Sequence record: OK283619.1
Source of the DNA: Escherichia phage LPEK22
DNA length: 64,000 nucleotides
Direction: 5' to 3' (one strand)
In this document: piece by piece, positions 1-64,000 of the stretch
Numbering within the stretch: the stretch's first letter is position 1
How the letters are laid out: each line of letters starts with the position of its first letter
Notes under the pieces: model-generated
What the model saw: only the letters and a program-made list of their open reading frames with translations
Told to the model about the DNA's origin: nothing
Databases searched by the model: none
Program-made: the position numbers and the translations under genes

Positions 1-10
1 AAATTTAAAA

Positions 11-60
11 TTTATTCAATAAACGGGGTTTACTTCTTCAATAAACCCCGTATACTTCAT
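11..60 (+). promoter_or_regulatory. hairpin plus early-promoter cassette: -35 GTTTAC (28-33), 17-bp spacer, -10 TATACT (51-56)
   Basis: Inverted repeat CGGGGTTTA/TAAACCCCG overlaps the -35; TTCAATAA motif; 49 nt upstream of ATG at 106. Confidence 0.6.
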
Positions 61-105
61 TCCATAAGCAGCACAACACTGACTCTGAAATGAAGGAACT
101 ACATC

Positions 106-570
106 ATGACAACCGTAAAAATCTCCGTCTGGGCATTCAACAATTTCACCAAATTTGACGCGTTTGTTAAAAACGCTCTGGGCATCACCAACATAGAATC
201 TTTCACTTCTTATGACCGCGAAGATCAGGTCAAAATGCTTCGTCCTGAAATCGACCTTGACGCAATGCTGAACGCCATCAAGAATCACGATGACAACCTG
301 GCTGAATTCGAAAACCTCCGCACCTCTATCTTCAAAAAGAACGGTGGCATTCGTAAGCTGAGCAACAAAACCATCAAATATGTCACCGAAGGGTTCTTTG
401 TGGTGTTCGACTTCATAGAAACCAAGCCGAACGAACTTCGTAAAGATTTAGACGGCAACGTTATCACCCTGAAAATATTTGGCGAAGCCAAAGCCGATAT
501 GATGCGTGACGGCCTATGTGATGAGACATTCACATACGACGAATATTGCGATCAGTGCCAAGATCTGTAA
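106..570 (+). CDS. hypothetical early protein (154 aa)
   Basis: ORF downstream of early promoter at 28-56 and the conserved AAGGAACTACATCATG initiation motif; no recognisable domain. Confidence 0.55.
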   Translation: MTTVKISVWAFNNFTKFDAFVKNALGITNIESFTSYDREDQVKMLRPEIDLDAMLNAIKNHDDNLAEFENLRTSIFKKNGGIRKLSNKTIKYVTEGFFVVFDFIETKPNELRKDLDGNVITLKIFGEAKADMMRDGLCDETFTYDEYCDQCQDL

Positions 571-638
571 TTTGTTCTAAACCATTTGAACGGGTATGTT
601 AAAATCATACCCAACCCCTACAAATAGAGGACTATAAC

Positions 639-956
639 ATGGCTTGTAAAACACCAGAAATGAAATTAGTTGTTTCGTCAAAGGGACGTCGCAGCCGCAG
701 TCGAAATCTCATCACCCGTTTAGATATTCTACGTCAAAAATATCAAGGTCACAGCGTGTTCACGCGCATCCGTAACGCATTAAAGGAAGGGCGAACCGAG
801 TTGGAGCTATATCGTCCAAACGGTTCGACTCGTGCGTATCAGACCACCGACGGTTTGCTGGAACTGATCCGCCTCTCGGGAATGAGCATAGAACCTCGTT
901 CATCAGGGACTCCCTTGTGCAGCCTGTATGTAATCGGCAATCTTGGGGCGCTGTGA
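639..956 (+). CDS. hypothetical protein (105 aa, basic N-terminus)
   Basis: ORF with GAGGA RBS upstream of ATG. Confidence 0.45.
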   Translation: MACKTPEMKLVVSSKGRRSRSRNLITRLDILRQKYQGHSVFTRIRNALKEGRTELELYRPNGSTRAYQTTDGLLELIRLSGMSIEPRSSGTPLCSLYVIGNLGAL

Positions 957-961
957 GTTCT

Positions 962-1384
962 ATGAAGAAGTATATCGTTCTTATAACGGGTTCCCGTTCT
1001 ATAACTGAGCGGGATAAAATCTTCGCCAAACTGGATGAACTGTTAGATCCCCACGAGATCGAAACTTTTATAGAAGGTGAAGCGGTTGGTGTGGACTTGA
1101 TATCTCGTGATTGGTGTGAAATCAATTATGTCCATGTTACACCAATGGAGATCCCTAAGAATTATCACACGATATATGGGAAAGGCGCAGGAAACCAACG
1201 TAACAAAGATATGTTAGACAAAGCTATGACCCTGGCCAAACAAAAAGGTCTTGAGGTCTTTGGAATTGCATTATGGGATGGTTCGTCTACTGGGACGCAA
1301 GACATGATTACCCGCATGAAAAAAGCAGGTGTCAATGTCAATATCACTCTCATGGGCAAACCCAAAACCAAACGATTGTTATAA
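962..1384 (+). CDS. hypothetical protein, possible SLOG/LOG-like Rossmann-fold protein
   Basis: Start moved to internal ATG (MKKYIVLITGSRS); ITGSR...ALWDGSS pattern recalls SLOG/DprA-like folds (weak). Confidence 0.4.
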   Translation: MKKYIVLITGSRSITERDKIFAKLDELLDPHEIETFIEGEAVGVDLISRDWCEINYVHVTPMEIPKNYHTIYGKGAGNQRNKDMLDKAMTLAKQKGLEVFGIALWDGSSTGTQDMITRMKKAGVNVNITLMGKPKTKRLL

Positions 1385-1387
1385 ATA
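1380..1387 (+). promoter_or_regulatory. T4-type late promoter TATAAATA
   Basis: Exact TATAAATA overlapping the stop codon of gene 962-1384, 20 nt upstream of ATG 1407. Confidence 0.5.
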
Positions 1388-1406
1388 TGTTTGCCTTCAC
1401 ACCCAT

Positions 1407-1589
1407 ATGGAGTTAGCTATGCTGCAATTAATTTTGATTCTTTGCGTCGCTTTTACCATGTACTTTCTGGCGCGAATCAGTTATATCACACTAAATGATC
1501 TGAAAAATACACCACGCGAACCTAAATTTATATTTCTAAAGAAATACACCAAAAAGTTCTGCGAGAATTTTATCTATCATCTTCCGTGA
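1407..1589 (+). CDS. small membrane protein (60 aa), late
   Basis: ATG 20 nt downstream of TATAAATA at 1380-1387; one hydrophobic helix then basic tail. Confidence 0.35.
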   Translation: MELAMLQLILILCVAFTMYFLARISYITLNDLKNTPREPKFIFLKKYTKKFCENFIYHLP

Positions 1590-1590
1590 T

Positions 1591-1598
1591 TATAAATA
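1591..1598 (+). promoter_or_regulatory. T4-type late promoter TATAAATA
   Basis: Exact TATAAATA 22 nt upstream of ATG 1621; overlaps hairpin 1596-1617. Confidence 0.6.
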
Positions 1599-1620
1599 CC
1601 CCCAAAATTGGGGGTATTTT

Positions 1621-2349
1621 ATGAACGCACAAATCTACGATGTCCTTTCCTCTGGTAATGCATTTAGCAACCCGCTTCCGTCCCTCTCCGGTCCCTCACA
1701 GGATTTAATCACCAGTGGTAGTACCAATATACCATTGATAACTGCCAACGCGACTCCGGAGATGCAGGCGGCTATGGTTGCTGGTGGACTAACACCAGAA
1801 AAACTCACAGCAGCCACCACCATGTATAGCGCCGCCAACACGGGGATAACGACACTGAACACATATGGCGACCAAAGTATCAATGACGCGTATTCTCGCA
1901 TCGGTACTTCCGTGTCATACAAATCAGGTCTGAAGGGTATATCACGAGAGCCAAACAATTGTGATTTGATCAACAAGGCTTTTGGTGTTGTTCAGGATTT
2001 AGGACGCCAATGGCTGAATGCTATGGAAGGTGCTCTACAGACCGTAACAAACAAGATATCGGAATTGTATGACATGATTATGGAAGGTGCCTCAGAAGGG
2101 ATGGCAAAACTACAGCAATTGGCTGCTGAAGTAACAGGACATATCAATGAGGCAATAACCGCAGTCAACGGGGTTATAAGTGATATTACAGATGGTATAG
2201 CCGCAGAACTTGCTCACATTGAAAGCATGATCAAAGAATGTCTAAACTTCTCTTTTGCGAATGTTCTTGGAGAATGGGCTAAAGATCTCTGTGCTGGAGG
2301 CGTTATTGATAAAATAGGGACTCCAGAATTAAAAGAGTCCCTGAAATAA
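1621..2349 (+). CDS. late-expressed hypothetical protein (242 aa), likely virion-associated
   Basis: Perfect TATAAATA late promoter at 1591-1598, 22 nt upstream of ATG; Ala/Gly/Thr-rich. Confidence 0.6.
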   Translation: MNAQIYDVLSSGNAFSNPLPSLSGPSQDLITSGSTNIPLITANATPEMQAAMVAGGLTPEKLTAATTMYSAANTGITTLNTYGDQSINDAYSRIGTSVSYKSGLKGISREPNNCDLINKAFGVVQDLGRQWLNAMEGALQTVTNKISELYDMIMEGASEGMAKLQQLAAEVTGHINEAITAVNGVISDITDGIAAELAHIESMIKECLNFSFANVLGEWAKDLCAGGVIDKIGTPELKESLK

Positions 2350-2970
2350 TTAATGTCTAGCGGGGAGAACTCCCACTGGTTCGATACCTTCCATCACCAG
2401 GGAGTTCACCCCAACATCACTCATTCGAATCCATACTTTACCGCCTGGTCTTATTTCATAGATGTTCATTTCATTACCCACAGCAGATCCATTAACGAAA
2501 ACACCCTGAGTGGCAATTCGGATCGGAGATTTGGTGTTATTAACTATCTGAAATGATATTGCAACGTCTCTGGTGATTTCTACGTCCCTTGCTTGAGTAT
2601 TCCTTCTGAGTTTGTCAAAGAAAGAAGGGTTGAAAGTCGCTATGATGCTATTATTCTGAGAGTAATAAATACTTGCGGATAGATATGGGATCTTTCCTTC
2701 GTCACCTTTCCTCAATAGGGGAATCGTGGTTTTCCAGTATGGTCTCAGTGACTGGTTGTTATCATCAAAACAACCAACAGCTTGAAGAGTCTGGAAGTTC
2801 TGAAAATCAGATACTACTTGATTCAGAATATTTTTATTGCATTTATCAATGTCGGCTGAGATGTTAACAGGTATGGTTCTGATTTCAGGATCCCAGAGGT
2901 CGGTTACAGAAATGACGGACGTGACAAAGATACGGCAACTTGTGAGTGCAAGCACCATTATCATCGTCAT
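2350..2970 (-). CDS. putative lipoprotein (about 206 aa)
   Basis: Minus-strand ORF convergent with 1621-2349; internal start MTMIMVLALTSC resembles a lipoprotein signal (lipobox LTSC); start uncertain. Confidence 0.4.
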   Translation of the reverse strand: MTMIMVLALTSCRIFVTSVISVTDLWDPEIRTIPVNISADIDKCNKNILNQVVSDFQNFQTLQAVGCFDDNNQSLRPYWKTTIPLLRKGDEGKIPYLSASIYYSQNNSIIATFNPSFFDKLRRNTQARDVEITRDVAISFQIVNNTKSPIRIATQGVFVNGSAVGNEMNIYEIRPGGKVWIRMSDVGVNSLVMEGIEPVGVLPARH

Positions 2971-3033
2971 GATCCATTTTCTGAATCCGCGTATCAGGAA
3001 CACTAAAACGTTCTCCACAGCAAAGGTGCTAAC

Positions 3034-3531
3034 ATGACAGGTGTACAATTCAAAAACGAAAATCCTAATTTCGCGGCTTCCGATAAATGGCGCTTAACTA
3101 TCGGAGACCTGATATTGCTTACTCGTTCAATACATGACTTCAGTATTCCTGGAGTGTATTCTGAAGGTATCGAGGGACCATCCCCTGGCGATGTGCTCAA
3201 CTCCATACCTTCAGAACGTCTCACGTATGACCCCATCGTATTTACGTTCGTTATCGATGAGAGTTGGTACAACTGGGAACAGATTTACAATTGGATTGCG
3301 TCCAATGCTGGATCTGATTTAGCTGTTAGCCGTGACATCACCATCGACCTTCTTGATAACATGAATCGCCCTGTTGGTCTACAATTGTTGTTGGAAGAAG
3401 CCCGTCCCACAGCTTTGGACAACGTATTGGTGGATGTGGATGCTGCGGTTCCCCAACTGGTCACGACTGTCACGTTCAAATATTTGAAACTGACTCCGAC
3501 TCGCGTCACCCGCGAAATTGATAAACAATAA
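3034..3531 (+). CDS. hypothetical protein (165 aa)
   Basis: ORF only; no motif recognised. Confidence 0.45.
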   Translation: MTGVQFKNENPNFAASDKWRLTIGDLILLTRSIHDFSIPGVYSEGIEGPSPGDVLNSIPSERLTYDPIVFTFVIDESWYNWEQIYNWIASNAGSDLAVSRDITIDLLDNMNRPVGLQLLLEEARPTALDNVLVDVDAAVPQLVTTVTFKYLKLTPTRVTREIDKQ

Positions 3532-3569
3532 GTTATAATACAGAGAGTTGAAACAGCAGGGAATAAATC

Positions 3570-4025
3570 ATGAGCGAAACAAAACTTGAAACGATGAAAA
3601 CCGAAGATATAATGGCAGAATTGGAGCCTCTTATTTCGGTAAATCCTGAAGACATGAACTTAGACCAAATGTCATTGAAAATTGGTCGTTCGTGGATGAC
3701 TGTGCAACGCCATTATATTCGTGAAGGAAGATATCTGGAGTATCTAACTGGCAAATTCCGCCAAATAGATCTCTATTTACGCCGATTTTATGCAGGGGAA
3801 TTGCCGCCCAACGTTTATGTTGAACGCCCATTAAAAGTTCGACCCCTGAAATCTGATATAGATGTATGGGTAAAAGCAGATGATGATTATATCGAATTGT
3901 CTAGCATGCTTCAAGAGCAGAAAGCCAAAGTCAAGTTCATCGAAAGTTGCTTAGATCGTTTGAACAAACTCGGATATGAAGTGAAGAATGCTATTGATTG
4001 GCGAAAATATTTGGATGGGATGTAA
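3570..4025 (+). CDS. possible UvsY-like recombination mediator
   Basis: 151 aa, RBS AGGGAA; C-terminal region loosely resembles T4 UvsY; adjacent to uvsW as in T4. Confidence 0.4.
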   Translation: MSETKLETMKTEDIMAELEPLISVNPEDMNLDQMSLKIGRSWMTVQRHYIREGRYLEYLTGKFRQIDLYLRRFYAGELPPNVYVERPLKVRPLKSDIDVWVKADDDYIELSSMLQEQKAKVKFIESCLDRLNKLGYEVKNAIDWRKYLDGM

Positions 4026-4771
4026 TGGTTTCTCTACAGGCTTTGCGCAAACTTAATGACTTTGAAAATCGTCATCATACATTTCAGCAATATTCCTTGC
4101 CGTTTAAGGAACTGACTTGCGTAACTACCGAAAATGGTCGTCACTATGTTTCCCCCACTGGAGTCAAACTAACTTCAGTGACGACCATGTTAGGGCGTAC
4201 TGGTGACCACACATGGTTAGAAGCCTGGCGGGACAAGTTGGGGCATGAAGCTGCTGATATAGAAACACATCGTTGCGCAGACCGTGGGGAAAAACTTCAT
4301 TTGGCTTGTGAGTTGTATCTCAAAAACAGACCAATGAAGGAAGTTCTGGAAGCTGCAGGGGAATACGTGTTTATGTTCAAACAGGTTTTCCCCTACCTTA
4401 ACAAAATGAGCAAGATATATGCACAAGAGATTCCATTATATAGCGAAGTCCTGGGTCTTGCTGGTCGTGTTGACCTCATCGGGGTTTACGAAGGAATTCC
4501 AAGCATAATCGATTTCAAAACATCTAACACCCTAAAAACTCGAAGCATGATAGAAGATTATAGTATTCAATTGTGTCTATACTCAGTCATGTTTCAACAA
4601 ATGTTTAATGTCAAGATAGAGCGTTTAATCAATATTATATCCAACGAAAATGCCCTTGTTCCCACCATAATCGAATTCGATCGCAAAGACGTTATTTCTA
4701 AAATGTTTGACCGTGTCCGTCTGTATCACAAAATGAACAAAGAACAGAACGGAATCTGGGCGGATCGCTAA
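4025..4771 (+). CDS. PD-(D/E)xK nuclease, RecB/Cas4-like exonuclease family
   Basis: Motifs GRVDLIGV...IIDFKTS...QLCLY (D...D/E-x-K and QxxxY); start moved to ATG overlapping upstream stop. Confidence 0.5.
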   Translation: MVSLQALRKLNDFENRHHTFQQYSLPFKELTCVTTENGRHYVSPTGVKLTSVTTMLGRTGDHTWLEAWRDKLGHEAADIETHRCADRGEKLHLACELYLKNRPMKEVLEAAGEYVFMFKQVFPYLNKMSKIYAQEIPLYSEVLGLAGRVDLIGVYEGIPSIIDFKTSNTLKTRSMIEDYSIQLCLYSVMFQQMFNVKIERLINIISNENALVPTIIEFDRKDVISKMFDRVRLYHKMNKEQNGIWADR

Positions 4772-4800
4772 ATACTCCATAATATTGGGGGAAATTAGTG

Positions 4801-6300
4801 ATGTCTGAGATCCAAATAGTCAAAGTGAACGAAGTTAGAATGCGGATCCTTACCGAGGATTATATCCGTGAAGAACTCAACGATTACTTCAAATTTGAAG
4901 ATCCTAATTTCCAACCGAATCCGTTCAGTAAATGGGACGGCGTAGTGCGGCTGTTCACAAAGAGTTCTGGGCTTATCGACATCGGCCTGTTATTTGAGGT
5001 GTTCAAATTCTGTAAGATGAACGGTTACACCATCAAATTAGATCCGACCTTAAAATATATTCAAGATATTCCGGATGAAGAAATTCATGCGTTCATCGAT
5101 ACATTGAATGCGGTGTACCGAGACGAAAACAAACAATATCAAAAAGCGATTGTCCGCGATTATCAATTTGATTCTGTTGCCACAGCAATACGCCAAAGCA
5201 GATGTGTCCTCGAAGCTGCCACGAGTGCTGGCAAATCCTTTATTTTGTACATCATGGCGCGTTACTACAGGCAACGCAGAGATGCCCTCGAAAGTAATCT
5301 GAGGACGTTAATTGTTGTACCATCCATTCATTTGGTGACTCAGTTGTATGACAACTTCGAAGAATATAGCCACGGGACAGAATGGAAGCCATTGATGAAC
5401 GTCCAGACAATATACGAAGGGGCAACGAAAGAGATTTTCAAACCCATAGTTATTTCAACTTGGCAAGGTATCCAGAACCAACCCAAAGAGTGGTTCCATC
5501 AATTTGGAGATATCGTCGTCGACGAAGTACATACATCAAAATCAGATAAATTGTCTTACATCTTGAACAACTGTATTAACGCTGATCAACGTTTGGGAGT
5601 AACCGGAACCCTGGCGAATACAAAGGTCGCAGGGTTACAAGTCGTTGCTCACTTTGGCGCATATCATAAAATTATTACAGCGCGCGATTTAATCGATCTA
5701 GGATATGCGGTAGACATCAATGTTAATATGATTGAAGTCATACATCCTATGGCAGACTGTATTGAAATGCACGGTGCTGAGTATCAAAAGGAAATAGAAT
5801 TCCTCATTGCTAACGAACGCCGCAATGAATTGATAGCCCGAATGGCTCTATCTTTGAAAGGGAACGTCGCAGTCATGTTCGAACGTATCGATGCACACAT
5901 GATGTTGGTTTATGAAATGCTATCGGCAGTCAAGAAAAACGTATTCGTCATCAACGGGGAAGTCAAGACAGAAGTTCGTAAACAGATTCAGGCTGCTATG
6001 GAAGAAGGGGAAGATATAACACTGTTGGCATCATATGGTACTATGCAACAGGGCGTATCTATCAAAAAACTCCATCATCTGATATTGGCCCATCCCAGCA
6101 AATCTTATATCCGTGTTATACAGACATTGGGGCGTTTGATGCGCCAGCATTCCTCTAAGGATGTTGCGCGAATCTGGGACCTGGTAGACAACCTGCGTTA
6201 CAACGGTTCCTACAACCATGCTCTCAGGCATTCTCATGAGAGATATAAATTTTATCTTATGGAGCGCCACCCTGTTAAAATGAAAAAAGTGGCGCTCTAA
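4801..6300 (+). CDS. uvsW: UvsW-like SF2 DNA/RNA helicase
   Basis: Walker A TSAGKS, DEVH box, VASYGTMQQGVS..LHHLILAH; collinear recalled similarity to T4 UvsW. Confidence 0.9.
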   Translation: MSEIQIVKVNEVRMRILTEDYIREELNDYFKFEDPNFQPNPFSKWDGVVRLFTKSSGLIDIGLLFEVFKFCKMNGYTIKLDPTLKYIQDIPDEEIHAFIDTLNAVYRDENKQYQKAIVRDYQFDSVATAIRQSRCVLEAATSAGKSFILYIMARYYRQRRDALESNLRTLIVVPSIHLVTQLYDNFEEYSHGTEWKPLMNVQTIYEGATKEIFKPIVISTWQGIQNQPKEWFHQFGDIVVDEVHTSKSDKLSYILNNCINADQRLGVTGTLANTKVAGLQVVAHFGAYHKIITARDLIDLGYAVDINVNMIEVIHPMADCIEMHGAEYQKEIEFLIANERRNELIARMALSLKGNVAVMFERIDAHMMLVYEMLSAVKKNVFVINGEVKTEVRKQIQAAMEEGEDITLLASYGTMQQGVSIKKLHHLILAHPSKSYIRVIQTLGRLMRQHSSKDVARIWDLVDNLRYNGSYNHALRHSHERYKFYLMERHPVKMKKVAL

Positions 6301-6305
6301 CCATT

Positions 6306-6671
6306 TCAAAGATCTTGGTTCACATAGGCGGGGGTTGCCTCGCCTTCTTTGTTGGAACCAAATAAACAGTCGATCGTGCCAATACATTGTTGTAGCACTT
6401 TCGGCTCAAGAATCTGAGAAAACAATTCTTCATTAGATGCCAGCAGTGGAACAACTTTCACTTCCCGCGCCTGGCCTTGTTGAATAATGCCAACATACAG
6501 ACCTTTGTTATTTGGGAGTAATGGTATCACCAACATCGGTGACACAATAAACCCCGATGTACAGAAAAGACTTTGTAAATAAACGCCTTTTAATGACGGA
6601 CGTTGTTCTGCTATGGAAAGAATTACTTCTTGGTCTTCCCCTACTGCGTATAAACCAACAAATTGCTTCAT
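6306..6671 (-). CDS. hypothetical protein (121 aa)
   Basis: Minus-strand ORF between uvsW and the gene 45 upstream region; no motif. Confidence 0.4.
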   Translation of the reverse strand: MKQFVGLYAVGEDQEVILSIAEQRPSLKGVYLQSLFCTSGFIVSPMLVIPLLPNNKGLYVGIIQQGQAREVKVVPLLASNEELFSQILEPKVLQQCIGTIDCLFGSNKEGEATPAYVNQDL

Positions 6672-7010
6672 ATATTATTTCTCACGTGTTAGCAAACTTG
6701 ACTACATAATAATGTCATGTTCTGTTTAGACCAAATAAAATATTTTAATTGTTGAATAAAAATCGCTTTCTTGTTGAACAATCCGTGCGTAATATACGAG
6801 TTGTGAGCTTTGCGAGCAACGAGTATTATCACGAGCGAAGCGAGTAGACTGATAAAGAAAGGTTTTATTAAAACAGAATATTATAAATGCCGTCAGGCAT
6901 TTATTTATCGCGCGTAGGGCAATTTATCACTTGTTCTATAACTACAAACACGCGATACTAATTTGCGTCAAATATGACTTGAACCCCACTATATTTTGAG
7001 GATACAACTA

Positions 7011-7679
7011 ATGCAAGAGATCACTCTCTCCGAACGCACTTTACAACTGCTGGCTAACTTTGAAACCATCTGCCCCTCTATCGTTCTGGCACCTGGTAAA
7101 AAGTTGCGCACTGTTAACGATTCCAGTACAGTTATCGCTATTGCCGACATTGACGAAGACTTCCCGTTCGAATTCCCGATTCTGGATCTGACCAAATTGC
7201 TGGCAATCCAGCGTCTGCCGAGTTTTAAAGGCGGTAAAATTGAAATGTCGGAAGACCACATTTTGCTGAAAGGTGAAAACTCCCAACTGCAATTCTGGCG
7301 TTCCGCTAAAGAACTGACTGTCGTTCCGGCAGACAGCATCGATCTCCCGTCTGTAGAATTTGAAGCAACAGTCACTCCTGAAAAAATGAAAGAGCTGACC
7401 CGCGCATGTTCTACTCTGGGCCACAAAACTGTACGCCTGGTTGCCAGCGGCGGTAAAACTCGTCTGGTGGGCACGACCACTACTATCGACAATTCCAACG
7501 ATTACACTGTTGAGTTGGGTGAAACAACTCTGGGTGATTTTGCTATGCCTGTTGATGTGGTCAACCTGAAAATGATCGAAGGCAACTACGTGATCCGCGC
7601 CTGTGCCGAAATGCAACTGGTTAACTTCCAATCCGCAGACGGCACCATCAACTATTACGTCGGCATGCAGCTGGATTAA
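7011..7679 (+). CDS. 45: sliding clamp (gp45-like)
   Basis: About 222 aa immediately upstream of gp44/gp62/regA as in T4; RBS GAGGA; track start is TTG, ATG chosen. Confidence 0.8.
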   Translation: MQEITLSERTLQLLANFETICPSIVLAPGKKLRTVNDSSTVIAIADIDEDFPFEFPILDLTKLLAIQRLPSFKGGKIEMSEDHILLKGENSQLQFWRSAKELTVVPADSIDLPSVEFEATVTPEKMKELTRACSTLGHKTVRLVASGGKTRLVGTTTTIDNSNDYTVELGETTLGDFAMPVDVVNLKMIEGNYVIRACAEMQLVNFQSADGTINYYVGMQLD

Positions 7680-7709
7680 TCAATAACGATTCGGCGCTTT
7701 ATTATCGGT

Positions 7710-7731
7710 GGCGGGGGTTTCCCCGCCCTTT
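7710..7731 (+). terminator. rho-independent terminator after gene 45
   Basis: GGCGGGGG-TTT-CCCCGCC hairpin followed by CTTT. Confidence 0.6.
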
Positions 7732-7757
7732 GAAACGTTTTATCTAAAGAGGCTGCA

Positions 7758-8747
7758 ATGTCTAACATCACTATCGTCACAGATCAATACGCGTGGGAAA
7801 ACAAATATCGTCCTGACAATCTGGATGAGATCGTCCTCCCTTCAGACGTCCGTGCAAAAATCCATGGCTATGTTACATCAGGCAATGGAAACATCCCCTC
7901 AATGCTGTTCTATTCCCCTCAGCCTGGTACGGGCAAGACTACTTCTGCTCTGGCTGTGTGTAACGAAATCGGTTGTATCAAACCGTTGATGATCAATGCG
8001 TCACTGGATAACAGCATTGATGTCATCCGTGACCGTGTTATTCAATACGCAACTGGCGTCAGTGTTTTCGGTGGCCGCAAAGTCGTTATCCTCGATGAAG
8101 TTGAGCGACTTTCCATGGCGGCGCAGGAATCCCTGAAAGGCATCGTAGAGAAAGTCTCAAAAAACTGCTCCTTCATCCTGACGACTAATGCGAAACAGCG
8201 CGTTAACGAACCTCTGCGTTCCCGCTGTCGTGAAATTGATTTTATCTGGTCTGAAAAGGAAGCAGATGAAGTTAAACTTCAATTCATGCGTCGTTGCGCA
8301 ACTATCCTGACAGAGGAAGGCATTCCGTATGAAGCTGGTGTAATTGCTTCCATTGTGAAATCATATTTCCCAGATAATCGCAAAATTATGGGAACTCTTC
8401 AGGATAATGCCACCACGTTTGGTAAAATCGATGAACGCGCTCTGGCACAGGTTAAAGCAGGGGAATTCCAAGCGTTGGTGGATTTCCTAAAAACCAATGA
8501 TTGGGCTGGGATGAAGCAGTGGGTGACCGACAACCAAAACTACATCACTGAAGATTTTTATTCCCGTTTCTTCCATTTCTGCGTTCCCCAGAACAAGGAA
8601 AAGACTCCTTTGATTCAAAACGAGTCAATCCCTGATCTGGTATGCGTATGTGGTCAGTCTCAGATTGAACATCGTTCCGTCGGCGACGTCTGGTTACACG
8701 GCGTTTACTTCTTGACTAACGTCATGCTCAACATCAAATGGAAGTAA
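7758..8747 (+). CDS. 44: clamp loader large subunit (gp44-like AAA+ ATPase)
   Basis: KYRPDNLDEIVLP, SPQPGTGKTT Walker A, ILDEVER, SRCREIDF (SRC motif), FPDNRKIMG; strong recalled match to T4 gp44. Confidence 0.93.
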   Translation: MSNITIVTDQYAWENKYRPDNLDEIVLPSDVRAKIHGYVTSGNGNIPSMLFYSPQPGTGKTTSALAVCNEIGCIKPLMINASLDNSIDVIRDRVIQYATGVSVFGGRKVVILDEVERLSMAAQESLKGIVEKVSKNCSFILTTNAKQRVNEPLRSRCREIDFIWSEKEADEVKLQFMRRCATILTEEGIPYEAGVIASIVKSYFPDNRKIMGTLQDNATTFGKIDERALAQVKAGEFQALVDFLKTNDWAGMKQWVTDNQNYITEDFYSRFFHFCVPQNKEKTPLIQNESIPDLVCVCGQSQIEHRSVGDVWLHGVYFLTNVMLNIKWK

Positions 8748-8751
8748 TATT

Positions 8752-9174
8752 ATGGCCGCTCCGTCACTGTTCGATTACCTCGGTGCGTTGAATAGCACCA
8801 AAGAGAATCTGTTGATGACCGAAGACCCCGAAATCAGAAAGGCTTTTGATCCTTTCATGACTCGGCGCGGCCTTGCTCAGAGTAAAGACACGCTTGTGGT
8901 TGCCGAACAAATGAACCGCTTCCATGCCATTACTCCTTGGATGCAATGGAACCTGGCGTTTCATAGCATTCCGGCAAAACGTCGCTATGACAAGTGGTCT
9001 AAGAAGGGAGCTATGGATCCTGATGTGAAATTGATTTCTGAGTATTATTACATCAGTCCTGAAAAGGCTTCAGAATATGTTCGATTCCTGCCGAAAGAAG
9101 TCCTGGCTGAAATCAAGGCGAAGGTCGAACGTTCCAACAGCAACGAAAAAGCCAAACCGCGCAAGGCTAAGTAA
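8752..9174 (+). CDS. 62: clamp loader small subunit (gp62-like)
   Basis: Position between gp44 and regA as in T4; 140 aa; sequence match only weak. Confidence 0.55.
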   Translation: MAAPSLFDYLGALNSTKENLLMTEDPEIRKAFDPFMTRRGLAQSKDTLVVAEQMNRFHAITPWMQWNLAFHSIPAKRRYDKWSKKGAMDPDVKLISEYYYISPEKASEYVRFLPKEVLAEIKAKVERSNSNEKAKPRKAK

Positions 9175-9203
9175 TTCAAATAATTGTTAAAGGGGTATGA
9201 GTC

Positions 9204-9668
9204 ATGGCGCGTAATACGCTGGACATCTTAAAACTTTCAGCTGTCAACGATGAGGCCAGCATTGTTGACTGTATGGTTGAAGTTCAATTGAACCAAGACA
9301 AACCAGGGATTTTCCTGGGTATCAAGGAAACGCTGAGTCGGATAGGGGTTAACACTCGTCAAGAGCCTAACACCTTGTATCAAACGTGCCATATTCTGCA
9401 TAAATTTGGCAGATATCACATCGTGCATTTCAAGCATCTTTTCATGCTAGATGGGCACTACAACGGCTTTACGCGTGAAGATGTCCTGCGTATGAATCGG
9501 ATTATACGGCTTCTGGAGCAATGGAATATGGTTAAGATCTTGCATCCGGAACAAATAACCGAAGTGGCTGACATGTCTCGGATCAAAGTTGTAAAACATG
9601 ACCAAGTTTCTGAGTGGAAACTGGTTCCAAAATACACCATTCGCCCAAGTCGGGCAAAAAGCGAATAA
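9204..9668 (+). CDS. regA: RegA translational repressor of early genes
   Basis: KETLSRIGV...LYQTCHILHKFGRYHIVHFK...EWKLVPKYTI closely matches T4 RegA; 154 aa vs 122 aa in T4. Confidence 0.9.
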   Translation: MARNTLDILKLSAVNDEASIVDCMVEVQLNQDKPGIFLGIKETLSRIGVNTRQEPNTLYQTCHILHKFGRYHIVHFKHLFMLDGHYNGFTREDVLRMNRIIRLLEQWNMVKILHPEQITEVADMSRIKVVKHDQVSEWKLVPKYTIRPSRAKSE

Positions 9669-9684
9669 CTGGAGTCGCTATATT

Positions 9685-10548
9685 ATGACAACTACATTTA
9701 ATAAAAACGTGAGATTGAATTTGGCTTTTGGTAATGCGGCTGGAGATATTACAGCCCCTGACTTCGGTAAAATTCGCAATCAGGCCAAACTGGTTCTGGA
9801 AGAGACCCGCGAATTACTGGAAGCGGCTTATTTCGATCATGACATCAAACTTGAGCTGGTGGCAACTCCAAAAGAAGACACCGATGATGTTGATATGGAT
9901 AAAATCCTGAAAGCCATCATGGACGCTCAGGGTGATATCACAACTGTTAATGACGGCGTGGCCCATATCGCTGGTTTTAATGGTGATGAATGTTTACAAC
10001 GCGTGTTTGCCTCTAACATGAGCAAATTTATTCGCTCAGAAGATGAAGTCGGTCCGGCACTGGAATATTATTATTCACGCGGTTTCCCAGATGGCCAGTT
10101 ACGCGTTGAAGGTGAATTCCCTCAGGCATGCATCAAAGTGAATGAGACTGTGATGTGGAATGGCAAAGAATATCCGAAAGGAAAATTCCTGAAAAACATG
10201 GCTGTGTTCAAAGAGCCTGATTTCTCTGATATGCTGACGAATACCCCTTCCCGTCAGATCAATGACATCGTTGCCAGCATGGCAATTGAAGAAGGTCAGG
10301 TATTTGTTGATGATATGAACGGCGTGGCGTTGGTATCTCCAAAAACGTTGGAAGTAATTCTTTCTATGGCAGTTGAAAAATCTTCTCGACCCGTAGATGT
10401 TAACGGCCAAATTGAAAGTTATGTGCCAGCGTATATCATTAACGATACCAATATGCCTAAGCTGTGTGGGGTGTGGGGTGCTAATGTTCGTGTATACGCG
10501 TGCGCACCTGTTCAAAACACTGTGACACACCTCTCTCGCTTCGATTAA
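9685..10548 (+). CDS. hypothetical protein (288 aa)
   Basis: Occupies the position where T4 has DNA polymerase; start moved to ATG after regA stop; no motif recognised. Confidence 0.5.
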   Translation: MTTTFNKNVRLNLAFGNAAGDITAPDFGKIRNQAKLVLEETRELLEAAYFDHDIKLELVATPKEDTDDVDMDKILKAIMDAQGDITTVNDGVAHIAGFNGDECLQRVFASNMSKFIRSEDEVGPALEYYYSRGFPDGQLRVEGEFPQACIKVNETVMWNGKEYPKGKFLKNMAVFKEPDFSDMLTNTPSRQINDIVASMAIEEGQVFVDDMNGVALVSPKTLEVILSMAVEKSSRPVDVNGQIESYVPAYIINDTNMPKLCGVWGANVRVYACAPVQNTVTHLSRFD

Positions 10549-10572
10549 TATAATCCGTTATTCACTAAACAA

Positions 10573-10600
10573 CAGAGGCTATAATGGCCTCTGTTTTTGT
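10573..10600 (+). terminator. rho-independent terminator
   Basis: ACAGAGGC...GCCTCTGT hairpin followed by TTTTGT. Confidence 0.6.
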
Positions 10601-10617
10601 ATTCTAGAGAGGATACC

Positions 10618-11823
10618 ATGAAAGATAAACCACATGACATCCCATATTGCGGTGTCCGTGAAACCAAAATCAAATCAGCCCATCCTATGTTAAGTTCATT
10701 CCACCGCCAGCTGGCATATGAATGGATGAGGGATCGTTATGCGATACATGTCAAGAAGGACGTGCAATGCCTTCCAGCGCCATGGACGGATAATCCGGTA
10801 TTACGCCAAGTCAAGTTTTGTAACGTGCGGAGAGAGCACGATAGGCAGTCTCGAAATTTGATCAATAATATCATCCTCGATCAGGATCTCACGCTATCTG
10901 ACAAAATGTTCAACTGTGTATTGTTCCGCATGTACAACATGTGGGAACCTATACAGGCTTTGGGTGGTCCATGGACGATCGAAGAATTCGGAAACATAAA
11001 TCTTGAATGGTGTCGAGATGTTCTTCAGGAATTCGAATCTAAAGGTGGCAAAGTTTTCACCAATGCGTTTAATACAGGCGGTCTGAAACAATGCCTGGCT
11101 TTCCCTGAACTAGTTGTCAACCACAAGGAGCAACGCTTTGGCGGCATGAAGGTAAAAGTCCATCGGGTTGGCGGTGTTATAGATGAAATGGATTACAAGG
11201 TTGCCAAGAAGCTGGCCGAAGATAATCCTGGTGAATACAAAATAGAAGGCTGGGAACCATACATGCCGATGCGAGTCATCCGCTCTTTGAAGGCATTCGT
11301 CAACAAACACCCTCATTACTTTGATCGCCTCAGGGAATTTAGCCGTCCCGACTCTGTTTACCAGGCGATGTATGACGACATTGAGGGGCTTGGACCATTC
11401 TTGGCATACCAGATTTGGGTTGATTTTACATACATCGATGAATATCCATTCAGTGAAAACCACTTCACTATCGCTGGTCCAGGTTGCCGTGCTGGTATCG
11501 ATCTGTTATTTTTGGACAAGGACGGCATGACGCATGAAGAATGCATATTCTGGGTTCGTGATCATCAAGATCAATTGTTCGCTCAGTACGGGTATAAACG
11601 TAATGAATTTTGGTCGGCAGAAGAACCGGAAGACCGTTGCATGAATGTTATGCAGTTGGAGAACATGTTCTGTGAACTTCAGAAATATACCCGCTGCGTT
11701 GAGGCGGTGATGCGCGGGGAGAAACCTCGAGGAAAGGTGGGGTATAATGGTGGTGAAGTTAATCAGCCATTACAGAAGACTCCCGTTCGTTCTATTAATC
11801 TGTTAGAGAAGATGAAAAAATGA
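10618..11823 (+). CDS. hypothetical protein (401 aa)
   Basis: Strong RBS AGAGAGGA, preceded by terminator 10573-10600; Trp/Tyr-rich; no motif recognised. Confidence 0.55.
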   Translation: MKDKPHDIPYCGVRETKIKSAHPMLSSFHRQLAYEWMRDRYAIHVKKDVQCLPAPWTDNPVLRQVKFCNVRREHDRQSRNLINNIILDQDLTLSDKMFNCVLFRMYNMWEPIQALGGPWTIEEFGNINLEWCRDVLQEFESKGGKVFTNAFNTGGLKQCLAFPELVVNHKEQRFGGMKVKVHRVGGVIDEMDYKVAKKLAEDNPGEYKIEGWEPYMPMRVIRSLKAFVNKHPHYFDRLREFSRPDSVYQAMYDDIEGLGPFLAYQIWVDFTYIDEYPFSENHFTIAGPGCRAGIDLLFLDKDGMTHEECIFWVRDHQDQLFAQYGYKRNEFWSAEEPEDRCMNVMQLENMFCELQKYTRCVEAVMRGEKPRGKVGYNGGEVNQPLQKTPVRSINLLEKMKK

Positions 11824-12227
11824 AACCCGTAAAACATCATCGTTCATGGAAAGTATGCCCAGCGTGTTCAAGTCGGGCGACAAAATTGTTCAACATGAAT
11901 ACTGGGAAATATGAATGTCAAGTCTGTCGGCATCATTATGATGATCCAAAATGTCGATCTTTGGTCGACAAAATTTATAAATTTATCATTTTGTTGGGTA
12001 ATTGCGAGCAATATCAATATACCGTGTATGGTGATAGTTTAAGCCAGATCGATAAACATCTTTTGAAATTGATTTCGAAATACGATAAAGAAAGCAAGCG
12101 CCCTGTGCGCGTTGTGAGTACTCCAAAGGGTTATCCAAAGGGAACAAGATCAGTTACGGTTGTTGGTTACACCAGTTATGACGGGAAACGGTTCAGAAGT
12201 ATTCGAGTAAACATGATTCCCGTTTAA
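11820..12227 (+). CDS. zinc-ribbon protein (135 aa)
   Basis: CPAC...CQVC pair near N-terminus; ATGA start/stop overlap with upstream gene. Confidence 0.5.
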   Translation: MKPVKHHRSWKVCPACSSRATKLFNMNTGKYECQVCRHHYDDPKCRSLVDKIYKFIILLGNCEQYQYTVYGDSLSQIDKHLLKLISKYDKESKRPVRVVSTPKGYPKGTRSVTVVGYTSYDGKRFRSIRVNMIPV

Positions 12228-12228
12228 A

Positions 12229-12257
12229 CTTTTCAATAAATCTTTTCAGCGTATATT
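12229..12257 (+). promoter_or_regulatory. early-promoter-like element: -35 CTTTTC, 17 bp, -10 TATATT
   Basis: Preceded by TTCAATAA motif; followed by leader hairpin and conserved initiation motif before ATG 12324. Confidence 0.4.
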
Positions 12258-12323
12258 GACCTCACTTTAACGACGCGCCCCGATAAGGGCGCTCACTTTG
12301 AACTGAAACAGGAAGACTATACC

Positions 12324-14342
12324 ATGGCAGAATTCAAACCCTTCGCAACGGCAGTTAATAACAACGTGCTGGCGATGTCCGCAACTGGTCTGTTCATGAC
12401 CAATATCGATAAAGATGCTCTTTGGGATCTGTATCTGGCATCTTTCCCTGCTGGTACTAACCCGCTGTACCGCGAACGTACTGAACACGATTGCACCTGC
12501 TGTAAACAATTCATCCGTAACATCGGCGGTGTTGTCACCATCGATTCAGAACTGAACGTAATTTCTATCTGGGACAACATTGATCTGGGTAATGAATATG
12601 ACGTGGTGGCTGCGGCTCTTTCCGCGTATGTCAAACAACACGCAATCGTCGATGTTTATTTTAACGATTCTGCCAAAGTCGGCCTGTCTCACAATCACGA
12701 ATCTGGTGAAGATGGCAAAATCCGTACTTACAATCATTTCCATACCCAATTACTTGGTAGCTATGTTCTGCGTCCGGACGCAATCGCTTCGAAAAAAGGT
12801 GAAATCCGCCAGGCTATTGAATTGTTTGAACGCGGTCTGCGTGAAATTACTCTGGAATCAGCTGAAATCGTTCTGGAACTGATTGACCAGAATTCTCTGT
12901 ATCGCGGCGCAGAACACAAAGCAGCAGTGAAGGGATTTGTTGAAACCAAAAAGGCATATGAACAAGTCCCCGAATCAGCCCGTTCTCTTTGGGCATGGCA
13001 TACTGGATACCGTTCAAACAATCATGTTCCACACGGCATCCGCAACACAGTTATCGGCACTCTGCTGACAGATATCAGCGAAGGCGTGGAACTGGAAAAG
13101 GCTGTTAAATCGTTTGAATCCAAAGTTGCTCCGGCGAACTACAAACGTCCGACAGCGCTGGTTTCAAAATCCATGATCGAAAACGCTCAGAAAGAAGTTA
13201 TTGCTCTGGGTTTGGAAGACTCACTGGCGCGTCGTTATGCGGTTTACGATGATCTGACAATCAACAACGTTCTGTTCGCAGATCTGGCCGCTCAGAAAGC
13301 GATGGATCCGTTTGCACAGCTGGCCGCCGAAGTGAAAACTCCGACCAAATCCCTGGAAAAAGTTGAAGAGATCAGCGTTGATGATTTCCTGAGCAATGTT
13401 CTGCCAAAAGCGCATTCAATGGAAGTGCTTGTAGAGAATTCTCATACTAGCAACCTGATGTCCCTGGTTGCTCCGGCGAACCCAGATGCGCCTAACCTGT
13501 TCAAGTGGAACAACGGTTTCTCCTGGTCTTACAACGGTGAAGTGACCGATTCCATTAAAGAACGTGTAAAGGCTGCTGGTGGTAAAGTTGACGGGTATCT
13601 GCGCGTTTCCTTGGCGTGGCACAACAACGACGACCTCGATCTGCATATGTTCAACAACATGGAGCACGTTTACTTCCGTGATCGCCGCTCTATGACAGGT
13701 GCCCATCTGGATATCGATATGAACGGTATGGATGGTATTGATCCAAACCGCGCTCCGGTGGAAAATATCATCTTTACAGATGAAAGCAAGCTGCGCGATG
13801 GTGAATACCGTTTCGAAATCCACAACTACAATCAACGTGAAAAAATCGACGAAGGGTTTGAAGTCGAAGTAGAATACAAAGGCGCAACGCATCGTTTCAG
13901 CCATCCTGGCCTGAAAGATCAGGGGCGTATCACTGCAGTCATCCTGACTGTTAAAGACAAACAAGTTGTTGGCATTAAGTCCGAACTGGCTAATGTTGAT
14001 AAGTCTAAAGAAGTTTGGGGTATCAAGACCGCGACCTTCCAGAAAGTACAGCTGGTTCTGAATTCACCAAACCATTGGGATGGGGAGCAAACTGGTAACA
14101 AGCATGTGTTCTTCATTCTTGAAGGCTGTGCTAATCCTGAAGGTACTCGTGGTTTCTACAACGAATATCTGAAGCCGGAACTGGATAAACATCGTAAGGT
14201 TTTTGAAATGTTGGGTAGTAAAATGAAAGTCCAGCCGAATGAAAACCAACTGTCCGGTCTGGGATTCTCGACGACGCAACGCAACCACGTGTTCGTCAAA
14301 GTGTCCGGCGCGTTTAACCGTACTGTAAAAGTCATTTTCTAA
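12324..14342 (+). CDS. large hypothetical protein (672 aa)
   Basis: Long ORF with early-promoter-like element and conserved initiation motif upstream; no Walker A; function unknown. Confidence 0.6.
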   Translation: MAEFKPFATAVNNNVLAMSATGLFMTNIDKDALWDLYLASFPAGTNPLYRERTEHDCTCCKQFIRNIGGVVTIDSELNVISIWDNIDLGNEYDVVAAALSAYVKQHAIVDVYFNDSAKVGLSHNHESGEDGKIRTYNHFHTQLLGSYVLRPDAIASKKGEIRQAIELFERGLREITLESAEIVLELIDQNSLYRGAEHKAAVKGFVETKKAYEQVPESARSLWAWHTGYRSNNHVPHGIRNTVIGTLLTDISEGVELEKAVKSFESKVAPANYKRPTALVSKSMIENAQKEVIALGLEDSLARRYAVYDDLTINNVLFADLAAQKAMDPFAQLAAEVKTPTKSLEKVEEISVDDFLSNVLPKAHSMEVLVENSHTSNLMSLVAPANPDAPNLFKWNNGFSWSYNGEVTDSIKERVKAAGGKVDGYLRVSLAWHNNDDLDLHMFNNMEHVYFRDRRSMTGAHLDIDMNGMDGIDPNRAPVENIIFTDESKLRDGEYRFEIHNYNQREKIDEGFEVEVEYKGATHRFSHPGLKDQGRITAVILTVKDKQVVGIKSELANVDKSKEVWGIKTATFQKVQLVLNSPNHWDGEQTGNKHVFFILEGCANPEGTRGFYNEYLKPELDKHRKVFEMLGSKMKVQPNENQLSGLGFSTTQRNHVFVKVSGAFNRTVKVIF

Positions 14343-14379
14343 TTGATTTGACCACAAATTCGTAATAAGGAACAATGAA

Positions 14380-14751
14380 ATGTTTGATCAAGCAACCCGT
14401 TTAAAACTGCGTTTCAACTCTAACAAAGGTCTGCTGTCTGTTGAGCAGGTTTGGGATCTGAACCTGAATGCCCTAAACGAACTGGCGAAAGACCTCAGCC
14501 GTCAGGTGAAGGAAGCCGCCAGCGATGAAGAAGATTTCATCGGCGTGAAAAGCGCAGTCGACTCTCAGTTACAACTGCGTTTCGATATCGTGAAAGCGAT
14601 CATCGGTGTCAAACTGAAAGAACGTGACGAAAGCGCAACCGCCGCCGAACGTAAAGCGAACAACCAGGTTATTCTGGAACTGATCCAGCGTAAGAAACAG
14701 CAGGAGCTTGAAGGTAAATCTGTTGAAGAACTGGAAGCGCTGTTGAAATAA
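14380..14751 (+). CDS. hypothetical coiled-coil protein (123 aa)
   Basis: ORF with RBS AAGGAA; followed by terminator 14773-14799. Confidence 0.5.
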   Translation: MFDQATRLKLRFNSNKGLLSVEQVWDLNLNALNELAKDLSRQVKEAASDEEDFIGVKSAVDSQLQLRFDIVKAIIGVKLKERDESATAAERKANNQVILELIQRKKQQELEGKSVEELEALLK

Positions 14752-14772
14752 TCTGTCGGCTCCGGCCTGAGC

Positions 14773-14799
14773 AACCCCGCCTTGTGCGGGGTTTCTTTT
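14773..14799 (+). terminator. rho-independent terminator
   Basis: AACCCCGC-CTTGT-GCGGGGTT hairpin followed by TCTTTT. Confidence 0.65.
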
Positions 14800-14810
14800 G
14801 GAGAAATATT

Positions 14811-15047
14811 ATGAAACAAATTACTAAGACAGTACAAATCACCCAATATCAAACGGATGACGGCAGAGTGTTCGATACTCTTGGTCAGGCCGAACATTAT
14901 GAGAAGATGAAGTCCGGTATTCGCAAGGTATGCCCTTCTTGTGATGGCAAAGGTCGCGACTCTCCGTCTGGCGACGGGCGTGATATGACGACTTGTCATT
15001 ATTGTGGTGGTAAAGGCTGGGTAGAAAAGAAAGAGATATGGGGTTAA
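14811..15047 (+). CDS. DnaJ-type zinc-finger protein (78 aa)
   Basis: Two CxxCxGxG repeats (CPSCDGKG, CHYCGGKG); RBS GGAG. Confidence 0.5.
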   Translation: MKQITKTVQITQYQTDDGRVFDTLGQAEHYEKMKSGIRKVCPSCDGKGRDSPSGDGRDMTTCHYCGGKGWVEKKEIWG

Positions 15048-15457
15048 TGAAACCTGTCATCTGTGATTACTGCGGCCTTCCTGCCAAATACGTCGGGGGT
15101 GATGTTGTATACCCCCACCGCCCTGAACTCCGCAATCTGAAGTTCTGGGTGTGCACTCCATGTGACGCCCGAGTCGGTTGCCATAAACATGGTGATGGAA
15201 AGACCCCTATGGGAAGGATGGCGAATGCCGCTCTCCGTGCTGCTAAGCAGGAAGCTCATAGGTCGTTTGACCCTATCTGGAAAAGTGGGCAGAGGAGCAG
15301 GAGTGATGCTTACAGCTGGCTGGCTCATAATCTGGGGATCAAGAAGCGCGATTGCCATATCGGCTTGTTCGATATCGACACGTGCCGTAAAGTAATATCT
15401 GTGTGTGACCAACTAGAGGTGTCAAACGATGTCAAAGGAAATACAAGAATCTTTTGA
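15047..15457 (+). CDS. zinc-finger protein (136 aa)
   Basis: CDYCG...CTPCDARVGCHKH cysteine cluster; TAATG overlap with upstream gene. Confidence 0.5.
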   Translation: MKPVICDYCGLPAKYVGGDVVYPHRPELRNLKFWVCTPCDARVGCHKHGDGKTPMGRMANAALRAAKQEAHRSFDPIWKSGQRSRSDAYSWLAHNLGIKKRDCHIGLFDIDTCRKVISVCDQLEVSNDVKGNTRIF

Positions 15458-15680
15458 AAAGTTATCTCAGGTAATGACCGATTGCAACCGCCGAAATTAT
15501 TGCGATGAAGCGTATACGCAATTGAAAACCGTCGTCGAATCTGAGTTGAATAACCTTTCAACTTTTAAAGATATTCAGACCGAAGTGCTATATCTGTCGG
15601 ATGAAGATTTAAGGCGTTGTCCCCGCAAGATTTACCAATTACTGGATCGTTTGGTGAAAGTGGGGGTGGATAATGGGTAA
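15429..15680 (+). CDS. hypothetical protein (83 aa)
   Basis: ORF with RBS GAGGTG. Confidence 0.4.
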   Translation: MSKEIQESFEKLSQVMTDCNRRNYCDEAYTQLKTVVESELNNLSTFKDIQTEVLYLSDEDLRRCPRKIYQLLDRLVKVGVDNG

Positions 15681-16398
15681 TCGTGAAGGGATTAAACTCA
15701 CTCCAGAACTTCTAAAGTCCCACATCGCCGAAGTGATTTATGAAGACCGTGAAGTCGGTGGTCATCGTGTCATTACATGCCACTTCAAGATGGACAATGG
15801 CTTCGTCGTCTGGGGGAAGAATAGTTCAACTTCTATCGACCCAGCCAACTTTGATGAAGAGTTGGGTAAGAAACTGGCCTATGAAAAGACCTTCTCCCAG
15901 CTGTGGGAACTGGAAGCATATCGCGCGATGGTAGAAAAGCAGATCATCGATGTGTCCGTCAAAGATGCTAAGATCAACATTGATGAATATGTGTCAGAAA
16001 GGGAAGCGATACATGAGATGGGTGGTTCTGAATTCCTTAAGGGTAAAGGACAATCTGTCGTGTTTCGTCATCCCAAGGATCCAAGTCGGGGATTTCGAGT
16101 TGAATTTGTTCGCACCGATAACGAACGTTATAACGAACGACGTAATGGTGAAGCAAGATCTTTGGTGGAAGCGTATCTTCGCTCGTTCATGACTTCTGAA
16201 GAACTAAATTCTGAACTTGTTTTGCGTTTGGCGAAAACGTGTAATGCTGCTTCAGGGGATTATCCGTGGTGTGACCTGTCAGAAGACAAACGCCAAGCAG
16301 CTTGTGATCGTGTTAAGAAATTCTTGTTAGATCCGAAAGCCGAACCTGATGATTCCGTGGGGGCGCTGTATAGAGCCATCGTGGTGTCATACTTGTGA
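15673..16398 (+). CDS. hypothetical protein (241 aa)
   Basis: ORF overlapping upstream stop; N-terminal CHFKMDNGFVVWGK region recalls a phage Gp49-like domain (weak). Confidence 0.5.
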   Translation: MGNREGIKLTPELLKSHIAEVIYEDREVGGHRVITCHFKMDNGFVVWGKNSSTSIDPANFDEELGKKLAYEKTFSQLWELEAYRAMVEKQIIDVSVKDAKINIDEYVSEREAIHEMGGSEFLKGKGQSVVFRHPKDPSRGFRVEFVRTDNERYNERRNGEARSLVEAYLRSFMTSEELNSELVLRLAKTCNAASGDYPWCDLSEDKRQAACDRVKKFLLDPKAEPDDSVGALYRAIVVSYL

Positions 16399-16497
16399 TT
16401 TTCAAAAGTCTTTCAAAATCAATAACGTCCGGCAAATTGCTGGGCGTTTCAATTAACAAGCCAAGGTATAATGGTCTAATTGTAAAGCGAGGAAATC

Positions 16498-16857
16498 ATG
16501 TCCGTAAAAATGAAAGGTGTTGAATTCAACGCCTACTATAACGATGACGAATATTGGGAAAAGGGTGCTTGGCACGATGATCATTGCGTCAAAGTTAATG
16601 GAGAATACCGTGAAGAACTCGATGAAAATATTCCAGACGATGCTGATGTCGTAATTGAGTCAGGCACAGTTTATATCCCTGTAGCTGGAGAAAGTGGTGC
16701 TGAAGAGAAAGATATCCAGTTGGTCACTCATTTCAAGAATTGGCGTAAGAAAAAGAACTTTTCTTTCATTGTTGTGATTGTAAAGAAAGATAAGGCGTCG
16801 GAAGTCCGTGAAGCCCTGAAGAATATTTCTGGTGTCATGGAAGTGAAAGGGAATTGA
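16498..16857 (+). CDS. hypothetical acidic protein (119 aa)
   Basis: ORF with RBS GAGGAA. Confidence 0.45.
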   Translation: MSVKMKGVEFNAYYNDDEYWEKGAWHDDHCVKVNGEYREELDENIPDDADVVIESGTVYIPVAGESGAEEKDIQLVTHFKNWRKKKNFSFIVVIVKKDKASEVREALKNISGVMEVKGN

Positions 16858-16858
16858 T

Positions 16859-17029
16859 ATGACCAAACCATTTTTGCGTTCAGGAGTTGACTCTCTTGAC
16901 TCACAGTTTAAACCCAGCGAAGTTTTAATCCAACAGATTGAAACTAATCGCGAATTCATAGAACACATGCTGGCGAAGCCGGAAGGTGAAGCCGTCCATA
17001 CCACTAAAGAAGGTAATAACGATGATTGA
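16859..17029 (+). CDS. small ORF (56 aa), below ORF-track size cutoff
   Basis: ATG 2 nt after upstream stop with RBS AAAGGGAA; stop overlaps the vWA gene start. Confidence 0.3.
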   Translation: MTKPFLRSGVDSLDSQFKPSEVLIQQIETNREFIEHMLAKPEGEAVHTTKEGNNDD

Positions 17030-19238
17030 ATCATTAACATTTAAGAATGCGGTTGCGACCGTCGCGCCGTCTAACCATGTAATCGTTGTGGATATCTCCG
17101 GTTCCATGTATCGTTCACTTCCAGAAGTCCGTAAGCATCTGAAGGAGAACCTGCCTTCCCTGGTGAAACCGGAAGATACTGTGAGCATCCTTTACTTTTC
17201 ATCTCGCGGTGATTTCGGAACGGTATTTGCCGGACGTCAGATTAACAGTGCAACTGACCTCAGTGAGATCAATAATCTAATTGACCGTTTCCTGAAGCCT
17301 TCTGGTTGTACTGGTTTTGTTGAGCCGCTGAAACTGGCTGCGGAAACTGCCATTAGCCTGAATAAACCTGGTTATGTTAACAACCTGGCATTCATGACCG
17401 ACGGGTATGACAACTGCTGGCGTTCTAATGAAATCCTGGATGCCGCTGAAGTACTGCCCAAAGCGTTTGATAACATTACCTTCATCGAATACGGTTGGTA
17501 TTGTAATCGCGAACTGCTGGGGCTAATGGCAGAACGTTCTGGTGCGACCCACGTATTCGCCGAAGGACAGAATGAATATCAGACCGAATTGGAAAACGTG
17601 CTGAAAACTTCTTCACCGAAAGTTGTAGTCGATGTTCCTCTGGTTTATACCCATGCCATTTATGTTGAAAATGGCGTGGCGACTGTTTTAGCTGTGCATC
17701 CTGATGAAGAGCACCCTATTGGCCACGTCAGCATCCCTGAAAGCGTTTCTCAGCTGTGGGTTGTAAACCCCAACATGATCGACCAGCTGGATAATCTGGC
17801 AGACATCCAAGCGGCATACGTGCTGGCATTTTACGGCGTGTATACCATGGACGCCGATCTGGTCTGGGCCGCGCTGAAGAAGACGGGTGACGTCCGCTTC
17901 ATCAAACAGTACAGCAACTGTTTCACCAAGCAGGACTATTCCAACATCAAAGTCGATCTGACTCAGGCTATCGTAGACGAATCTCTGCGAGGAGTTGATG
18001 GCATCGATTATAATATGGTTCCGGCTGAAGACGCCACCACCATTGTTGATGTTCTGACGTATCTGGCTGAAGCAGATGTCTCTATCGTCACCAAGCATCC
18101 ACTATTCTCTTACAAGAGCATTGGGCGCGGTACTGTACAGAAAGTTGATGACACCGAAGACAAGTTGGCCGAAGAGATTGCGAATGCGACTTCTAAAGAA
18201 GAGCGTAAAGCCCTGGCGCTCAAACTGGCCGAGCACGAAGATTGGACCCCCGAATTCAATCCGGTTGATGATAAAGGGATTGTCCCGATCAGCAATTTGG
18301 TCTACAATTCAGAACGTCCTAACATCAGTGTGCAGACAGTTCAACACGGAACGGTTGTTGTGCCTGAGTTTGTACAGAAGAAATATGAACTTCCTGAAGA
18401 GCTGGGGACCTGGCGTTATCGCAATTACACCATTGTCAAGGATGGTATCATCAACCTGAAAACAATGCCTATCACTGCAGATTCTCCGATTGTTCGGGCT
18501 AAGGTGGCACAGGATTTGACTGCCATGGGTGTTCATGTGTTTGGTGGACCGGAAGTCTTCATTGTAAATCTGGAAAGTGTCCCAATGGTTAACCGCGCCA
18601 TGACAAAGAATATCAGTGCTGCTGAATTCTTTGCAGACAATGTGCGCCGTGAAGCATTGAAGGCAAAACAGAAAGTTCTGAAATTCTACCGTGATGAACT
18701 GGTTGGTAAAGGCAACGCTACTGGTCTGGCTTCAAAATATGGCAAAGAAGCAGCTGATTTCCTGTCAGCAAACGGAATTCGCGACTATGGATTTTCACCG
18801 AAGACTTCTTCTGTAGAATCAACCGATGTCTATATGAGTCGTGAATTGAATGTGAAAATCAAAGGCGCATCTTCACTGCCGAGCATCGCGTCTGTTATCA
18901 AAAAACAGACGGACGGTAAAAAACTGAATGTCGCTGATCAGCTGATCGCTAATGCCCTGGCTGAATACAATGCATTTGTTAAATCGCCGATGATCACCAG
19001 CGTACCGGAAGAGACTCAGAAAAAGCTGATTGAAAGCTGGATCGGAGACGCAGCAAAAGCGGCCATTAACGAAGTCCGCGCCCTGAACAAAACGCTGTCC
19101 AAGGTAGTTTATGGGATTGTTGCAGGCCATGGTTGGTTTACCGACCTGGATTTGGAAGAATCCACTATGGATGTGGAAGTTGATGGGGTGAAATACACCG
19201 TCACTGCCGAACTGGCTGAAAAAGAAGTCAAAATCTAA
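17022..19238 (+). CDS. von Willebrand factor A (vWA) domain protein (738 aa)
   Basis: MIDAS motif DISGSMY near N-terminus and vWA-like topology; start moved to internal ATG (MIESLTF). Confidence 0.75.
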   Translation: MIESLTFKNAVATVAPSNHVIVVDISGSMYRSLPEVRKHLKENLPSLVKPEDTVSILYFSSRGDFGTVFAGRQINSATDLSEINNLIDRFLKPSGCTGFVEPLKLAAETAISLNKPGYVNNLAFMTDGYDNCWRSNEILDAAEVLPKAFDNITFIEYGWYCNRELLGLMAERSGATHVFAEGQNEYQTELENVLKTSSPKVVVDVPLVYTHAIYVENGVATVLAVHPDEEHPIGHVSIPESVSQLWVVNPNMIDQLDNLADIQAAYVLAFYGVYTMDADLVWAALKKTGDVRFIKQYSNCFTKQDYSNIKVDLTQAIVDESLRGVDGIDYNMVPAEDATTIVDVLTYLAEADVSIVTKHPLFSYKSIGRGTVQKVDDTEDKLAEEIANATSKEERKALALKLAEHEDWTPEFNPVDDKGIVPISNLVYNSERPNISVQTVQHGTVVVPEFVQKKYELPEELGTWRYRNYTIVKDGIINLKTMPITADSPIVRAKVAQDLTAMGVHVFGGPEVFIVNLESVPMVNRAMTKNISAAEFFADNVRREALKAKQKVLKFYRDELVGKGNATGLASKYGKEAADFLSANGIRDYGFSPKTSSVESTDVYMSRELNVKIKGASSLPSIASVIKKQTDGKKLNVADQLIANALAEYNAFVKSPMITSVPEETQKKLIESWIGDAAKAAINEVRALNKTLSKVVYGIVAGHGWFTDLDLEESTMDVEVDGVKYTVTAELAEKEVKI

Positions 19239-19246
19239 ATTCAACT

Positions 19247-19270
19247 GGCGGGGAAACCCGCCTTCATTTT
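19247..19270 (+). terminator. rho-independent terminator after vWA gene
   Basis: GGCGGG-GAAA-CCCGCC hairpin followed by TTCATTTT. Confidence 0.55.
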
Positions 19271-19275
19271 GAGAT

Positions 19276-19593
19276 ATGCTTATGTCAAACAAACCAACTT
19301 ATGTTGAAGTAATGCGTGTTCTGGCTCAGTACGCTTGTGACAACCTGAACATGGAAACCTGGCGCAACGGGGATCACAAGGACAAGTTTGATAACATTGA
19401 TGATAATATCGATGCTTTAGCGCCGTTACGGGTTAAGAATGATCTCGGCGGTGACGATCTTGACATGATTGAGCTGGTCATGGAAATCGAAGAAGAGTAC
19501 GATGTAGAAATTAGTGACGAGTGGGTGGGTAAACATGGAGATGATCCTACCCTCGGAGAGTTAGCTGAACTCGTCGTTGTTCTCTGCAAATAA
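19276..19593 (+). CDS. acyl carrier protein-like protein lacking the phosphopantetheine-attachment serine
   Basis: DLGGDDLDMIELVMEIEEEYDVEISDE aligns with ACP [27 protein letters not shown]; Ser replaced by Asp (codon GAT). Confidence 0.7.
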   Translation: MLMSNKPTYVEVMRVLAQYACDNLNMETWRNGDHKDKFDNIDDNIDALAPLRVKNDLGGDDLDMIELVMEIEEEYDVEISDEWVGKHGDDPTLGELAELVVVLCK

Positions 19594-19602
19594 TAATCCA
19601 TG

Positions 19603-19671
19603 AAATCCCCAATAATTATTGGGGATTTTTACTTTCAAAGGCTTTACTTGAATAAACATTTGCCGTATTAT
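19603..19671 (+). promoter_or_regulatory. terminator hairpin plus early promoter: -35 CTTTAC, 18 bp, -10 TATTAT
   Basis: Hairpin AAATCCCC/GGGGATTT with T-run, then CTTTAC...TATTAT 53 nt upstream of ATG 19725. Confidence 0.55.
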
Positions 19672-19724
19672 TCAATAACTGGCTAACGTGGGGTTGGTCA
19701 GAAATTGAATAGGTTGATTATAAC

Positions 19725-19964
19725 ATGTCAAACAAGAAAGTAGAAACGGCAGTAGAAATAGACCGCAATTGGGGCTTGCTCCGCGCTAAAGGATTCCGCC
19801 GTGTGTACATGACTAAGGAAGTCTATGCTTCGCGCCGAGATGTTATCATTAGCAAGAAAGGAAAAGTATGGGTTGCTGAAGAGGTTGATGCCGAAACGGG
19901 TGTCGTCGGTAAGGTTAAAGCCAAGGCGAATATTCTTTTCGCTCTTCTGAAGCATATCAATTAA
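19725..19964 (+). CDS. hypothetical basic protein (79 aa)
   Basis: ORF downstream of early promoter at 19642-19671. Confidence 0.45.
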   Translation: MSNKKVETAVEIDRNWGLLRAKGFRRVYMTKEVYASRRDVIISKKGKVWVAEEVDAETGVVGKVKAKANILFALLKHIN

Positions 19965-20023
19965 TTCTATAAATTATGGCGGGGTATGATTACCCCGCCG
20001 ATTTGAAATGCAGGAACTATACC

Positions 20024-20479
20024 ATGACCCGTATCAATGTTATTCCCGTTGAATCTCTTTGCGACCAACACCTCCTTGCCGAGTACAAAGAACTTGCGCC
20101 AGTTGTCCTTAACGTGGTGAATGGAAAACGCCGTAATCTCAAGGGCGCTCCAAAGCAGTACAAACTCAACGAAGGTCATGTGCTGTTCTTCCGCGACAAA
20201 CTCATTTATCTGATCGAGCGCTACGATCAGCTTGTTGCCGAACTGATTTCTCGTGGGTATGTTGTCAACTATCCTTCGCTCCGCAATCAGGTGACGTCTG
20301 ACAATCGACAGGAACTCGCGATCTATTTGAACGATTACCAACCGACCCAGGCAGCAGTAGAAGAGAATGCCGAGCGCATTGTCGAACGTCTGAATGGCAT
20401 GGGCAAGATCACGTATAACAGAACACCAGTAGATCCATCCTACATGGTGAACGTTATGAAACAAACATTCCAATTTTGA
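20024..20479 (+). CDS. denV: endonuclease V (pyrimidine dimer DNA glycosylase, DenV)
   Basis: MTRINVIPVESLCDQHLLAEYKELAPV matches T4 DenV N-terminus; start moved to internal ATG with conserved initiation motif. Confidence 0.88.
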   Translation: MTRINVIPVESLCDQHLLAEYKELAPVVLNVVNGKRRNLKGAPKQYKLNEGHVLFFRDKLIYLIERYDQLVAELISRGYVVNYPSLRNQVTSDNRQELAIYLNDYQPTQAAVEENAERIVERLNGMGKITYNRTPVDPSYMVNVMKQTFQF

Positions 20480-20491
20480 AGAGACTATATC

Positions 20492-20770
20492 ATGACAGAT
20501 CAAAGAAGTATTGCTCGTTCGGAAATCAAAGATATTATACAGAGCAAAACCAACGAAACTCATGCTCAATCCAGAATGCTATCTCGATTTGTTGAAATTA
20601 AGTTTGACATTGAAGAGAATAACAATCGGAGAGCGCTGGAGGGAATGTTGGCGATTATCTTGGGCCATGTCACCAATTCAGCATACGACATGGATGATTT
20701 AACTCGTTTGTTGAACGCCCAGAATAACGTTGGGAATTCTGTTCGCGAATTGCTGTTTAAGTCCGAATGA
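20492..20770 (+). CDS. hypothetical protein (92 aa)
   Basis: ORF only. Confidence 0.4.
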   Translation: MTDQRSIARSEIKDIIQSKTNETHAQSRMLSRFVEIKFDIEENNNRRALEGMLAIILGHVTNSAYDMDDLTRLLNAQNNVGNSVRELLFKSE

Positions 20771-20807
20771 ACTAACTAAGGGATAATCCTATATCCCGAG
20801 GTGTGTC

Positions 20808-21257
20808 ATGTTCCTTACATCCTTTATTGACTGGATGAATATCATAAATGGCCTGAGGATTCCTGTTGGGAACCTCGGGCTTTCTCGTTCTTCTATGCCG
20901 CAAATCGATGCCGACAAACAAGAAGATTTTCACAAATATCTTGAAGACAACGGCGTGTCCATAGATGCTGCGCAAGTGCCCATCAAAATGCTTCGTCTTA
21001 CCCAGAACGAAATCAATAAAATGAAGGTCTGGAAGATTATGAAGCAGATCAGAAATAAGAAGCCCATGGGTCGAGTTTGGGTGTCTTCTGACAATTACGT
21101 TGTTGACGGGTCTCACCGATTTGTCGCTGCGTTGAACATGGACGGCAAACAGCGCATGAAGGTCTACAAAGTTGATTTGCCAGCGATGGAATTTGTTAAA
21201 CTCGCTAAACAGTTTCAGGGTGTGCGATACAGAACGGTCAGCGATACCCGTTTCTGA
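20808..21257 (+). CDS. ParB-like nuclease domain protein
   Basis: LRLTQNEIN...YVVDGSHRFVAALN resembles ParB/Srx N-terminal domain. Confidence 0.4.
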   Translation: MFLTSFIDWMNIINGLRIPVGNLGLSRSSMPQIDADKQEDFHKYLEDNGVSIDAAQVPIKMLRLTQNEINKMKVWKIMKQIRNKKPMGRVWVSSDNYVVDGSHRFVAALNMDGKQRMKVYKVDLPAMEFVKLAKQFQGVRYRTVSDTRF

Positions 21258-21336
21258 ATACGATAGTTTATTGAAACCCTTTACTCAACATGGTGACAGC
21301 CCTATCATTTTATCCAATGAAATAAGGAGAATCACC

Positions 21337-22026
21337 ATGAAACGTTTAATCATCGGGGTTGTGCTGGCTGGTCTGGCACTTCCTGCCACCGCCAAGCTGA
21401 ACTCCACAGGTGAAAAACTGTGGTCTGATCTTTCCTACTGTGCTGGGTTCTCCCAAGCCGTCGCTATAGACAAAACTGGTTCCATAGAGAACTTTGCTGA
21501 ACTCTGGACCACAGGTAATGTCACAGATGCCGTTGTAAATGCTGGTATTGAGTTTAATCGATATAAGCAAGGCGCGTTCAACCTGAAAGGATATATGAAC
21601 GACAAAGAATTTAACCGAGGAGGCATGGAGGCTGGCGATCTTATTATGACTGGTCGTATGGGTACACAAGGACGAATGACCGTAAGACAGTGCCGTTCTC
21701 TTCCTTCTCCAGCATTACAAAAAGGTGTGCAGGTTGGCCGACGTCAGCTGGATCTCATCAATGATGGCAACCAATGCATCAAGGTGTTTGAATATAGTGC
21801 CGACCAAGAATCAGATCGACGTTTGAAAAAGGAATGGCGGACTCGCGCCCTTGGCCTGAGAGCATGGCTGGTGGAAAATGATCATTATTATGAAGACCGT
21901 GTTCAGAATGGTTTGAAAGATCTTTCCACTAATTTGTCTGTCAATCTTGATGATCCAAGGCTTTCCCGTGAACTCAAGCAAACAAGAATTGACTGTGATA
22001 ATATGATGAAGGAGAACGAAAGATGA
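21337..22026 (+). CDS. secreted protein with Sec signal peptide (229 aa)
   Basis: Start at internal ATG with AAGGAG RBS; N-terminus MKRLIIGVVLAGLALPATA is a signal peptide. Confidence 0.5.
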   Translation: MKRLIIGVVLAGLALPATAKLNSTGEKLWSDLSYCAGFSQAVAIDKTGSIENFAELWTTGNVTDAVVNAGIEFNRYKQGAFNLKGYMNDKEFNRGGMEAGDLIMTGRMGTQGRMTVRQCRSLPSPALQKGVQVGRRQLDLINDGNQCIKVFEYSADQESDRRLKKEWRTRALGLRAWLVENDHYYEDRVQNGLKDLSTNLSVNLDDPRLSRELKQTRIDCDNMMKENER

Positions 22027-22343
22027 AAATCAAAATCTTATTGTTATTCCTGTGCACTTTCATGTCTTCCCAAGTATTGGCAGCTCCGGCCAGTAAGTTG
22101 AATATTTGTGCTGCTTGGTTGTCTACATATCAACAATTCCATCCGGATGATAAGGATACATCAATTCTTTTATCTGATTATGAAGGTGAATTGAAACGCC
22201 TTGATCTCTATAGTGTGGACCAGATAGAGAATGCGCTTGATTTATCTATGATGGAATCTGCCGCAGACAACAGCAAACAGACTATTAAAGATCTGACGAT
22301 GTGTCGTGAAATTGCAACTAATTTCGTTGGAAATCAAAGATAG
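22023..22343 (+). CDS. small secreted protein with signal peptide (106 aa)
   Basis: MKIKILLLFLCTFMSSQVLA signal peptide; ATGA overlap with upstream gene. Confidence 0.5.
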   Translation: MKIKILLLFLCTFMSSQVLAAPASKLNICAAWLSTYQQFHPDDKDTSILLSDYEGELKRLDLYSVDQIENALDLSMMESAADNSKQTIKDLTMCREIATNFVGNQR

Positions 22344-22392
22344 TTTCAGGTTAAAATTTTATTCCCCATTGAACTGAAAGGTGTATTTCGTG

Positions 22393-23184
22393 ATGATCAT
22401 TACCAAAAAGATCGCTGAGGCGATCGTTGAAAAGAATAAAATGTTCGCACCTAACAAAGCAAAGGTTATTCTGATCCATGATGATGGTCGCGTGGTCTTC
22501 GCTGAAAAATTTGAGCAAGGGTGCGCTTTCTGGTTTGCAGACACGATGCGTGAAAGCAAGCTACAGGGCATCATTTACAAATTAACTCTGGTTGCCAAGC
22601 GCAACGACCAGGGTGACTGGGTTACGGTTTGTGATTTCAGCTCCAAGGTTGATACTCGACCAAAATCTCGCCAAGAGAGAATTCTGGAAGCTCAGGAAAA
22701 ACTTGTTGCTGCTCGTACTTCACCAGTCATTAAGCCAGCAGTCATCTCCCCTTCTATTGATCTGCCGCCTGTCAGCCAAAAGGCTGTTGAGCAATATGCA
22801 GAAAAACGAAAAGAAGAACCCGTGAAGTCTCCGGTTGAGAATAAAGAAGAATCTGAATTTATTTCAATCAGGCAGTTATGTCCGCAAGAAAGGCGATTTT
22901 CTTCACCAAATGATTTATTCGTGTCTTTCCGGTCTAATGGGAAGATTATATTGTGCAAAACCCTACGGGAACAATTGCAGTGGCCTAACATCAATATGAT
23001 GGTGAGTCGGAACTTCAAACGATTCGCAATCGGTGAAGGTAAAGATTATCCTGTTAATAAGAGCGGAACATATGCAAATCGTCATATGTGCGACAAATTG
23101 TCTTTCCCAAACGATTCTGGCACTATTCGTGTTCGTTTAGAATGGGATGAAAGTTTGAACATGTATGTCGGTGATATAAAATAA
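22393..23184 (+). CDS. hypothetical protein (263 aa)
   Basis: ORF; track start is GTG, internal ATG chosen; followed by terminator. Confidence 0.45.
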   Translation: MIITKKIAEAIVEKNKMFAPNKAKVILIHDDGRVVFAEKFEQGCAFWFADTMRESKLQGIIYKLTLVAKRNDQGDWVTVCDFSSKVDTRPKSRQERILEAQEKLVAARTSPVIKPAVISPSIDLPPVSQKAVEQYAEKRKEEPVKSPVENKEESEFISIRQLCPQERRFSSPNDLFVSFRSNGKIILCKTLREQLQWPNINMMVSRNFKRFAIGEGKDYPVNKSGTYANRHMCDKLSFPNDSGTIRVRLEWDESLNMYVGDIK

Positions 23185-23198
23185 TTCAATAACATTAG

Positions 23199-23227
23199 GG
23201 CGGTTATTATTAAACCGCCTTTTATTT
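23199..23227 (+). terminator. rho-independent terminator
   Basis: GGCGGTT...AACCGCC hairpin followed by TTTTATTT. Confidence 0.6.
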
Positions 23228-23241
23228 GAGAGATCTATATT

Positions 23242-23910
23242 ATGAACAACAAGAGCCGTATTATCATCGGGGCTGACCAGGGTAATTTATATTTTGAAAG
23301 ATCTGATGTTGTCGCCCACGCTATCCTTCCCACTGGAATTTCCGTTTATTGTGTGGAACATCCTGACCCTGCAGTTAAACGTCTTTGCTATGTCTCCCGT
23401 GAAAATGGACTAATTGTATTGCCAGAAGGCGCGATTATGCGCGCTCGTTTTTGGCCGATCGATTTTAATTCCATGAGCAATAGGGAGATCGACGCCCGTT
23501 TCTTCGTACATAATATGAACCGGACTCTGAAAAATGAAACTCAGAGAGTTGTTCATTTCGACAATGAAACTCATGGAGTGACGTTAGAATTCAGAACTCG
23601 TGGTGAAGCTCTTCAGGTGAAGAAATCAAGCTGGAAAACTGAAGGGACGTTCACATATGATTATGCGTTAATCGACAAATTGTGTAATCAGTTTCGCATT
23701 AGCCTGACTGCCAACGACGATTTAGGTCAGTATGTTGTATGGACAGCCCGTTCACCACATATGAACGGTATCATGATGGAGAGTGAAACTCGTAATCGCG
23801 CTGTGCTCCAACTGCTGCTGTTAGACGCGTATTCTCGCAACCCGTTGGAATATCTGTCTCGGGAACAGATTGATAACGCGCTTTCTCATTGTAACCGTCT
23901 GGAGGTGTAA
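23242..23910 (+). CDS. hypothetical protein (222 aa)
   Basis: ORF only. Confidence 0.5.
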   Translation: MNNKSRIIIGADQGNLYFERSDVVAHAILPTGISVYCVEHPDPAVKRLCYVSRENGLIVLPEGAIMRARFWPIDFNSMSNREIDARFFVHNMNRTLKNETQRVVHFDNETHGVTLEFRTRGEALQVKKSSWKTEGTFTYDYALIDKLCNQFRISLTANDDLGQYVVWTARSPHMNGIMMESETRNRAVLQLLLLDAYSRNPLEYLSREQIDNALSHCNRLEV

Positions 23911-23911
23911 T

Positions 23912-24199
23912 ATGTCCGGCGTATGGTGTGATGTATTGTTGGTAAGATTTTCAAACGGGATGGATAATCAGATCATTTCATTCTTTTATCCTGTTCCCTT
24001 TTCTTCTATGGGTCTGACTGTCAAGCGCGTTCTTGACATAGAAGAAAAACTCAACACGATGCCGTATATGGCGCGACCACACGTGCTGGGTTGTGAACTG
24101 TTAAACGAAATGATGATTGACGAGAATCTTGTTGAAACAATTATCACGCGTGAACAGATGAAAACCATACTGTCTCAGGGAGAACCCCATGTCGAATAA
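23912..24199 (+). CDS. hypothetical protein (95 aa)
   Basis: Start at internal ATG with GGAGGTG RBS. Confidence 0.4.
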   Translation: MSGVWCDVLLVRFSNGMDNQIISFFYPVPFSSMGLTVKRVLDIEEKLNTMPYMARPHVLGCELLNEMMIDENLVETIITREQMKTILSQGEPHVE

Positions 24200-24509
24200 A
24201 CCGTTTGAACTTAAATTTCGCGTTTGGCATATTCCCCAGGTTCCTGGGATCGCTTTTCATGTTGAGGTTCCAACATTTGAAGAAGCGCAGCGCCTGAAGA
24301 ATACTCTGGCTGATTACGACCTGTTTCAGTATAACAATAACATCAAGCCGGATTATTGTAATGCTTCCGGCGTTCAAATATACCAACATGATCTGACTGA
24401 AGAAGATCTAAATGATATGGGTCTGGATGATCGTTGGGTTGATATCGAAGATATTGACGAACTCAACGATTATTTTGATCATCTGCGTAGCACAGGGTGG
24501 GAAATATGA
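24189..24509 (+). CDS. hypothetical acidic protein (106 aa)
   Basis: ORF with RBS GGGAGA. Confidence 0.45.
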   Translation: MSNKPFELKFRVWHIPQVPGIAFHVEVPTFEEAQRLKNTLADYDLFQYNNNIKPDYCNASGVQIYQHDLTEEDLNDMGLDDRWVDIEDIDELNDYFDHLRSTGWEI

Positions 24510-24715
24510 TCGGGTTAATCCGTTATCTGTTCATATTCGTAATTTCAACATTCATTTTATTTTTCTTTTTCAAATACTTGAAAGAGACTAAAATCTACCG
24601 AAGTAAACGTTGGCGTAAACGGGTGAGGGTAACTTTCCTGCTGCTGATTTCTTCGGTTACAATAACCGCACTCACATTGGGTGCATATATCTACATTTTT
24701 GAAGGGGTACATTGA
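24506..24715 (+). CDS. small membrane protein, two predicted TM helices (69 aa)
   Basis: ATGA overlap with upstream gene; hydrophobic LIRYLFIFVISTFILFFFF and FLLLISSVTITALTLGAYIYIF. Confidence 0.45.
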   Translation: MIGLIRYLFIFVISTFILFFFFKYLKETKIYRSKRWRKRVRVTFLLLISSVTITALTLGAYIYIFEGVH

Positions 24716-25506
24716 TGTTCAAGAAATTGGTGTTTGGTGCAATTATGGTTCTGGCTGCAAGTCTACTTTCTGGTTGTGGTGGCGTTATCGATGAAGGTAA
24801 TGTCGGCGTTCGCACCCAATGGGGTGAAGTAGACATGAACCCTGTAACAGCGGGGATCTACACCAGCTTTGTTTCAAGCGTGGATGTTTACACGACCAAA
24901 GAAGCCGTTGTGAGTCTGACGAAAATGACGCCAAAGGCCAAAGACAACCTGACCTTGGAAGATCTGGATGTGGACGTTTATTACACACCGAACGTCGCGA
25001 AGGTTCCTTGGTTCCATACCAAATTTGCAGGTCAGAGCGCTGAACTCGGTGACGGCACGATAGCGGTGGGATTCAACCTGGTTAAAACCGCCGCAGCATC
25101 CTCAACGATGGACGCCGTTTCCTCTTTGGATTCTATGACAATTCACACCCAACGGGCTGAGTTAGAAAAGATGATCAAGGAACGCACCCAGCAGCAATTG
25201 GAAACTGCTGCGCCTGGCATGTTCACAATCACACGTGTGTTGGTGAAAAAGGCGCTGACAGATCCTTCGATTGAGCAATCTATCCGTGATAATGTCATGG
25301 CCGACAAACGTTTGGATACAGCAAGAAAGAACGTTGAAATTCGAGACCAAGAAGCCAGGGCGAATCAGAAACTGACGACATCTCTGACACCTGAATATTT
25401 ACAACACGAATATAACATGGTGTTGCAATCTTGCGCCAACAGCGGGAAATGTACTCTGATTGTTGATGGTTCAGGCTCAAGTAAAATGCTAAACGTCGGC
25501 AAATAA
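24712..25506 (+). CDS. SPFH/band-7 (prohibitin-like) domain lipoprotein
   Basis: Lipoprotein signal with lipobox LLSGC; GNVGVRTQWGEV...VDVYYTP resembles SPFH domain. Confidence 0.6.
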   Translation: MMFKKLVFGAIMVLAASLLSGCGGVIDEGNVGVRTQWGEVDMNPVTAGIYTSFVSSVDVYTTKEAVVSLTKMTPKAKDNLTLEDLDVDVYYTPNVAKVPWFHTKFAGQSAELGDGTIAVGFNLVKTAAASSTMDAVSSLDSMTIHTQRAELEKMIKERTQQQLETAAPGMFTITRVLVKKALTDPSIEQSIRDNVMADKRLDTARKNVEIRDQEARANQKLTTSLTPEYLQHEYNMVLQSCANSGKCTLIVDGSGSSKMLNVGK

Positions 25507-25589
25507 ACGCTTTATTCAATAGTATTTGTTAGGTAAGCTGTAGTCCTCTTGTAGTGAAACATCGTAAACAACTAACTGGAGTAATCCGA

Positions 25590-25868
25590 ATGAACCGTAC
25601 TGATTTTATCGCTCACATCGCTCAAACCCAGGGTATGACCAAAGGCGAAGCTGAGAAAATCGTTGCATCTTTTATCAATGGCGTGAAAACTGCAGTCGCG
25701 GCTGGCCAATCTGTCCAATTCGTAGGCTTCGGCGCGTTCGAAGTTAAACATCAGGAAGCGCGCACTGGCCGCAACCCGCTGAACGGACAACAGATCCAGA
25801 TCGAAGCGAAAAATGTAGTTAAATTCAAAGTCGGTGAAGGTCTGAAAGCTGCTGCCAACGGCCAGTAA
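25590..25868 (+). CDS. HU/IHF-family histone-like DNA-binding protein
   Basis: FVGFGAFEVKHQEARTGRNPLNGQQIQIEAKNVVKFKVGEGLK matches the HU beta-arm signature; start moved to ATG with GGAG RBS. Confidence 0.85.
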   Translation: MNRTDFIAHIAQTQGMTKGEAEKIVASFINGVKTAVAAGQSVQFVGFGAFEVKHQEARTGRNPLNGQQIQIEAKNVVKFKVGEGLKAAANGQ

Positions 25869-25928
25869 TCACACCAGGCGTCGGCTCAGCGCATGTCTGC
25901 AGTGCAGCGGCGCAAGGCTAAAAGGAGA

Positions 25929-25955
25929 AGCCGAGGTTAATGCCTCGGCTTTTTC
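25929..25955 (+). terminator. rho-independent terminator after HU gene
   Basis: AGCCGAGG-TTAAT-GCCTCGGCT hairpin followed by TTTTT. Confidence 0.7.
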
Positions 25956-26003
25956 GTTGTTGGGATTCGGGTAAACTATAACAGAATCCAAAGGAGGAAC
26001 AAC

Positions 26004-27725
26004 GTGACAGCATTTAATCAACACCGAAAGGCGATTGACGCCATAGGCCGTAAGGTTCCTGTGGAAGAAATACAACGCCTTACCAAAGATGAATTCCCAT
26101 ATGACAAAGCGAACCCAGGCCAGATGGAATGCATCGTCGAAGCCATAGATGCGCTTATCAACAAAAAGGTTAAACATGTCATCATTGAAGCTCCGACAGG
26201 TGTCGGTAAATCTTTGATTGGCACTACCATTCATAAAGTGATTCGCCATCTAGTTTTACAGGCTGATCCTTATGGGCAATTTCGCACTTCTATCAGCACC
26301 CCGACCAAAGGTCTGCAAGATCAGTATGCTGCTGAAAAGGCGGTGGCGATAGACATCCTAAAAGGCAAGAAGAACTATCGTTGCCACGTACATCCAGATG
26401 TGTATTACAATGCTGTCCAATGCCGTATAGCATGCCGTGACGGGCATTGTAGCAAACGCCGCTGTCCTTATGTACAGGCGCGTAATTTGTGGACGGATAT
26501 TTCATCATTGCGTTGTACTAATGCTGCCATGATGATCGAAATGTGTACAACCATCTGCATGAAGCCCGAAAACCGTTCCGATATGCTGATCCTTGACGAG
26601 TGCCATAAAATGCCCTCTACGCTCCTAGAGCACACGATCATGGAATACAATACAAAGGCCGTGGAGGGGCTGCGTTCTATCCCTGATGGCAAGGAGATCG
26701 TCTCTACCATTGGTGATATCGTAGAACGCACCAAGGACTATGTCCTGGGCAAGTTATATTCCTTGTCTGGTGAACTACATTCAATGTTTGAAGACCTCCA
26801 TCTCAAAGTAGAAAATTTGTTGGAAGTTCTTGAAGAATTGGTCGAAGATGATCGCTTGAGTGAAAGCCAAGTGATGAAACTCGCCGACATTATAGATGTC
26901 TTGCATAACTTGAGTGATTATTGCGGTATTATGTCTCAGACAAAGGCCAGCACCTTTATCGTACAGGAAAAGGGAGATGACTTTATTCGGTTTAAACCCG
27001 TTATGCCTTCTGATGTAAGTGAATTCGGGTTATTCCGAAAAGCTGATTATCACGTTCATATGTCAGCAACGATCTGTGGTATAGATTCGTATGCTCGTTC
27101 ATTGGGTATTCGACAGGGGGATTATCATTCCATTCAGATCGGCAACCCTATCCCGATTGAAAACAGAAAAGTCAACTATATGCCCATAGTGAAGATGACT
27201 AACAATATGGGTGACTATGAAATGAAAAGGTTGACGGAATATATTGATGAAATAATCGCGTTCCACCCAGGTCAGTCCGGTATTATCCATACAGTGAGTT
27301 ATGATCGCGCGTTGGCAATACAAAAATTCAGCAAATATCAGAATTTTATCCATGTTCCGCGCACCCGAAAGGCGTTGATGGATATTATGGAAAATGCTTT
27401 TAGAACAAAGTCCCCATGCGTCATTGCCAGTCCTGCCATGGAAGAAGGTTATGATTTCAAAGGGGATTACAGCCGTTTCCAAATACTGATCAAAGTCCCT
27501 TATGATTATCTGGGCGATCCACTGATAGCACATATCAATTCAGTGGATCCGTCGGCATATTTCCGCAATGCAGTACTGCGCATTGTTCAAATGTGTGGGC
27601 GTTCGGTCAGGGGTGTTGATGACTGGGCTGCGACATACATCATTGATTCATCTTTTGAATCTCTTATGATGCGCAACCCAGAATTCTTCCCAACCTGGTT
27701 CACCGATGCAGTGTTTGAGGTTTAA
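26004..27725 (+). CDS. DinG/XPD (Rad3)-family helicase
   Basis: Walker A APTGVGKS, DECH box, Cys-rich segment between them typical of the Fe-S domain; GTG start with AAGGAGG RBS. Confidence 0.75.
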   Translation: MTAFNQHRKAIDAIGRKVPVEEIQRLTKDEFPYDKANPGQMECIVEAIDALINKKVKHVIIEAPTGVGKSLIGTTIHKVIRHLVLQADPYGQFRTSISTPTKGLQDQYAAEKAVAIDILKGKKNYRCHVHPDVYYNAVQCRIACRDGHCSKRRCPYVQARNLWTDISSLRCTNAAMMIEMCTTICMKPENRSDMLILDECHKMPSTLLEHTIMEYNTKAVEGLRSIPDGKEIVSTIGDIVERTKDYVLGKLYSLSGELHSMFEDLHLKVENLLEVLEELVEDDRLSESQVMKLADIIDVLHNLSDYCGIMSQTKASTFIVQEKGDDFIRFKPVMPSDVSEFGLFRKADYHVHMSATICGIDSYARSLGIRQGDYHSIQIGNPIPIENRKVNYMPIVKMTNNMGDYEMKRLTEYIDEIIAFHPGQSGIIHTVSYDRALAIQKFSKYQNFIHVPRTRKALMDIMENAFRTKSPCVIASPAMEEGYDFKGDYSRFQILIKVPYDYLGDPLIAHINSVDPSAYFRNAVLRIVQMCGRSVRGVDDWAATYIIDSSFESLMMRNPEFFPTWFTDAVFEV

Positions 27726-28489
27726 TAACCCGCAATAAACGATAAATGGCACTTGATATTTGGTTCAAGTGTCGTTATCGTGATAATCATATTGTCCACA
27801 TCTTGGCTGAAAGATATATTTGCGATCGGTTTGGTTTGAACATGATTATACAGGCTATAAATCAGATCTTCACCACGATAACCGATTTTGCCATCAGTGT
27901 CCTGCCAATGACCGAGGGTAGACTCTCGAGCGTGTACTCGGAATTCGACCATATGAAACAATGCTTTTGGGATTGTCTTCAGTATGCTGGTCCCAACAAC
28001 CGGAATATCAATAGAAGAGTCGTTGGAGTTTCCTTCATAAACAGATTCCCAACCAAATATTGGATCACCTCCTGCCACAGGAGTTCTTTTCCAGTATTGG
28101 AATTCTGGGTTGCCCGAAGCGTTCTTTTGTAGGAGGATTACTTCACCGCCTTCAAAATTGGAAGTGTCTATATCGTCCCTTGCTAATAAATCTGCCGGAG
28201 AACCAATAAATTTCCAAGTTTCGCGATCTAAAATAGACTTATAATAATCGGTGAATACGTTGCTGTCGTTAGCTGCATTGATTGCGTCTTTAAGACCTTC
28301 ACCTGTGACCATCTCATTAAGTTTTAGCCACATGTTTTTGACAGCTGACGCAGCTGCGACTTGACCTTCAGTCCCACCCGCCGTGTAGTCATAAATGATG
28401 TCCAGCTTTTGTATGGAATCATTTATAGACAAGAGCAAACGCTCAATTTCTGGGGCGGTCAGACTGAAACGATATGCGCGTTCTGACAT
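27722..28489 (-). CDS. hypothetical protein (255 aa), opposite strand
   Basis: Minus-strand ORF with GAGGAA RBS, convergent with the helicase gene. Confidence 0.5.
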   Translation of the reverse strand: MSERAYRFSLTAPEIERLLLSINDSIQKLDIIYDYTAGGTEGQVAAASAVKNMWLKLNEMVTGEGLKDAINAANDSNVFTDYYKSILDRETWKFIGSPADLLARDDIDTSNFEGGEVILLQKNASGNPEFQYWKRTPVAGGDPIFGWESVYEGNSNDSSIDIPVVGTSILKTIPKALFHMVEFRVHARESTLGHWQDTDGKIGYRGEDLIYSLYNHVQTKPIANISFSQDVDNMIITITTLEPNIKCHLSFIAGY

Positions 28490-28531
28490 GATTCGTTCCT
28501 CATCGATAAAACCAGTTTGGGATACTTATAC

Positions 28532-29059
28532 ATGATTGAAATATACACTGACGGGGCATCATCCCCTCAGAAGACACGAGCCGCTGGTTGGGCATTTGCC
28601 ATCAGTCCAATCACTGGAGAGCAATGGAAAGTGTTTTATGGGTATTTACCCCCGCCGTCAACGAACAATATAGCTGAGTTACTCGGGGTTATAAACGCAA
28701 TGAAGATCCTATGGAAATTCTCTAATTGCGGTGAACGCTGCATTCCCCCAGCCCGCATCATATCCGACAGCCAATATGTTATCAATAGCGTTTTGGAGTG
28801 GCGTCGTAAATGGGAATATGAAGGAATGCCGCCTAAGAACACAGAACTTCTGCTCGAGTTGTTCGATTATTATGACAAAGTTTGTTCAATTTGTGAACTT
28901 GAATTAAAATGGGTGAAAGGTCATGCAGGAACGATGGGCAACGAAATTGCGGATCAGTGGAGCGTTAGAGCCAAAGAAGATAGTTCAATGGTTCTTGAAA
29001 ATAACCGTTTCTCGGTCAAGAAAGTCGTTGGTTCTTTCAATGAATTCATTGGTATTTGA
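28532..29059 (+). CDS. rnhA: ribonuclease HI
   Basis: IYTDGAS...NNIAELLGVINAM...ISDSQYV...WVKGHAGTMGNEIADQ match the RNase H1 DEDD motifs; track start is TTG, ATG chosen. Confidence 0.85.
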   Translation: MIEIYTDGASSPQKTRAAGWAFAISPITGEQWKVFYGYLPPPSTNNIAELLGVINAMKILWKFSNCGERCIPPARIISDSQYVINSVLEWRRKWEYEGMPPKNTELLLELFDYYDKVCSICELELKWVKGHAGTMGNEIADQWSVRAKEDSSMVLENNRFSVKKVVGSFNEFIGI

Positions 29060-29070
29060 GGATTATCACG

Positions 29071-29862
29071 ATGGGTATGAATTTTGTAGACAGGGGTGAT
29101 AACGTCACCAAATATTTCACAGACGAAGATAATGACCGTGTTGTTGGAATATTGAGAGATTGGATTCCGGCTCGCAAAAAGGCTTTGGCCGAAGGAACAC
29201 CCCTACCAAGAATCCCCAATTATGTGGCCATGAATGTTCAGATGATTATTAAGAACATGAGTATGCGCTACAACTATCGTGATTATCCATACCGCGAAGA
29301 CATGGTCAGTGAGGCCGTTGTCAACATCCTTCGTTACCTCCATACATTTGACGTCAGTCATATCGGCAAGAAAGGAAAAATCAATTTCTTCTCTTGGGTA
29401 ACGATGTGCGCCGATCGTTCATTCGCCAAGAAACTCACCAGTGAAGAAGAACACAATTATATCAAGTTGCGTTCATTTGAAGAAGCAGGTGGTTTCGCTG
29501 CATTATCAGATGACCCAGACTTCCAGCAACAGACATTCGTAGACAGCACTGGTATAACAATGGACTTCCGTGAGCGTATCGGAAATTTTGAAACTAAGAA
29601 AGAAGCACAGCGCGAAAAGGAACGCCAAAAGCAAATCGCCATCAAAGAAGAGGAAAAGAATAAGAAAATTCCTCGCGGTATACTTCAATGTCTCACAAAG
29701 AGTGAAAATACCATTACCGCCGACGCCGAAGATAATTCAGACTATGACTTCGGCTCTACTCAATTCAATCTGGAAGACGAAATATGTTCTATGGAACCAG
29801 ATTGGGAAGAAGCAAAGAAACGAGCATTAGAACGGGAGCAACAAAATAATGGCGATTGCTAA
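29071..29862 (+). CDS. 55: late-transcription sigma factor (gp55-like) with C-terminal extension
   Basis: Central block RYNYRDY...DMVSEAVVNILRYLHTFD...NFFSWVTMCADRSFAKKL parallels T4 gp55; 264 aa vs 185 aa. Confidence 0.65.
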   Translation: MGMNFVDRGDNVTKYFTDEDNDRVVGILRDWIPARKKALAEGTPLPRIPNYVAMNVQMIIKNMSMRYNYRDYPYREDMVSEAVVNILRYLHTFDVSHIGKKGKINFFSWVTMCADRSFAKKLTSEEEHNYIKLRSFEEAGGFAALSDDPDFQQQTFVDSTGITMDFRERIGNFETKKEAQREKERQKQIAIKEEEKNKKIPRGILQCLTKSENTITADAEDNSDYDFGSTQFNLEDEICSMEPDWEEAKKRALEREQQNNGDC

Positions 29863-30964
29863 AATAGGCGATTTACATATCGGGAGCCGTAATGGTTCCC
29901 GTTACGTTCGAGAATTCATAAAGAATTATCTCATCAATTATTTTATTCCAGAATTGGTTGACGCCGATATTAAAGAAGTGTGGCAATTTGGTGATACGTT
30001 TGATGTTCGCAAATTCATGTATGGTCGCGATAAAGATTGGTTGAAAGATGAATTGACGCCAGCGCTGCGCAAAGCAGGTATTAAATGGAATGGCATCGTC
30101 GGCAACCATGATATCACGTTAGAAGAGTCCAATCGCATTAACTGGCCTTCTTATCTTAATGAATTGGCACCGGATGTTTATCATTATTACAGCGAACCAA
30201 CTGAAGTAATGATTGAAGGTGTCAAGACCCTCCTACTGCCGTGGATTAACAAAGAGAACTATGATGCGTCCATTAAAGCGATACAAGATACAGACGCCAA
30301 GTACTGTTTTGCGCATCTGGAGTTGGCAGGGTTCAAAATGTATCAGTCCTCTATATGTGATAAAGGTCAGATCGACGTGGCGCTCCTTTCGAAATTCGAG
30401 CGCGTGGATACCGGACATTTCCATACCCGTTCGATGGAAGGTAACATTCAGTATATTGGGACTCCTTATCACCTTACCTGGGAAGACCACAAAGACGGGA
30501 CGAACCGAGGATTCTATGTAGACGACATGAATGGCGGGGAATTGTTTATCCCCAACAACGAACAACAAACGTTGTTCCGGTTCGTGGAATACGACTACAC
30601 GCAAATGTCTTCTGACACCGAAGGTAATTGGATCGACCCCGATTGGTTAAACAATGTTTTGGGTATTGAAGGGCAAATCGTTAAGGTGATTGTACAGAAC
30701 CGTGACAATGCCAAGCATTATGAAAAGTTCTGTGACGCATTGAAGCGCTGTAAATGCATCGATTACAACTTCATCGATCGGACGATTACTGTTGCTTCCG
30801 AGAAGGTAGAAGTCACTGAAGAGATGGTGGCGACTGATGCTGTGGAAGTCCTGAAGAAAGATATCCGCGCCGCCAATAATATCCAGCGCCCTGAAAATGT
30901 TTGCAAATTAGCAGAACAATTCTATAATGCTGCCCAACAACGCCTGAACACATTGGATGCATAA
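29849..30964 (+). CDS. 47: recombination endonuclease subunit (gp47, Mre11/SbcD-like)
   Basis: Phosphoesterase motifs GDLHIG, GDTFD, GNHD, GHFH; collinear with T4 gp47. Confidence 0.9.
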   Translation: MAIAKIGDLHIGSRNGSRYVREFIKNYLINYFIPELVDADIKEVWQFGDTFDVRKFMYGRDKDWLKDELTPALRKAGIKWNGIVGNHDITLEESNRINWPSYLNELAPDVYHYYSEPTEVMIEGVKTLLLPWINKENYDASIKAIQDTDAKYCFAHLELAGFKMYQSSICDKGQIDVALLSKFERVDTGHFHTRSMEGNIQYIGTPYHLTWEDHKDGTNRGFYVDDMNGGELFIPNNEQQTLFRFVEYDYTQMSSDTEGNWIDPDWLNNVLGIEGQIVKVIVQNRDNAKHYEKFCDALKRCKCIDYNFIDRTITVASEKVEVTEEMVATDAVEVLKKDIRAANNIQRPENVCKLAEQFYNAAQQRLNTLDA

Positions 30965-30966
30965 TA

Positions 30967-33300
30967 ATGAACAATGTAGACCTATTATCAAAATTTGGTT
31001 CGCTGTTGAAAGAAGCGGACACTCCTGTTTCTGTTGAAGCACCATTTGAAATCCGTGGGGAAATTACCCACAAACTGACTTTCCATCGCGGTCGCGCTAA
31101 AAACTTTCGTTCTATCGGTAATGAATTCATGGAAATTGATTACCAACGCAACCCTGCAACCTTGGTTACATCCGATGACAATGGCGCTGGTAAATCCACC
31201 ATGCTTGTCTGGCTGCTGTTCTTCGTTCTGTATAATGACACATATAGCAAGAAAGAAAAGAAAGCCGGATTAGTCAATTCCCAAAACAAAAAGGAATGCG
31301 TGGGTGAAGTTGAGTTCTCCACTCGAGGAAGTGAATGGAAAGTCCGTCGTGGTATCAAACCTGATTTCGTAGAAGTCTATCAGATGGTAGACGGTGAGTG
31401 GAAGCAGGTCGTGAATGATGCGGCCAAAGCCGACATGAACAAATATATTGTGAACCTGATTGGCGTAGACCAGAAGATGTTTGAGAACTCCCTGGTTCTG
31501 GGCAAAGAGAAGTTCATCCCATTCACGGAAATGTACACTGCCGACCGTCGCGCTATGGTAGAGACAATCTGGGATTTGGGGTTCTTCAGTCTGATGAATG
31601 AAGATGTAAAAGCATCTATCAAGACAGTAACGAATGAACTCACGACGGTCACCAATGATTACGCCTTTCATGATGTAAATTTAAAAGGCCAGCAATCGCA
31701 GTTGGAACAGATCAATAATTCCAATGCGATGATCCAGCAACAATCTGCTGATATCCTTGTCCAAGAGAAGGAACGTCTGAATAGCCTGAATTCAGATATC
31801 AGCGCAGTGCAGGAACAACTGACAGAGTCCCGTGCTCAAGACTCTAAATTGGAATCAGAATTATCAGAAGTCCGTAATCGCCTGAATGCCGAAATGAAAG
31901 GGGATATCGATGCCATCAATGAAGAGTATGCGGCCAAAATCCAAGCAGTTCAGGATGAAGCCGATACCAAGGCTGAAGATTATGAACGCATAGAAGTATC
32001 CGACGGCGAAAGGTCGTTACAAGAAATCCGCGAAAGAATGGCGGTGGTCACAGAACGCAAAAACGAACTAGTCGGTCAGAGGAATGCTAATCTCGACGAA
32101 CTGAATAAAGCGTTGGCGCGGCGTCAACAGGGAGAGAACTTCCGTATCAAATTCGTAACAGAAATGGAAGGACATGAATCTGCCATCAAACGTTTCCACG
32201 ATATGGGCACTTGCCCTACGTGTACGCAATTAGTGTCGGACGATACCAAATCACGCATTGAAAGTCAATATTATCCACAAATCAGTGAACTGACTGACAA
32301 GATTCTTCAGGTTGATACAGCCCTAGAAGAAGTGAATTCCCTGATTGAGAATTACAATGTCAGAGATTCAGAATTATCTTCTCAGATTTCGGTTATTGAC
32401 AAAGAACTGGATGCTTTGCGCAATGAAATCCGAGAAGCGGAATCGGCGATCGCTACATTAAAACGCGACATCCAAGGATTCTATGATGTCGCTGCTGTTG
32501 AGAAAACATCTTTACAGCGGGAACAACAGTCCAAAATTAACGACGTCCTCAAGGCCGTAGACACCCGTTACGAAGATATCACGACGTCAATCCGTCAAGC
32601 GCGTGAGCAGCTCTCTAAGAGTATCAACGACACGGCTGATAAACTCACCAGCCTGAAATCACGCCGTGCCCCTCTAGAGGCATCCATTGCCGATTTAGAG
32701 CGTAAATTGGCGGTTAAGCCGACACCAACTGAAGCCCTGGAAGGAGAGATCGCTCGCATCACGGCATTAATGGAAGATCTGAATGCGCGGCGCGTAGAGT
32801 TGGATGAGAAATTGCAAGACCTGAACCATCTTCTGTTCTTCCTAAAAGATGATCAGACCAAGGCTCGAATTATCAGCCTGTATTTGCCTTTCCTCAATAG
32901 TAAAATAAACGAGTATCTTGAAGCACTCAATATGTTCTTGGATATTGCTGTTGATGATACATTTGAAATCACCATGAGCGCTGCAGGTCGTAAAGGGCAA
33001 AGCATATTCTCCCTGTCTACAGGACAACGCAGCCGACTCAATCTGGCTGTGACATTAGCCCTACGGGACGTGGCCAACCTCAAGGCGTCGGTGCAATGTA
33101 ACCTGTTTGTGTTAGATGAAATCCTTGAGAACATGAGCGAGCGTGGCGTACAAGAATCGGTTGAGATGCTGAAACATAAATTTGGTGGGAACAATCTATT
33201 TGTCATCAGTCAGCGTGAGCAGGAGTTCCAAGAATATTTCCAACATAACATTCGTTATGGTCTGCGTAATGGCATGACCGAAGTGATTAAGAAGGATTGA
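30967..33300 (+). CDS. 46: recombination ATPase subunit (gp46, Rad50/SbcC-like)
   Basis: Walker A DDNGAGKST, long coiled-coil middle, C-terminal signature/Walker B (LFVLDE); adjacent to gp47. Confidence 0.88.
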   Translation: MNNVDLLSKFGSLLKEADTPVSVEAPFEIRGEITHKLTFHRGRAKNFRSIGNEFMEIDYQRNPATLVTSDDNGAGKSTMLVWLLFFVLYNDTYSKKEKKAGLVNSQNKKECVGEVEFSTRGSEWKVRRGIKPDFVEVYQMVDGEWKQVVNDAAKADMNKYIVNLIGVDQKMFENSLVLGKEKFIPFTEMYTADRRAMVETIWDLGFFSLMNEDVKASIKTVTNELTTVTNDYAFHDVNLKGQQSQLEQINNSNAMIQQQSADILVQEKERLNSLNSDISAVQEQLTESRAQDSKLESELSEVRNRLNAEMKGDIDAINEEYAAKIQAVQDEADTKAEDYERIEVSDGERSLQEIRERMAVVTERKNELVGQRNANLDELNKALARRQQGENFRIKFVTEMEGHESAIKRFHDMGTCPTCTQLVSDDTKSRIESQYYPQISELTDKILQVDTALEEVNSLIENYNVRDSELSSQISVIDKELDALRNEIREAESAIATLKRDIQGFYDVAAVEKTSLQREQQSKINDVLKAVDTRYEDITTSIRQAREQLSKSINDTADKLTSLKSRRAPLEASIADLERKLAVKPTPTEALEGEIARITALMEDLNARRVELDEKLQDLNHLLFFLKDDQTKARIISLYLPFLNSKINEYLEALNMFLDIAVDDTFEITMSAAGRKGQSIFSLSTGQRSRLNLAVTLALRDVANLKASVQCNLFVLDEILENMSERGVQESVEMLKHKFGGNNLFVISQREQEFQEYFQHNIRYGLRNGMTEVIKKD

Positions 33301-33302
33301 TC

Positions 33303-33611
33303 ATGGGTAGCCTGATTCGTGTATCAAAGAAATCCAAGGGCGCTGAAAAGCGCCTGTACAAAGCCGTTCGCCTGATGATCCTCTACAAGTACAAAGCGGA
33401 GAATCAATGCTGGCGCAAGAAGACACGCGCCCGATATCAGTTGGCTCAGTACAATATGAGGCGCCATGTCGTCCGACTAGCATTGAAGATCGCAGGGAAT
33501 TACAGTTATTGGACATGTGAGGCTGTGGGTAGCCGCAAGGCCATTGACCTCATATATGACCGGAACCTGTCCTTCTTGATCAATCTATCTAATTATGAGG
33601 ATATGTCATGA
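33303..33611 (+). CDS. hypothetical basic protein (102 aa)
   Basis: ORF; track start is TTG, ATG chosen. Confidence 0.4.
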   Translation: MGSLIRVSKKSKGAEKRLYKAVRLMILYKYKAENQCWRKKTRARYQLAQYNMRRHVVRLALKIAGNYSYWTCEAVGSRKAIDLIYDRNLSFLINLSNYEDMS

Positions 33612-33766
33612 TGGCTACTATTTGTTTGGTATTTTTGATTTTAATCACAATTTGTTCTGTGAATATGTGTTTACGCCACATAAACTCTGGAGAAATTATC
33701 TATGGTTTTATGTACGGTGGTGTAAGCGTTTGGGCAGCATACTGGTTAGCTGATACAATCATATGA
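33611..33766 (+). CDS. small hydrophobic membrane protein (51 aa), below ORF-track cutoff
   Basis: Translated manually: MATICLVFLILITICSVNMCLRHINSGEIIYGFMYGGVSVWAAYWLADTII; start and stop overlap neighbouring genes. Confidence 0.3.
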   Translation: MATICLVFLILITICSVNMCLRHINSGEIIYGFMYGGVSVWAAYWLADTII

Positions 33767-34092
33767 AAGTCGTCCACTTCAAGAAGGAACCACACGACGT
33801 CTACATTGGCCGTCCTGGCAAATGGGGAAACCCGTTCGAGGTCAAAGACCACGGGCGGGGAAACTGTATTGAGTTGTTTGAAGACGACTTGTATGTGCGC
33901 CTGATTGAAGGGGATATCACCGAAGATGAACTCCTTGAATTAGATGGAAAGACCTTGGGATGCTGGTGTAAGCCGCGCCCATGTCATGGAGATGTTTATG
34001 TCAAAGTGATCGGTCGTATTAAACTATTCCGTAAGTTGGGTAAATCTTTTACTGAATATTTGAGACAAACATATGTCAGAAGAGAAAGATGA
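33763..34092 (+). CDS. DUF4326-like protein
   Basis: GKWGNPF and GCWCKPRPCHGDVY match the recalled DUF4326 signature (CWCxPxxCHxD). Confidence 0.55.
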   Translation: MKVVHFKKEPHDVYIGRPGKWGNPFEVKDHGRGNCIELFEDDLYVRLIEGDITEDELLELDGKTLGCWCKPRPCHGDVYVKVIGRIKLFRKLGKSFTEYLRQTYVRRER

Positions 34093-34357
34093 AATTCAGA
34101 TTGCTTGTGATATCGCTGTCGAGTTATGGAATCAGCGAAACAAACATTATCAGGTGACGTTGACCCCAAAGCGTTATCTAGAGCAAGGTGGCTTAATAGT
34201 CGTTGATGCCGTGTTAGGTTTCAACAAATATACTGACATGCAAATCTTGGACGGGAATTTCACTATTGCTTCCAATACAGCTTGGGATGATCCTATGGAA
34301 TTTGTCTACGGTTGGTTGGAATGCATCGAGGAATCATACCATCTGATCTACGAATAA
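34073..34357 (+). CDS. hypothetical protein (94 aa)
   Basis: ORF followed by terminator hairpin. Confidence 0.45.
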   Translation: MSEEKDEIQIACDIAVELWNQRNKHYQVTLTPKRYLEQGGLIVVDAVLGFNKYTDMQILDGNFTIASNTAWDDPMEFVYGWLECIEESYHLIYE

Positions 34358-34361
34358 GGTG

Positions 34362-34393
34362 AAGGGCACTAAATATCACGTGCCCTTTATCTT
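34362..34393 (+). terminator. rho-independent terminator
   Basis: AAGGGCAC...GTGCCCTT hairpin followed by T-rich run. Confidence 0.6.
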
Positions 34394-34453
34394 TTAACCC
34401 TGTCAGGAGGCTCCAGCGAGCTGCAAGTCGACAAACACATAAGGAACGCCATC

Positions 34454-35071
34454 ATGACGATGACAACGTTGAAGGCCATGGCCTTGTCCGTGACCTTTAC
34501 CATTGCCAGCGGGAGTGTGCACGCTTCCCAAAGTACCACCCAATGTGATTACGAATTTTCTGATCAACAACTTTCAACCATGGCCACAGCCTATCACATA
34601 GGCAAACAACAAGACCTTGGTTTCACCCTCGCCGCGATATCATGGAGGGAAAGCCGCGCCGGAGAAGATGTTGTATCCATGCGGAATAACCTCAAATCGG
34701 CTAATATGGGGGCATTTCAAAATCGCGTCCAAACCGTCGGGAAACGGGAGGGATGCAAAACACAGAAGTGTTACGCCAATGTCGCGATCAAATTACTGGT
34801 CAATCAAGAGTACGCAGCCAATGCTGCCCTTGATGAAATGAATTTCTGGCTAGAATATCATAACCAAAACATCCGCAAATCCCTTTCCTCTTACAATGCC
34901 GGTTTCAGTCGTAACCAAAAATCCAATTCATACGCTGCTGATGTCGTGAAGAAGGCTAAATATCTTCAACGATGTGTGTCTTTCAAAGGCATGGCAATAA
35001 ACCCAAAGGTCGACCCAGGAGTGATCGCCATGAATAAGCGCACGATTGAGAAACTCAAGAGGACCAGATAA
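34454..35071 (+). CDS. secreted lytic-transglycosylase-like (SLT) protein
   Basis: Signal peptide MTMTTLKAMALSVTFTIASGSVHA; motifs SWRESRAG (ES), GAFQ, SYNAG resemble SLT-domain ES/GLMQ/AYNAG. Confidence 0.5.
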   Translation: MTMTTLKAMALSVTFTIASGSVHASQSTTQCDYEFSDQQLSTMATAYHIGKQQDLGFTLAAISWRESRAGEDVVSMRNNLKSANMGAFQNRVQTVGKREGCKTQKCYANVAIKLLVNQEYAANAALDEMNFWLEYHNQNIRKSLSSYNAGFSRNQKSNSYAADVVKKAKYLQRCVSFKGMAINPKVDPGVIAMNKRTIEKLKRTR

Positions 35072-35709
35072 TGAATATCACTCCATCTCAGACCGGATAC
35101 GAGCACTTAATGGTGTTTATTGCGATTCAGGGGGCAAAAGAAGGCATCATTACTTCAGAATATTCCGGTACAATGCGCCTTGCGGATTATGTCGCGCCTG
35201 AAGCATTCATCAAGAAATGCATTGACGCTTGGTGCCTTTATGCGCTCGGCACGTATCCATCCCCTCCTGCTGGTGAGTTATTGTTTACCATACCGACTCC
35301 GGCAACTGGTGACACAGACGCGATATTCGCTGATATGCTGTCAAAGGGTTATCTGACATATGACAGTGCTCACGGCGTGTATGATTTTTCTGCGCTGAAT
35401 CGTATCTTCGGATTCACCATAACTTCTGAAGCCAATATTCCTGATTATGGAATACTAGCATGGGGCGTCGACGGTTTGGGGGCAACATATGCATCTTCGG
35501 ATGTCGGTCCTGTGTTGATAGACCCAGGGGTGACGATGGAGCAATACATGTCACAATTCCCTCAGCATAATGTTACCGGAAGCGACATCATTATTGTCTA
35601 TCCTGGTTCTAATGCGTTGTCCCGCCTGGTGGACGGCTGGAAGCCTCAGCTGAAGGACATTGTCTCTGGAATCAGGTTCCATATTCCCGTTGTCAATCCA
35701 ACACCTTAA
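35071..35709 (+). CDS. hypothetical protein (212 aa)
   Basis: ORF with ATGA overlap; no motif. Confidence 0.5.
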   Translation: MNITPSQTGYEHLMVFIAIQGAKEGIITSEYSGTMRLADYVAPEAFIKKCIDAWCLYALGTYPSPPAGELLFTIPTPATGDTDAIFADMLSKGYLTYDSAHGVYDFSALNRIFGFTITSEANIPDYGILAWGVDGLGATYASSDVGPVLIDPGVTMEQYMSQFPQHNVTGSDIIIVYPGSNALSRLVDGWKPQLKDIVSGIRFHIPVVNPTP

Positions 35710-35710
35710 A

Positions 35711-35765
35711 ATATTCAATAAAAGGGGCAAAAGCCCCTTTACTTCTTCAATAACCCACGTATAAT
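35711..35765 (+). promoter_or_regulatory. terminator hairpin plus early promoter: -35 CTTTAC, 17 bp, -10 TATAAT
   Basis: AAAGGGGC-AAAA-GCCCCTTT hairpin fused to CTTTACttcttcaataacccacgTATAAT. Confidence 0.65.
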
Positions 35766-35813
35766 TCTAAACATAAGCAGTACGACACCAACTTGAAAAG
35801 CAGGAACTACATT

Positions 35814-36089
35814 ATGAAAATCATCCTCGACGCATATATCCGTTACGGCAGCAAATGGTTGATGGCCAAAGTTTACGACGGTGAAGAATTAGTCCACGCC
35901 CAAACCGCCCCTTCTGAACAATTGCGTGAAATTATGAAACGCGATTTTCCTACTGCTGAAATGATTGAACCTGCCAACCAAACCGAAGTTGACAAAGAAT
36001 GGGAACGCGAATGGAGTCCGGCGGCGTTGGCACAATTTGATAAGAATTACAACAATCGCCAAAACGCGTCTCGCCCGTTCCGTCGTTAA
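35814..36089 (+). CDS. hypothetical early protein (92 aa)
   Basis: Start at ATG after conserved AGCAGGAACTACATTATG motif, downstream of early promoter 35737-35765. Confidence 0.5.
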   Translation: MKIILDAYIRYGSKWLMAKVYDGEELVHAQTAPSEQLREIMKRDFPTAEMIEPANQTEVDKEWEREWSPAALAQFDKNYNNRQNASRPFRR

Positions 36090-36167
36090 GAATAAAGGGG
36101 TGTTAGCATCCCTTTCTTTTCGCTAATTAAGGGAAACCGCACCGATTTTATAATCAGGAGAATTACA

Positions 36168-38549
36168 ATGGCCATCCCATCTTTCTTGAACTTTCTTGAA
36201 GAGTCTAAACAATTAGACGAAGCGTTTAACTCATCCCCGTATGAATTGACATTCGGCAAGAAGAACGCTGGCGACATTTTCTTCACATTTGTTGATGAAG
36301 ACGAAAAAGAATTCCGCATCCAATTTTATACCCCGCAGGGGCTGGGCAAGAACGTTCGTCAGGTCTTCATAGGCCAGAAACGTGGTTCGACCTATCCAGA
36401 CGCAATCGGTCGTTTCAAAAACCCAATGCGTGTCATCGCATCCATGATCGAAGCAACAAAGCAATTCATGGCGACGCCTTTGGGGAAAACCATTGACGGC
36501 TTTGCAATTAACTTCTCCAAGAAAGCATTGGAACGTGGTGTTACCCTCCTGCCGAAGATCATCCGTCAGTCCGGCCTGAAGCAGAAGCTCAATGTCATGG
36601 ACCTGACGTATACCCCTATCCCTGATCGTGCATTCGTATGGGTTGTGCGTAAAGGTAAGGATCCTGCTCAGGTATTCGATGGTCCGAAAATGAAAGGCGT
36701 GACTTGGGACGACCCAGACAAAGTCGGTGACGTTCCTGACCAGAAAAATAATCCTGATGTGGGTGTATCATCTTCTGTTGATGATTCCAACGGCTGGAAA
36801 TTAACTTCAGACGGGAATCAGCCTATGATGATATGGAGTGGTAGAGAGAAAGGTCGCTTAGTCACGGCAAATATCGCCCCTCACTACAATGAGCCTGGTG
36901 TGTATGTTGGTGCCTACATGAATGAGAAATCTGTGCGCGGACAAAGTGCTGATTTTATTGCTCGTCAGTTGAAATTACCGCAAGTCCCTATCAGTATCCT
37001 GAATGATTTTACCACGGCGTCCACAAAATTCTGGAAAGGTTCTCAACAGAAATCTGCGCCTGTAGATTCCAACACCACAATCGGTGCAACCAGCATCGAA
37101 CAACTGATCGACAGCGGTTTCGTCGCCCGTGTGTTGGGTATCATTGATACCAACATTGATCAGAAAGCAAGCTACCTCCCAGGAGAAAGCATTAAGAAAA
37201 TCGGACAGGCGCGTTATCAAACCAAAGGCGGTCTAGTGATCATTGTCAGCTTCGATTCGGTCGACGGTAAGAATCTGAAGTACAGCGTGTTCTCTGAGAT
37301 CGAAACTCAACCTGGTGTCATCTCTGGTGATGCTCGTCGGGTGGCAAACGAAGTCATGGAAACCATCACATACGTGGCTGAACATCAGTATCGCGGTGAA
37401 TGGGAAATCAACGCAGTGCCGATGAGCGCTCCATACCCTATCAAGTCCATCCGTCATTCTCGGGGCTGGGGCTATGTAGAGACCGCAAATTGGACTCTGA
37501 AAATAGCCGATGCGGTTCTGAATCGCGTGAAACCAGGGAATACCGCTCTGTTGGAACTCAACAAAGAGCCTCTGCGCGGCAAGCACCTTCTGGAAATCAT
37601 TCCAGAGAAGGGCGACAAGACTCTGATGCTAAAAGATCGCAGCGGAGCCATCTACGGTTCCATTGATCTGAATGCTCAGGGTGCGGATCTGGTCAACTCC
37701 GGAACCCTGAAAATCCCGAGCAACGCCATGGTATTTGGTGAGACTGTTAATGGTATGTCTGTCACATGGACTGGCGTCAATTTCCCGAAAGGCGGGAAGT
37801 ATGACGGCGCGGTGTTGACAACTAATGTGACCTATTACTACGACAAAGGTAAAGTAGCATTCACTCCGATGGTCTCTAACAAAGGTCGCACCCTGAACAA
37901 TCCGAAAACATATGAACTTCCTTTGAAGAAAGAATTTGTTCAAGGTGTTCTTGATGATACCTCTGACGAGATGAGTATGGTGACGAGGAACATGCAGACC
38001 CTCGTCAGCACGAATTACAACCCGAAACAAGTCTTCCTCAATGATATCTACGTGGACGACAGCGGCGCGGTGCTCTGGCGCGGCCACAACATGGGTGATC
38101 GCCGTACGACAGAGATCATGCTAAACGCCATAAGCAAAGAAACCGAACGTCTGGAAAAAGAACCAGGGACTACCAAGAAGACGGGTGTCGACCTCGCAAC
38201 ATATGCTGGTTCTATCCGCGACAATGCTCCGAAAGGGCGCGATCTGGATTGGCAGATCTATGCAAGCCGTGATGGTCAAACACTGAACGTGGACTGGGAT
38301 ATCACTTTCCGTCGCAATACGACCGAAGGAGCATATCGTGAATTCAAGGATCAGATCAACCGTGCCAACCAATACCTGCAAACGGTATACAACGACGCGA
38401 AATCTAAAGGCTATAATCCTACCGTGCCAAATCTCATGACTCTTGAACGCGCTCGCCAATCCGACGAATGGGCTGTGAGTAATGGTGATAGTGCATACAG
38501 TGAATATGAACAATCGCTGGGTGGTAATCTTCAGATTAGTCTGAAATAA
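36168..38549 (+). CDS. large hypothetical protein (793 aa)
   Basis: Long ORF with AGGAG RBS; no motif recognised. Confidence 0.6.
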   Translation: MAIPSFLNFLEESKQLDEAFNSSPYELTFGKKNAGDIFFTFVDEDEKEFRIQFYTPQGLGKNVRQVFIGQKRGSTYPDAIGRFKNPMRVIASMIEATKQFMATPLGKTIDGFAINFSKKALERGVTLLPKIIRQSGLKQKLNVMDLTYTPIPDRAFVWVVRKGKDPAQVFDGPKMKGVTWDDPDKVGDVPDQKNNPDVGVSSSVDDSNGWKLTSDGNQPMMIWSGREKGRLVTANIAPHYNEPGVYVGAYMNEKSVRGQSADFIARQLKLPQVPISILNDFTTASTKFWKGSQQKSAPVDSNTTIGATSIEQLIDSGFVARVLGIIDTNIDQKASYLPGESIKKIGQARYQTKGGLVIIVSFDSVDGKNLKYSVFSEIETQPGVISGDARRVANEVMETITYVAEHQYRGEWEINAVPMSAPYPIKSIRHSRGWGYVETANWTLKIADAVLNRVKPGNTALLELNKEPLRGKHLLEIIPEKGDKTLMLKDRSGAIYGSIDLNAQGADLVNSGTLKIPSNAMVFGETVNGMSVTWTGVNFPKGGKYDGAVLTTNVTYYYDKGKVAFTPMVSNKGRTLNNPKTYELPLKKEFVQGVLDDTSDEMSMVTRNMQTLVSTNYNPKQVFLNDIYVDDSGAVLWRGHNMGDRRTTEIMLNAISKETERLEKEPGTTKKTGVDLATYAGSIRDNAPKGRDLDWQIYASRDGQTLNVDWDITFRRNTTEGAYREFKDQINRANQYLQTVYNDAKSKGYNPTVPNLMTLERARQSDEWAVSNGDSAYSEYEQSLGGNLQISLK

Positions 38550-38554
38550 GTCAT

Positions 38555-38570
38555 AGCCCCTTCGGGGGCT
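38555..38570 (+). other. UUCG-tetraloop hairpin after the 793-aa gene (no U-tract)
   Basis: AGCCCC-TTCG-GGGGCT; same stem-loop recurs as the terminator after gene 32. Confidence 0.4.
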
Positions 38571-38600
38571 AAATACATCAAAATCCTTAGGAGATCCACG

Positions 38601-39170
38601 ATGAAACCGTTTATCGAATATTTTAAAGAACAAGCTCAACAACCGCAAACTCATGGCGGCATACAAGGCAAAAGTGTAACCATCACCAAACAGGCCGACG
38701 GAACCCAATGGTGTACTGGTGCCACCGTGACCCAGATCACTCCAGATAATCAGGCCGACATCTATAATCTGGAATTGACTAACGGCAACACCACCAAAGT
38801 AAAACTCACACCGGACCAGGTTCATGCGGTTTCTGTGGGCAAAGATGTTGTTGCCGTTCATGACGGTTTTGAGTTCTTCTTTGGGAAAGATGCCAGCAAA
38901 GGTCAGGTCACAGAATCCTATGCCCAAGAATTGGCGAACATGGATAAGATGATCGGTAAAGCGCTGGGCGTTGGCAAATCTCGTAAAAGCGGTCGTACAG
39001 AGTTTGAATATTCCGGTATTCCTGGTATTGGAAAACCTGTCGCAATCGACTTCGGCGGAGAAGACGATCCATATGTAATTGTCACAGTCGCTGGCAAACA
39101 GCATGACATCAGTAAGGGGAAAACCCTAGCTGCGGACATTGCCAAATATATTGGCGTTAAACCTGTCTAA
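38601..39170 (+). CDS. hypothetical protein (189 aa)
   Basis: ORF with AGGAG RBS. Confidence 0.5.
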   Translation: MKPFIEYFKEQAQQPQTHGGIQGKSVTITKQADGTQWCTGATVTQITPDNQADIYNLELTNGNTTKVKLTPDQVHAVSVGKDVVAVHDGFEFFFGKDASKGQVTESYAQELANMDKMIGKALGVGKSRKSGRTEFEYSGIPGIGKPVAIDFGGEDDPYVIVTVAGKQHDISKGKTLAADIAKYIGVKPV

Positions 39171-39179
39171 GGAGGTTGT

Positions 39180-39422
39180 ATGAAAGGATTCCAGGACTTC
39201 CTCTTGAAGGAAGCAAAGGTTGACCATCGCCGCCTTGGGCAGCAGGGCATGTACGACATCACGGATGTTGGTCGTCCAACCAAAGGCGAGCTGATCGATT
39301 ACTACAATCGCAACGGTGATAAGCGGCAGGGGAAAGTGAAGTCCGTGAACGCGCAAGACATCATGACCCTGACAGACACCGACACGGGTGAAACCGTCAA
39401 GATGACTCTGGTCAAGCCGTGA
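39180..39422 (+). CDS. hypothetical protein (80 aa)
   Basis: ORF with GGAGG RBS; followed by strong terminator. Confidence 0.45.
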   Translation: MKGFQDFLLKEAKVDHRRLGQQGMYDITDVGRPTKGELIDYYNRNGDKRQGKVKSVNAQDIMTLTDTDTGETVKMTLVKP

Positions 39423-39426
39423 TTAC

Positions 39427-39458
39427 AATCCCCCTAAATACAGGGGGATTTTCTTTTT
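39427..39458 (+). terminator. rho-independent terminator
   Basis: AATCCCCC...GGGGGATT hairpin followed by TTCTTTTT. Confidence 0.7.
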
Positions 39459-39471
39459 AGGGGTAAATATC

Positions 39472-39825
39472 ATGGTCAATGCGAGTATATTCATCAACCG
39501 TGGACTGCTTGCTATAGCCCACTCTCATGCCCTCCACTTCGTTACAACGTCCTATGCCAAGCACAAGGCACTCGGGGAGTTCTACGGGGAACTGGAGGAC
39601 TTGCTAGACACCTTTACGGAAGCGTATATTGGTGCGGGTGGTATATACATTCCAGGATTCGAGAACATCAAATTGTACAATCCTGAACCGATATCGTATA
39701 TCAACAGCGTGGTCATCGACGTTAATGGGATCTACAATCAGTGTGATAGCCATTTACAAAACACGCTTGACGAAATCAAAACTTTGTGCTATCAAACGAT
39801 TTACAAACTGAAGCAATTGTCCTAA
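39472..39825 (+). CDS. hypothetical protein (117 aa)
   Basis: ORF only. Confidence 0.45.
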   Translation: MVNASIFINRGLLAIAHSHALHFVTTSYAKHKALGEFYGELEDLLDTFTEAYIGAGGIYIPGFENIKLYNPEPISYINSVVIDVNGIYNQCDSHLQNTLDEIKTLCYQTIYKLKQLS

Positions 39826-39888
39826 CTCAATAGGATCATCGTCAGGTTATAATTTTGCCCATTCGTCATCAATAGGATACAGATAACA

Positions 39889-40506
39889 ATGGGCAAAATC
39901 TTTATACCTTCTCACTCAGAAGGTTGTCAAATCGCTGCAAAATTTCTACACAAACAAATGAATTGTGGTGCTGTGTTCGTAGAACCAAATTCATTCGATA
40001 ATCGTGAATCCCCTGACGCCATCGGGTTCAGACCTGGGGGTTGTTCTATATTAATGGAAGTTAAAGTCTCCCGCGCCGACTTCCTGACAGACAAAAAGAA
40101 ACCTCATCGCATGAATCCTTCCATAGGCATGGGAGCATATCGTTTCTATGTTTGCCCAGCAGATGTTATTAAAATTGAAGACCTCCCTCCCAAGTGGGGT
40201 TTGTTGTACTTCACCCCTAGAAAATCTTTGAAGCCCGTTCACGTTCCGAATATGCAATATTCCTCTTTGTCTTCACCGGAACATTATGCATCATATTTGT
40301 CTAAATCTTTGGACAAAAGAAGACCTACAGATATCCCTCATTATCTATTAGGGTACAAACAGATGCTGGAAGAATTCGCCCACTTTGAACGCAATCAGGT
40401 TGCGGAACAAAATATTTTGTATGGGGCTTGGCGACAGCTTTGCATAGCTCAAAGTCGCGGGGTGGATTATAATGTGACAGAAGTGTTCCAGAGGCCAAAT
40501 ATCTAA
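39889..40506 (+). CDS. hypothetical protein, possible PD-(D/E)xK nuclease fold
   Basis: DAIGFRPGGCSILMEVKVS resembles a D...ExK nuclease motif (weak); directly upstream of primase. Confidence 0.35.
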   Translation: MGKIFIPSHSEGCQIAAKFLHKQMNCGAVFVEPNSFDNRESPDAIGFRPGGCSILMEVKVSRADFLTDKKKPHRMNPSIGMGAYRFYVCPADVIKIEDLPPKWGLLYFTPRKSLKPVHVPNMQYSSLSSPEHYASYLSKSLDKRRPTDIPHYLLGYKQMLEEFAHFERNQVAEQNILYGAWRQLCIAQSRGVDYNVTEVFQRPNI

Positions 40507-41570
40507 TGAAATTCTTGGACGAACAATACATCAATTTTCTCGCCCCCCGACTTGATAAATTCAGCTGGGAACGTGTTGGCGCTGTCGCCAAATTTCGTTG
40601 CCCATTATGCGGGGATTCTAAGAAGAGTGCCAACAAGCGTCGTGGTCACTTCTTTTATGATCGTGATGACGATGTGTTTCGTTTCAAGTGCCACAACTGT
40701 AATGAAATGAGCGGTTGGGCGTTTGAATTCTGGTTGAAGAAGTTTGACGAGCGTCTGTATAATGAATACAACCTTGAAAAATTCAGGATCATGGGGGATA
40801 CCAGTTCCCGCCCGTTACAAAAACTCAAACCATTACAGCGCCTGACCCAGACAGCACGTATCGGTTCTCAGGTCGCCAAACGGGATGAAGAGCACCTTGG
40901 GAATATGATACGCCTTGATCTTCTTGACCGTGATCATATCGCCCGTCGTTATGTTGAAGGCAGGGGAATGCCGGAGAGCACGTTATCTTTGTTGTATTAC
41001 AGCAGAAATTTTCGTCAAGATCTTCTGAGTTTTGAAACGGATGTTGAGAAGCAAAAGAAGATACCCGAAGATGAGCGGCTGGTAATCCCATTCTGGACCC
41101 AAGACGGGCGCATGAAGATAGTTCAGGGGCGCGCATTCGGCGATAACCTTCCTGATGGGGTATTACGGTATGCCACTGTCAAGCCTAAGAACGAAGACAC
41201 TAAAATCTACGGGGAAGAGCGCATCATTTGGAACAAAACAAAGTTGGTAGTAGAAGGTCCAATTGATAGCTTGTTTCTACCTAATTGTCTTGCGACTGCC
41301 GATGCCGACTTATTAAGTGCTAAGGGAGACATCTATATCCCCGATAACCAATACAGGAACAAACAAGTTTGTGACGGTATACAGAAGATGATAGACAGCG
41401 GAGTCAAAGTCGTTCTGTTTCCACCGGAAATACCGTGGAAGGATATCAATGATATGGTTCGCCCCGACAAGGGAAATATCCCGATACGTGATCTGCTTCA
41501 GATCATAGCCAAGAACGTATATCAGGGACTGTCGGCGTCCTTACGATTTTCTGACTTGAGGAAGATATGA
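40506..41570 (+). CDS. 61: DNA primase (gp61-like)
   Basis: Zinc ribbon FRCPLCGDSK...CHNCN, VVEGPIDSLF, KDINDM; collinear with T4 gp61. Confidence 0.9.
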   Translation: MKFLDEQYINFLAPRLDKFSWERVGAVAKFRCPLCGDSKKSANKRRGHFFYDRDDDVFRFKCHNCNEMSGWAFEFWLKKFDERLYNEYNLEKFRIMGDTSSRPLQKLKPLQRLTQTARIGSQVAKRDEEHLGNMIRLDLLDRDHIARRYVEGRGMPESTLSLLYYSRNFRQDLLSFETDVEKQKKIPEDERLVIPFWTQDGRMKIVQGRAFGDNLPDGVLRYATVKPKNEDTKIYGEERIIWNKTKLVVEGPIDSLFLPNCLATADADLLSAKGDIYIPDNQYRNKQVCDGIQKMIDSGVKVVLFPPEIPWKDINDMVRPDKGNIPIRDLLQIIAKNVYQGLSASLRFSDLRKI

Positions 41571-41776
41571 TGGATTTGAAAGAACTGAATAGTATGGACG
41601 ATGAAGAGATTCTTCGCGGGTATATGCAAGCCCGTGAAGGATATGTCCTATCTGGCTTAGAATCTAAGAGTTTCATCCATGGTTGGAGGAATGGAATGGT
41701 GGACTTCGGCGGTTGTCCTATCACTGAAGAACAAATGGATTTGGCTCGCCAGTATTTGAAAAAGAAGCCGACCTAA
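41567..41776 (+). CDS. hypothetical protein (69 aa)
   Basis: ATGA overlap with primase gene. Confidence 0.4.
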   Translation: MMDLKELNSMDDEEILRGYMQAREGYVLSGLESKSFIHGWRNGMVDFGGCPITEEQMDLARQYLKKKPT

Positions 41777-41804
41777 AACTTTTTAACTCAAATTATTTCC
41801 CTTC

Positions 41805-41829
41805 AGGCCTCATTCTACGAGGCCTTTTA
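41805..41829 (+). terminator. rho-independent terminator
   Basis: AGGCCTC-ATTCTAC-GAGGCCT hairpin followed by TTTT. Confidence 0.6.
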
Positions 41830-41868
41830 AAATACTTCAAAAATAATTTAAAAATTTATTGAAAAAGA

Positions 41869-41898
41869 CTTTACTCTTCAATAATCATGCACTATTAT
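41869..41898 (+). promoter_or_regulatory. early promoter: -35 CTTTAC, 18 bp, -10 TATTAT
   Basis: Same CTTTAC-tcTTCAATAA spacer architecture; preceded by terminator at 41805-41829. Confidence 0.55.
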
Positions 41899-41975
41899 AG
41901 TTCACATAGGGCGGTACACAACACCCCGCCGAATGAAAAGTGAAACGACCCAACTACATTATGAGGAATTACATC

Positions 41976-42464
41976 ATGGCTACTACCAAAACTCTGATCA
42001 CCAACGGCACCATCTCTTTTGAACTGAACACCGAAGTTGCAAAAGTTGAAATGTTCCGCATCGCTCAGGCAGCTGGCTTCACTGGTGGCAAAACTTCCTT
42101 CATGAATCTGCTGAACGGCAAAGTGAAAGCGACCAACGGCTTCACCCTGGTAGAGCAGGTTGTCGTAGACAAAGCCGTGGTTGCCAAAACTGCTGACAAG
42201 GTTGGCATGCTGAAAGACCTGGGCCATGACATCCACGTTGTCGAAGCGAACACCGAAACTTACGGCACCATCGTAGTCGGCAAAGGCCGCATTCAGCTGA
42301 ACCCGCTGAACAACGGAACCTTCTCCGTGATGGTATTCCCGAAAAAGGGTTATGACAACAGTGATATCGTGAAAGCGGCTGGTGGCGAAGCAAAAGCTCA
42401 GTACGTCAAAATGGGTAAACTGACCGCCAAAGACGTTCAGACCCTGGTAAGCAAACTGGCTTAA
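41976..42464 (+). CDS. hypothetical early protein (162 aa)
   Basis: Start at ATG after conserved initiation motif, downstream of early promoter 41869-41898; Ala/Val/Gly/Lys-rich. Confidence 0.55.
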   Translation: MATTKTLITNGTISFELNTEVAKVEMFRIAQAAGFTGGKTSFMNLLNGKVKATNGFTLVEQVVVDKAVVAKTADKVGMLKDLGHDIHVVEANTETYGTIVVGKGRIQLNPLNNGTFSVMVFPKKGYDNSDIVKAAGGEAKAQYVKMGKLTAKDVQTLVSKLA

Positions 42465-42471
42465 TCGAAAG

Positions 42472-42482
42472 GGGGGGGGGGG
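42472..42482. repeat. homopolymeric G tract (11 G)
   Basis: GGGGGGGGGGG immediately after the stop of gene 41976-42464, followed by AAACTCCCCTCC. Confidence 0.8.
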
Positions 42483-42523
42483 AAACTCCCCTCCTTATTC
42501 AGATTTTTGGTAGGAGATTCAAA

Positions 42524-42646
42524 ATGGACGAAGAAGTTCTGTATTGCCCGCATTGTGGTTCGGAAATGGAATTTGAAGACGGTGATTGCCCGCATTGCGG
42601 TGAGCACATGGACTCCTGGAAAGATAGTGAAGGAGACGACGAATGA
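42524..42646 (+). CDS. zinc-ribbon mini-protein (40 aa), below ORF-track cutoff
   Basis: Translated manually: MDEEVLYCPHCGSEMEFEDGDCPHCGEHMDSWKDSEGDDE; RBS TAGGAG. Confidence 0.4.
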   Translation: MDEEVLYCPHCGSEMEFEDGDCPHCGEHMDSWKDSEGDDE

Positions 42647-42840
42647 CCGCATACGAAATGTGCATCAACAACATCGCATTCACTTTGTTCAACCGCAACC
42701 CGAACATGGTGAACTCAAGCCCCCCGAGCGCATTCGATTTCTCCCTCGGGCTGGCAGTGGGGTTCTGTAAGGACGCTCAGGAAGTGGTGATGGACATCGC
42801 CGCTGCCGTCGCTAAACTCCAGAGGGAGGAAGCAGCATGA
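42643..42840 (+). CDS. hypothetical small protein (65 aa)
   Basis: ATGA overlap with upstream mini-ORF. Confidence 0.3.
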   Translation: MTAYEMCINNIAFTLFNRNPNMVNSSPPSAFDFSLGLAVGFCKDAQEVVMDIAAAVAKLQREEAA

Positions 42841-43025
42841 GCCGGGCAGTCATTCAAGCCTCTTCAGGCGCTCTATGGGTTGCCGACCGAATTCCCAACG
42901 CGCACTTTCCTCAGTTCCAAGAGGAACTGGAACAAGCGATGTTGAAAATATTTGAAAAATATGGGTATGATTCCGAAGTTAGGACTTCCTTCAAAGAAAT
43001 CATGCCTGTCGTCGTAGTCAGATAA
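42837..43025 (+). CDS. hypothetical small protein (62 aa)
   Basis: ATGA overlap. Confidence 0.3.
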   Translation: MSRAVIQASSGALWVADRIPNAHFPQFQEELEQAMLKIFEKYGYDSEVRTSFKEIMPVVVVR

Positions 43026-43094
43026 TCGACACTAAATCCTCAAGTTCGACTTTCACTTTAAATACCTTCGCATACATTGCGGAGGTATTTTCTT

Positions 43095-43889
43095 ATGGCC
43101 ATTCTAAAACTTGGCAACCGAGGTTCTGAAGTCAAAGCACTTCAACAAAGCCTCAACAAAATCGGTTTCTCCCTTACAGCCGATGGCATATTTGGTAAGG
43201 CAACAGAGAATGCTGTCAAATCCGTTCAGGCAGGTGCTGGATTGGTTATTGATGGTATTGCTGGACCAAAGACCTTCTATGCTATCCGCAACGCTGGAGA
43301 CGCTCATCAGGAACATCTGACCGAAGCGGACTTGGTTGACGCAGCACGTGAACTTGGTGTTGAGCTGGCCAGTATGAAAGCGGTGAACCAGGTAGAATCC
43401 CGTGGCACGGGTTTTACCAAAACTGGCAAGATCAAAACTCTGTTTGAGCGCCACATCATGTACAAAAAGGTGACGGCCAAATTCGGGCAAGCAAGAGCCA
43501 ATGCTCTGTACCAACTCTACCCAACATTGGTTAACCCCAATTCTGGCGGGTATATCGGCGGAGACGCGGAGTTGGAACGCCTTCAGGGTGCAATCACCCT
43601 TGACGAGGACTGCGCTTACGAGAGTGCTTCCTACGGCCTATTCCAGATCATGGGGTTCAACTGCCAAATCTGTGGATATCCAAATGCCAAAGAGATGTTC
43701 ACTGATTTCCTGACTGGTGAACGCGCTCACCTTCTGGCATTTGTCAAGTTCATCAAGGCTGATGCCAATATGTGGAAAGCCCTGAAGAACAAGAATTGGG
43801 CCGAGTTTGCTCGTCGGTACAATGGTCCGGCATATGCGAAAAACCAGTATGATACTAAACTGGCGGCAGCATACAAGAGTTTCTGCTAA
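43095..43889 (+). CDS. endolysin: N-terminal peptidoglycan-binding domain plus C-terminal muramidase-like domain
   Basis: PG_binding_1-like LKLGNRGSEVKALQQSLNKIGF...DGIFGKATENAV...DGIAGPKT; C-terminal ES/GLFQ block; track start TTG, ATG with GGAGG RBS chosen. Confidence 0.7.
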   Translation: MAILKLGNRGSEVKALQQSLNKIGFSLTADGIFGKATENAVKSVQAGAGLVIDGIAGPKTFYAIRNAGDAHQEHLTEADLVDAARELGVELASMKAVNQVESRGTGFTKTGKIKTLFERHIMYKKVTAKFGQARANALYQLYPTLVNPNSGGYIGGDAELERLQGAITLDEDCAYESASYGLFQIMGFNCQICGYPNAKEMFTDFLTGERAHLLAFVKFIKADANMWKALKNKNWAEFARRYNGPAYAKNQYDTKLAAAYKSFC

Positions 43890-43895
43890 TTCTCA

Positions 43896-43918
43896 AGGCC
43901 GGAAACGGCCTTTTTCTT
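43896..43918 (+). terminator. rho-independent terminator after endolysin
   Basis: AGGCCG-GAAA-CGGCCT hairpin followed by TTTTTC. Confidence 0.65.
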
Positions 43919-43996
43919 TATCTGATATACAGGTATGCTGGGCGTGTCGCTTAATTAAAGGTGTCGACAACCCCTGTAGATATAGGAAGGTTCAAC

Positions 43997-44836
43997 ATGC
44001 AATCTGCGTCTAAAGTTGTATCCATGAAGCCAGCGAAGACAAAATCTGCTCGTAAGAAAGAAACCATCCAGAAGGAAGAAGACTGGATGAAATTTTCTAA
44101 AGGTGATTTCAAAATTGCTCCGTTCAATGGCCTCTCAGAAAATCAGAACCTCGCATATCAATCCGCATTAAACGAACACCTCACTATCGCTATCGGTCCG
44201 GCAGGTACAGGCAAATCCTATTGTGGTGCATCTGCTGCAGCAAAACATCTGATAGACAAAACCATCAACAAGATTATCATCACACGTTCTCCCCTTCCAA
44301 CTGGCACCACAGCAGGGTTCCGGCCTGGTGACACATATGAAAAGCTGATGCCTTATTTGATGCCGCTCATACAGACATTCAAAAAGGTTCTCAAAACAGA
44401 TACGGGTTCCGACGGTTTCTTCAACTATCTGTGGGAGAAACGCATCATAGAAATTCAAGACCTTGAAACTGTAAAAGGGATGACTTTCGATGATTGTTTC
44501 CTGATTATCGAAGAGGCGCAGGAATGCGATATGGAGCAGCTGAAGAACTTGTTGACTCGCGCTTCAGATTCTTCGTACATCTTCGTGAATGGAGATATCA
44601 AACAGTCTAACAAGCGACTGCGTGATAGTGCGTTACAGACGTATGTGGATTCCTTTAAAGACTTCAACAACAAGCTGGAAACAGGTTCCTTGCAAATTGA
44701 CGGTGTAGAAATCGGGGATGAATATCCAGAGTGGGTTCAACCATTCAGCATCATCGAATTCGATAAGTCTGATCGTAATGGTCGCGGCAACTTCACCCGC
44801 CTGATGTTAGAAATTAACGACCTGTACAACATTTAA
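43997..44836 (+). CDS. phoH: PhoH-like ATPase
   Basis: Walker A GPAGTGKS, RP...LPTG, Walker B/LTR block IIEEAQE...LTRA...VNGDIKQSN. Confidence 0.85.
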   Translation: MQSASKVVSMKPAKTKSARKKETIQKEEDWMKFSKGDFKIAPFNGLSENQNLAYQSALNEHLTIAIGPAGTGKSYCGASAAAKHLIDKTINKIIITRSPLPTGTTAGFRPGDTYEKLMPYLMPLIQTFKKVLKTDTGSDGFFNYLWEKRIIEIQDLETVKGMTFDDCFLIIEEAQECDMEQLKNLLTRASDSSYIFVNGDIKQSNKRLRDSALQTYVDSFKDFNNKLETGSLQIDGVEIGDEYPEWVQPFSIIEFDKSDRNGRGNFTRLMLEINDLYNI

Positions 44837-44920
44837 ATACCACACGAACTTCCCCGCCGCCTTCAATCCATGGAGGCGGCGTATAATAACAGCCTGCATA
44901 AACACAAACCGAGGATCGCT

Positions 44921-47197
44921 ATGATTAACATCATAAAGCGGGACGGATCTTCTGTCCCCTTTGACATTGAAAAACTCCATACCGTTATTGAACGAGCATG
45001 TGACGGCCTTGAAGGAGTATCGGTGTCTGAGGTGGAAGCTGCATCGAAGATCCAATTCACCGATAACATGAAAACCGAACGCATTCAGGATATCATTATC
45101 CAAGCTGCGGCCACCTTAATTTCTGTTGATAAACCCAACTATCAATATGTTGCTGCCCGCCTGAAGTCGTATGACCTGCGCAAGGTTGTCTATGGTCAGT
45201 ACAAGCCACCTCATTTGCTGGATATCTTTGCAAAGAACACCAAGCTGGGTGTTTATGACCGCGAATTCCTCGAACTTTACTCTAAAGAAGAATTCGAAGA
45301 ACTTAACACAGTCATCAACCACAAACGCGACAAGAATTTCACTTGGGCAGCAATGGGCCAGCTGACTCAAAAATATCTTTTGCGTGATCGTTCTTCTGAC
45401 AGCAAAGTGTATTATGAAACCCCTCAAGTCATGTACATGGCAATCGCTATGGCATTATTCTCAGCGTGGGATAAAGAAAGCAGACTGACAATGGTGAAGA
45501 AGTTCTATGAATACGCCAGTACAGGCAAATTCAGTCTTCCAACACCTATTATGTCCGGCGTCCGCACCCCGACCCGACAGTTCAGCTCTTGTGTATTGAT
45601 CAAAACTGGTGACACATTGGACTCAATTAATGCCACTGCGAAAAGCATCGTGGATTATGTTTCCAAACGTGCTGGCATCGGATTCGATGTTGGGGCAATT
45701 CGTGGCATCGGTAGCCCTATCCGTAAAGGGGAAATGGTCCATACAGGTCTGGTTCCATTCATCAAGTATTTGACTGGTGCCCTGAAGTCTTGCTCTCAAG
45801 GCGGTATCCGTGGTGGATCGGCAACATGCTATGTTCCCATCTGGCATTATCAATTTGATGATGTCGTTGTTCTCAAAAACAACCGTGGATTGGAAGAGAA
45901 CCGTGAACGCCGTATCGACTATGGGATTCAGATTAACCGCGTCATGTTCGAGCGCCTGGTGAACAAACAGCCTCTATACCTGTTTGATCCAAAAGACAAC
46001 CGCGAAATGTATGAAGCATTTTTCGCAGACGTCAATAAATTCCGCGAAATGTACGACAATATGATCAAGGCCGCCGACGCCGGGTTATGTCGTTCCAAAA
46101 AGCTGCAAGCTGAAGAAGTGTTCCAAATGCTACTAGACCAGCGTTCTGACACTGGACGGATCTACATCGCATTCGTTGATCACATGAACGAGTATAGTCC
46201 GTTCAATTTGGACACGATTTATAGCTCTAATCTGTGTTTAGAAATCGCGCTTCCGACTCGTGAGTTCCAACAGTATGATGATGAAGATGGTCGCATTGCC
46301 CTGTGTACACTCGCATCATTTAACCTGACGGCGTTTGAAGATCCAACAGAAATGGAAGATGTTGCTTTCGTTCTGGTTTCAGCTTTGGATATGTTGTTGG
46401 AATATCAGGACTACCCAGCTCGCCAAGCCCGTTTGGCCGTAGAAGAATATCGTCCTCTGGGTATCGGTATCGTCAACGTCGCACATTTCCTGGCCAAGAA
46501 TTTCACGGGTTATGGATCGCCTATCGGATTAGAACTTCTAGACAAGTGGATGGCGCATCTTCATTTCTACTTGGTCAAAGCGTCCAACCGTCTGGCCATG
46601 CGTTTCGGATCTTGTAAGAAATCAACTATCCATGATTCCGGATTTGTAACAGCCGACCTTCAGCCTCTCCCGCTGGACATCCTACCCAATGGCAAAAAGC
46701 CTGTTGGGCAAGCCTATGGTCTTGACTGGGAAGGTCTTAAGCAGAACCTATCCGAGTATGGGATCCGTAACGCCACGTTGTTAGCCGTAGCACCAACTGA
46801 AAGCTCCTCTCAGGTGCTGAACGCAACGAACGGTATAGAGCCACCCAAAGGCCTCATCAGTATCAAAGGCAGCAAGGATGGCGTCTACAAGCAGATCGTT
46901 CCGGACGTTGAAACCCTTGGTCCTCTATATGACCTGAAATGGAATCTGGATTGTATTGAATACCTGAAGACGGCTGCGGTCATACAACGTTGGGTAGATC
47001 AATCTATCAGTACCAACACATGGTATGACCCAGAGAAATATCCAGAAGGCAAGATCCCGCGCTCTCTTATGATGCAGGATATTCTGTCTTTCTACATGTG
47101 GGGTGGTAAAACTCTGTATTACAACACCAACAAAGACTCCAAGGAAGATGAAGAGTTGAAACAAGTTGAAGAAATTTGTGATACCTGTGTTGTTTGA
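44921..47197 (+). CDS. nrdA: ribonucleotide reductase large subunit (class Ia NrdA)
   Basis: N-terminal ATP-cone (IIKRDGSSVPFDIEKL), catalytic Cys/Asn/Glu motifs (SSCVLI, NLCLEIALP), C-terminal redox tail CDTCVV. Confidence 0.95.
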   Translation: MINIIKRDGSSVPFDIEKLHTVIERACDGLEGVSVSEVEAASKIQFTDNMKTERIQDIIIQAAATLISVDKPNYQYVAARLKSYDLRKVVYGQYKPPHLLDIFAKNTKLGVYDREFLELYSKEEFEELNTVINHKRDKNFTWAAMGQLTQKYLLRDRSSDSKVYYETPQVMYMAIAMALFSAWDKESRLTMVKKFYEYASTGKFSLPTPIMSGVRTPTRQFSSCVLIKTGDTLDSINATAKSIVDYVSKRAGIGFDVGAIRGIGSPIRKGEMVHTGLVPFIKYLTGALKSCSQGGIRGGSATCYVPIWHYQFDDVVVLKNNRGLEENRERRIDYGIQINRVMFERLVNKQPLYLFDPKDNREMYEAFFADVNKFREMYDNMIKAADAGLCRSKKLQAEEVFQMLLDQRSDTGRIYIAFVDHMNEYSPFNLDTIYSSNLCLEIALPTREFQQYDDEDGRIALCTLASFNLTAFEDPTEMEDVAFVLVSALDMLLEYQDYPARQARLAVEEYRPLGIGIVNVAHFLAKNFTGYGSPIGLELLDKWMAHLHFYLVKASNRLAMRFGSCKKSTIHDSGFVTADLQPLPLDILPNGKKPVGQAYGLDWEGLKQNLSEYGIRNATLLAVAPTESSSQVLNATNGIEPPKGLISIKGSKDGVYKQIVPDVETLGPLYDLKWNLDCIEYLKTAAVIQRWVDQSISTNTWYDPEKYPEGKIPRSLMMQDILSFYMWGGKTLYYNTNKDSKEDEELKQVEEICDTCVV

Positions 47198-47267
47198 TTA
47201 GGTCTATACAACACAAACGTTTAATATCAGGGGTGATTCGTCACCCCTTATTCATCAGGAAAGAAAC

Positions 47268-48371
47268 ATGAACGAACAAAAGCAATTCTCAGTATTCGAT
47301 CCATCTTCAAATAATACAGGACTGCCATTCTTTGGCGACCCTGTAAGTATCCAGCGTTATGACAAAGTGGCTTGGCCTTTTGTTCAAAAATGGTATGAAA
47401 AAGGCCTCAGCCAATTCTGGCGTCCGGAAGAAGTGGATGTCACCAAAGACAAAGCAGACTTTGCCACTCTATCCGCTGCGGAACAACACATCTACTTCAG
47501 CAACCTGAAACGACAGACCATGCTGGATTCTATCCAGGGTGCTGCTCCGTTCGAAGCGTTTGGCCCATGGGCATCAACACCAGAAGCGCAATTTGCTATT
47601 CTGGAGTGGACGCGCCAAGAAGCCATCCACTCACTATCTTACACGCATATCCTTCGTAACACAGTGAATGATCCTGGTATCGTTTTTGACCATGTTCTGG
47701 ACGTTCAGGAGATCGTCGATTGCGCCGGACAGATCAGCGTATACTACGACGACATGGTGCGTTACAGCGGGATGCGTATGGCTGGACGCGCGTTCACCCG
47801 TGAAGACATCATGAACGCCAAGCGTGCATTCTGGCGTGCTCTGTTTGCCGCCAACTCCCTCGAAGGCGTCCGTTTCTATGTTTCATTTGCGTGTTCTTGG
47901 GCATTCATGCAATTCCTCAACAAAATGGAAGGCAACGCTAAAATCATCCGTCAGATTGCTCGTGATGAGCAAGATCACCTCATCCTGACCCAGACTTTCC
48001 TGAACCGTCTGCCACTGATGGACCCTGATTTTGCCATTATTAGAGAAGAACTGCGCGGCGAAATGACCCAGATGTATGTCGACGTTGTCAACCAAGAAAA
48101 AGAATGGGCGAATTATCTGTTCAAAGACGGCTCAATGCTGGGACTGAATGCAAATATCCTTCATCAAATGGTGGACTGGTTGGCAACACACCGTATGGGA
48201 GCTATTGGCCACCCATATCCAGGACAAGCCCGTAAAGACAATCCGGTGCCATGGATAAATGAGTGGCTAGATAATAAAACAATGCAATATGCATTACAGG
48301 AAGCGGAAGCCCCTGATTATCTGACTGGTGTCCTTACTGGATCAGTCTCCGACGGTCTGAAATTTGCCTAA
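47268..48371 (+). CDS. nrdB: ribonucleotide reductase small subunit (NrdB)
   Basis: Di-iron/tyrosyl-radical protein of NrdB size directly after nrdA; EAIHSLSYTHI and ANSLEGVRFY blocks. Confidence 0.92.
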   Translation: MNEQKQFSVFDPSSNNTGLPFFGDPVSIQRYDKVAWPFVQKWYEKGLSQFWRPEEVDVTKDKADFATLSAAEQHIYFSNLKRQTMLDSIQGAAPFEAFGPWASTPEAQFAILEWTRQEAIHSLSYTHILRNTVNDPGIVFDHVLDVQEIVDCAGQISVYYDDMVRYSGMRMAGRAFTREDIMNAKRAFWRALFAANSLEGVRFYVSFACSWAFMQFLNKMEGNAKIIRQIARDEQDHLILTQTFLNRLPLMDPDFAIIREELRGEMTQMYVDVVNQEKEWANYLFKDGSMLGLNANILHQMVDWLATHRMGAIGHPYPGQARKDNPVPWINEWLDNKTMQYALQEAEAPDYLTGVLTGSVSDGLKFA

Positions 48372-48380
48372 AGGTGAGAA

Positions 48381-48605
48381 ATGATTACGATTTATTCCAA
48401 ACAAGGTTGTGCGCAATGTTTACAAGCTGAAAACATCTGTCGCATTCGCGGTATTGAACATAAGATTCTGAAACTTGATAAAGATTACAAGCTGGAAGAA
48501 TTACAGAAAATCACTGGTAAACAGCGCATGTCTATGCCCGTGATTGTCCTGGCTGATCAAACCGTGACCGACGTTACTGGACTCGCCGCAAGTTTGAAAC
48601 GCTGA
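48381..48605 (+). CDS. glutaredoxin/NrdH-like redoxin
   Basis: 74 aa with CAQC redox motif immediately after nrdB. Confidence 0.7.
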   Translation: MITIYSKQGCAQCLQAENICRIRGIEHKILKLDKDYKLEELQKITGKQRMSMPVIVLADQTVTDVTGLAASLKR

Positions 48606-48612
48606 TCTTTCA

Positions 48613-48660
48613 AAGCCCCTCAATGAGGGGCTTTACTTTTGAAACCTTTCCGCCTATACT
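48613..48660 (+). promoter_or_regulatory. terminator hairpin plus early promoter: -35 CTTTAC, 18 bp, -10 TATACT
   Basis: Hairpin AAGCCCCTC/GAGGGGCTT whose 3-prime arm runs into the CTTTAC -35. Confidence 0.6.
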
Positions 48661-48711
48661 TCCCAGTAATTTATTGGCAAACGCCACAAATTGAATAGCA
48701 GGAACTATATC

Positions 48712-48945
48712 ATGACCAACTCTGAAATATATCATGCTTCTATGCATTATCACGACCTACGCGCCCGTCCAGGACACGCAAAACAAAAAGCATTCTGGGT
48801 GGCAGAACTCAGATTACGCCGTGCTGTCGTTAACCACCAAATAATCATGAATCGGAAAAACGACAAATCACCGTTGTTGGCAGATTCTTATCTTGAACTC
48901 CGCACAGCCTATGAACAAGCCAAACAGCACGTAATAGGAGCATAA
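48712..48945 (+). CDS. hypothetical early protein (77 aa)
   Basis: Start at ATG after conserved AGCAGGAACTATATCATG motif, downstream of early promoter 48631-48660. Confidence 0.45.
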   Translation: MTNSEIYHASMHYHDLRARPGHAKQKAFWVAELRLRRAVVNHQIIMNRKNDKSPLLADSYLELRTAYEQAKQHVIGA

Positions 48946-48946
48946 C

Positions 48947-49408
48947 ATGTCCAACAAATTACTCACCAACCCTCGTCACAACTTCGGTTACATCCAATTG
49001 CCTGAAGTGATCGATACGTTATTCCCAGAAGACAAGGAAGAAGTTTGTTGGGCACCAGCGACTCTTATTGAACGCGAAATTTTCAAATCTGAAGTAGACG
49101 TGATGTTCCGCATCGGTTCATCCGGAGACCTCCATTATTTGGGGAAAGTGACCGAGTTAAAGACCTGCCATGCTCAAAGATTTTTGCGCATTGACACCAC
49201 TCAATGTGAAGACTTTTCATTCAGCATTCTGCGTGAATATGTTCAGGTCAACCGTCCTGTGTATCAACACCGTCCTTATTTGACGTCGATGCATATAGAC
49301 AATTATATTTCTGACATTCATTTACGTGCATCAACTATCCATGAAGAAGATTCTGGTGTCGCGGTTGATACAGTACTCAATATGATCGTCATTACTTTGG
49401 TGCCGTGA
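48947..49408 (+). CDS. hypothetical protein (153 aa)
   Basis: ORF with GGAG RBS. Confidence 0.45.
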   Translation: MSNKLLTNPRHNFGYIQLPEVIDTLFPEDKEEVCWAPATLIEREIFKSEVDVMFRIGSSGDLHYLGKVTELKTCHAQRFLRIDTTQCEDFSFSILREYVQVNRPVYQHRPYLTSMHIDNYISDIHLRASTIHEEDSGVAVDTVLNMIVITLVP

Positions 49409-49409
49409 T

Positions 49410-49748
49410 ATGTACAAATTCCCGATATTAGAAACAGTGTACTCTGTTCACAAAAAGGAAGGTCCATTATTTGAAAATTTGGATATTCTGTTAAAGGAAA
49501 ATGTCCGTATCCCTCTGGTTCTAAAGGGAAAGCAAATAGGATATAGCCATGACTGCCAAATAATGCGTTCTGAAGGCACCAACGTCTTACGCATCCGTCT
49601 GACATTTGTGTTGACAGGTAATCTGGACGGTATGGTGGTTAATCTGAAACCAACCACCATAGTCCACAGAACGGGTGGGAAAATATTATATCGTTTATTA
49701 ACTCATTTTGAGTTGGTGACAAAATGCTCTGCCACGGACGTTCTTTAA
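49410..49748 (+). CDS. hypothetical protein (112 aa)
   Basis: ORF overlapping upstream stop. Confidence 0.4.
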   Translation: MYKFPILETVYSVHKKEGPLFENLDILLKENVRIPLVLKGKQIGYSHDCQIMRSEGTNVLRIRLTFVLTGNLDGMVVNLKPTTIVHRTGGKILYRLLTHFELVTKCSATDVL

Positions 49749-50129
49749 TCAATTTGTCCGTTTCAACCATATGGTGTCTGTTATCGGCTCTGGGTTGTTG
49801 ACCACATAGAACGTGATGGTTACGCCCAGAGAATGATAATCGTCCGACAATGATACATCAACAGATTGCAATTCAGCTCTTGGCTCAAAAAGAGCAATGG
49901 CATCTTCAACTTTGTTCTTCACGTCGACCTGTATCGTGGGATTTGTGTTTTCTCCCAACATGGTATACAACCCCGCCCCAATACTCGGATACGTCGGCCA
50001 ATCACCTACCGTCGACATTACTATATTACGCACAGATTGTAGTACAGCATAAATGCCTGTTTTCTTAGTGACATCTTTGGTGACCGGATGCATGCCAAAC
50101 TTCAGGTCAATGTCCTTGTACTCTTTCAT
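49749..50129 (-). CDS. 25: baseplate wedge protein (gp25-like)
   Basis: Collinear with T4 gp25 (DIDLKF..., conserved central block, NNPEPITDTI tail); start moved from GTG to ATG (MKEYKDIDLK). Confidence 0.8.
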   Translation of the reverse strand: MKEYKDIDLKFGMHPVTKDVTKKTGIYAVLQSVRNIVMSTVGDWPTYPSIGAGLYTMLGENTNPTIQVDVKNKVEDAIALFEPRAELQSVDVSLSDDYHSLGVTITFYVVNNPEPITDTIWLKRTN

Positions 50130-50193
50130 GTTAAACCCCTTTGGATATTGCCTCTCCAGCACGAGAGGGCATTATCTGCCCTCACCAGTGTAA

Positions 50194-51819
50194 TCATGCG
50201 CCTTTACCACCAAAATTGCCGCCGTTATCCTCTAACTCCGGTTTTATATCAATTGGACCTGGGCCTGTAGTTGTTACAGGAGTTGCCCCCGCACGTGAGG
50301 CGGCGCGACCAGCGCCTTCAGCATATTTGATGTTGCCTTCAATAGTCTGCGCCACCGACAACTTATCACAAACTATTTCACTAGCCAGTATTTTAGGCAC
50401 TTTCAAAGTATTGGAAACTTCCAACATTTCACAGATGAGACGCAACACGTTCTGTGCCTGTATCTCAGCCAATTGGGAAAATTTCATCAACGCTGTTCCA
50501 GCGACCACATTGGAATAGTTAGAAGAGTGTAAGTGGTAAACTTCTCCTTTCTTGCGCTGTACTTCAGTCCCACCAATTGTCAGGTTATGATCACCCCCCA
50601 CATAATAACGTTTGTCGAACATCGTCAGGTCATAATGATCTTTGACTGATTTATTAACAACATCACCGTCAGGAAGCATTTGCTTGTAAGACCCAGAAGA
50701 GTGCATCCAATGCAAACGTTCCCCGCCTGGAGTGTCATCGACCTCCATAATATGCCCAGCGCGAGAAGCCATAACATTGTTGTATGGATAACGAGACCCC
50801 CCAGCCGAAGGAACCGATACCTCTCCTGTGTTGTCAATATCCTGAACACGACCAGAAGGAGGCGGTGTTTCTTGGACTTTCGGGGTACGATCCGGAATAG
50901 GTTCAGACCATTTACCATTTTGTTGTGCCGGAGCTGCTGAAGCTGTAGTTGCTGGACCTGGCCAACGATAACCCAACACGGATGAGCGGCTAAAACGGCT
51001 CACCTTCACAGAATCGGATTGGTTTCCCCCGATACACCAAACGTAGTTGGCGTCAAATTTCTGAACGAATGCAACGTGACCGAATGTCGGGTTGTTCCCG
51101 CGCCGGAACACTACAACAGCGCCGTAACGTGGTTCTGACAGAGGAGACCCCCATTGTAAATATGAACGAGCCAAAGCAGAACGTGTTGATGTATATCCGG
51201 CCTGTATCAGAACCCATCCGACAAACGACGCACACCAACTAACTTCATCTTCTGACGCCCCCAGGGAAGTTGTCTTATGATATTCCAATATCCTTGGGTT
51301 GTTATTGAACTTACCAGAATATTCTTTGACACCCAATTCCCCACGAGCCACGGTCATCCACTTCTCAGGATCATATCCGTCTACTGGTGGTTGTGGATCC
51401 GGTTGCGGTTCATCCTCAATCTTAACAGGAACATTCTCGACGGCATTATACTTCTGCCTTTCTATAGATTGAACGACCTGACCCAGCGCCAATGGGTTTG
51501 TATCTGACCCATCTGTTGGTGTTGCTGCTGGCCATACCCATGCAATACGGATGTTCTGATATGCTTCATCCAAAGCAAACCCCATGACGTCAGAGCCGAC
51601 AGTGATACCCGTCGGAGACCAGCCTAAACCTGCCGAGGAGGCGTTAGATGCTGGCATAAGCATTTTACCCCAAGGCAATAATTCGGTAGGCAGGAGAGTG
51701 GTATCCTCCGTGTGTACCCCATAGATGCGTACTGCGACGCGCCCGTTTTGATCGGGATCATTCACGTCTTCAACGCGCCCGTAAAACCAACGCAAGTTGT
51801 CTAACATATTGAAACCCAT
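50194..51819 (-). CDS. 5: baseplate central spike (gp5-like) carrying a CHAP/NlpC-P60-type peptidase domain
   Basis: N-terminal OB motif VEDVNDPDQNGRVAVRIYGVH; middle CHAP-like WCASFVGW (Cys) and GHVAFV (His); C-terminal beta-helix-like repeats; late promoter upstream. Confidence 0.75.
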   Translation of the reverse strand: MGFNMLDNLRWFYGRVEDVNDPDQNGRVAVRIYGVHTEDTTLLPTELLPWGKMLMPASNASSAGLGWSPTGITVGSDVMGFALDEAYQNIRIAWVWPAATPTDGSDTNPLALGQVVQSIERQKYNAVENVPVKIEDEPQPDPQPPVDGYDPEKWMTVARGELGVKEYSGKFNNNPRILEYHKTTSLGASEDEVSWCASFVGWVLIQAGYTSTRSALARSYLQWGSPLSEPRYGAVVVFRRGNNPTFGHVAFVQKFDANYVWCIGGNQSDSVKVSRFSRSSVLGYRWPGPATTASAAPAQQNGKWSEPIPDRTPKVQETPPPSGRVQDIDNTGEVSVPSAGGSRYPYNNVMASRAGHIMEVDDTPGGERLHWMHSSGSYKQMLPDGDVVNKSVKDHYDLTMFDKRYYVGGDHNLTIGGTEVQRKKGEVYHLHSSNYSNVVAGTALMKFSQLAEIQAQNVLRLICEMLEVSNTLKVPKILASEIVCDKLSVAQTIEGNIKYAEGAGRAASRAGATPVTTTGPGPIDIKPELEDNGGNFGGKGA

Positions 51820-51840
51820 TAGTCAATTAGAATCATGTGA

Positions 51841-51848
51841 TATTTATG
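51841..51848 (-). promoter_or_regulatory. late-promoter-like CATAAATA upstream of gp5-like gene
   Basis: Minus-strand CATAAATA 21 nt upstream of ATG at 51819; one mismatch to consensus. Confidence 0.4.
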
Positions 51849-52150
51849 GCGGGGATTTGAAATCTGTCGAATAATATATTATAGGAAGCTCTGCTTCCGT
51901 TCAACCTTTATTCTTTTCGTTCCTACTCGCTGAAGCTCGTAACACCGCCTTGACAGGCAGTCCCATTCCAATGCCATGGAGGCATAAAGGCGAGGAAAAT
52001 ACTGTACACCTCAGAACATGCGTAGAAAAGGATTATTTTTGCTTCAAAACAAATTCAAACCCCAATTACACAACACTTACTTCAGCAACAACGGTGTTAT
52101 AGCAATTTAAGGTTAAACGTTCCTGTCTTAACCTATAAAACAGGTAAGCA

Positions 52151-52176
52151 AAGAAAACCCCACATTACGTGGGGTT
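52151..52176 (-). terminator. rho-independent terminator on minus strand
   Basis: Minus-strand AACCCCAC-GTAATG-TGGGGTT followed by TTCTTTG, about 150 nt after stop of gene 52326-53132. Confidence 0.5.
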
Positions 52177-52325
52177 GGAAGATTTCTTAGACAATCTAAT
52201 TTTCAGTGTCTCGGTAAGCAAATCAAGATGCCACGGCATCGATTCACTGATTTCAAATATGCTATAGCCGTGTGCCTTTAATTCGTCACACATCACAAAA
52301 TAGGAGAGTAAATCAATTTCAAAAA

Positions 52326-53132
52326 TTAAATGAAAATCTCGGTGACACTGTTAAATTTGACTTCGTGTTCTTTCCCACACGAAGGGCATTTAATTTTTGT
52401 CGCGTAACGAATACGCGGAATCTTTTTAAAGAAATCATTCGAAATGTCCTGAACAATCTCAGATTCAATATTGTCCCCGACCCATTTGACAAATTCATCC
52501 TTAATGCGTTGGCGTTCTTTAGCAACTTCTGGATCGATACCAGGTTCAGCCGGATTTTCCACCTTCCAAACCTGACCATCGTCGTCATACAGACAATCGA
52601 TAAAGGTGGCAATCATTTGTTCAACAGAGGATGCTTCATTAAGCACTGAGGCATCCGAGAAGGACGGCTGGCGCATCTTTATATGATAACCACCTGGTAG
52701 ATCAAACGTCTCCCTGAAGCCTTCTGGGGACACGCATTTTACCTGATTGAGCGGGATCGGTAACACAAGCTCTTGACCACAATCTTTAAGGCCAGAAACT
52801 GGTTCTTCACCACCTTCATTGGTTTCGGCTTGAACTTTGTTATTACATTTGTAACGTATCTTCATGACCTCGCCGATAGATATACAGCGCATCTTTAAAA
52901 ATACTTCTTCAGTAACACCGATTGGCAGTTTACTAAAGGGAACGCCAGCATCAACACAACTGTCAAATAGTTGCTCCAATGTTGCCACGCGCTCACTCAT
53001 AGGAGTGTTCGGATCAGCAACCTGAAGTAACATGGTCTGTTGCCCTGCTGTAAAGGCGCGGTATTTGATCACAGTCGGCCAGAAATCACTTTTATGTGTT
53101 CTCTCAGTTTTGGGCAATGATGGTAAATTCAT
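52326..53132 (-). CDS. late protein with C-terminal zinc ribbon (268 aa), possibly baseplate-associated
   Basis: Perfect TATAAATA 28 nt upstream of ATG with GGAG RBS; C-terminal CPSCGKEH; identity as a baseplate hub subunit unconfirmed. Confidence 0.5.
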   Translation of the reverse strand: MNLPSLPKTERTHKSDFWPTVIKYRAFTAGQQTMLLQVADPNTPMSERVATLEQLFDSCVDAGVPFSKLPIGVTEEVFLKMRCISIGEVMKIRYKCNNKVQAETNEGGEEPVSGLKDCGQELVLPIPLNQVKCVSPEGFRETFDLPGGYHIKMRQPSFSDASVLNEASSVEQMIATFIDCLYDDDGQVWKVENPAEPGIDPEVAKERQRIKDEFVKWVGDNIESEIVQDISNDFFKKIPRIRYATKIKCPSCGKEHEVKFNSVTEIFI

Positions 53133-53160
53133 AATGTATCTCCACGGTATATTGTAATTG

Positions 53161-53168
53161 TATTTATA
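53161..53168 (-). promoter_or_regulatory. T4-type late promoter TATAAATA
   Basis: Exact minus-strand TATAAATA 28 nt upstream of ATG at 53132, with GGAG RBS between. Confidence 0.6.
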
Positions 53169-53181
53169 ACGAGGACTGAAA

Positions 53182-53706
53182 ATGCACGCGTTCTGTTTCA
53201 GTAAAGTGGGGGAGCAACTCGCAATTAATTATCCGGATGCAAACACGGACTTTTTTGTATTACTCACAGATTTTGCAAATAAATTGGGGATAAAGAATGT
53301 CGCCATGACCGTGTCCGATATGAAATTCGGGTGGCTGGGAGTTAAAGATTTATTGAATTATGGATTCAATGTGATTATCGTTGATCCAACGTACAGCCCA
53401 ATTGACGAGGAAGATGTTATTCCAGTTTGGGTTCAACGAGACATAAACACTCTGGATAAGCATTATCCCGATTGTGTCATCATTGGCGAATTAATACCGT
53501 ATTTTCATAAACGTCGTCGCCTTGAAACAATTAAAAGTTATTTTCAAGATAATGATTGTGGATATAAAATGGATGTCCTTACGAGCGGTTGGGTTGTGAA
53601 GAATACCACAGGCAATGCCGACCGAATTACTTCTCGTCTTTATGAATATGTTAAAGAACGGGATTATGAACTGGAGAACAATAATGCCAAACGTAGAACG
53701 CGCTGA
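53182..53706 (+). CDS. hypothetical protein (174 aa)
   Basis: ORF with GAGGA RBS, divergent from the late gene at 52326-53132. Confidence 0.4.
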   Translation: MHAFCFSKVGEQLAINYPDANTDFFVLLTDFANKLGIKNVAMTVSDMKFGWLGVKDLLNYGFNVIIVDPTYSPIDEEDVIPVWVQRDINTLDKHYPDCVIIGELIPYFHKRRRLETIKSYFQDNDCGYKMDVLTSGWVVKNTTGNADRITSRLYEYVKERDYELENNNAKRRTR

Positions 53707-54169
53707 TATTCAGCAGGTACAAGACGTCATCCTTCAACGCCTTCGCGCTGTGATCACAAATGAAAAGGGAGAAATTGCGCCAGGGTTTGAAGGCGCATTC
53801 GACGGTTTCGTTGCTGATGATCAGGGGAACCCCGTTGTACAAACGATCGCTGGCATGATTATGCTGAATAGCGAATTTATGGCTGATGGTAAAATCCATT
53901 ATTCACCCAATCTCAGTGTTGACGGAGAATCTTTGGCTTCCGAAGTGGTTGATTTAACGGTTGCCGTTGGTGAGTTGGGTTATGTTTTGATGGTTTGCAC
54001 CGCGCATTATGTGGACGCCAACGGCCATGTGTCATATGGTGATGAAGCGCGGGGGATCAAACGTCATGTGGACACTTCTGCATTACTGCAACAGATACGT
54101 CAGATGCAAGAAGAAATGGACTCCAAACCTCGCCTGATTTTACCGGAAAGCAAAATCGTCACCAGATAA
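53684..54169 (+). CDS. hypothetical acidic protein (162 aa)
   Basis: Start chosen at internal ATG with GGAG RBS; start uncertain. Confidence 0.4.
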   Translation: MPNVERADIQQVQDVILQRLRAVITNEKGEIAPGFEGAFDGFVADDQGNPVVQTIAGMIMLNSEFMADGKIHYSPNLSVDGESLASEVVDLTVAVGELGYVLMVCTAHYVDANGHVSYGDEARGIKRHVDTSALLQQIRQMQEEMDSKPRLILPESKIVTR

Positions 54170-54206
54170 TCCGGTCTAAATACCCATAACACAATGAAAC
54201 TTCGTT

Positions 54207-54818
54207 ATGGGTATTTTTATGAAATTTTGCGGAATCGACTATTCTTACGGCTGTCCAGCCATGTGCTTCTGGGACGACAAAGATCCTCTGGATTTTGATC
54301 ATCTTCATTTCTATGCACATCATACCGTTGAGAAGCACTGTCGTCAAGTGCGACACAATATTCTTATTTTACGTCAACCCAAATATGAATCCCCCGAAGA
54401 ACGGTTTTATAACATTTCCAAATGGGCTGAAGCCGTACTTCTTACAGAGAAGCCGGATTTCATCACCCTAGAAGGCTATGCTATGGGGAATTCAAAAAAC
54501 TCCAACAACATATGCCAAACCGCCGAGAACACATCTCTATTGAAACAAGCGATGCGCCGTAACAATATGGAATTTCAGATTGTTACCCCGTCTTTTGTTA
54601 AGAAACATTTTTGTGGTAAAGGAAATGCCGACAAATTGGTCATGATAGATCACTTTGAGAAGCTGTTCAACGTTAAGATGCGCGGTATAATGGACATGTT
54701 GGATGTGAAGGATCCAAAGCCAATCGATGACCTCGTGGATTCGTTTGCAAATATGGTTTCTGGTCCTTACTTCATAGAAAATTATCCTGATTTCAATAGA
54801 GGTGTAAGAAATGATTAA
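54207..54818 (+). CDS. possible RuvC-like Holliday junction resolvase
   Basis: FCGIDYS (Asp), ITLEGYA (Glu), KLVMIDHF (Asp/His) laid out as in RuvC catalytic residues; tentative. Confidence 0.35.
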   Translation: MGIFMKFCGIDYSYGCPAMCFWDDKDPLDFDHLHFYAHHTVEKHCRQVRHNILILRQPKYESPEERFYNISKWAEAVLLTEKPDFITLEGYAMGNSKNSNNICQTAENTSLLKQAMRRNNMEFQIVTPSFVKKHFCGKGNADKLVMIDHFEKLFNVKMRGIMDMLDVKDPKPIDDLVDSFANMVSGPYFIENYPDFNRGVRND

Positions 54819-55107
54819 TTACTGGCTGCTGGCAGATATACTGCTTTTCGCCTTGCTGTTGATGACGGCGTTTGTTTGGATTAAGGGATTCTTGACATTC
54901 CTTCATTCATTAAGTGCCATGGTATCTTTCTATGCGGTTTCGCCACATAGTGACGTCAATGTAAGAGCTGCAAATCAATCTGATATGTTGGCCGAATATG
55001 TTTTGCTGCGTGATAAAGCAAGCAGGATTGTCCTGTTTTCTACGCTGGTGGGAGCAGTTATTATATTTCTACGACACGTATTGGAGGCGATTCATGCCGT
55101 TTTATGA
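54811..55107 (+). CDS. membrane protein, two predicted TM helices (98 aa)
   Basis: Hydrophobic LLADILLFALLLMTAFVWI and LFSTLVGAVIIFL segments. Confidence 0.4.
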   Translation: MINYWLLADILLFALLLMTAFVWIKGFLTFLHSLSAMVSFYAVSPHSDVNVRAANQSDMLAEYVLLRDKASRIVLFSTLVGAVIIFLRHVLEAIHAVL

Positions 55108-55339
55108 TTATGCCTGTACAGGTTGTGGAAATTCGTTTAGTGCTCGAAAATCTTGTGCTGAACGTCATACACCTGAATTAGAGCCATGTTCTGAATGTGG
55201 CGGTGAAATAAAAATGATTATTGGAGCACCAAAGATCGTATCTGGTGTTCGTGGTCCTCAGTCCGCGCCTGATGGCTTCAAAGACGTTTTGCGTCATATT
55301 AAGAAGCAATCAGGGAAGGGGAATACAATCGATGTCTGA
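55094..55339 (+). CDS. FmdB-family zinc-ribbon protein
   Basis: MPFYDYACTGCGNSF...CSECGG matches the FmdB zinc-ribbon signature; GGAGG RBS. Confidence 0.55.
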   Translation: MPFYDYACTGCGNSFSARKSCAERHTPELEPCSECGGEIKMIIGAPKIVSGVRGPQSAPDGFKDVLRHIKKQSGKGNTIDV

Positions 55340-55574
55340 TCAACAAATAGCACAAGTGCTCACACCAGATTCTTTTTCCGAATTGGTGTTGATGAGAGCA
55401 AGCCAACGCAAGGAATCAATCCTTGAAACGATGGCCAGTGTTTGTGAAGAGTATGACATCGAAGAAGCAAAGGTCAAAAAATTGATCACGCCTCCTCTTT
55501 TGTCAAGGCTAACAGCTGAATGTTCTGATGCTCGGTTGTTGAAGGGTGAATTGAAATCTAAAAAACTCATTTAA
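55332..55574 (+). CDS. hypothetical protein (80 aa)
   Basis: Start moved to internal ATG; upstream of gene 32. Confidence 0.4.
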   Translation: MSDQQIAQVLTPDSFSELVLMRASQRKESILETMASVCEEYDIEEAKVKKLITPPLLSRLTAECSDARLLKGELKSKKLI

Positions 55575-55583
55575 GGTTGTAAC

Positions 55584-55823
55584 ATGAGCAAAGAGCAAAT
55601 CTATAAAATGTTGAAGGCGCAAGAGTATCTGCCAGGTTCTATCCGCTGGCGTCACGGTAGCCTCAATGAACATGCTGATGATATGGATCGTGTACGTTAC
55701 ACGACGCCGGAAGGTAAATCCTATGTCATCGAATACCATACATTCTTGGAAGGACACAAAACCTTCTCGGATGTGTACGACATTATTGAAATAGACCCAG
55801 CAAAACAAATGATTGCGGGTTAA
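55584..55823 (+). CDS. hypothetical protein (79 aa)
   Basis: ORF only. Confidence 0.4.
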   Translation: MSKEQIYKMLKAQEYLPGSIRWRHGSLNEHADDMDRVRYTTPEGKSYVIEYHTFLEGHKTFSDVYDIIEIDPAKQMIAG

Positions 55824-55919
55824 CTCAATAGCAAAACGCAGTATAATTACACCGTCGGAATAATTGACAAATACATTTACAGAATAGCCCGAAGGGGCGG
55901 ATTATAGAGGAATATTAAA

Positions 55920-56957
55920 ATGGGTAATTTATTTGATCGTCTTAAACAATCTCGTGGCCAACAAGCCGAAGCTATGCAACAGCGACTCGCTCAGCAAGGC
56001 CAGCGTGTTGGTGGCGGTCGTGACCCACGCATCTGGAAGTGGACCTGGAATGATAAGGGTACTTCTGAAAACATCATTCGTTTCCTGTCGATCCCTTTGG
56101 TGGACATGAAGGCTAAAGAAGAAGGCACCATCCCTGAAGATGCTGTGTTAACTCCGTGTGCCATGATCATGAAACACGCATTCCAGGGCGCTGGTGGTTG
56201 GTATATCGAAAACTCTCCTCAGACTTTCGGTAACGATGATCCTGTTCGTGACCATGACCGTCCTCTGTGGGCACAACAGAAAGAAACGAATGATGAAAAG
56301 CTGAAAACAGTTCTCAAAAAACGTCTGCCGGACACCAAATACTACGCCAACATCCTGGTGATCAAAGATGGCAACAATCCGGAAAACAACGGCAAGGTCT
56401 TCTTGCTTGAGTTCGGTAATGCCGTCAAGAAAATCCTGGATTCGGCTCAGAATCCTAAGTTCTCAACTGACCCTAAATTCGACCCGTTCGATATGTGGGA
56501 AGGCGCGAACCTGATTCTGAACCTCTTTGGTGAAGAGAAAGAGTTCGGAAACTGGAAAGGTCTGGTGGCCAACTTCACCAATGTGAAGTGGGATAGTCCG
56601 GCACCGCTGGGAACCGACGAATACATTGAAGAGATCTGGGAAAAAGAGCACAGCTTGTTTGAGTTCTTTAATCCGGCCAACTTCAAATCGTACGAAGATC
56701 TGGAAAAACGTTTGCGCAAAGTTCTGGCCATCCCTGATAATCAGCCTCTGGTTGAAGGTGGTGCTTCTACTATGGCACATGCGCCTACCCAGTCTCAGGA
56801 ACCCCAGCGCCCGACAGCGCAGGAAAGTCTGAACCAACAACAATCTCAGCCTTCTAATGCACAGCAATCTGTTCCAGCCAATAATGGTGGTGCGGGTGCC
56901 GATGCGAAACAGACGGCTTCCATTGATGAGTTCGAGCAGTTCCTGAAGCAAGACTAA
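55920..56957 (+). CDS. 32: single-stranded DNA-binding protein (gp32)
   Basis: YYANILVIKDGNNPENNGKVFLLEFG and MWEGANLILNLF match T4 gp32 core; acidic/Gln-rich C-terminal tail. Confidence 0.92.
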   Translation: MGNLFDRLKQSRGQQAEAMQQRLAQQGQRVGGGRDPRIWKWTWNDKGTSENIIRFLSIPLVDMKAKEEGTIPEDAVLTPCAMIMKHAFQGAGGWYIENSPQTFGNDDPVRDHDRPLWAQQKETNDEKLKTVLKKRLPDTKYYANILVIKDGNNPENNGKVFLLEFGNAVKKILDSAQNPKFSTDPKFDPFDMWEGANLILNLFGEEKEFGNWKGLVANFTNVKWDSPAPLGTDEYIEEIWEKEHSLFEFFNPANFKSYEDLEKRLRKVLAIPDNQPLVEGGASTMAHAPTQSQEPQRPTAQESLNQQQSQPSNAQQSVPANNGGAGADAKQTASIDEFEQFLKQD

Positions 56958-56962
56958 TTTCA

Positions 56963-56986
56963 CTAAAGCCCCTTCGGGGGCTTTTT
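56963..56986. terminator. bidirectional terminator between gene 32 (+) and the convergent late gene (-)
   Basis: AAAGCCCC-TTCG-GGGGCTTTTT, U-tracts on both sides. Confidence 0.65.
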
Positions 56987-57929
56987 AGTTTTTAACGACG
57001 TCCTGCAACAATCCGAGTAAACTACTCTTCTCAGACGCCGTCAGGTTATCATTGCCTAATATATCCCTCTGGATGCCGATAGAGATCCTTTCGAAGTCTG
57101 CCAGGCTGATACCCGCCAAATTATTTACAAGCTGATCGAGTTGCTTGTAGGCCAGTAGGGCTTCACCTGTAAAGTTTCCTTCCTTAATCTTTTTATACAG
57201 CTGTCCGGCTTTTGACGCTGCGGTTTCCCAATCTCCGGAAGCAAGAGCATCAGCAATGCCCAAAGGAAGAAAGTCGCTGGCGAGGCTGCGCGTTTCATAT
57301 TCAGTCTCCGATAATACTTTATTGTAAGAGAACGATATATTGTACTGGTTAAATTGGTCGGCGGCACTTTTGTCTAGGTCGATGGAACTGAAGTTAATAG
57401 GATGAGCCTCAGTCACATAAACGCGATGAACAACCTGATCTTCCGTATCCATCTGCTCTATACAAATGTCTGTAACGAAGTCTTCATAATAACCCATCTT
57501 GGTTGTGTATGGGTCGAATATCAGGTTCTTCCATTTGTCCATGACCGACTTTTCATAATAATCGTTGGCGAGGAGGAACGACAACTCCAGATCAACGTTC
57601 GTCTTGTTATTTGGCATTTTAATGTGGTTGCCGTTGTTGGTCATGGGAGTAGTGTCAATCCCTGTACCAGGTAAAGATGCGACCATACACATCATTTGTA
57701 AGGAACGAGACGTCTGGTTTGTCCCTCCAAAGAAAGCGTTTACAATACGGGCGCTTTGTTTGAACAGATCCCCAAATGATGAAGATGAAGGATATGCGTT
57801 CCCATCATTTGCTAGTGTTGCATTGGAATCAAATATTCCAGGCGGCAACGGAATTGTAACACGAAATCTGTTCTTGCGGGAAATACCCCGTTGAAGCAGT
57901 TGCGTTAGAAAATTGCGATAGTCTTCCAC
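56985..57929 (-). CDS. late-expressed hypothetical protein (about 315 aa), likely structural
   Basis: TATAAATA on minus strand at 57964-57971; inferred GTG start 8 nt after GGAG avoids antisense overlap with the gene at 57984. Confidence 0.5.
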   Translation of the reverse strand: MEDYRNFLTQLLQRGISRKNRFRVTIPLPPGIFDSNATLANDGNAYPSSSSFGDLFKQSARIVNAFFGGTNQTSRSLQMMCMVASLPGTGIDTTPMTNNGNHIKMPNNKTNVDLELSFLLANDYYEKSVMDKWKNLIFDPYTTKMGYYEDFVTDICIEQMDTEDQVVHRVYVTEAHPINFSSIDLDKSAADQFNQYNISFSYNKVLSETEYETRSLASDFLPLGIADALASGDWETAASKAGQLYKKIKEGNFTGEALLAYKQLDQLVNNLAGISLADFERISIGIQRDILGNDNLTASEKSSLLGLLQDVVKN

Positions 57930-57963
57930 GATGAGGACTCCATTTAAATAATATATCTGTTGA

Positions 57964-57971
57964 TATTTATA
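57964..57971 (-). promoter_or_regulatory. T4-type late promoter TATAAATA
   Basis: Exact minus-strand TATAAATA, antisense to the RBS of the + gene at 57984, upstream of late gene 56985-57929. Confidence 0.55.
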
Positions 57972-57983
57972 AGGAGTTGACAA

Positions 57984-58688
57984 ATGGCTAAGAACGCTAT
58001 GGGTGAAGAAGACCCGTTGTTGCTTCCCGCCGAGATGGACGCCCCAGAACTGGTCAAGCGTTACATCCGCAAATATCGTCAACATTTTGGGCCGGAAGCG
58101 AAGCGTAATATTCGTCGTTCTCATGTATGGTTTATGGAGCGCGTATCGAAAGATGCCAATTTATCCCCCAACCACATGATGAAGGCGTTTGCTGAAAATA
58201 AACGTCCTGTCCAGGGTGTGCGCTATATTGTTGGTCGCATGTATTATTTCAAATATGATGCGCTGACCAAAGATGAACTCCCGTATTGGGATATGTATCC
58301 CCTGGTATTCTTCTTCAATTTTGTGAAGGGGGACGGGGTGAAATTCGGTGAACGTGGTGTAACCTATCTTTATGGTCTAAACCTCCATTATTTACCGCCT
58401 AAACTCAGATTGTTGGTGTTTGAAGATCTTATCAAGTTGAGGAACGAAAGAGCGTACCGTTCTAAAACTCGTTTGAGACTTACTTGGGATGCCCTGAAAC
58501 GGTTCGCCAATCACCCTCTGTACAACCATTGTGTGAAACTGTACCGCGCTGATCAATTTCGTTCACAGCTTTATGAGATTGAGCCTCAATACTGGGAAGT
58601 TGTTTTGTTTATGCGCACTGCTCGATTCCAGAAACAGAGCCAGATGTCTGTTTGGAAAGACGCTCGTCGTAAACACAAAAATGGTTAG
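57984..58688 (+). CDS. hypothetical protein (234 aa)
   Basis: Strong AAGGAG RBS; aromatic-rich core YWDMYPLVFFFNF; no motif recognised. Confidence 0.55.
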   Translation: MAKNAMGEEDPLLLPAEMDAPELVKRYIRKYRQHFGPEAKRNIRRSHVWFMERVSKDANLSPNHMMKAFAENKRPVQGVRYIVGRMYYFKYDALTKDELPYWDMYPLVFFFNFVKGDGVKFGERGVTYLYGLNLHYLPPKLRLLVFEDLIKLRNERAYRSKTRLRLTWDALKRFANHPLYNHCVKLYRADQFRSQLYEIEPQYWEVVLFMRTARFQKQSQMSVWKDARRKHKNG

Positions 58689-58749
58689 TTCTAAAAGCCG
58701 TTCTATGGGATAATTCGCGAACGGCTTTCTATAAACATGAGGTTATGAT

Positions 58750-59496
58750 ATGTCACAGCTACACCGTATTTTTGGTATTGAATTCAGTTCTAATTGCGTT
58801 CGTTATGATCGCACTCATAAAGATTCGGGTGGTAAAACCGGATATGAACTCGGTAGCCAGTTGGGATATTCCAGGGAACAATTGTTCAATCAATACAGGC
58901 TGAATGAAACGGATCTTCTTAGGGTTATGGGCATTGAACTTGATTCCGAAGCCAGCTTGGATCTGGGCGACGAAATTCGTTTTGGTAAACCAGAAGCATT
59001 GGAATTCATTGAAGATTTCGTTTCTGGTTATACCCAAGCCGCTACGAACCGCCGCGCTGCTAATGATGCAGTGGGTAAATTCTACTTTGCGGCGAAATAT
59101 CTTGCCGACAAACGTATACAGATGGAAGCCGAATTCAGTAAAGAAAATCTGAAAGCAGTTTTCGGCGAAGAAGGCGATTTCCGTTTAATGCCAGAATCTG
59201 GCACTGAATCAGCTCGTGATTTCTTTGAAAAACCATTTGTGGTCAAAGGTTGTAAAATTCTTACCGACGAAGACCACGCTTTCGCAATCCATACTGAAGT
59301 CGTTTACAATGAAGAGAATTGCCTTGTTATTTCCAGATTGTTCAACAGTCTGTCATATACAGCGTATTCTTTGATTGAACGTTGTATGGAAGAAGAGCAT
59401 CGTCAGGTGGTGGTGAACAAAATTCGCTTACACGTTGAGCAGAATTTTAACGGGTTTGGTTGTGAATCCGGCGAAATCCCTAATTTCTATCTGTAG
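58750..59496 (+). CDS. hypothetical protein (248 aa)
   Basis: ORF with GAGG RBS. Confidence 0.5.
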   Translation: MSQLHRIFGIEFSSNCVRYDRTHKDSGGKTGYELGSQLGYSREQLFNQYRLNETDLLRVMGIELDSEASLDLGDEIRFGKPEALEFIEDFVSGYTQAATNRRAANDAVGKFYFAAKYLADKRIQMEAEFSKENLKAVFGEEGDFRLMPESGTESARDFFEKPFVVKGCKILTDEDHAFAIHTEVVYNEENCLVISRLFNSLSYTAYSLIERCMEEEHRQVVVNKIRLHVEQNFNGFGCESGEIPNFYL

Positions 59497-59513
59497 CACA
59501 AGCAGGGGGCTGT

Positions 59514-59801
59514 ATGAAGAAATATGTTCGCCTGAACACGGTACTGGAATCTGTAATCGAATATTTCATAATGCAGCACCTCAGAGCAGAAAATGATCAT
59601 GTGAGCGATGCTTTGACTTATGACCACCGGATAGTGGTTCATTCCGTCGAAATAGTGGACGACGAATTGTTGATTGCCAACATAGAACATGCTCTCTGGG
59701 ACGAAGTTTTGGACCAGTATGTTCAACCCAAATTCACACAAATCGAGTTGTCTGCCATGTGGCCACCTGAAACAGTTTTCAATATTGATATACAAAGTTA
59801 A
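59514..59801 (+). CDS. hypothetical protein (95 aa)
   Basis: ORF with GGGG RBS. Confidence 0.4.
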   Translation: MKKYVRLNTVLESVIEYFIMQHLRAENDHVSDALTYDHRIVVHSVEIVDDELLIANIEHALWDEVLDQYVQPKFTQIELSAMWPPETVFNIDIQS

Positions 59802-59878
59802 TATTCACGCCAGTCCGCGCTGATACAGCGTTCCGTTGTCTAACACAGAAGTGTTAACCAACTTTTCAATAAAAAGTG

Positions 59879-59907
59879 GTTTACATCTTCTAAAAAGGCA
59901 GTATATT
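59879..59907 (+). promoter_or_regulatory. early promoter: -35 GTTTAC, 17 bp, -10 TATATT
   Basis: Preceded by TTCAATAAAAAGTGG; 67 nt upstream of ATG 59975. Confidence 0.5.
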
Positions 59908-59974
59908 AATGTTCCAGACGCACAGTTGAACATTAGACTGCCAAAGAAGGTTACTACACAAAAGGGTTTTTATT

Positions 59975-60934
59975 ATGTCCTATATTCTTCATATCGAGTC
60001 CGGCCTGAAATTTGAAATTGATGGTAAAACCGCTGCTGATCTTCAAGCAGAAATCAAAGGTGCAGACCTTATCATCGGCAACGTCACGTTACGCCGTATG
60101 ATGGAAGGCGTCCTCCAGTCAGCCAATGGCTTTGAACTCATCGAAGGTCTGAGCCAGGAAGAGAAAGAAGAGACTCTCGAAGCTCTTGACCGCGCTGAAG
60201 CCGAAAAAGTTAAACCGACCGAAGATGCGGGGGTTAAACAGGGCGACGGTGAATCAAATCCGGTGATTGACGCCGAAGAAACGGTTGGGCAACCTGTCGG
60301 TGATCAAAATTCCCAGACCGTCGAAGACGGTTCTCTTGAAGTCAACAAAGACGGTTCCATTTCCCTGGTAGTTGAAGGCGAAGAAGTTCTTGACGAAGAA
60401 GCGCAAGCCCGTGCTGAAGAAGTTCGCCGTCGTATGCTGGGCACAACCGTTGCTGAAGCAATCGCCGACGTTGAAAATCCGAAGGATGATCAGGCTTTAG
60501 CGAACGCGAAGGCGGTTCTGGCCAAGAAATCTTCTGAAATGCGCCCTGCATCTTCTACCGAAGAACGCAAGCGTCGTCATAACAAGCGTGAAGAAATGGT
60601 TGAAGCGGCTCGCGCATCCAATTATGGTCCTATCCTGGCTGCGGTTGAATCAGGGGTTGTGCCTGGGGTTTATTTGAGCTATGTGAATCCGGATATGCGC
60701 TGGTTCCAGTTCCCTGTTACCGAACTGGCAGATGAAGCCAATCCACACGCCCGCACCAATACTTATGTTGATCTGGCGCCAATCGTTTCCGGCGGCTGGG
60801 GGTTCAGTCTGTATGTGAATGGTAAATCATTCACCAAACGCCAGAAAATCAAAGAAACCGATGCCGAATCTCTGGTGAAAGCAATCAATGAATGGTTGCC
60901 TCAGGCGTTGGCCGAAGCGAAAGCTGCTGCGTAA
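59975..60934 (+). CDS. hypothetical acidic protein (319 aa)
   Basis: Downstream of early promoter 59879-59907; acidic N-terminal half. Confidence 0.5.
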   Translation: MSYILHIESGLKFEIDGKTAADLQAEIKGADLIIGNVTLRRMMEGVLQSANGFELIEGLSQEEKEETLEALDRAEAEKVKPTEDAGVKQGDGESNPVIDAEETVGQPVGDQNSQTVEDGSLEVNKDGSISLVVEGEEVLDEEAQARAEEVRRRMLGTTVAEAIADVENPKDDQALANAKAVLAKKSSEMRPASSTEERKRRHNKREEMVEAARASNYGPILAAVESGVVPGVYLSYVNPDMRWFQFPVTELADEANPHARTNTYVDLAPIVSGGWGFSLYVNGKSFTKRQKIKETDAESLVKAINEWLPQALAEAKAAA

Positions 60935-61006
60935 TTTAATTCAGAAGCGTTCAATAGATAAAGGGGCTGCTATAATAGCAGCTCCTTTTGTTTGTTGGAG
61001 CATGTC

Positions 61007-61669
61007 ATGTCTTATTCGCTCAAAGGGCTGTTGAAGCGCCCTGTGCATTTGTTTGTCAAACCACCTGCTGTAGAAGGGGAATATTCGGCACGAGGAGAGT
61101 TGTATTACATTAAAGGCTCCAATGGTAGTGGTAAGTCTACTGTGCCTTCTTATTTGGCGGAGAATGATCCTCAGGCGTATGTCGTAACCCATAACAGTAA
61201 GATCATGCTCACGGTTTGTCCATCTTACAATATTGTCTGTGTCGGTAAATATGACAAGTCTAAGTCCAAAGGGGTTGATTCTCTGAAGGATACTGAGCAG
61301 ATGTTGTTCGCGTTGTCTATTGCTGACCAACCAGAATACCTGAAATATGATGTGATTTTCGAAGGCATCATTCCGTCTACATTATTGAGTTCTTGGATTC
61401 CCCGCCTGACACGCCCACCACGTGAATTGGTCGTCCTCTTTATGGATACCCCTCTTGAAACCTGTATTGCCCGTGTTAAATCGCGTAACGGTGGCGCAGA
61501 CTTCAATGAAAGTCTGGTGGTCGAGAAGTGGGAGAGAGTTCATGATCACCGTCAACGGCATAAAGGCTTGTTCCCTACCGTTCCCGCAGGTATGATGAAG
61601 TCCGATGGCCTGACTGTAGAGCAGGCTGTTTTTGCGTTTCTCAATCGTGATTTTGGGAGTATTTATTGA
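61007..61669 (+). CDS. P-loop nucleotide/nucleoside kinase-like protein
   Basis: Walker A GSNGSGKST about 45 aa from N-terminus, kinase-like size; track start TTG, ATG with GGAG RBS chosen. Confidence 0.55.
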   Translation: MSYSLKGLLKRPVHLFVKPPAVEGEYSARGELYYIKGSNGSGKSTVPSYLAENDPQAYVVTHNSKIMLTVCPSYNIVCVGKYDKSKSKGVDSLKDTEQMLFALSIADQPEYLKYDVIFEGIIPSTLLSSWIPRLTRPPRELVVLFMDTPLETCIARVKSRNGGADFNESLVVEKWERVHDHRQRHKGLFPTVPAGMMKSDGLTVEQAVFAFLNRDFGSIY

Positions 61670-62715
61670 TGGAAATCAAAGCAATTAACAACAACGACAT
61701 GCTGAAACAGGCTGTCTTGGCTATCCGTGAGCACGGGATTGAATCTGACCCTGGTAACGCGGAGATCAACACAGACGGCACTCGTTTTATTGATGGCGTG
61801 ACGATCACCGTCTCTGACATCCGCGACCGTTGGCTGTCTGTTGAAGGACGCAACTCATCGGCTATTGCTGCCATCGGCGAGACCTTCTGGGTTCTGTCTG
61901 GGCGCGATGATGTGCGCTTCTTGTCCCGTGTCCTCCCTCGCGCCGCCAACTTCTCTGATAATGGCCATACATGGCGAGCCGCTTATGGTCCGCGTCTGTA
62001 CGCCCATGGCCAGCTGGATAGCGTTATCAACCGCCTACGCAAGAACCCAAATACTCGTCAAGCGTACCTCACCATCTATGATCCGGCTCTAGATTCGGAT
62101 GCTGGTCTGGCGAAGTTCAGCGAGAGCGGCGAAGCAAAGACTAAGGACATGGTGTGTAACCTGGCTCTGTTGTTCGCCATCGTTGAAGGTCGTCTGAACC
62201 TGACGGTCATCAACCGCTCACAGGATGTTCTGTGGGGGATGAGTTCAATCAACTTCATTGAGTTCTCTATTCTTCAGGAAGTGATTGCTCAGGTGTTAGA
62301 TGTTGATGTCGGTCAGTACAAGCTATTCTCTAACAATCTTCATTACTACAACAATGAAGTCAGCCAGAAGCAGCTTGGCAAGATCACCAAAGACACAAAA
62401 GTCACTGGTGGTTTCATCAACTCCATGATCTACTTCACGAACGTGACCAACCAGAACCATATCCGCAATCTGTTCACTGGTGTGCTTCATCACTGTGATA
62501 TCGGCAGCCCGTGGGAAACTGTTGTCGCTCACCTGAAGGAGTACGGCGCGGATCGCGGCCTGATCGTGCAGATGGCGTACTGCCTGTACTGCAAACTGAA
62601 CGACAAGCTCATCAACATGAACCTGATTCAGGATCATGGTTTGAACATCGCGCTCGCTCATTCTCCGATTGACCGCAAGATCGTTGATCCCAAGTTCTTG
62701 GAAGGTGCAGTATGA
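61669..62715 (+). CDS. thymidylate synthase-family enzyme (TS or dUMP hydroxymethylase candidate)
   Basis: TS blocks ETFWVLSGRDD, NPNTRQAYLTIYDP, catalytic Cys in DMVCNLALLF, RSQDVLWGMSSINF with Asn at base-recognition position, LHYYNNE. Confidence 0.75.
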   Translation: MEIKAINNNDMLKQAVLAIREHGIESDPGNAEINTDGTRFIDGVTITVSDIRDRWLSVEGRNSSAIAAIGETFWVLSGRDDVRFLSRVLPRAANFSDNGHTWRAAYGPRLYAHGQLDSVINRLRKNPNTRQAYLTIYDPALDSDAGLAKFSESGEAKTKDMVCNLALLFAIVEGRLNLTVINRSQDVLWGMSSINFIEFSILQEVIAQVLDVDVGQYKLFSNNLHYYNNEVSQKQLGKITKDTKVTGGFINSMIYFTNVTNQNHIRNLFTGVLHHCDIGSPWETVVAHLKEYGADRGLIVQMAYCLYCKLNDKLINMNLIQDHGLNIALAHSPIDRKIVDPKFLEGAV

Positions 62716-63281
62716 TGTATCCGAACCTTGAATTCTTTACGGGGCGCAAGCGCTCCGGCAAGGACTTCTGTTTGGAGTCCCTCATCAGCTATCACCATTT
62801 ACAGGGTGATATGGACATCCAGCGCTTATCTTTCTCGGACGAGTTGCGTCGGGTGGCTCATTACATCTATCCTTGGTTGCCAGAGGAAGTAGAGGACGAT
62901 ATCAAGGACTTGCCATATGTTCACCCAGATAACCCCAAGGGATTAACCCCAAGGCAGATCTGGCTTCATCTCGGCAGCGATACGGGGCTTCGTTATGTCC
63001 AACCGGATCTGTTTTTGTCTTTCTTTAAGCGTTACCAACTCCCATTAGTTGAACAGAATCCTAACATTCATTATATTGTGAGTGATCTACGGACGCCTCA
63101 AGAATATGAATGGGCGCTGAGCACTAAATGTCCCATCACCCGCATTTCAAAGGCAGATCGCGGCGGTATCATAGAGGACGACATAGAGGCTTTCATTGAT
63201 GAGATGAAAGTTGATTATGAATTTGTTAACCCATTTGAAGGTTGGCAACCATTCGTCAAATTTTATAGGGAACGGAAATGA
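62712..63281 (+). CDS. 1: deoxynucleoside monophosphate kinase (gp1-like)
   Basis: N-terminal FFTGRKRSGKDF matches T4 gp1 P-loop LSGVKRSGKDT; 189 aa. Confidence 0.7.
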   Translation: MMYPNLEFFTGRKRSGKDFCLESLISYHHLQGDMDIQRLSFSDELRRVAHYIYPWLPEEVEDDIKDLPYVHPDNPKGLTPRQIWLHLGSDTGLRYVQPDLFLSFFKRYQLPLVEQNPNIHYIVSDLRTPQEYEWALSTKCPITRISKADRGGIIEDDIEAFIDEMKVDYEFVNPFEGWQPFVKFYRERK

Positions 63282-63829
63282 TCACAGCAGAGCATATCAA
63301 AAGTCTGCTCGAACTTCAAAAGGCCACCAACGTGGCCTATTTTGGGGAAGAGTGGCGTAAACATTGGACTCATGTGGCGGTGGTGAACTCCATCTATCGT
63401 GAGTGGGCAGAGTTTCTTGACGAAACAACCCAGGACTGGAAAATCTATGGCGGTGGGATACAATATGACCGAGAAGCAGCTGTCTACGAATTGGTGGACG
63501 TGGTACATTTTATGTTGTCTTCCATTTTATCTGGATTTGGTTCTGCTTTCCCAGTTGAAATGCAGATTGACCTTTTCTTCAAGGACGGACGAGTGATAGA
63601 CAAATCGGCCAATCTGGAATCGGTCACAGAATGTTTTACGTCATTTATGGTTCAACCAGATGTTATCCGTTTTGTGCGGTTTTTATCAAAGGCTTGTGGT
63701 TATTTGGATCTGGACACCGAAACCTATATGCTGGCCCACAAGCGCAAGAACGATCGCAATCGTCTACGTGCTGCTGGCGGTGCGAACTATGACAAGTCTG
63801 CCGAAACCCCTCTGACTCTGGAGTTCTAA
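63278..63829 (+). CDS. 56: dCTPase/dUTPase-like all-alpha NTP pyrophosphatase (gp56-like)
   Basis: ELVDVVHFMLSSIL matches T4 gp56 ELVDIFHFVLNMF; size 183 aa. Confidence 0.65.
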   Translation: MITAEHIKSLLELQKATNVAYFGEEWRKHWTHVAVVNSIYREWAEFLDETTQDWKIYGGGIQYDREAAVYELVDVVHFMLSSILSGFGSAFPVEMQIDLFFKDGRVIDKSANLESVTECFTSFMVQPDVIRFVRFLSKACGYLDLDTETYMLAHKRKNDRNRLRAAGGANYDKSAETPLTLEF

Positions 63830-64000
63830 TGTTTACAGTTGTCGTATCATATTATGCGGAACATGCCCCGTACATGGCAGAGAACTTCGCTGAGTTTATT
63901 AAACCAGGCGGTCATGTCGTTATTGCGACCAATTTCAAGAAAGAGCCAGATGGTGCGGCTACTGTAACACAACATATTACAACCAAAGAGCCGGAAACAC
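63829..64000 (+). CDS. hypothetical protein, 5-prime fragment truncated by window end
   Basis: ATG overlapping upstream stop; ORF runs off the window. Confidence 0.3.
   Translation, partial: MFTVVVSYYAEHAPYMAENFAEFIKPGGHVVIATNFKKEPDGAATVTQHITTKEPET

Follow-up and report, generated by a model that had tools for sequence, protein, structure and literature searches.

Phage T4 encodes UvsW, an R-loop-unwinding helicase, together with Dda, a 5′–3′ accessory helicase of superfamily SF1B, and an RNase H (rnh) of the FEN/5′–3′ exonuclease family. FEN enzymes are structure-specific 5′ nucleases; RNase HI, by contrast, cuts RNA:DNA hybrids as an endonuclease and cannot take out the junction ribonucleotide. 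Helicases of the XPD/DinG (Rad3) family, which T4 is not known to encode, are represented by Escherichia coli DinG (PDB 6fwr/6fws) and archaeal and eukaryotic XPD. DinG and CasDinG of type IV CRISPR systems both unwind RNA:DNA hybrids (PMC11981726, PMC10450177). In phages LIMEstone1 and CBA120, three genes (ORF094/ORF093/ORF092 and orf124/orf123/orf121, respectively) are labeled putative ATP-dependent DNA helicase, confirmed (unknown) structural protein and putative ribonuclease HI (PMC3296691; PMC3184105).

We analyzed 64,000 nucleotides of Escherichia phage LPEK22 (OK283619.1; hereafter, the window), a ViI/CBA120-like Kuttervirus (Ackermannviridae) sequence with 99% identity to CBA120, SFP10 and other phages. 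All three ORFs, encoding a helicase (26004–27725, plus strand), a minus-strand product (27722–28489) and an RNase H (28532–29059, plus strand), are real and occupy the coordinates given for them in the original prediction. LIMEstone1 and CBA120 carry the same genes in the same order and orientation at 83–99% identity, with no substantive difference from the window, and the helicase is 99% identical to the annotated ‘DNA helicase’ of many Kuttervirus records. The helicase, RNase HI and the gene between them have been annotated in GenBank since 2011–2012, in more than 200 phage records. Our literature search found expression, biochemical or genetic data for neither the helicase nor RNase HI, and it returned no transcriptome.

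The helicase gene, equivalent to CBA120 orf124 and LIMEstone1 ORF094, encodes 573 aa and starts with a GTG codon 6 nt 3′ of a Shine-Dalgarno sequence, AAGGAGG, that can be read directly at 25991–25997 (plus strand). The interval separating it from an HU-like gene holds a terminator-like hairpin and T-run (25928–25960, plus strand), in which a GC-rich inverted repeat, AAGCCGAGG...CCTCGGCTT, is followed by TTTTTCG; the LIMEstone1 annotation likewise places a factor-independent terminator here. The hairpin suggests that a new transcription unit begins at the helicase. Promoter and terminator scans at the locus gave results no different from those for shuffled sequences.

Profile searches matched the helicase to Pfam Helicase_C_2 (PF13307; 7e-12, 46.1 bits versus a cut-off of 25.3), to ResIII and DEAD, and to PHROG 2488 ‘DNA helicase’ (9e-265), and its top PDB sequence match is E. 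coli DinG. Its plus-strand motifs were evaluated in an alignment of 27 sequences at 32–85% identity. Walker A/motif I (EAPTGVGKSL, residues 62–71; 26187–26216) shows no variation at P64, T65, G66, G68, K69 and S70; the motif II DECH box (ILDECHKM, residues 196–203; 26589–26612) has invariant D198, E199 and H201 around C200; and motif VI (IVQMCGRSVRGV, residues 527–538; 27582–27617), the arginine finger region, has invariant Q529, G532, R533, R536 and G537. Between motifs Ia and II lies a predicted 4Fe-4S cluster segment (residues 125–156; 26376–26471), where C127, C140, C149 and C154, spaced C-x12-C-x8-C-x4-C, are invariant among the 27 homologues and represent candidate ligands, while C144 varies. 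In phmmer, this stretch pairs with the Cys-rich part of E. coli DinG, at chain residues 181–257.

The AF2 model of the helicase (pLDDT 88.9, pTM 0.88) contains a helical insertion at approximately residues 215–315. In Foldseek, its full-length matches were led by DinG 6fws (1e-26) and included Finegoldia magna DinG, XPD (1e-23 to 9e-21) and CasDinG, with TM values of 0.6–0.68. Judged by motifs I/II, Helicase_C_2 with motif VI, the four-Cys insert and the predicted HD1–FeS–Arch–HD2 fold, the protein is an XPD/Rad3/DinG-family helicase. As in DinG and XPD, the SF2 fold comprises two RecA-like motor domains with Walker A, DExH and motif VI, a Cys-rich FeS insertion that separates motif Ia from motif II, and an Arch-like insertion made of helices. 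However, identity to these proteins is just 13–17%; the phage helicase is shorter than DinG and nearer in size to archaeal XPD; and unlike theirs, its gene sits among replisome genes, with no SOS, HolC or TFIIH context. NCBIfam scores fall far below the cut-offs for DinG (58.4 versus 598 bits), YoaA (53.1 versus 680) and rad3 (27.1 versus 246.95), which rules out a DinG, YoaA or Rad3 orthologue at the equivalog/subfamily level and indicates a separate viral clade. The DinG/XPD-like identity given in the original prediction is thus borne out by the Pfam, PDB and Foldseek matches and the intact motifs, and the Fe-S cysteines that it assumed are retained on alignment.

The RNase HI gene (CBA120 orf121, LIMEstone1 ORF092) encodes 175 aa from the ATG at 28532, a likelier start than the in-frame TTG at 28517, which would add 5 residues; the LIMEstone1 ORF092 CDS has the same length, 528 nt. 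The product matches Pfam RNase_H (PF00075; 6e-24, 85.3 bits versus a cut-off of 25.8) over profile positions 4–139 of 141, is assigned to PHROG 531, and matches Shewanella and E. coli RNase HI among PDB sequences (~1e-9 to 1e-10). BLASTP gave 29% identity to E. coli RNase HI over the whole domain (E 8e-13). D7, E49, D79, H131 and D141 (ATG numbering) correspond to E. coli D10, E48, D70, H124 and D134 and are invariant in 8 phage homologues; the expectation of a type-1 RNase H with all catalytic motifs was correct. By sequence alignment only, the segment EWRRKWEYEG pairs with E. coli QWIHNWKKRG of the basic protrusion/handle (W-x-x-x-W). The phage enzyme differs from the E. coli one (rnhA) in carrying 8 inserted residues behind the first helix and ~20 more at the C terminus, and it scores 67.2 bits against an NCBIfam RNase HI equivalog cut-off of 160. 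Its sequence places it in a divergent phage clade of the type-1 RNase H family. In CBA120, the annotated RNase H CDS begins too late to include the first catalytic Asp: it is missing 38 codons relative to the TTG-start ORF, or 33 counted from the ATG.

The opposite-strand gene at 27722–28489, which the original prediction left as unknown and in need of characterization, corresponds to CBA120 orf123 and LIMEstone1 ORF093. Its 255-aa product matches PHROG 3833 (4e-165), a family confined to Ackermannviridae-like phages; the homologue from Vibrio phage K364 shares 28% identity. Although there were zero sequence-level matches to PDB chains, Foldseek retrieved T4 gp9 (1qex_A, 2e-8) and the chain at the gp9 position of the KP1 baseplate structure (9f4a_LA, 1.4e-7), at a TM of ~0.3 and from a weak model (pLDDT 64.8). 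Confidence exceeds pLDDT 90 at residues 160–250 and is low in the N-terminal 160 residues, as expected for a trimeric protein modeled as a monomer. Mass spectrometry identified LIMEstone1 ORF093 as a ‘confirmed structural protein’ (28.3 kDa, 8 peptides, 41% coverage; PMC3296691), so the homologue is a virion protein. The gene is preceded by a strong Shine-Dalgarno sequence, GAGGAA, and, ~36 nt upstream, by a T4-type late-promoter-like element recognized by motif only, TATAAGTA (28523–28530, minus strand), which adjoins the RNase HI start codon. TATAAATA occurs at a comparable distance upstream of two further minus-strand structural genes (53161 and 57964), and the LIMEstone1 annotation has a ‘putative late promoter’ in the corresponding position before ORF093. 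We assign the product as a putative late gp9-like baseplate protein with no nucleic-acid-processing role. T4 gp9, the top structural match (288 aa; 15% identity), is a baseplate protein that forms the socket of the long tail fibers; Ackermannviridae have tailspike complexes instead.

Comparison with the T4 gene inventory covered four genomes: CBA120, PhiW-14, phiM9 and T4. In the whole CBA120 genome, tblastn reached a best E of 1.1 for the FEN-type T4 RNase H and 0.45 for Dda and thus detected neither, a 7-sequence FEN profile gave a best E of 7.4 with hmmsearch --max, and the annotation lists no FEN-type rnh or Dda gene. Likewise, neither a T4-type rnh/FEN nor Dda was found in PhiW-14. The absence of Dda is based on tblastn and annotation and that of FEN also on a profile; as tblastn missed the divergent phiM9 FEN, a very divergent Dda could also be missed. 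Across the four genomes, RNase HI never occurs together with FEN-type rnh (RNase HI only in CBA120 and PhiW-14; FEN only in phiM9 and T4), and the XPD-like helicase and Dda likewise exclude each other, with the three helicase-bearing phages lacking detectable Dda and T4 having it. The original contrast with T4 therefore stands for FEN-type RNase H and Dda but not for R-loop unwinding as a whole: a homologue of UvsW, the R-loop and branch-unwinding helicase of T4, is encoded at 4798–6300 (plus strand; Pfam UvsW_N, ResIII and Helicase_C), and T4’s R-loop helicase has thus not been swapped out by the LPEK22 phage.

The central claim of the original prediction was that the helicase and RNase HI form an R-loop processing pair. 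In such a dedicated unit, the helicase would unwind or expose the hybrid and RNase HI would degrade its RNA, either to fire R-loop-primed origins or to clear R-loops that are co-transcriptional or imposed by the host. RNA:DNA hybrids are the substrate of both families, with E. coli DinG unwinding R-loops (PMC11981726) and CasDinG RNA/DNA hybrids (PMC10450177), so the two enzymes may share a class of substrate, and Dda and FEN rnh are both missing from the phage. The two genes are also 0.8 kb apart on the same strand, and their order is kept in Ackermannviridae and in Vibrio phages K364 (46% helicase identity) and YC (34%); persistence of the helicase–gp9–RNase HI–gp55 order at 34% identity in YC is compatible with some selection for linkage. 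However, the partner that follows RNase HI across lineages is the gp55–gp47–gp46 block (29056–33300; PHROG 234 and PHROG 100 matches), composed of the gp55 late sigma factor (29056–29862), gp47 (29849–30964) and gp46 (30967–33300), all on the plus strand and identified by PHROG and the CBA120 annotation. The RNase H–gp55–gp47–gp46 order recurs in K364, YC and PhiW-14, and in PhiW-14 it is preserved even though the helicase (gene 70) and RNase HI (gene 224) lie ~80 kb apart, while the helicase-bearing phiM9 has an RNase H of the FEN type and lacks RNase HI. The helicase adjoins RNase HI at 15 of 79 loci, only in Ackermannviridae-like phages, and just one of the 65 distant helicase loci has RNase HI within 10 kb; the neighbors across these 65 loci include gp41-like helicase (7), PhoH (7), UvsX (6), gp32 (5), FEN (5) and RNase HI (1), so that FEN or RNase HI is no commoner near distant helicases than other replication genes. 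Conversely, type-1 RNase H occurs in 1332 phage records, mainly of T5-like, ICP1 and jumbo phages that do not figure in the helicase hit list. With a putative late baseplate gene and its own predicted promoter intervening, and with UvsW available for R-loop unwinding, a dedicated unit is unlikely, and the adjacency is a lineage-specific synteny, not a conserved cassette.

The same neighborhoods bear on whether the helicase is mainly a recombination or repair enzyme, acting with gp46/gp47 (Mre11/Rad50-like), UvsX and UvsY in end resection, strand exchange or XPD/DinG-like damage processing beside an unrelated RNase HI. We regard this as a minority possibility that merits some weight: gp47 and gp46 belong to the same gene block, distant loci include UvsX (six) and gp46 or gp47 (four and three), the helicase and rnh of phiM9 flank an endonuclease V-like gene, and XPD, DinG and YoaA are repair helicases (PMC11981726). 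Yet the commonest close neighbor is the replicative gp41-like helicase, within 2 kb at five distant loci, which indicates the replisome as much as repair; partners such as HolC/chi or TFIIH subunits are lacking, and the low NCBIfam scores make orthology-based transfer of function from DinG, YoaA or Rad3 unjustified. A counter-defense role, with the helicase as a decoy or competitor of type IV CasDinG or RNase HI destroying crRNA:DNA hybrids in Cascade-like R-loops, seems far-fetched. CasDinG structures do appear among the fold matches and the strongest PADLOC hit is a nearly full-length match at 2.5e-50 to PDLC01439, a type-IV DinG model, but this model acts as a generic DinG/Rad3 profile, and the specific Csf4 models reach just 8.5e-07 to 5e-05. 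Moreover, the pFeS domain of CasDinG has one Cys or none (PMC11981726) as against four invariant Cys here, the helicase family has replication genes around it in T4-like, haloarchaeal and jumbo phages, and there are no cas or anti-CRISPR genes nearby.

Based on these data, we consider it reasonably probable that the helicase and RNase HI are two independent accessory genes, RNase HI replacing the FEN-type nuclease and the helicase taking a Dda-like role. What the data show directly, and what this proposal builds on, are the family and its fold, the intact motifs, the synteny and the phyletic patterns. Both would be ordinary parts of T4-like replication and recombination machinery, neighbors only through family-specific gene order, with the gp9-like gene between them probably transcribed late, in the opposite direction, from its own late promoter. 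The helicase, presumably ATP-driven, 5′–3′ if it behaves like its family, and with a predicted 4Fe-4S cluster, most likely removes obstacles in front of forks (proteins, RNA polymerase, secondary structures) and would also help recombination-dependent replication. The slot that it may share with Dda is that of the non-replicative helicase in a T4-like replisome; the two belong to unrelated superfamilies (SF1B versus SF2 FeS), and gene inventories suggest their equivalence. RNase HI, predicted to be an active type-1 enzyme, would degrade the RNA strand of RNA:DNA hybrids, and most likely serves chiefly to remove primers of the lagging strand along with stray hybrids, with the last ribonucleotide at the junction probably left for host Pol I. 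Okazaki primer removal would thus be the role shared with T4 RNase H, an enzyme of wholly different fold and mechanism. Primers from T4-type primases are very short and RNase HI requires about 4 ribonucleotides, so its main substrate may be something other than primers. An extension of this replacement proposal, in which both proteins displaced Dda and FEN-type RNase H in Ackermannviridae, PhiW-14-like and related Vibrio phages and cooperate at forks, appears doubtful: the helicase would strip RNA polymerase and R-loops, and RNase HI would destroy the RNA, giving a non-T4 route of conflict resolution and primer removal, possibly tuned to thymidine-hypermodified DNA.

As a discovery the locus has little importance, since all three genes have long been annotated. 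The role of the helicase nonetheless represents a real, if modest, gap in the replication biology of Ackermannviridae, and this predicted FeS-cluster helicase is a core gene of a phage family that is used therapeutically. More broadly, two components of T4-like phages look interchangeable: the nuclease that removes primers, either FEN-type or RNase HI, and the accessory helicase, either Dda or an XPD-like FeS enzyme.

The helicase open reading frame (26004–27725, plus strand, 573 aa) begins with a GTG codon 6 nt 3′ of AAGGAGG. It matches the Pfam domains Helicase_C_2, ResIII and DEAD, and PHROG 2488 covers it over its whole length. Its top PDB sequence match is E. coli DinG, and the Cys-rich stretches of the two proteins align. 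When the query was aligned with 26 homologues (32–85% identity), Walker A, D198-E199-x-H201, motif VI and the cysteines C127, C140, C149 and C154 were invariant, with C144 varying among the homologues. An AlphaFold model of the protein was confident (pLDDT 88.9, pTM 0.88), and its leading PDB folds were DinG (1e-26), F. magna DinG, XPD from archaea, yeast and human, and CasDinG. These domain, sequence and fold matches, together with the invariant motifs, bear out the assignment to the DinG/XPD-like helicases made in the original prediction, and the Fe–S cysteines, far from being absent on alignment, include four that never change. Scores against the NCBIfam models for DinG, YoaA and rad3 were 58, 53 and 27 bits, with cut-offs of 598, 680 and 247, respectively; the helicase is not orthologous to any named family member. 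Its Fe–S cluster, 5′–3′ polarity and substrates are predicted, presumably as for the family. The PADLOC ‘type IV DinG’ model matched it at 2.5e-50, but the near-noise scores of the specific Csf4 models suggest that this match is generic, and a type IV CRISPR DinG identity was rejected. A review of DinG-like proteins describes the FeS domain of CasDinG as vestigial only and sDinG as having none (PMC11981726), and the sDinG class was dropped on the latter ground.

Immediately upstream of the helicase lies a gene for an HU/TF1-like DNA-binding protein (25554–25868; Pfam Bac_DNA_binding, 1e-29), which is kept in 14/14 close loci and is named ‘TF1: transcription factor 1’ in one record. TF1 of phage SPO1 favours hmU-DNA, and the Ackermannviridae-type phage family to which the window belongs carries hmU-derived hypermodified thymidine in its DNA. 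At its other end, the helicase gene overlaps the convergent gp9-like gene by 4 nt (27722–27725), with no terminator between them.

The second protein (28532–29059, plus strand) matches Pfam RNase_H (6e-24), and its top PDB matches are the RNase HI enzymes of Shewanella and E. coli. BLASTP against the E. coli enzyme gave 29% identity (E 8e-13). Counterparts of E. coli D10, E48, D70, H124 and D134 are all kept, and these five residues are invariant across four Ackermannviridae contigs, Vibrio phages K364 and YC, and Delftia phage PhiW-14; the protein is thus a type-1 RNase H with all catalytic residues, as originally proposed. Translation likely starts at the ATG of position 28532, for a product of 175 aa and a CDS equal in length to that of Dickeya phage LIMEstone1. 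The gene has no obvious Shine–Dalgarno sequence. The GenBank and RefSeq records of phage CBA120 instead begin the RNase H CDS at an internal GTG (28631 in the window), giving 142 aa and omitting the conserved IEIYTDGAS strand that bears the first catalytic Asp (28517–28640 in the window; 9132–9560 in retrieved locus L001). This is most likely an annotation error; the longer frame is used in LIMEstone1 and in SFP10-type annotations. The K364 annotation errs the other way, extending too far upstream, into the gp9-like gene. A tblastn search finds type-1 RNase H in 1332 of 50,697 phage records, among them T5-like phages, ICP1 and numerous jumbo phages. A jumbo phage, Yersinia phage fHe-Yen9-03 (H183, 228501–228854), has a type-1 RNase HI (g312) directly adjoining a Dda-like helicase (g313), a second and unrelated instance, though a single anecdote, of RNase HI beside a 5′–3′ Dda-type helicase.

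The minus-strand gene between the two (27722–28489), left as unknown in the original prediction, could be characterized. It belongs to PHROG 3833, a family limited to Ackermannviridae-like phages; Vibrio phage K364 has a homologue (28% identity) in the corresponding place. The model of its product is partly confident (pLDDT 64.8), with a C-terminal β-sandwich above 90, and its top PDB matches are T4 gp9 (2e-8), the equivalent chain of a Klebsiella phage baseplate and then tailspike N-terminal domains. Its LIMEstone1 equivalent, ORF093, was identified as a virion protein by mass spectrometry (28.3 kDa, 8 peptides, 41% coverage; PMC3296691). The gene has a strong ribosome-binding site, GAGGAA, and a late-promoter-like element, TATAAGTA, at 28523–28530, ~36 nt upstream; TATAAATA is placed alike before two other minus-strand structural genes of the window. 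The LIMEstone1 record likewise annotates a late promoter before ORF093, as well as a terminator 5′ of the helicase. The intervening gene is therefore most likely a late baseplate gene, unconnected to RNA:DNA hybrids. TATAAGTA directly abuts the RNase HI ATG at 28532 (28523–28535), so that rightward early/middle and leftward late transcription must share one 40-nt spacer. Scans for promoters and terminators returned counts no different from those in shuffled sequences.

All three genes are known already at annotation level. Many Kuttervirus genomes (Ackermannviridae; SFP10, CBA120, PhaxI, Det7 and others) match 25500–29900 over its full length at 99.0–99.4% identity, and CBA120 is 90–99.7% identical across the whole window. 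The equivalents of the helicase, the gp9-like gene and RNase HI are orf124 (putative ATP-dependent helicase), orf123 (conserved hypothetical protein) and orf121 (putative ribonuclease H) in CBA120 and ORF094, ORF093 and ORF092 in LIMEstone1; by the CBA120 annotation, gp55, gp47 and gp46 lie downstream of RNase HI both there and in the window. In the paper describing the CBA120 genome, ‘helicases’ and ‘orthologs of RNase H’ receive a passing mention only (PMC3184105), a 2024 paper on a Vi01-like phage includes ‘Ribonuclease’ and ‘putative ATP-dependent helicase’ among its gene products (PMC10892097), and a 2024 review of the Ackermannviridae mentions neither protein (PMC11721090). Our literature search found no transcriptome or functional study of the three genes. 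The early genes of the window include those for a 750-aa protein with a von Willebrand factor A domain (16986–19238), which is present in the LIMEstone1 virion (PMC3296691), and for an SPFH/Band-7 lipoprotein-like protein (24712–25506).

Whether the helicase and RNase HI form an R-loop processing pair, the central claim of the original prediction, was addressed by comparing gene neighborhoods. Vibrio phages K364 and YC, whose helicases are respectively 46% and 34% identical to that of the window, share its gene order of helicase, gp9-like gene (minus strand), RNase HI, gp55, gp47 and gp46. Among 79 IMG/VR loci retrieved with a helicase homologue, RNase HI lies within 10 kb of the helicase in 14 Ackermannviridae loci and phage YC only, and in 0 of the remaining 64. 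The complete genome of PhiW-14 has both genes far apart, with the helicase (gene 70) at 61.7 kb and a 40% identical RNase HI (gene 224) at 143.3 kb. There, RNase HI is directly upstream of gp55–gp47–gp46, and a gp9-like gene stands two genes before it. Because PhiW-14 RNase HI keeps these neighbors without the helicase, the gp9-like/RNase HI/gp55/gp47/gp46 block is deeply conserved, and only in the Ackermannviridae-like lineage did the helicase come to adjoin it. The block extends from Kuttervirus to YC and PhiW-14 (28532–33300 in the window; 23752–29320 in locus L092; 12215–17944 in locus L030), and RNase HI is more deeply linked to the late sigma factor and the Mre11/Rad50-like nuclease than to the helicase.

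Sinorhizobium phage phiM9, likewise a complete genome and with a 29% identical helicase, has no RNase HI and carries a T4-type FEN RNase H 1.8 kb downstream, with an endonuclease V-like gene between them. FEN-type RNase H lies 0.1–1.8 kb from the helicase in phiM9 (L094, 12041–16321) and in two uncultured viral contigs (L041, 3051–5825; L074, 7987–10501), a pattern that would fit linkage of the helicase to any RNase H, or non-homologous replacement in place. This reading was rejected after 18 other replication, recombination and neighboring genes were counted around the 65 distant helicase loci, where gp41, UvsX, PhoH and gp32 were about as common or commoner. FEN-type RNase H occurred within 10 kb in 5 loci (3 within 2 kb), compared with 7 (5) for gp41-like helicase, 7 (2) for PhoH, 6 (2) for UvsX, 5 (1) for gp32, 4 (2) for gp46 and 4 (0) for DNA polymerase; RNase HI itself occurred in 1 (1). 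When the neighbors were clustered, no family exceeded 18 of the 65 loci, and the frequent ones had no Pfam domain. The setting of the helicase is simply that of replication and recombination genes generally. With the two genes unlinked in PhiW-14, RNase HI absent from phiM9 and no enrichment among neighbors in the distant loci, the dedicated R-loop pair finds no support. Some degree of cooperation on R-loops may nonetheless occur, as unwinding of RNA:DNA hybrids is known for the DinG family (PMC11981726; PMC10450177); the comparative data do not call for it.

Nor is the helicase specific to thymidine hypermodification. The window holds part of that pathway, as indicated by a 5-hmdU DNA kinase (10597–11823; Pfam HMUDK_hel, 1.7e-83) near MazG-like and other nucleotide-metabolism genes, and both ViI-like phages and PhiW-14 have the helicase, but so do haloviruses, rhizobiophages, phage G and Lak phages. 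Among bacterial and archaeal viruses, the hit list for the family comprises Ackermannviridae, PhiW-14, rhizobiophages, Bacillus phage G, the haloarchaeal myoviruses HF1/HRTV (‘Rad3-related helicase’), Ralstonia and Stenotrophomonas jumbo phages, and Lak megaphages. A close homologue from a metagenome bin (P0047) is labelled Methanosarcina sp.

The original prediction also described a departure from T4, which holds for two enzymes. In tblastn searches of the complete CBA120 genome, neither T4 rnh (best E 1.1) nor Dda (best E 0.45) was detected; PhiW-14 was likewise negative for both, and the CBA120 annotation contains neither a FEN nor Dda. Since tblastn missed the divergent FEN of phiM9, which is annotated as T4-type RNase H, the FEN test was redone with a seven-sequence profile (hmmsearch --max, no filters); the sole hit was the phiM9 gene, the best CBA120 ORF reaching E 7.4 and PhiW-14 also being negative. 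When T4 rnh was searched against all phage records, Salmonella was absent from the ten commonest host genera, though ~165 Salmonella Kuttervirus records exist. PhiW-14 gene 174 (‘similar to T5 flap endonuclease’) was rejected as a FEN because it lacks both a Pfam domain and a CBA120 homologue. The departure does not extend to UvsW, the T4 enzyme that unwinds origin R-loops, which is present in the window (4798–6300) beside UvsY and a PD-(D/E)XK nuclease.

CBA120, PhiW-14 and phiM9 all have the XPD-like helicase and UvsW and lack Dda; CBA120 and PhiW-14 have RNase HI and no FEN-type rnh, and phiM9 the reverse. T4 has FEN-type rnh and Dda, both confirmed here, and we take it to have UvsW and to lack the XPD-like helicase and RNase HI. 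RNase HI and FEN-type rnh are thus mutually exclusive among these four genomes, T4 being scored partly from established knowledge, as are the XPD-like helicase and Dda, in a small sample where Dda absence reflects tblastn and annotation. Overall, the original prediction is partly supported: the observation is confirmed, the proteins were correctly identified and rnh and Dda do mark a real departure from T4, whereas the R-loop pair is unsupported. Based on this mutual exclusivity, the gene inventories and the behavior of the two families, we propose that RNase HI would be the nuclease with which the phage processes primers and RNA:DNA hybrids, and that the helicase would be an accessory, presumably 5′–3′, helicase of the replisome and recombination system, in the role that Dda has in T4.

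Follow-up and report, generated by a model that had tools for sequence, protein, structure and literature searches.

The locus holds a gene for a predicted secreted transglycosylase, hereafter the SLT gene, and a DUF7270 gene whose start overlaps its stop codon (Table 1). We analyzed 64,000 nucleotides of Escherichia phage LPEK22 (OK283619.1), hereafter the window, which belongs to a Kuttervirus (Ackermannviridae, Vi1/CBA120-like). The 205-aa ORF at 34454-35071 that an initial annotation had singled out from the sequence alone is real: it has an ATG start and a stop codon after residue 205, and a Shine-Dalgarno sequence, AAGGA (about 34442-34446), lies ~8 nt 5' of the ATG. Over the 2.5 kb around the gene, identity to the Salmonella and Escherichia phages SF02, FEC14, GG32, and others is 97-99%. 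Furthermore, the products in the Salmonella phages heyday and Sajous1 are 100% identical to the window SLT protein. Upstream of the SLT gene are gp47/gp46-like recombination nuclease genes, genes for DUF7175 and DUF4326, and a small ORF.

Table 1. Features of the SLT gene and its two-gene unit, in window coordinates.
Feature	Position	Strand	Basis
GC-rich hairpin, 14-bp stem, then T-run, terminator-like; CTAAATA in loop (34369-34375)	34356..34397	+	RNA fold
Conserved 5' leader with small stem GGCTC/GAGCT and Shine-Dalgarno AAGGA	34398..34453	+	Four-sequence comparison
Vs.1-type secreted lytic transglycosylase CDS (predicted)	34454..35071	+	ORF, homology, conservation, AF2 model
Predicted Sec signal peptide, aa 1-24	34454..34525	+	n/h/c pattern; residues 1-27 disordered in AF2 model
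Motif I, predicted catalytic Glu66-Ser67	34649..34654	+	E66 invariant in 87-sequence alignment; aligns with g-type SRES segment
Motif II, G86-A-F-Q89, GLMQ equivalent	34709..34720	+	Conservation
Motif III, S146-Y-N-A-G150, AYNxG equivalent	34889..34903	+	Conservation
Distal Tyr160, candidate motif IV tyrosine	34931..34933	+	Conservation
Ackermannviridae-specific C-terminal extension, aa 175-205	34976..35068	+	Alignment; AF2 model
DUF7270 gene, 212 aa, start overlaps SLT stop (TAATG)	35071..35709	+	Pfam E 2e-120
Terminator-like hairpin and T-rich tail, end of two-gene unit	35721..35748	+	RNA fold, dG -13.6 kcal/mol, z -3.8

The SLT gene and the DUF7270 gene probably form a late, two-gene transcription unit that is insulated from upstream early/middle transcription. 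The hairpin at 34356-34397 folds with a dG of -20 kcal/mol (z -5.45), and none of 200 shuffled sequences folded as well. It is kept in Sajous1 and LIMEstone1, and the position of CTAAATA (-84 to -87) is also found in L009, a metagenomic sequence whose protein is 55% identical to that of the window. The leader that follows is almost unchanged among these four sequences, and a search of Rfam gave no match to it. Adjacency of the SLT and DUF7270 genes is kept in divergent Ackermannviridae. In LIMEstone1, the orthologue of the DUF7270 gene is ORF085, described as a ‘confirmed structural protein’ (PMC3296691), and the LIMEstone1 record places a factor-independent terminator at the site equivalent to the hairpin that closes the unit. 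No solved relatives were found by sequence for either DUF7270 or the 793-aa virion protein downstream.

A late promoter is suggested by the CTAAATA motif. This heptamer is the core of the Viunalikevirus regulatory motif CTAAATAcCcc, which resembles T4 late promoters (cited in PMC7283392). The window contains six copies where 6.3 are expected, and because this total is at chance level, the late-promoter reading rests on strand and position: each of the six reads along the coding strand, and five precede ORF starts. Two of these five lie 5' of the virion-protein genes at 38601 and 39472, for which the LIMEstone1 record gives late promoters. A T4-type late promoter, TATAAATA, was sought and none lies near the SLT gene. 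We found nothing relevant in the literature on a Kuttervirus transcriptome. In T4, vs.1 is transcribed as an early RNA, whereas its protein is seen from the middle of infection onward (PMC9697503 supplement).

The window protein is the predicted Kuttervirus orthologue of T4 Vs.1, and the SLT assignment, as a prediction from homology, is sound on three independent counts. The initial annotation had proposed a comparison with the Pfam SLT profile, PF01464. The window protein reaches it marginally, at 21.4 bits against a cutoff of 21.3 (E 2e-4; 97/117 profile positions), while 77 of the 87 family members match it at E<=0.01, the strongest of them at 1.3e-7, and a second family does not recur. The profile of PHROG 600 (‘unknown function’) matches the window protein over 173/178 positions with an E value of 9.3e-60; NCBIfam gave no match. 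By BLASTP, the window protein is 32% identical to Vs.1 of RB27/T4 (E 2e-20), the product of the gene between regB and vs in both phages. The FelixO1 homologue is ORF3, labelled ‘hypothetical 20.7 kD protein in vs-regB intergenic region’, and the record of Shigella phage Ag3 names its orthologue Vs.1. By tblastn, about 2,100 phage genomes contain a homologue, and these are mainly Ackermannviridae, T4-like Straboviridae, and FelixO1-like phages. When 1.84 billion representatives were searched exhaustively with an HMM, 600 clusters (50% identity) were recovered at E<=1e-3. The window protein has the traits common to the Vs.1 family: a single domain, about 170-205 aa, and an N-terminal signal peptide. 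Once mature, it would consist of one minimal, soluble domain with about 180 residues.

The assignment of the protein as a predicted enzyme is not new. The protein is already in databases, often misnamed, and its UniRef cluster is already called ‘Transglycosylase SLT domain-containing protein’. The similarity of vs.1 to SLT was published in 2006, when a genome comparison of T4-like phages, which cited earlier PSI-BLAST results, reported marginal SLT similarity of vs.1 orthologues, with E values of 0.012-0.74 (Nolan et al. 2006, PMC1524935). Our literature searches gave nothing further on the function of vs.1 and no enzymatic or genetic data on any Vs.1 homologue, and a 2024 review of Ackermannviridae does not mention the SLT gene. 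What we present is a well-supported reassignment together with leads, and nothing conceptually new.

The predicted structure of the window protein has a lysozyme-like, alpha-helical catalytic fold. When the family profile was run against PDB sequences, it gave weak matches to g-type lysozymes (E 0.13 or worse), aligned end to end. In these alignments, the WxES.G segment of the family falls on the lysozymes' ...SRES.AG... segment, the site of their catalytic Glu, Glu73.

The predicted active site is conserved throughout the family. The ES, GAFQ, and SYNAG motifs noted in the initial annotation correspond to E66-S67, G86-A-F-Q89, and S146-Y-N-A-G150, and they are no chance occurrence: across the 87 members, E66, G86, F88, Q89, N90, Y147, N148, G150, and Y160 are invariant. 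We extended the comparison to the best 147 of the 600 clusters, which are relatives below 50% identity. Within this distant set, E66, the candidate catalytic Glu that the initial annotation had wanted checked in an alignment, is present in 144/144 sequences, as are Y147 and G150. Position 67 is Ser in 136 and Thr in seven (S/T in 143/144), and G86, N148, and Y160 are kept in 139/144, 126/144, and 137/138, respectively. Position 89 is divided, with Gln in 70 and His in 55 of these best 147 representatives; the change to His marks a large subgroup, mostly bacterial.

The conserved residues point to the chemistry of lytic transglycosylases. Hairpin positions 71 and 72, which follow motif I, are variable among the best 147 of the 600 distant representatives (K/L/E/R and Y/N/K/D, respectively), and the conserved E128 sits in a distant helix. 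Glu66 thus appears to be the sole conserved catalytic carboxylate near motif I, with no second acid in the hairpin. We infer lytic transglycosylation rather than hydrolysis, because the window protein and its relatives have no conserved second carboxylate of the kind found in g-type lysozymes. Tyr160 may be the counterpart of MltE Y192 and Slt70 Y587. Judged by these residues, the SLT protein is very probably catalytically competent.

The SLT protein carries a predicted Sec signal peptide. Its N-terminus is MTMTTLKAMALSVTFTIASGSVHA followed by SQ, also written MTMTTLK-AMALSVTFTIASGSV-HA followed by SQ, and it comprises a Lys-bearing n-region and an uncharged core of 15 residues, followed by V-H-A as the c-region; a lipobox is absent. 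By the AxA rule, cleavage is predicted after A24, between VHA and SQ, and the neo-N-terminal peptide of the mature protein would be SQSTTQCDYEFSDQQLSTMATAYHIGK. The initial annotation had described a secreted protein with a cleavable signal peptide; the Sec pattern is indeed present, and it is family-wide, occurring in about 83 of 87 relatives, while the cleavage itself is predicted. The remaining relatives resemble N-terminally truncated gene calls.

Cysteines in the family occur in pairs. Among 234 family members, the C31 and C174 positions are both Cys in 74, neither in 141, and a single Cys in 19; for C101 and C106, the corresponding counts are 14, 216, and 4. This is the pattern expected of periplasmic disulfides, which here would be C31-C174 and C101-C106. 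We place the SLT protein in the periplasm, as a prediction, because it combines a signal peptide with co-occurring cysteine pairs. Cys174, the partner of Cys31, directly precedes the C-terminal extension. The homologues in T4 and FelixO1 lack this extension of about 30 residues. In the AF2 model, it has a pLDDT of 93-95 and forms helices at 188-193 and 195-204, with a basic helix at the end.

The phage encodes three distinct predicted wall enzymes: the tail carries a CHAP peptidase, the endolysin is a muramidase, and the third is the exported transglycosylase. The canonical endolysin that the initial annotation had located at 43095 is real; its ORF runs from 43077 (TTG) or 43095 (ATG) to 43889 and matches PG_binding_1 (E 3e-16) and Muramidase PF11860 (E 3.9e-58). 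The gp5-like baseplate hub at 50194-51819 on the reverse strand has Gp5_OB and CHAP domains and lacks the lysozyme domain that T4 gp5 carries. The heyday annotation puts a spanin pair at about 21.2-22.3 kb. The SLT gene adjoins neither the spanins nor the 43.1 kb endolysin, and unlike a canonical holin-dependent endolysin, its product has a signal peptide. It is also unlinked to a GP17-type superinfection-exclusion gene at 24189.

The SLT protein is the Kuttervirus member of the T4 Vs.1 family and a predicted GH23 (family-1-type) lytic transglycosylase, exported by Sec and very probably active. Its enzyme identity and location are well supported; its physiological role is one that we infer. 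We consider it reasonably probable that this T4 Vs.1 orthologue, exported and catalytically competent, is an accessory remodeller of the sacculus that is expressed together with DUF7270 and probably late. The protein would be synthesized in the infected cell and exported by Sec, whereupon it would lose its signal peptide of roughly 24 residues and form the C31-C174 and C101-C106 disulfides in the periplasm. There, Glu66 would serve as a single acid/base catalyst that cuts host peptidoglycan at its MurNAc-beta-1,4-GlcNAc bonds, and the products would most likely have 1,6-anhydro-MurNAc ends. The enzyme would act apart from both the holin-dependent endolysin (43.1 kb) and the CHAP hub (50.2-51.8 kb). 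The terminator hairpin would shield the unit of SLT and DUF7270 genes from the recombination genes, and the unit would probably be driven by the late-type CTAAATA promoter.

The most likely accessory role would be a loosening or remodelling of the sacculus from its periplasmic side during infection, which may aid envelope disruption. T4 cells that contain Vs.1 from mid-infection do not lyse early; therefore, any wall damage is likely to be limited, and a lysis-assisting role for a Vs.1-type enzyme is therefore a guess. Furthermore, the early/middle timing in T4 and the late-type promoter in Kuttervirus suggest that the role may differ between phage families.

An alternative is that the SLT protein is a true virion-associated enzyme that would open glycan strands at the next infection and so complement the CHAP hub, a reading that we consider unlikely. 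Its main support comes from Sajous1 gp211, which is labelled ‘RegB’ and is 100% identical to the window SLT protein. In CsCl-purified Sajous1 virions, gp211 gave 31 spectra, more than the hub/‘tail lysozyme’ (20) and far above clear contaminants (1-11) (PMC10892097 Table 6). The SLT gene also lies just 5' of a cluster of virion-protein genes detected by mass spectrometry: the window genes at 36168-39825 match Sajous1 gp214-217, which gave 196, 32, 20, and 10 spectra. The late-type promoter motif 5' of the gene and its co-transcription with DUF7270, whose LIMEstone1 orthologue is a confirmed virion protein, are in keeping with a place in the particle. A hub made of Gp5_OB and CHAP has no glycosidase of its own, and the clade-specific C-terminal extension could serve for docking.

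Against this, the predicted signal peptide and disulfides put the SLT protein across the inner membrane from the site of virion assembly. The initial annotation had named virion proteomics as a check, and the literature data diverge: the Sajous1 spectra favor an association with particles, but in LIMEstone1, where 39 virion proteins were identified and single-peptide contaminants are among the detections, DUF7270 (ORF085) was found while the SLT orthologue, ORF086, was absent (PMC3296691). The phiR1-RT homologue, Gp114, is likewise absent from a particle proteome of 78 proteins. Moreover, T4 vs.1 is an early/middle gene (PMC9697503 supplement), and an enzyme that binds peptidoglycan could co-band with wall or outer-membrane debris. 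Debris carry-over or post-lysis binding is a simpler account of the Sajous1 spectra than virion assembly, because an exported enzyme would join cytoplasmic assembly with difficulty. The 31 spectra are unexplained by a purely periplasmic enzyme unless they represent carry-over, and this signal is strong enough to leave the virion reading a minor share of the probability.

A related candidate from phiR1-RT was rejected. The virion protein g121, used as a ‘non-toxic control’ and showing low transformation efficiency, was considered as the Vs.1 homologue; this is wrong, as the homologue is g114, which does not feature in the phiR1-RT toxicity screen.

The Kuttervirus enzyme might also have been recruited onto the virion, late and with DUF7270, by way of its C-terminal extension and possibly after export and lysis. 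We think this quite unlikely. If it were true, the SLT protein would supply the glycan cleavage that the CHAP hub lacks, and such a protein, exported by Sec, would be an unusual component for an infectious tailed-phage particle.

An improbable alternative to the accessory periplasmic remodeller is a Sec-exported second endolysin that contributes substantially to lysis or its timing, in the manner of signal-peptide or SAR endolysins. The protein is predicted to be exported and to have a muralytic fold whose active site is intact, and its Kuttervirus promoter context is late-type. However, T4 Vs.1 is present from mid-infection without lysis (PMC9697503 supplement), and a complete endolysin and a spanin pair are encoded elsewhere in the window, neither of them adjoining the SLT gene. 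The gene also lies outside the lysis cassette in LIMEstone1, FelixO1, and T4.

A part in phage-phage or phage-host conflict, be it superinfection exclusion, resistance to lysis from without, or signalling by anhydromuropeptides, seems very improbable, and what speaks for it is circumstantial. The predicted periplasmic location would be like that of T4 Sp and Imm, which are periplasmic proteins, and the gene is common to three families of virulent myoviruses. T4 Vs.1 is also expressed ahead of lysis (PMC9697503 supplement). Yet no PADLOC model matched, the gene has no linkage to the superinfection-exclusion gene at 24189, and experimental hints of such a role are lacking.

The initial annotation had also allowed that the protein could be an inactive decoy. 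We regard an inactive peptidoglycan-binding protein or decoy as highly improbable: the marginal Pfam score of the window sequence taken singly would fit one, but in the best 147 of 600 distant relatives E66, Y147, and G150 are each kept in 144/144 and Y160 in 137/138, and such residues are normally lost in degenerate enzymes. A decoy is unlikely because Glu66 is retained without exception, with purifying selection on the active site.

That the SLT protein is a RegB-type site-specific endoribonuclease is almost certainly wrong, since the database labels that suggest it stand against a BLASTP comparison with authentic RegB (E 1.3, only 21 aligned residues), a T4-group homologue that is vs.1, the neighbor of regB, a predicted lysozyme-like fold, and the annotation of the Shigella phage Ag3 orthologue as Vs.1. 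Among the matches listed, 18 of 60 Ackermannviridae records carry the label RegB, ‘endoribonuclease RegB family’, or ‘RNA endonuclease’, plus P0001/P0013, and two of the 60 are labelled as an MltF-like transglycosylase. The RegB label is best read as annotation drift from the neighboring T4 gene. It has entered dozens of Ackermannviridae records and one published virion proteome, where it hides a predicted peptidoglycan enzyme that is the most abundant ‘non-structural’ protein of the Sajous1 virion preparation.

Vs.1 homologues span three or more families of virulent myoviruses, among them the T4-like, Vi1-like, and FelixO1-like phages. This breadth, together with the roughly 600 clusters, suggests that what Vs.1 does is of general benefit to phages that infect Gram-negative bacteria. 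Kutterviruses find use in biocontrol and therapy, and an extra predicted exported muralytic enzyme bears on their lysis behavior and on enzybiotic mining. The presence of CHAP rather than lysozyme on the hub makes the division of labor among three wall enzymes tractable.

Cellular relatives of the SLT protein were found chiefly among Campylobacterales. When 185,579 species genomes were scanned from a seed pattern, 71 loci emerged, nearly all of them from enterohepatic Helicobacter, Wolinella, and other Campylobacterales, although the scan was seeded by an alignment of eight sequences and, given this seed bias, does not prove taxonomic restriction. These homologues show 28-36% identity and carry signal peptides of their own. 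They retain E-S, G-x-[YF]-H, S-Y-N-x-G, and the distal Tyr, and their scores against Pfam SLT fall short of E 0.01. In several species, the homologue adjoins glyS (PF02092, E 4e-170), a neighborhood that indicates a chromosomal housekeeping gene rather than a prophage gene. A search of a plasmid collection gave no homologues of the SLT protein at E 1e-3.

The closest known system is T4 Vs.1 (P13311, PHROG 600, ‘hypothetical 20.7 kDa protein in vs-regB region’), which the Kuttervirus protein resembles in size class, signal peptide, and motifs. The two differ in the four cysteines of the Kuttervirus protein and in its C-terminal extension of 30 residues, the latter absent from T4. They also differ in context, since the Kuttervirus gene follows gp46/47 and is paired with DUF7270 whereas T4 vs.1 lies between regB and vs, and in timing, with a late-type promoter suggested in Kuttervirus as against an early RNA and a middle protein in T4.

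Cellular GH23 enzymes are more distant. Compared with the family 1 lytic transglycosylases known from Gram-negative bacteria, namely Slt70, MltC, MltD, MltE/EmtA, and MltF (GH23, PF01464), the Kuttervirus protein lacks a lipid anchor as well as any superhelical, LysM, or ABC-type substrate-binding-like module; its similarity to these enzymes is at the detection limit, and it is encoded by virulent phages. EtgA of the EPEC T3SS, a small, specialized lytic transglycosylase that is secreted, has a beta-hairpin Asp, D60, for which the Vs.1 family has no conserved equivalent. Furthermore, EtgA-type enzymes serve secretion systems, whereas the Kuttervirus gene is unlinked to secretion or pilus machinery. 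Goose-type lysozymes are GH23 hydrolases that use additional catalytic Asp residues. Their matches to the Vs.1 family are non-significant (E 0.13-1.4), and their extra catalytic Asp has no conserved counterpart in it.

The SLT domains of other phages are deployed differently. Those of the T7 gp16 N-terminus, phiKZ gp144, and tape-measure or internal proteins lie within large virion proteins that are assembled in the cytoplasm and have no signal peptides. In contrast to the T7 gp16 and phiKZ gp144 domains, the Kuttervirus SLT protein is free-standing and predicted to be exported.

The leader of the SLT-like gene, which encodes a predicted secreted lytic transglycosylase of the T4 Vs.1 type, is near-invariant over its ~80 nt even between Ackermannviridae that share only 55% identity in the encoded protein. 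Within the leader is a small stem (GGCTC/GAGCT) with a variable loop, and an Rfam search with this segment returned no match. The leader is probably regulatory.

CTAAATA, the core of a Viunalikevirus regulatory motif resembling the T4 late promoter, recurs in the window with hairpins. It lies within the loop of a GC hairpin with a T-run at 34369 and 39434, and immediately 3' of one at 38569; at four window sites, an ORF starts 23-31 nt downstream of the motif. Together, hairpin and late-promoter-like motif look like a combined terminator/late-promoter module. This putative module would start late transcription while blocking read-through from genes upstream.

Features of the LPEK22 window
Feature	Position	Details
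GP17 superinfection-exclusion ORF	24189-24509	PF17420, E 1e-49
DUF4326 protein	33763-34092	E 3e-24; 'NrdA.1' in relatives' annotation
CTAAATA motif sites	34356-34397, 38555-38575, 39427-39456	also 4768, 54176
Leader of SLT-like gene	34376-34453	
SLT-like gene	34454-35071	+ strand
Genes without functional annotation	36168-39825	793 aa, 189 aa, 80 aa, 117 aa/DUF5856; = Sajous1 gp214-217
gp5-like baseplate hub	50194-51819	- strand; Gp5_OB + CHAP peptidase/amidase domain

The unannotated gene run has virion counterparts in related phages. All four Sajous1 products were found in virions (196, 32, 20, and 10 spectra, respectively), and in LIMEstone1, ORF078-082 have been confirmed as structural. Pfam and PDB sequence searches found no relative of the 793-aa protein. 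The DUF4326 gene has the recombination nuclease genes on one side and the SLT unit (the SLT-like gene plus DUF7270) on the other, a position kept in two divergent Ackermannviridae loci (L009 and L011). Elsewhere in the window, the superinfection-exclusion gene is unusual for a virulent Vi1-like phage.

The gp5-like hub is named “hub subunit and tail lysozyme” in relatives' records. We find no lysozyme domain in the LPEK22 hub. Thus, with CHAP as its enzymatic domain, the tail-tip enzyme of this phage acts on peptide or amide bonds rather than on the glycan strands.

Orthologues of the SLT-like gene are systematically misnamed “RegB” or “RNA endonuclease” across many Ackermannviridae genomes in GenBank. 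The Sajous1 virion proteome table carries the same type of misnaming, filing the orthologue under DNA/RNA processes despite its assignment as a peptidoglycan enzyme.

Vs.1-family homologues also occur in cellular chromosomes. Signal-peptide-bearing homologues were found at L014, L019, L025, L033, L045, and ~65 further loci, in Helicobacter, Wolinella, and other Campylobacterales. These homologues have a His variant of motif II, often adjoin glyS, and gave no match to Pfam SLT at E 0.01. They apparently represent an unannotated clade of housekeeping transglycosylases, kin to the phage Vs.1 proteins.

Follow-up and report, generated by a model that had tools for sequence, protein, structure and literature searches.

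Candidate early promoter cassettes, often fused to putative terminators, in a ViI-like Kuttervirus

A compact regulatory cassette occupies positions 35711-35816 on the + strand of the window, the 64,000-nt stretch of Escherichia phage LPEK22 (OK283619.1) analysed here. Its first element is a TTCAATAA box in the position of an UP element (35714-35721), where ATTCAATAAAA is invariant in the orthologues from Kuttervirus, Agtrevirus, Limestonevirus and Taipeivirus. A GC-rich hairpin follows, AAAGGGGC-aaaa-GCCCCTTT (35721-35740; ΔG -13.6, z -3.6), whose 3′ arm ends in GCCCCTTT and overlaps the CTTTAC hexamer at 35737-35742, so that the T-run belonging to the hairpin is that of a putative -35 element. 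This hexamer opens a sigma-70-like promoter motif that we call class A (35737-35765), with a 17-bp spacer that holds a second TTCAATAA (35746-35753) and a TATAAT -10 (35760-35765). The stretch from 35766 to 35816 comprises a leader, CATAAGCAGTACGACACCAACTTGAAAAGCAGGAACTACATT, and the ATG (35814) of a 91-aa gene product that belongs to a PHROG family of unknown function; leader and start codon fall into repeat families D1, D2 and D5 and are conserved in the four genera. Among the orthologues of this cassette the hairpin stem and the -35 are invariant, the -10 reads TATAAT, TATATT or TATACT, and the hairpin loop and the 3′ part of the spacer vary.

A 2-kb probe around this site matched 231 phage records, all of them Ackermannviridae and mostly Kuttervirus, with Salmonella phages S117 and STP55 as best matches (99.8% identity). 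Against the whole S117 genome the window is 97.6-99.0% identical over ~60 kb in six blocks with few indels between them, and a seventh block of 349 nt is 89.7% identical. The window is that of a ViI-like Kuttervirus (Ackermannviridae) and not strictly T4-type. The original prediction had placed these elements in a T4-type phage; despite many T4-like genes (gp44, 45, 46, 47, 55, 61, regA and regB), the family is separate from the T4 superfamily. For comparison we used the syntenic regions of the Kuttervirus phages kage, CBA120, ViI and Mutine and, from other genera, those of MK-13 (Agtrevirus), XF4 and LIMEstone1 (Limestonevirus) and Menlow (Taipeivirus). ViI-type virion DNA is reported to carry hypermodified thymidines, which counts as a caveat for T-rich promoter elements.

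A regular-expression scan for [CG]TTTAC-N17/18-TAT[ACT][ACT]T returned eight matches in the window, where 100 dinucleotide-shuffled versions averaged 0.26 ± 0.52, and ten in the whole S117 genome against 0.6 in shuffles; the pattern is also enriched over shuffles in each of six related loci, on the transcribed strand throughout. The composite motif for which a genome-wide scan had been proposed is therefore real as far as its promoter part goes, and far above the shuffle level. All eight copies in the window lie on the + strand and seven are intergenic, with -35 elements that start at 28, 19642, 21279, 35737, 41869, 48631 and 59879; the eighth, at 50202 within a minus-strand gene, is probably fortuitous. 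The same pattern scan found no class A copies in the oppositely transcribed (early) regions of S117, and class A is therefore not the sole early promoter type.

The other intergenic copies, all on the + strand, vary around the arrangement at 35711. Near the left end of the window (15-108), TTCAATAA occurs both upstream (15-22) and in the spacer (37-44) of a promoter with -35 GTTTAC (28-33) and -10 TATACT (51-56), followed by a leader and an ATG at 106. The hairpin at this site, originally delimited as 11-60, pairs 23-32 with 42-51 (ΔG -14.0, z -5.2) and extends across both -35 and spacer, not upstream of them; an unbiased repeat search aligned positions 29-84 with 35738-35793 as a 56-nt repeat with 80% identity. 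At 19602-19727, a hairpin (19602-19629) whose Mutine orthologue is an annotated terminator stops 12 nt before the -35 CTTTAC (19642-19647), and an 18-bp spacer containing TTGAATAA leads to the -10 TATTAT (19666-19671), with TTCAATAA at 19671-19678 and the ATG at 19725. The copy at 21268-21339 has no hairpin: an inverted box, TTATTGAA (21268-21275), precedes the -35 CTTTAC (21279-21284), an 18-bp spacer, the -10 TATCAT (21303-21308) and an ATG at 21337, and the promoter motif is conserved across the four genera. Equally conserved is the cassette at 41805-41978, in which the hairpin (41805-41825) sits 43 nt upstream of the -35 with an AT-rich, UP-like region between them; it continues with TTATTGAA (41856-41863), -35 CTTTAC (41869-41874), TTCAATAA (41877-41884), -10 TATTAT (41893-41898) and an ATG at 41976, and a GGCGG/CCGCC hairpin in its leader keeps its stem across genera with a variable loop. 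At 48612-48714 the hairpin (48612-48634) runs into the -35 CTTTAC (48631-48636), and an 18-bp spacer that lacks TTCAATAA, the -10 TATACT (48655-48660), a leader and an ATG at 48712 complete the unit. The last copy (59865-59907) consists of TTCAATAA (59865-59872), -35 GTTTAC (59879-59884), a 17-bp spacer and -10 TATATT (59902-59907), and is, as had been predicted, a promoter motif without a hairpin.

Every site located by the original prediction is indeed there, but the single architecture that it attributed to all of them applies in full only at 35711-35765. A hairpin running into the -35 is found at two of the five cassettes (35737 and 48631) and not at the remaining three, and TTCAATAA lies within the spacer at three of the five, which makes it something other than a constant spacer element. 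The unit is also longer than first described, for it includes a conserved leader and ribosome-binding site. The sequence TGAAAnGCAGGAACTAyAyCATGA, which covers this part, formed the top family in the unbiased repeat search, with copies at 86, 20004, 35794, 41941 and 48692; S117 holds eight copies of the ribosome-binding motif, six of which lie 45-75 nt downstream of a promoter motif of class A or of class B (described below). The genes directly after class A cassettes are small and of unknown function. An Rfam search of the whole window returned no family match, and the conserved leaders are therefore not a described RNA family.

Orthologues of the class A motifs at 19642, 21279, 35737, 41869 and 48631 occur in all four genera compared; the sole exception is the 48631 promoter in XF4, which is split by a homing-endonuclease gene within its spacer. 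At these five sites the -35 hexamer is invariant across genera and the -10 keeps its position and always reads TATNNT (TATAAT, TATATT, TATACT, TATTAT or TATCAT), with free variation in the loops of the hairpins and in the spacer's 3′ half. Invariant -35 and -10 elements amid variable neighbours are the classic footprint of functional promoters, and the motif is under purifying selection across the four genera.

Intrinsic terminators have a standard form, a GC-rich stem followed by a T-run. Hairpins lie just before or over the promoter motif at five of the seven intergenic class A copies (all except 21279 and 59879), with ΔG values of -12.2 to -16.6 kcal/mol and z-scores of -3.0 to -5.2, and at two class A sites the T-run of the hairpin doubles as the -35 (GCCCC-TTTAC). 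Stem changes in the 48612 hairpin are compensatory (CG to GC and UA to CG), and in the hairpin at 19965, a class B site, seven phages show G-U changes only, with no core pair broken. Three hairpins, those at 35721, 41805 and 48612, are followed by interrupted T-tracts, and a simple terminator scan makes no + strand call at them, calling the 35721 hairpin on the - strand only. Annotators of related phages differ: the LIMEstone1 orthologue of the 35721 hairpin is annotated as a terminator, whereas the Mutine annotation leaves the orthologues of the 35721 and 48612 hairpins unmarked. For phage AG3, ~40 intergenic terminators have been reported.

The TTCAATAA box is an intergenic motif in its own right and not a fixed element of the spacer. 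It occurs 39 times in S117 against 10.7 ± 2.8 expected, and 23 of these copies fall in non-coding DNA, which makes up ~9% of the genome (p = 8e-15); all nine + strand copies in the window are intergenic. Within class A its distance from the -10 varies (6, 8 or 10 bp); boxes in the UP position read TTCAATAA at 15, 35714 and 59865 and the inverse, TTATTGAA, at 21268 and 41856; and TTCAATAA is absent at 48631 and, in Kuttervirus, at 21279. Several other roles for the box were considered and rejected: stop-codon context, as the box comes after stop codons; late promoter, as it does not stand before structural genes and differs from the CTAAATA/TATAAATA elements; and a weak -35 formed by TTCAAT, which would leave a spacer of 13-15 bp (14 bp with N12, the commonest spacing).

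Distances from the 7-mer TCAATAA to the next TATNNT peak at 12 bp, and TCAATA[AG]-N11-13-TATNNT occurs 15 times against 0.25 expected. We therefore distinguish a class B arrangement, TTCAATAA-N12±1-TATNAT with one box mismatch allowed, of which the window holds seven against ~0.5 expected. All seven are on the + strand and intergenic, end 4-66 nt upstream of a start codon and have no -35 at the proper distance. Their -10 is often the loop of a GC-rich hairpin with a T-run after it, and this loop hexamer stays TATNAT across genera, whereas other hairpin loops drift. Class B motifs precede the clamp loader, the denV slot, the thymidylate-synthase cluster, the ligase and helicase-loader regions and an ORF in the tRNA region. 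The leftmost, ATCAATAA-N13-TATTAT (7679-7705), is upstream of the clamp-loader gene (gp44 homologue); it is followed by TTCACTAA-N11-TATAAT (10561-10585), whose -10 lies in the loop of a CAGAGGC/GCCTCTG hairpin with a T-run (ΔG -15.9). The element at 12229, originally listed as a promoter-only member of the class A type, has no -35 at 17 bp and reads instead as a class B promoter-like TTCAATAA-N12-TATATT (12232-12257); its orthologues in ViI and XF4 keep the distance from box to -10 (13 and 12 bp), and the CTTTAC present there is 28 bp from the -10, too far for a -35 role. Further copies are TTCAATTA-N11-TATAAT (16448-16472), 26 nt upstream of the ATG at 16498, and the site at 19965-20026, where the box TTCTATAA (19965-19972), N12 and the -10 TATGAT (19985-19990), which tops a hairpin at 19978-19999 (ΔG -19.8), lead through GATTTGAAATGCAGGAACTATACC to the denV ATG at 20024. 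At 23185-23210, TTCAATAA-N12-TATTAT places its -10 in the loop of a terminator-like hairpin, GGGCGGTT/AAACCGCC, with a T-run after it (ΔG -14.4), and the orthologues in four genera keep TATCAT or TATAAT in that loop. Finally, TTCAATAG-N13-TATAAT (60950-60976) has its -10 in the loop of a strong hairpin (ΔG -28.6), upstream of the thymidylate-synthase cluster as annotated in S117.

Parts of this system have been annotated in relatives. The paper on Dickeya phage LIMEstone1 (Adriaenssens et al. 2012, PMC3296691) lists five early and five middle promoters, assigned by similarity to T4, and the corresponding record (HE600015) carries pairs of a putative promoter and a factor-independent terminator at three sites orthologous to ours and a terminator only at a fourth: the 19642 orthologue is a 'putative early promoter' overlapping a terminator, those of 35737 and 41869 are labelled 'middle' with a terminator, and no class B site is marked. 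These are calls by T4 consensus, and differ from the present description in lacking the family-wide motif, the leader, the TTCAATAA box class and the comparison with PeSLs (promoter-early stem-loops). The Mutine and Menlow records annotate terminators and no promoters. According to the CBA120 paper (PMC3184105) that phage has no MotA or AsiA homologues and its early promoters were not identifiable by informatics; the AG3 and CBA120 papers give only ~eight promoters, of the TTGACA type. In our literature search on Ackermannviridae neither the TTCAATAA motif nor PeSLs nor any mapping of transcripts came up, and an earlier description in the Viunalikevirus genus paper is possible. The abstract of that paper reportedly mentions 'conserved regulatory sequences'.

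PeSLs were defined in the T4-like phages RB49/phi1, T4/PST and KVP40/nt-1 (Arbiol et al. 2010, PMC2839356; Comeau et al. 2014, PMC4122927), and the T4/PST consensus is TTTACW-N17-TAYWAT with a stem-loop upstream. The likeness that the original prediction saw to these elements is borne out in their anatomy, a hairpin, a sigma-70 promoter with a TTTAC -35, AT-rich DNA and a Shine-Dalgarno sequence with ATG, but extends neither to residence in a T4-type phage nor to an association with indels. All seven intergenic class A copies have the -35, ~17 bp spacer and -10 of a sigma-70-like promoter, and the AT-rich upstream region and the Shine-Dalgarno sequence and start codon at the 3′ end are present as well (repeat families D1 and D2). 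As in PeSLs, an AT-rich region and a GGGG...CCCC-type stem-loop just upstream accompany a promoter of near-identical consensus, many copies per genome stand before small genes of unknown function, and some swaps end inside the element. The differences are that the host phage here belongs to the Ackermannviridae and not to the T4-like phages, that hairpin placement varies (over the -35, across the spacer, 12-43 nt upstream, or absent), that copies are syntenic in four genera with breakpoints not enriched, and that the unit takes in a longer conserved leader.

Early promoters of T4 itself, which have been described as UP/-35/-10 'uber' promoters, resemble class A in a GTTTAC-type -35 in place of TTGACA, a near-consensus -10, a 17-bp spacer and AT-rich, UP-like DNA, and in standing before small genes of host-takeover type. 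They differ in the TGn extended -10, which class A does without (a generic promoter scan found none at 35738, 41870 or 48632), and in the recurrence of TTCAATAA in the spacer or upstream of class A. T4 middle promoters, which rely on sigma appropriation by MotA and AsiA, carry a MotA box, (a/t)(a/t)(a/t)TGCTTtA, 12 ± 1 bp upstream of the -10 (PMC2988021). Class B alone is similar: an 8-9 bp box takes the place of a -35 at 12 ± 1 bp from a strict -10, and the genes that follow serve replication and nucleotide metabolism. The class B box, TTCAATAA, is unrelated to TGCTTtA, however, and the -10 is often the loop of a terminator-like hairpin. At the 35711 site and in class A generally the geometry is not that of T4 middle promoters: there is a -35, and 6-10 bp separate the box from the -10.

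Gene content next to these elements differs among relatives. An 'RNA polymerase ADP-ribosylase' gene takes the place of denV in CBA120, Mutine and MK-13, and a different, unannotated gene does so in Menlow, in each case from 20027-20029, just after the ATG at 20024. (The presence of an ADP-ribosylase gene for RNA polymerase in this swapped cassette may be compared with Alt-type modulation in T4.) MK-13 and XF4 replace the gene after the 35737 promoter motif, homology ending at 35817/35818; the gene after the 48631 motif is replaced or deleted in relatives from 48720, shortly after its ATG at 48712, with more breakpoints at 48639-48644; and breakpoints of six relatives fall at 16495-16498, next to the ATG at 16498. 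ViI and Mutine have an extra ORF at 19704, inside the leader, and a 298-nt insertion with an extra ORF in CBA120 ends ~35 nt upstream of the 21279 motif. At their far ends the swaps stop at ordinary gene junctions, with no second element there, and many indels are either insertions of homing endonucleases or located at plain junctions between genes.

We listed indels and replacements of at least 40 nt from local BLAST chains against eight relatives and scored breakpoints within ±12 nt of 61 gene junctions by one-sided Fisher tests; the junctions come from a hand-curated gene list, and automatic gene calls were unreliable at start codons. Breakpoints occur at 4/5 class A and 8/11 class A and B junctions, against 29/50 other junctions (p = 0.33 and 0.29) and 9/15 other long intergenic regions (p = 0.40). 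Numbers are small throughout. Within Kuttervirus alone the fractions are 2/5 and 6/11 against 19/50 (p = 0.64 and 0.25), and with the other genera taken alone promoter junctions likewise show no excess of breakpoints. The test set in advance, enrichment of the motif at synteny breakpoints, thus went against the original prediction. So did its suggestion that the elements explain a gene order unlike that of T4: they occupy the same syntenic positions in four genera, and therefore cannot explain gene order differing from T4.

Taken together, we judge these sites to be a family of host sigma-70-dependent promoters of ViI-like Kuttervirus phages, most likely early (probability roughly 0.8). The sequences show a non-random motif that runs with the direction of transcription, together with stable hairpins that are kept as structures; from them we infer promoter activity, early timing and termination efficiency of the class A cassettes. 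The anatomy comprises a (C/G)TTTAC(T) -35, a 17-18 bp spacer, a TATNNT -10, a leader of ~45-75 nt and a GCAGGAACTAyAtCATG ribosome-binding region. The hairpin would halt read-through from the upstream gene and RNA polymerase would re-initiate a few bases past it, with the upstream AT-rich DNA, often including TTCAATAA or the inverse TTATTGAA, helping the sigma-70 holoenzyme; the conserved leader would supply a standard ribosome-binding site, and each small accessory gene or group would form an insulated unit with its own expression. The cassettes are ordinary phage gene-control punctuation, often a promoter fused to a putative terminator.

Several other readings have to be set against this one. 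That the sites are an artefact of chance or composition in AT-rich intergenic DNA might be argued from a generic sigma-70 scan, which gives 52 matches in 20 kb where 32 are expected and recovers three class A sites with poor specificity. We reject this virtually negligible possibility on shuffle enrichment, strand bias and cross-genus conservation: the class A pattern stands 20- to 30-fold above shuffles, runs with the direction of transcription and is conserved at each base across genera amid varying neighbours. It is quite unlikely, too, that the box-bearing sites are activator-dependent 'middle' promoters, switched after early proteins by a phage or host factor that binds TTCAATAA. The over-representation of the box and its concentration in non-coding DNA would fit such a site, as would its invariance in four genera at 35711, its recurrence 12 ± 1 bp from a -10 without a -35 (the MotA-box geometry) and the 'middle' label that the LIMEstone1 annotators gave to two orthologues. 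Class A, however, has a good -35 at 17-18 bp, its box varies in distance and orientation or is missing, which does not suit an activator site of fixed position; its upstream copies are in keeping with an AT-rich UP element, and no homologues of MotA or AsiA have been reported in these phages. The terminator half of the promoter reading faces a rival of its own, in which the hairpins are stabilisers of RNA 3′ or 5′ ends, processing signals or DNA-level structures that lie beside promoters by chance. Interrupted T-tracts without a + strand call at 35721, 41805 and 48612, a hairpin (23-51) inside the promoter itself, and RegB and RNase H homologues encoded by the phage are consistent with it; we hold it improbable all the same, as pairing-preserving G-U substitutions point to RNA structure, a GC stem with a T-run has the shape expected of a terminator, and terminators were annotated at several orthologues by two teams working independently, besides the ~40 in AG3.

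The published PeSLs, to which the original prediction likened the sites, suggest a further reading, in which the repeats, besides regulating transcription, are preferred crossover sites that swap cassettes, possibly via mini-circles, and drive plasticity. Beyond the shared anatomy, homology ends at the ATG after the leader at 20024, 35814, 48712, 16498 and 23242, breakpoints lie in or next to promoter motifs at 19704, 21239-21246 and 48639-48644, and a promoter motif of S117 outside the window (30926-30965) carries a tandem duplication of CTTTACTTCAATAAAA, a slippage as in degraded PeSLs. We nevertheless think recombination modules of this kind unlikely, if with a real chance of being right: breakpoints are not enriched in any of the comparisons above, no second element marks the right-hand ends of swaps, homing-endonuclease insertions and plain junctions hold many of the indels, the elements are syntenic in four genera, and identical runs between copies are mostly 8-11 nt, the longest being 16 nt (11-60 against 35711-35765). 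Selection on the regulatory region would equally leave ends at the ATG. That several swaps start right at the ATG behind a conserved leader keeps an association with shuffling suggestive, and a special recombination role for the cassettes is not supported by the breakpoint comparison; the simplest reading is that promoter and leader serve as a homology anchor kept by selection, for which no dedicated shuffling device is needed. On present evidence, no new genome-shuffling mechanism is revealed.

ViI-like phages are widely used in biocontrol, detection and therapy, and their early transcription programme has so far been undescribed. The promoter and leader consensus offers start sites that can be tested and parts for phage engineering, and class B, as a second candidate promoter class, points to an undiscovered regulator. 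Tentatively, and with more doubt than confidence, we propose that this second class of Ackermannviridae promoters, box-N12±1-TATNAT without a -35 and previously undescribed, may have TTCAATAA as its -30 recognition box. If so, class B would imply an undiscovered activator or some other means of redirecting sigma-70, and termination and re-initiation would share ~30 bp, the new transcript starting in the 3′ arm of the hairpin and so escaping its own terminator. Late-type CTAAATA elements are likewise placed in terminator loops.

In addition to the class A promoters ([CG]TTTAC, a spacer of 17 or 18 nt, TATNNT), the window carries a second class of elements, class B, whose sequence appears promoter-like: TTCAATAA or a one-mismatch variant is followed, after 11-13 nt, by TATNAT, without a -35. 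Motif matching placed seven such sites in the window against ~0.5 expected, at 7679-7705, 10561-10585, 12232-12257, 16448-16472, 19965-19990, 23185-23210 and 60950-60976, all seven on the + strand and intergenic. These elements are kept across genera, and none of the relatives examined carries an annotation for them. Their geometry is the same as that of T4 MotA-box promoters, but the box sequence is unrelated.

A -10 hexamer (TATAAT, TATTAT or TATGAT) also forms the loop or top of GC-rich terminator hairpins, both in the window (10572-10593, 19978-19999, 23197-23221 and 60962-60985) and in Salmonella phage S117 (148803, 153419, 156413 and 82313). This hexamer is conserved across genera, whereas the loops of other hairpins drift. 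Judged from sequence, a single stretch of ~30 bp would then both terminate the upstream unit and initiate the next.

The first genes downstream of class A or class B promoters share a conserved leader and ribosome-binding region, TGAAAnGCAGGAACTAyAyCATGA, at 86-112, 20004-20030, 35794-35820, 41941-41967 and 48692-48718, in which the Shine-Dalgarno is AGGAAC rather than GGAG. In T4, RegB and RegA act on the initiation regions of early mRNA; because this phage encodes homologues of both, the AGGAAC sequence may matter. A leader hairpin, GGCGG...CCGCC (41909-41931), starts ~11 nt past the -10 of the class A promoter at 41869. Across four genera its stem is kept and its loop is variable, with a single-sequence fold z-score of only -1.8, and it may represent a 5′-terminal stabilising stem-loop of the mRNA.

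In the window, the slot at 20024-20479 holds endonuclease V (denV). CBA120 and MK-13 instead have a 507-nt gene annotated as 'RNA polymerase ADP-ribosylase' there, and Mutine has a gene of equal length that lacks an annotation; homology breaks off at the ATG (left edge) and the stop codon (right edge). In Dickeya phage XF4 (sequence L010), an 817-nt homing-endonuclease gene (38700-39518) splits a conserved promoter between its -35 and -10, at the orthologue of window 48631-48660, and the first gene after the split promoter (window 48712-48945) is deleted. Outside the window, S117 (MH370370) carries at 30926-30965, directly 3′ of a terminator hairpin, a class A promoter in which CTTTACTTCAATAAAA is tandemly duplicated (x2), which resembles the outcome of slippage inside the element during replication or recombination.

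A 318-nt segment with a small ORF (42517-42836) is missing from all eight relatives fetched and present in ~15 of 156 Kuttervirus records, among them SeHz-1 (99.1%), BSP101, moki and Se-B; this presence/absence polymorphism is at neither a class A nor a class B promoter. Insertions of 290-1000 nt found in relatives and missing from the window, the majority at plain gene junctions, map to 39418-39469, 29064-29078, 40497-40510, 44888-44924 and 46235-46239. Homing endonucleases are annotated in the inserts at 29064-29078 and 44888-44924 and, in XF4, at 40497-40510. The opposite-strand ORF at 39418-39469, the insert inside nrdA at 46235-46239 and the insert that MK-13 has at 40497-40510 are not annotated as such.

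Among late-type elements, CTAAATA occurs six times on the + strand of the window, including at 34369, 39434, 38569, 4768 and 54176, and never on the - strand. The copies at 34369 and 39434 are terminator hairpin loops, whose orthologues in LIMEstone1 are annotated as putative late-promoter -10 signals, and one further copy adjoins a 3′ arm. TATAAATA precedes structural genes at three positions, 1591 (+), 53168 (-) and 57971 (-).
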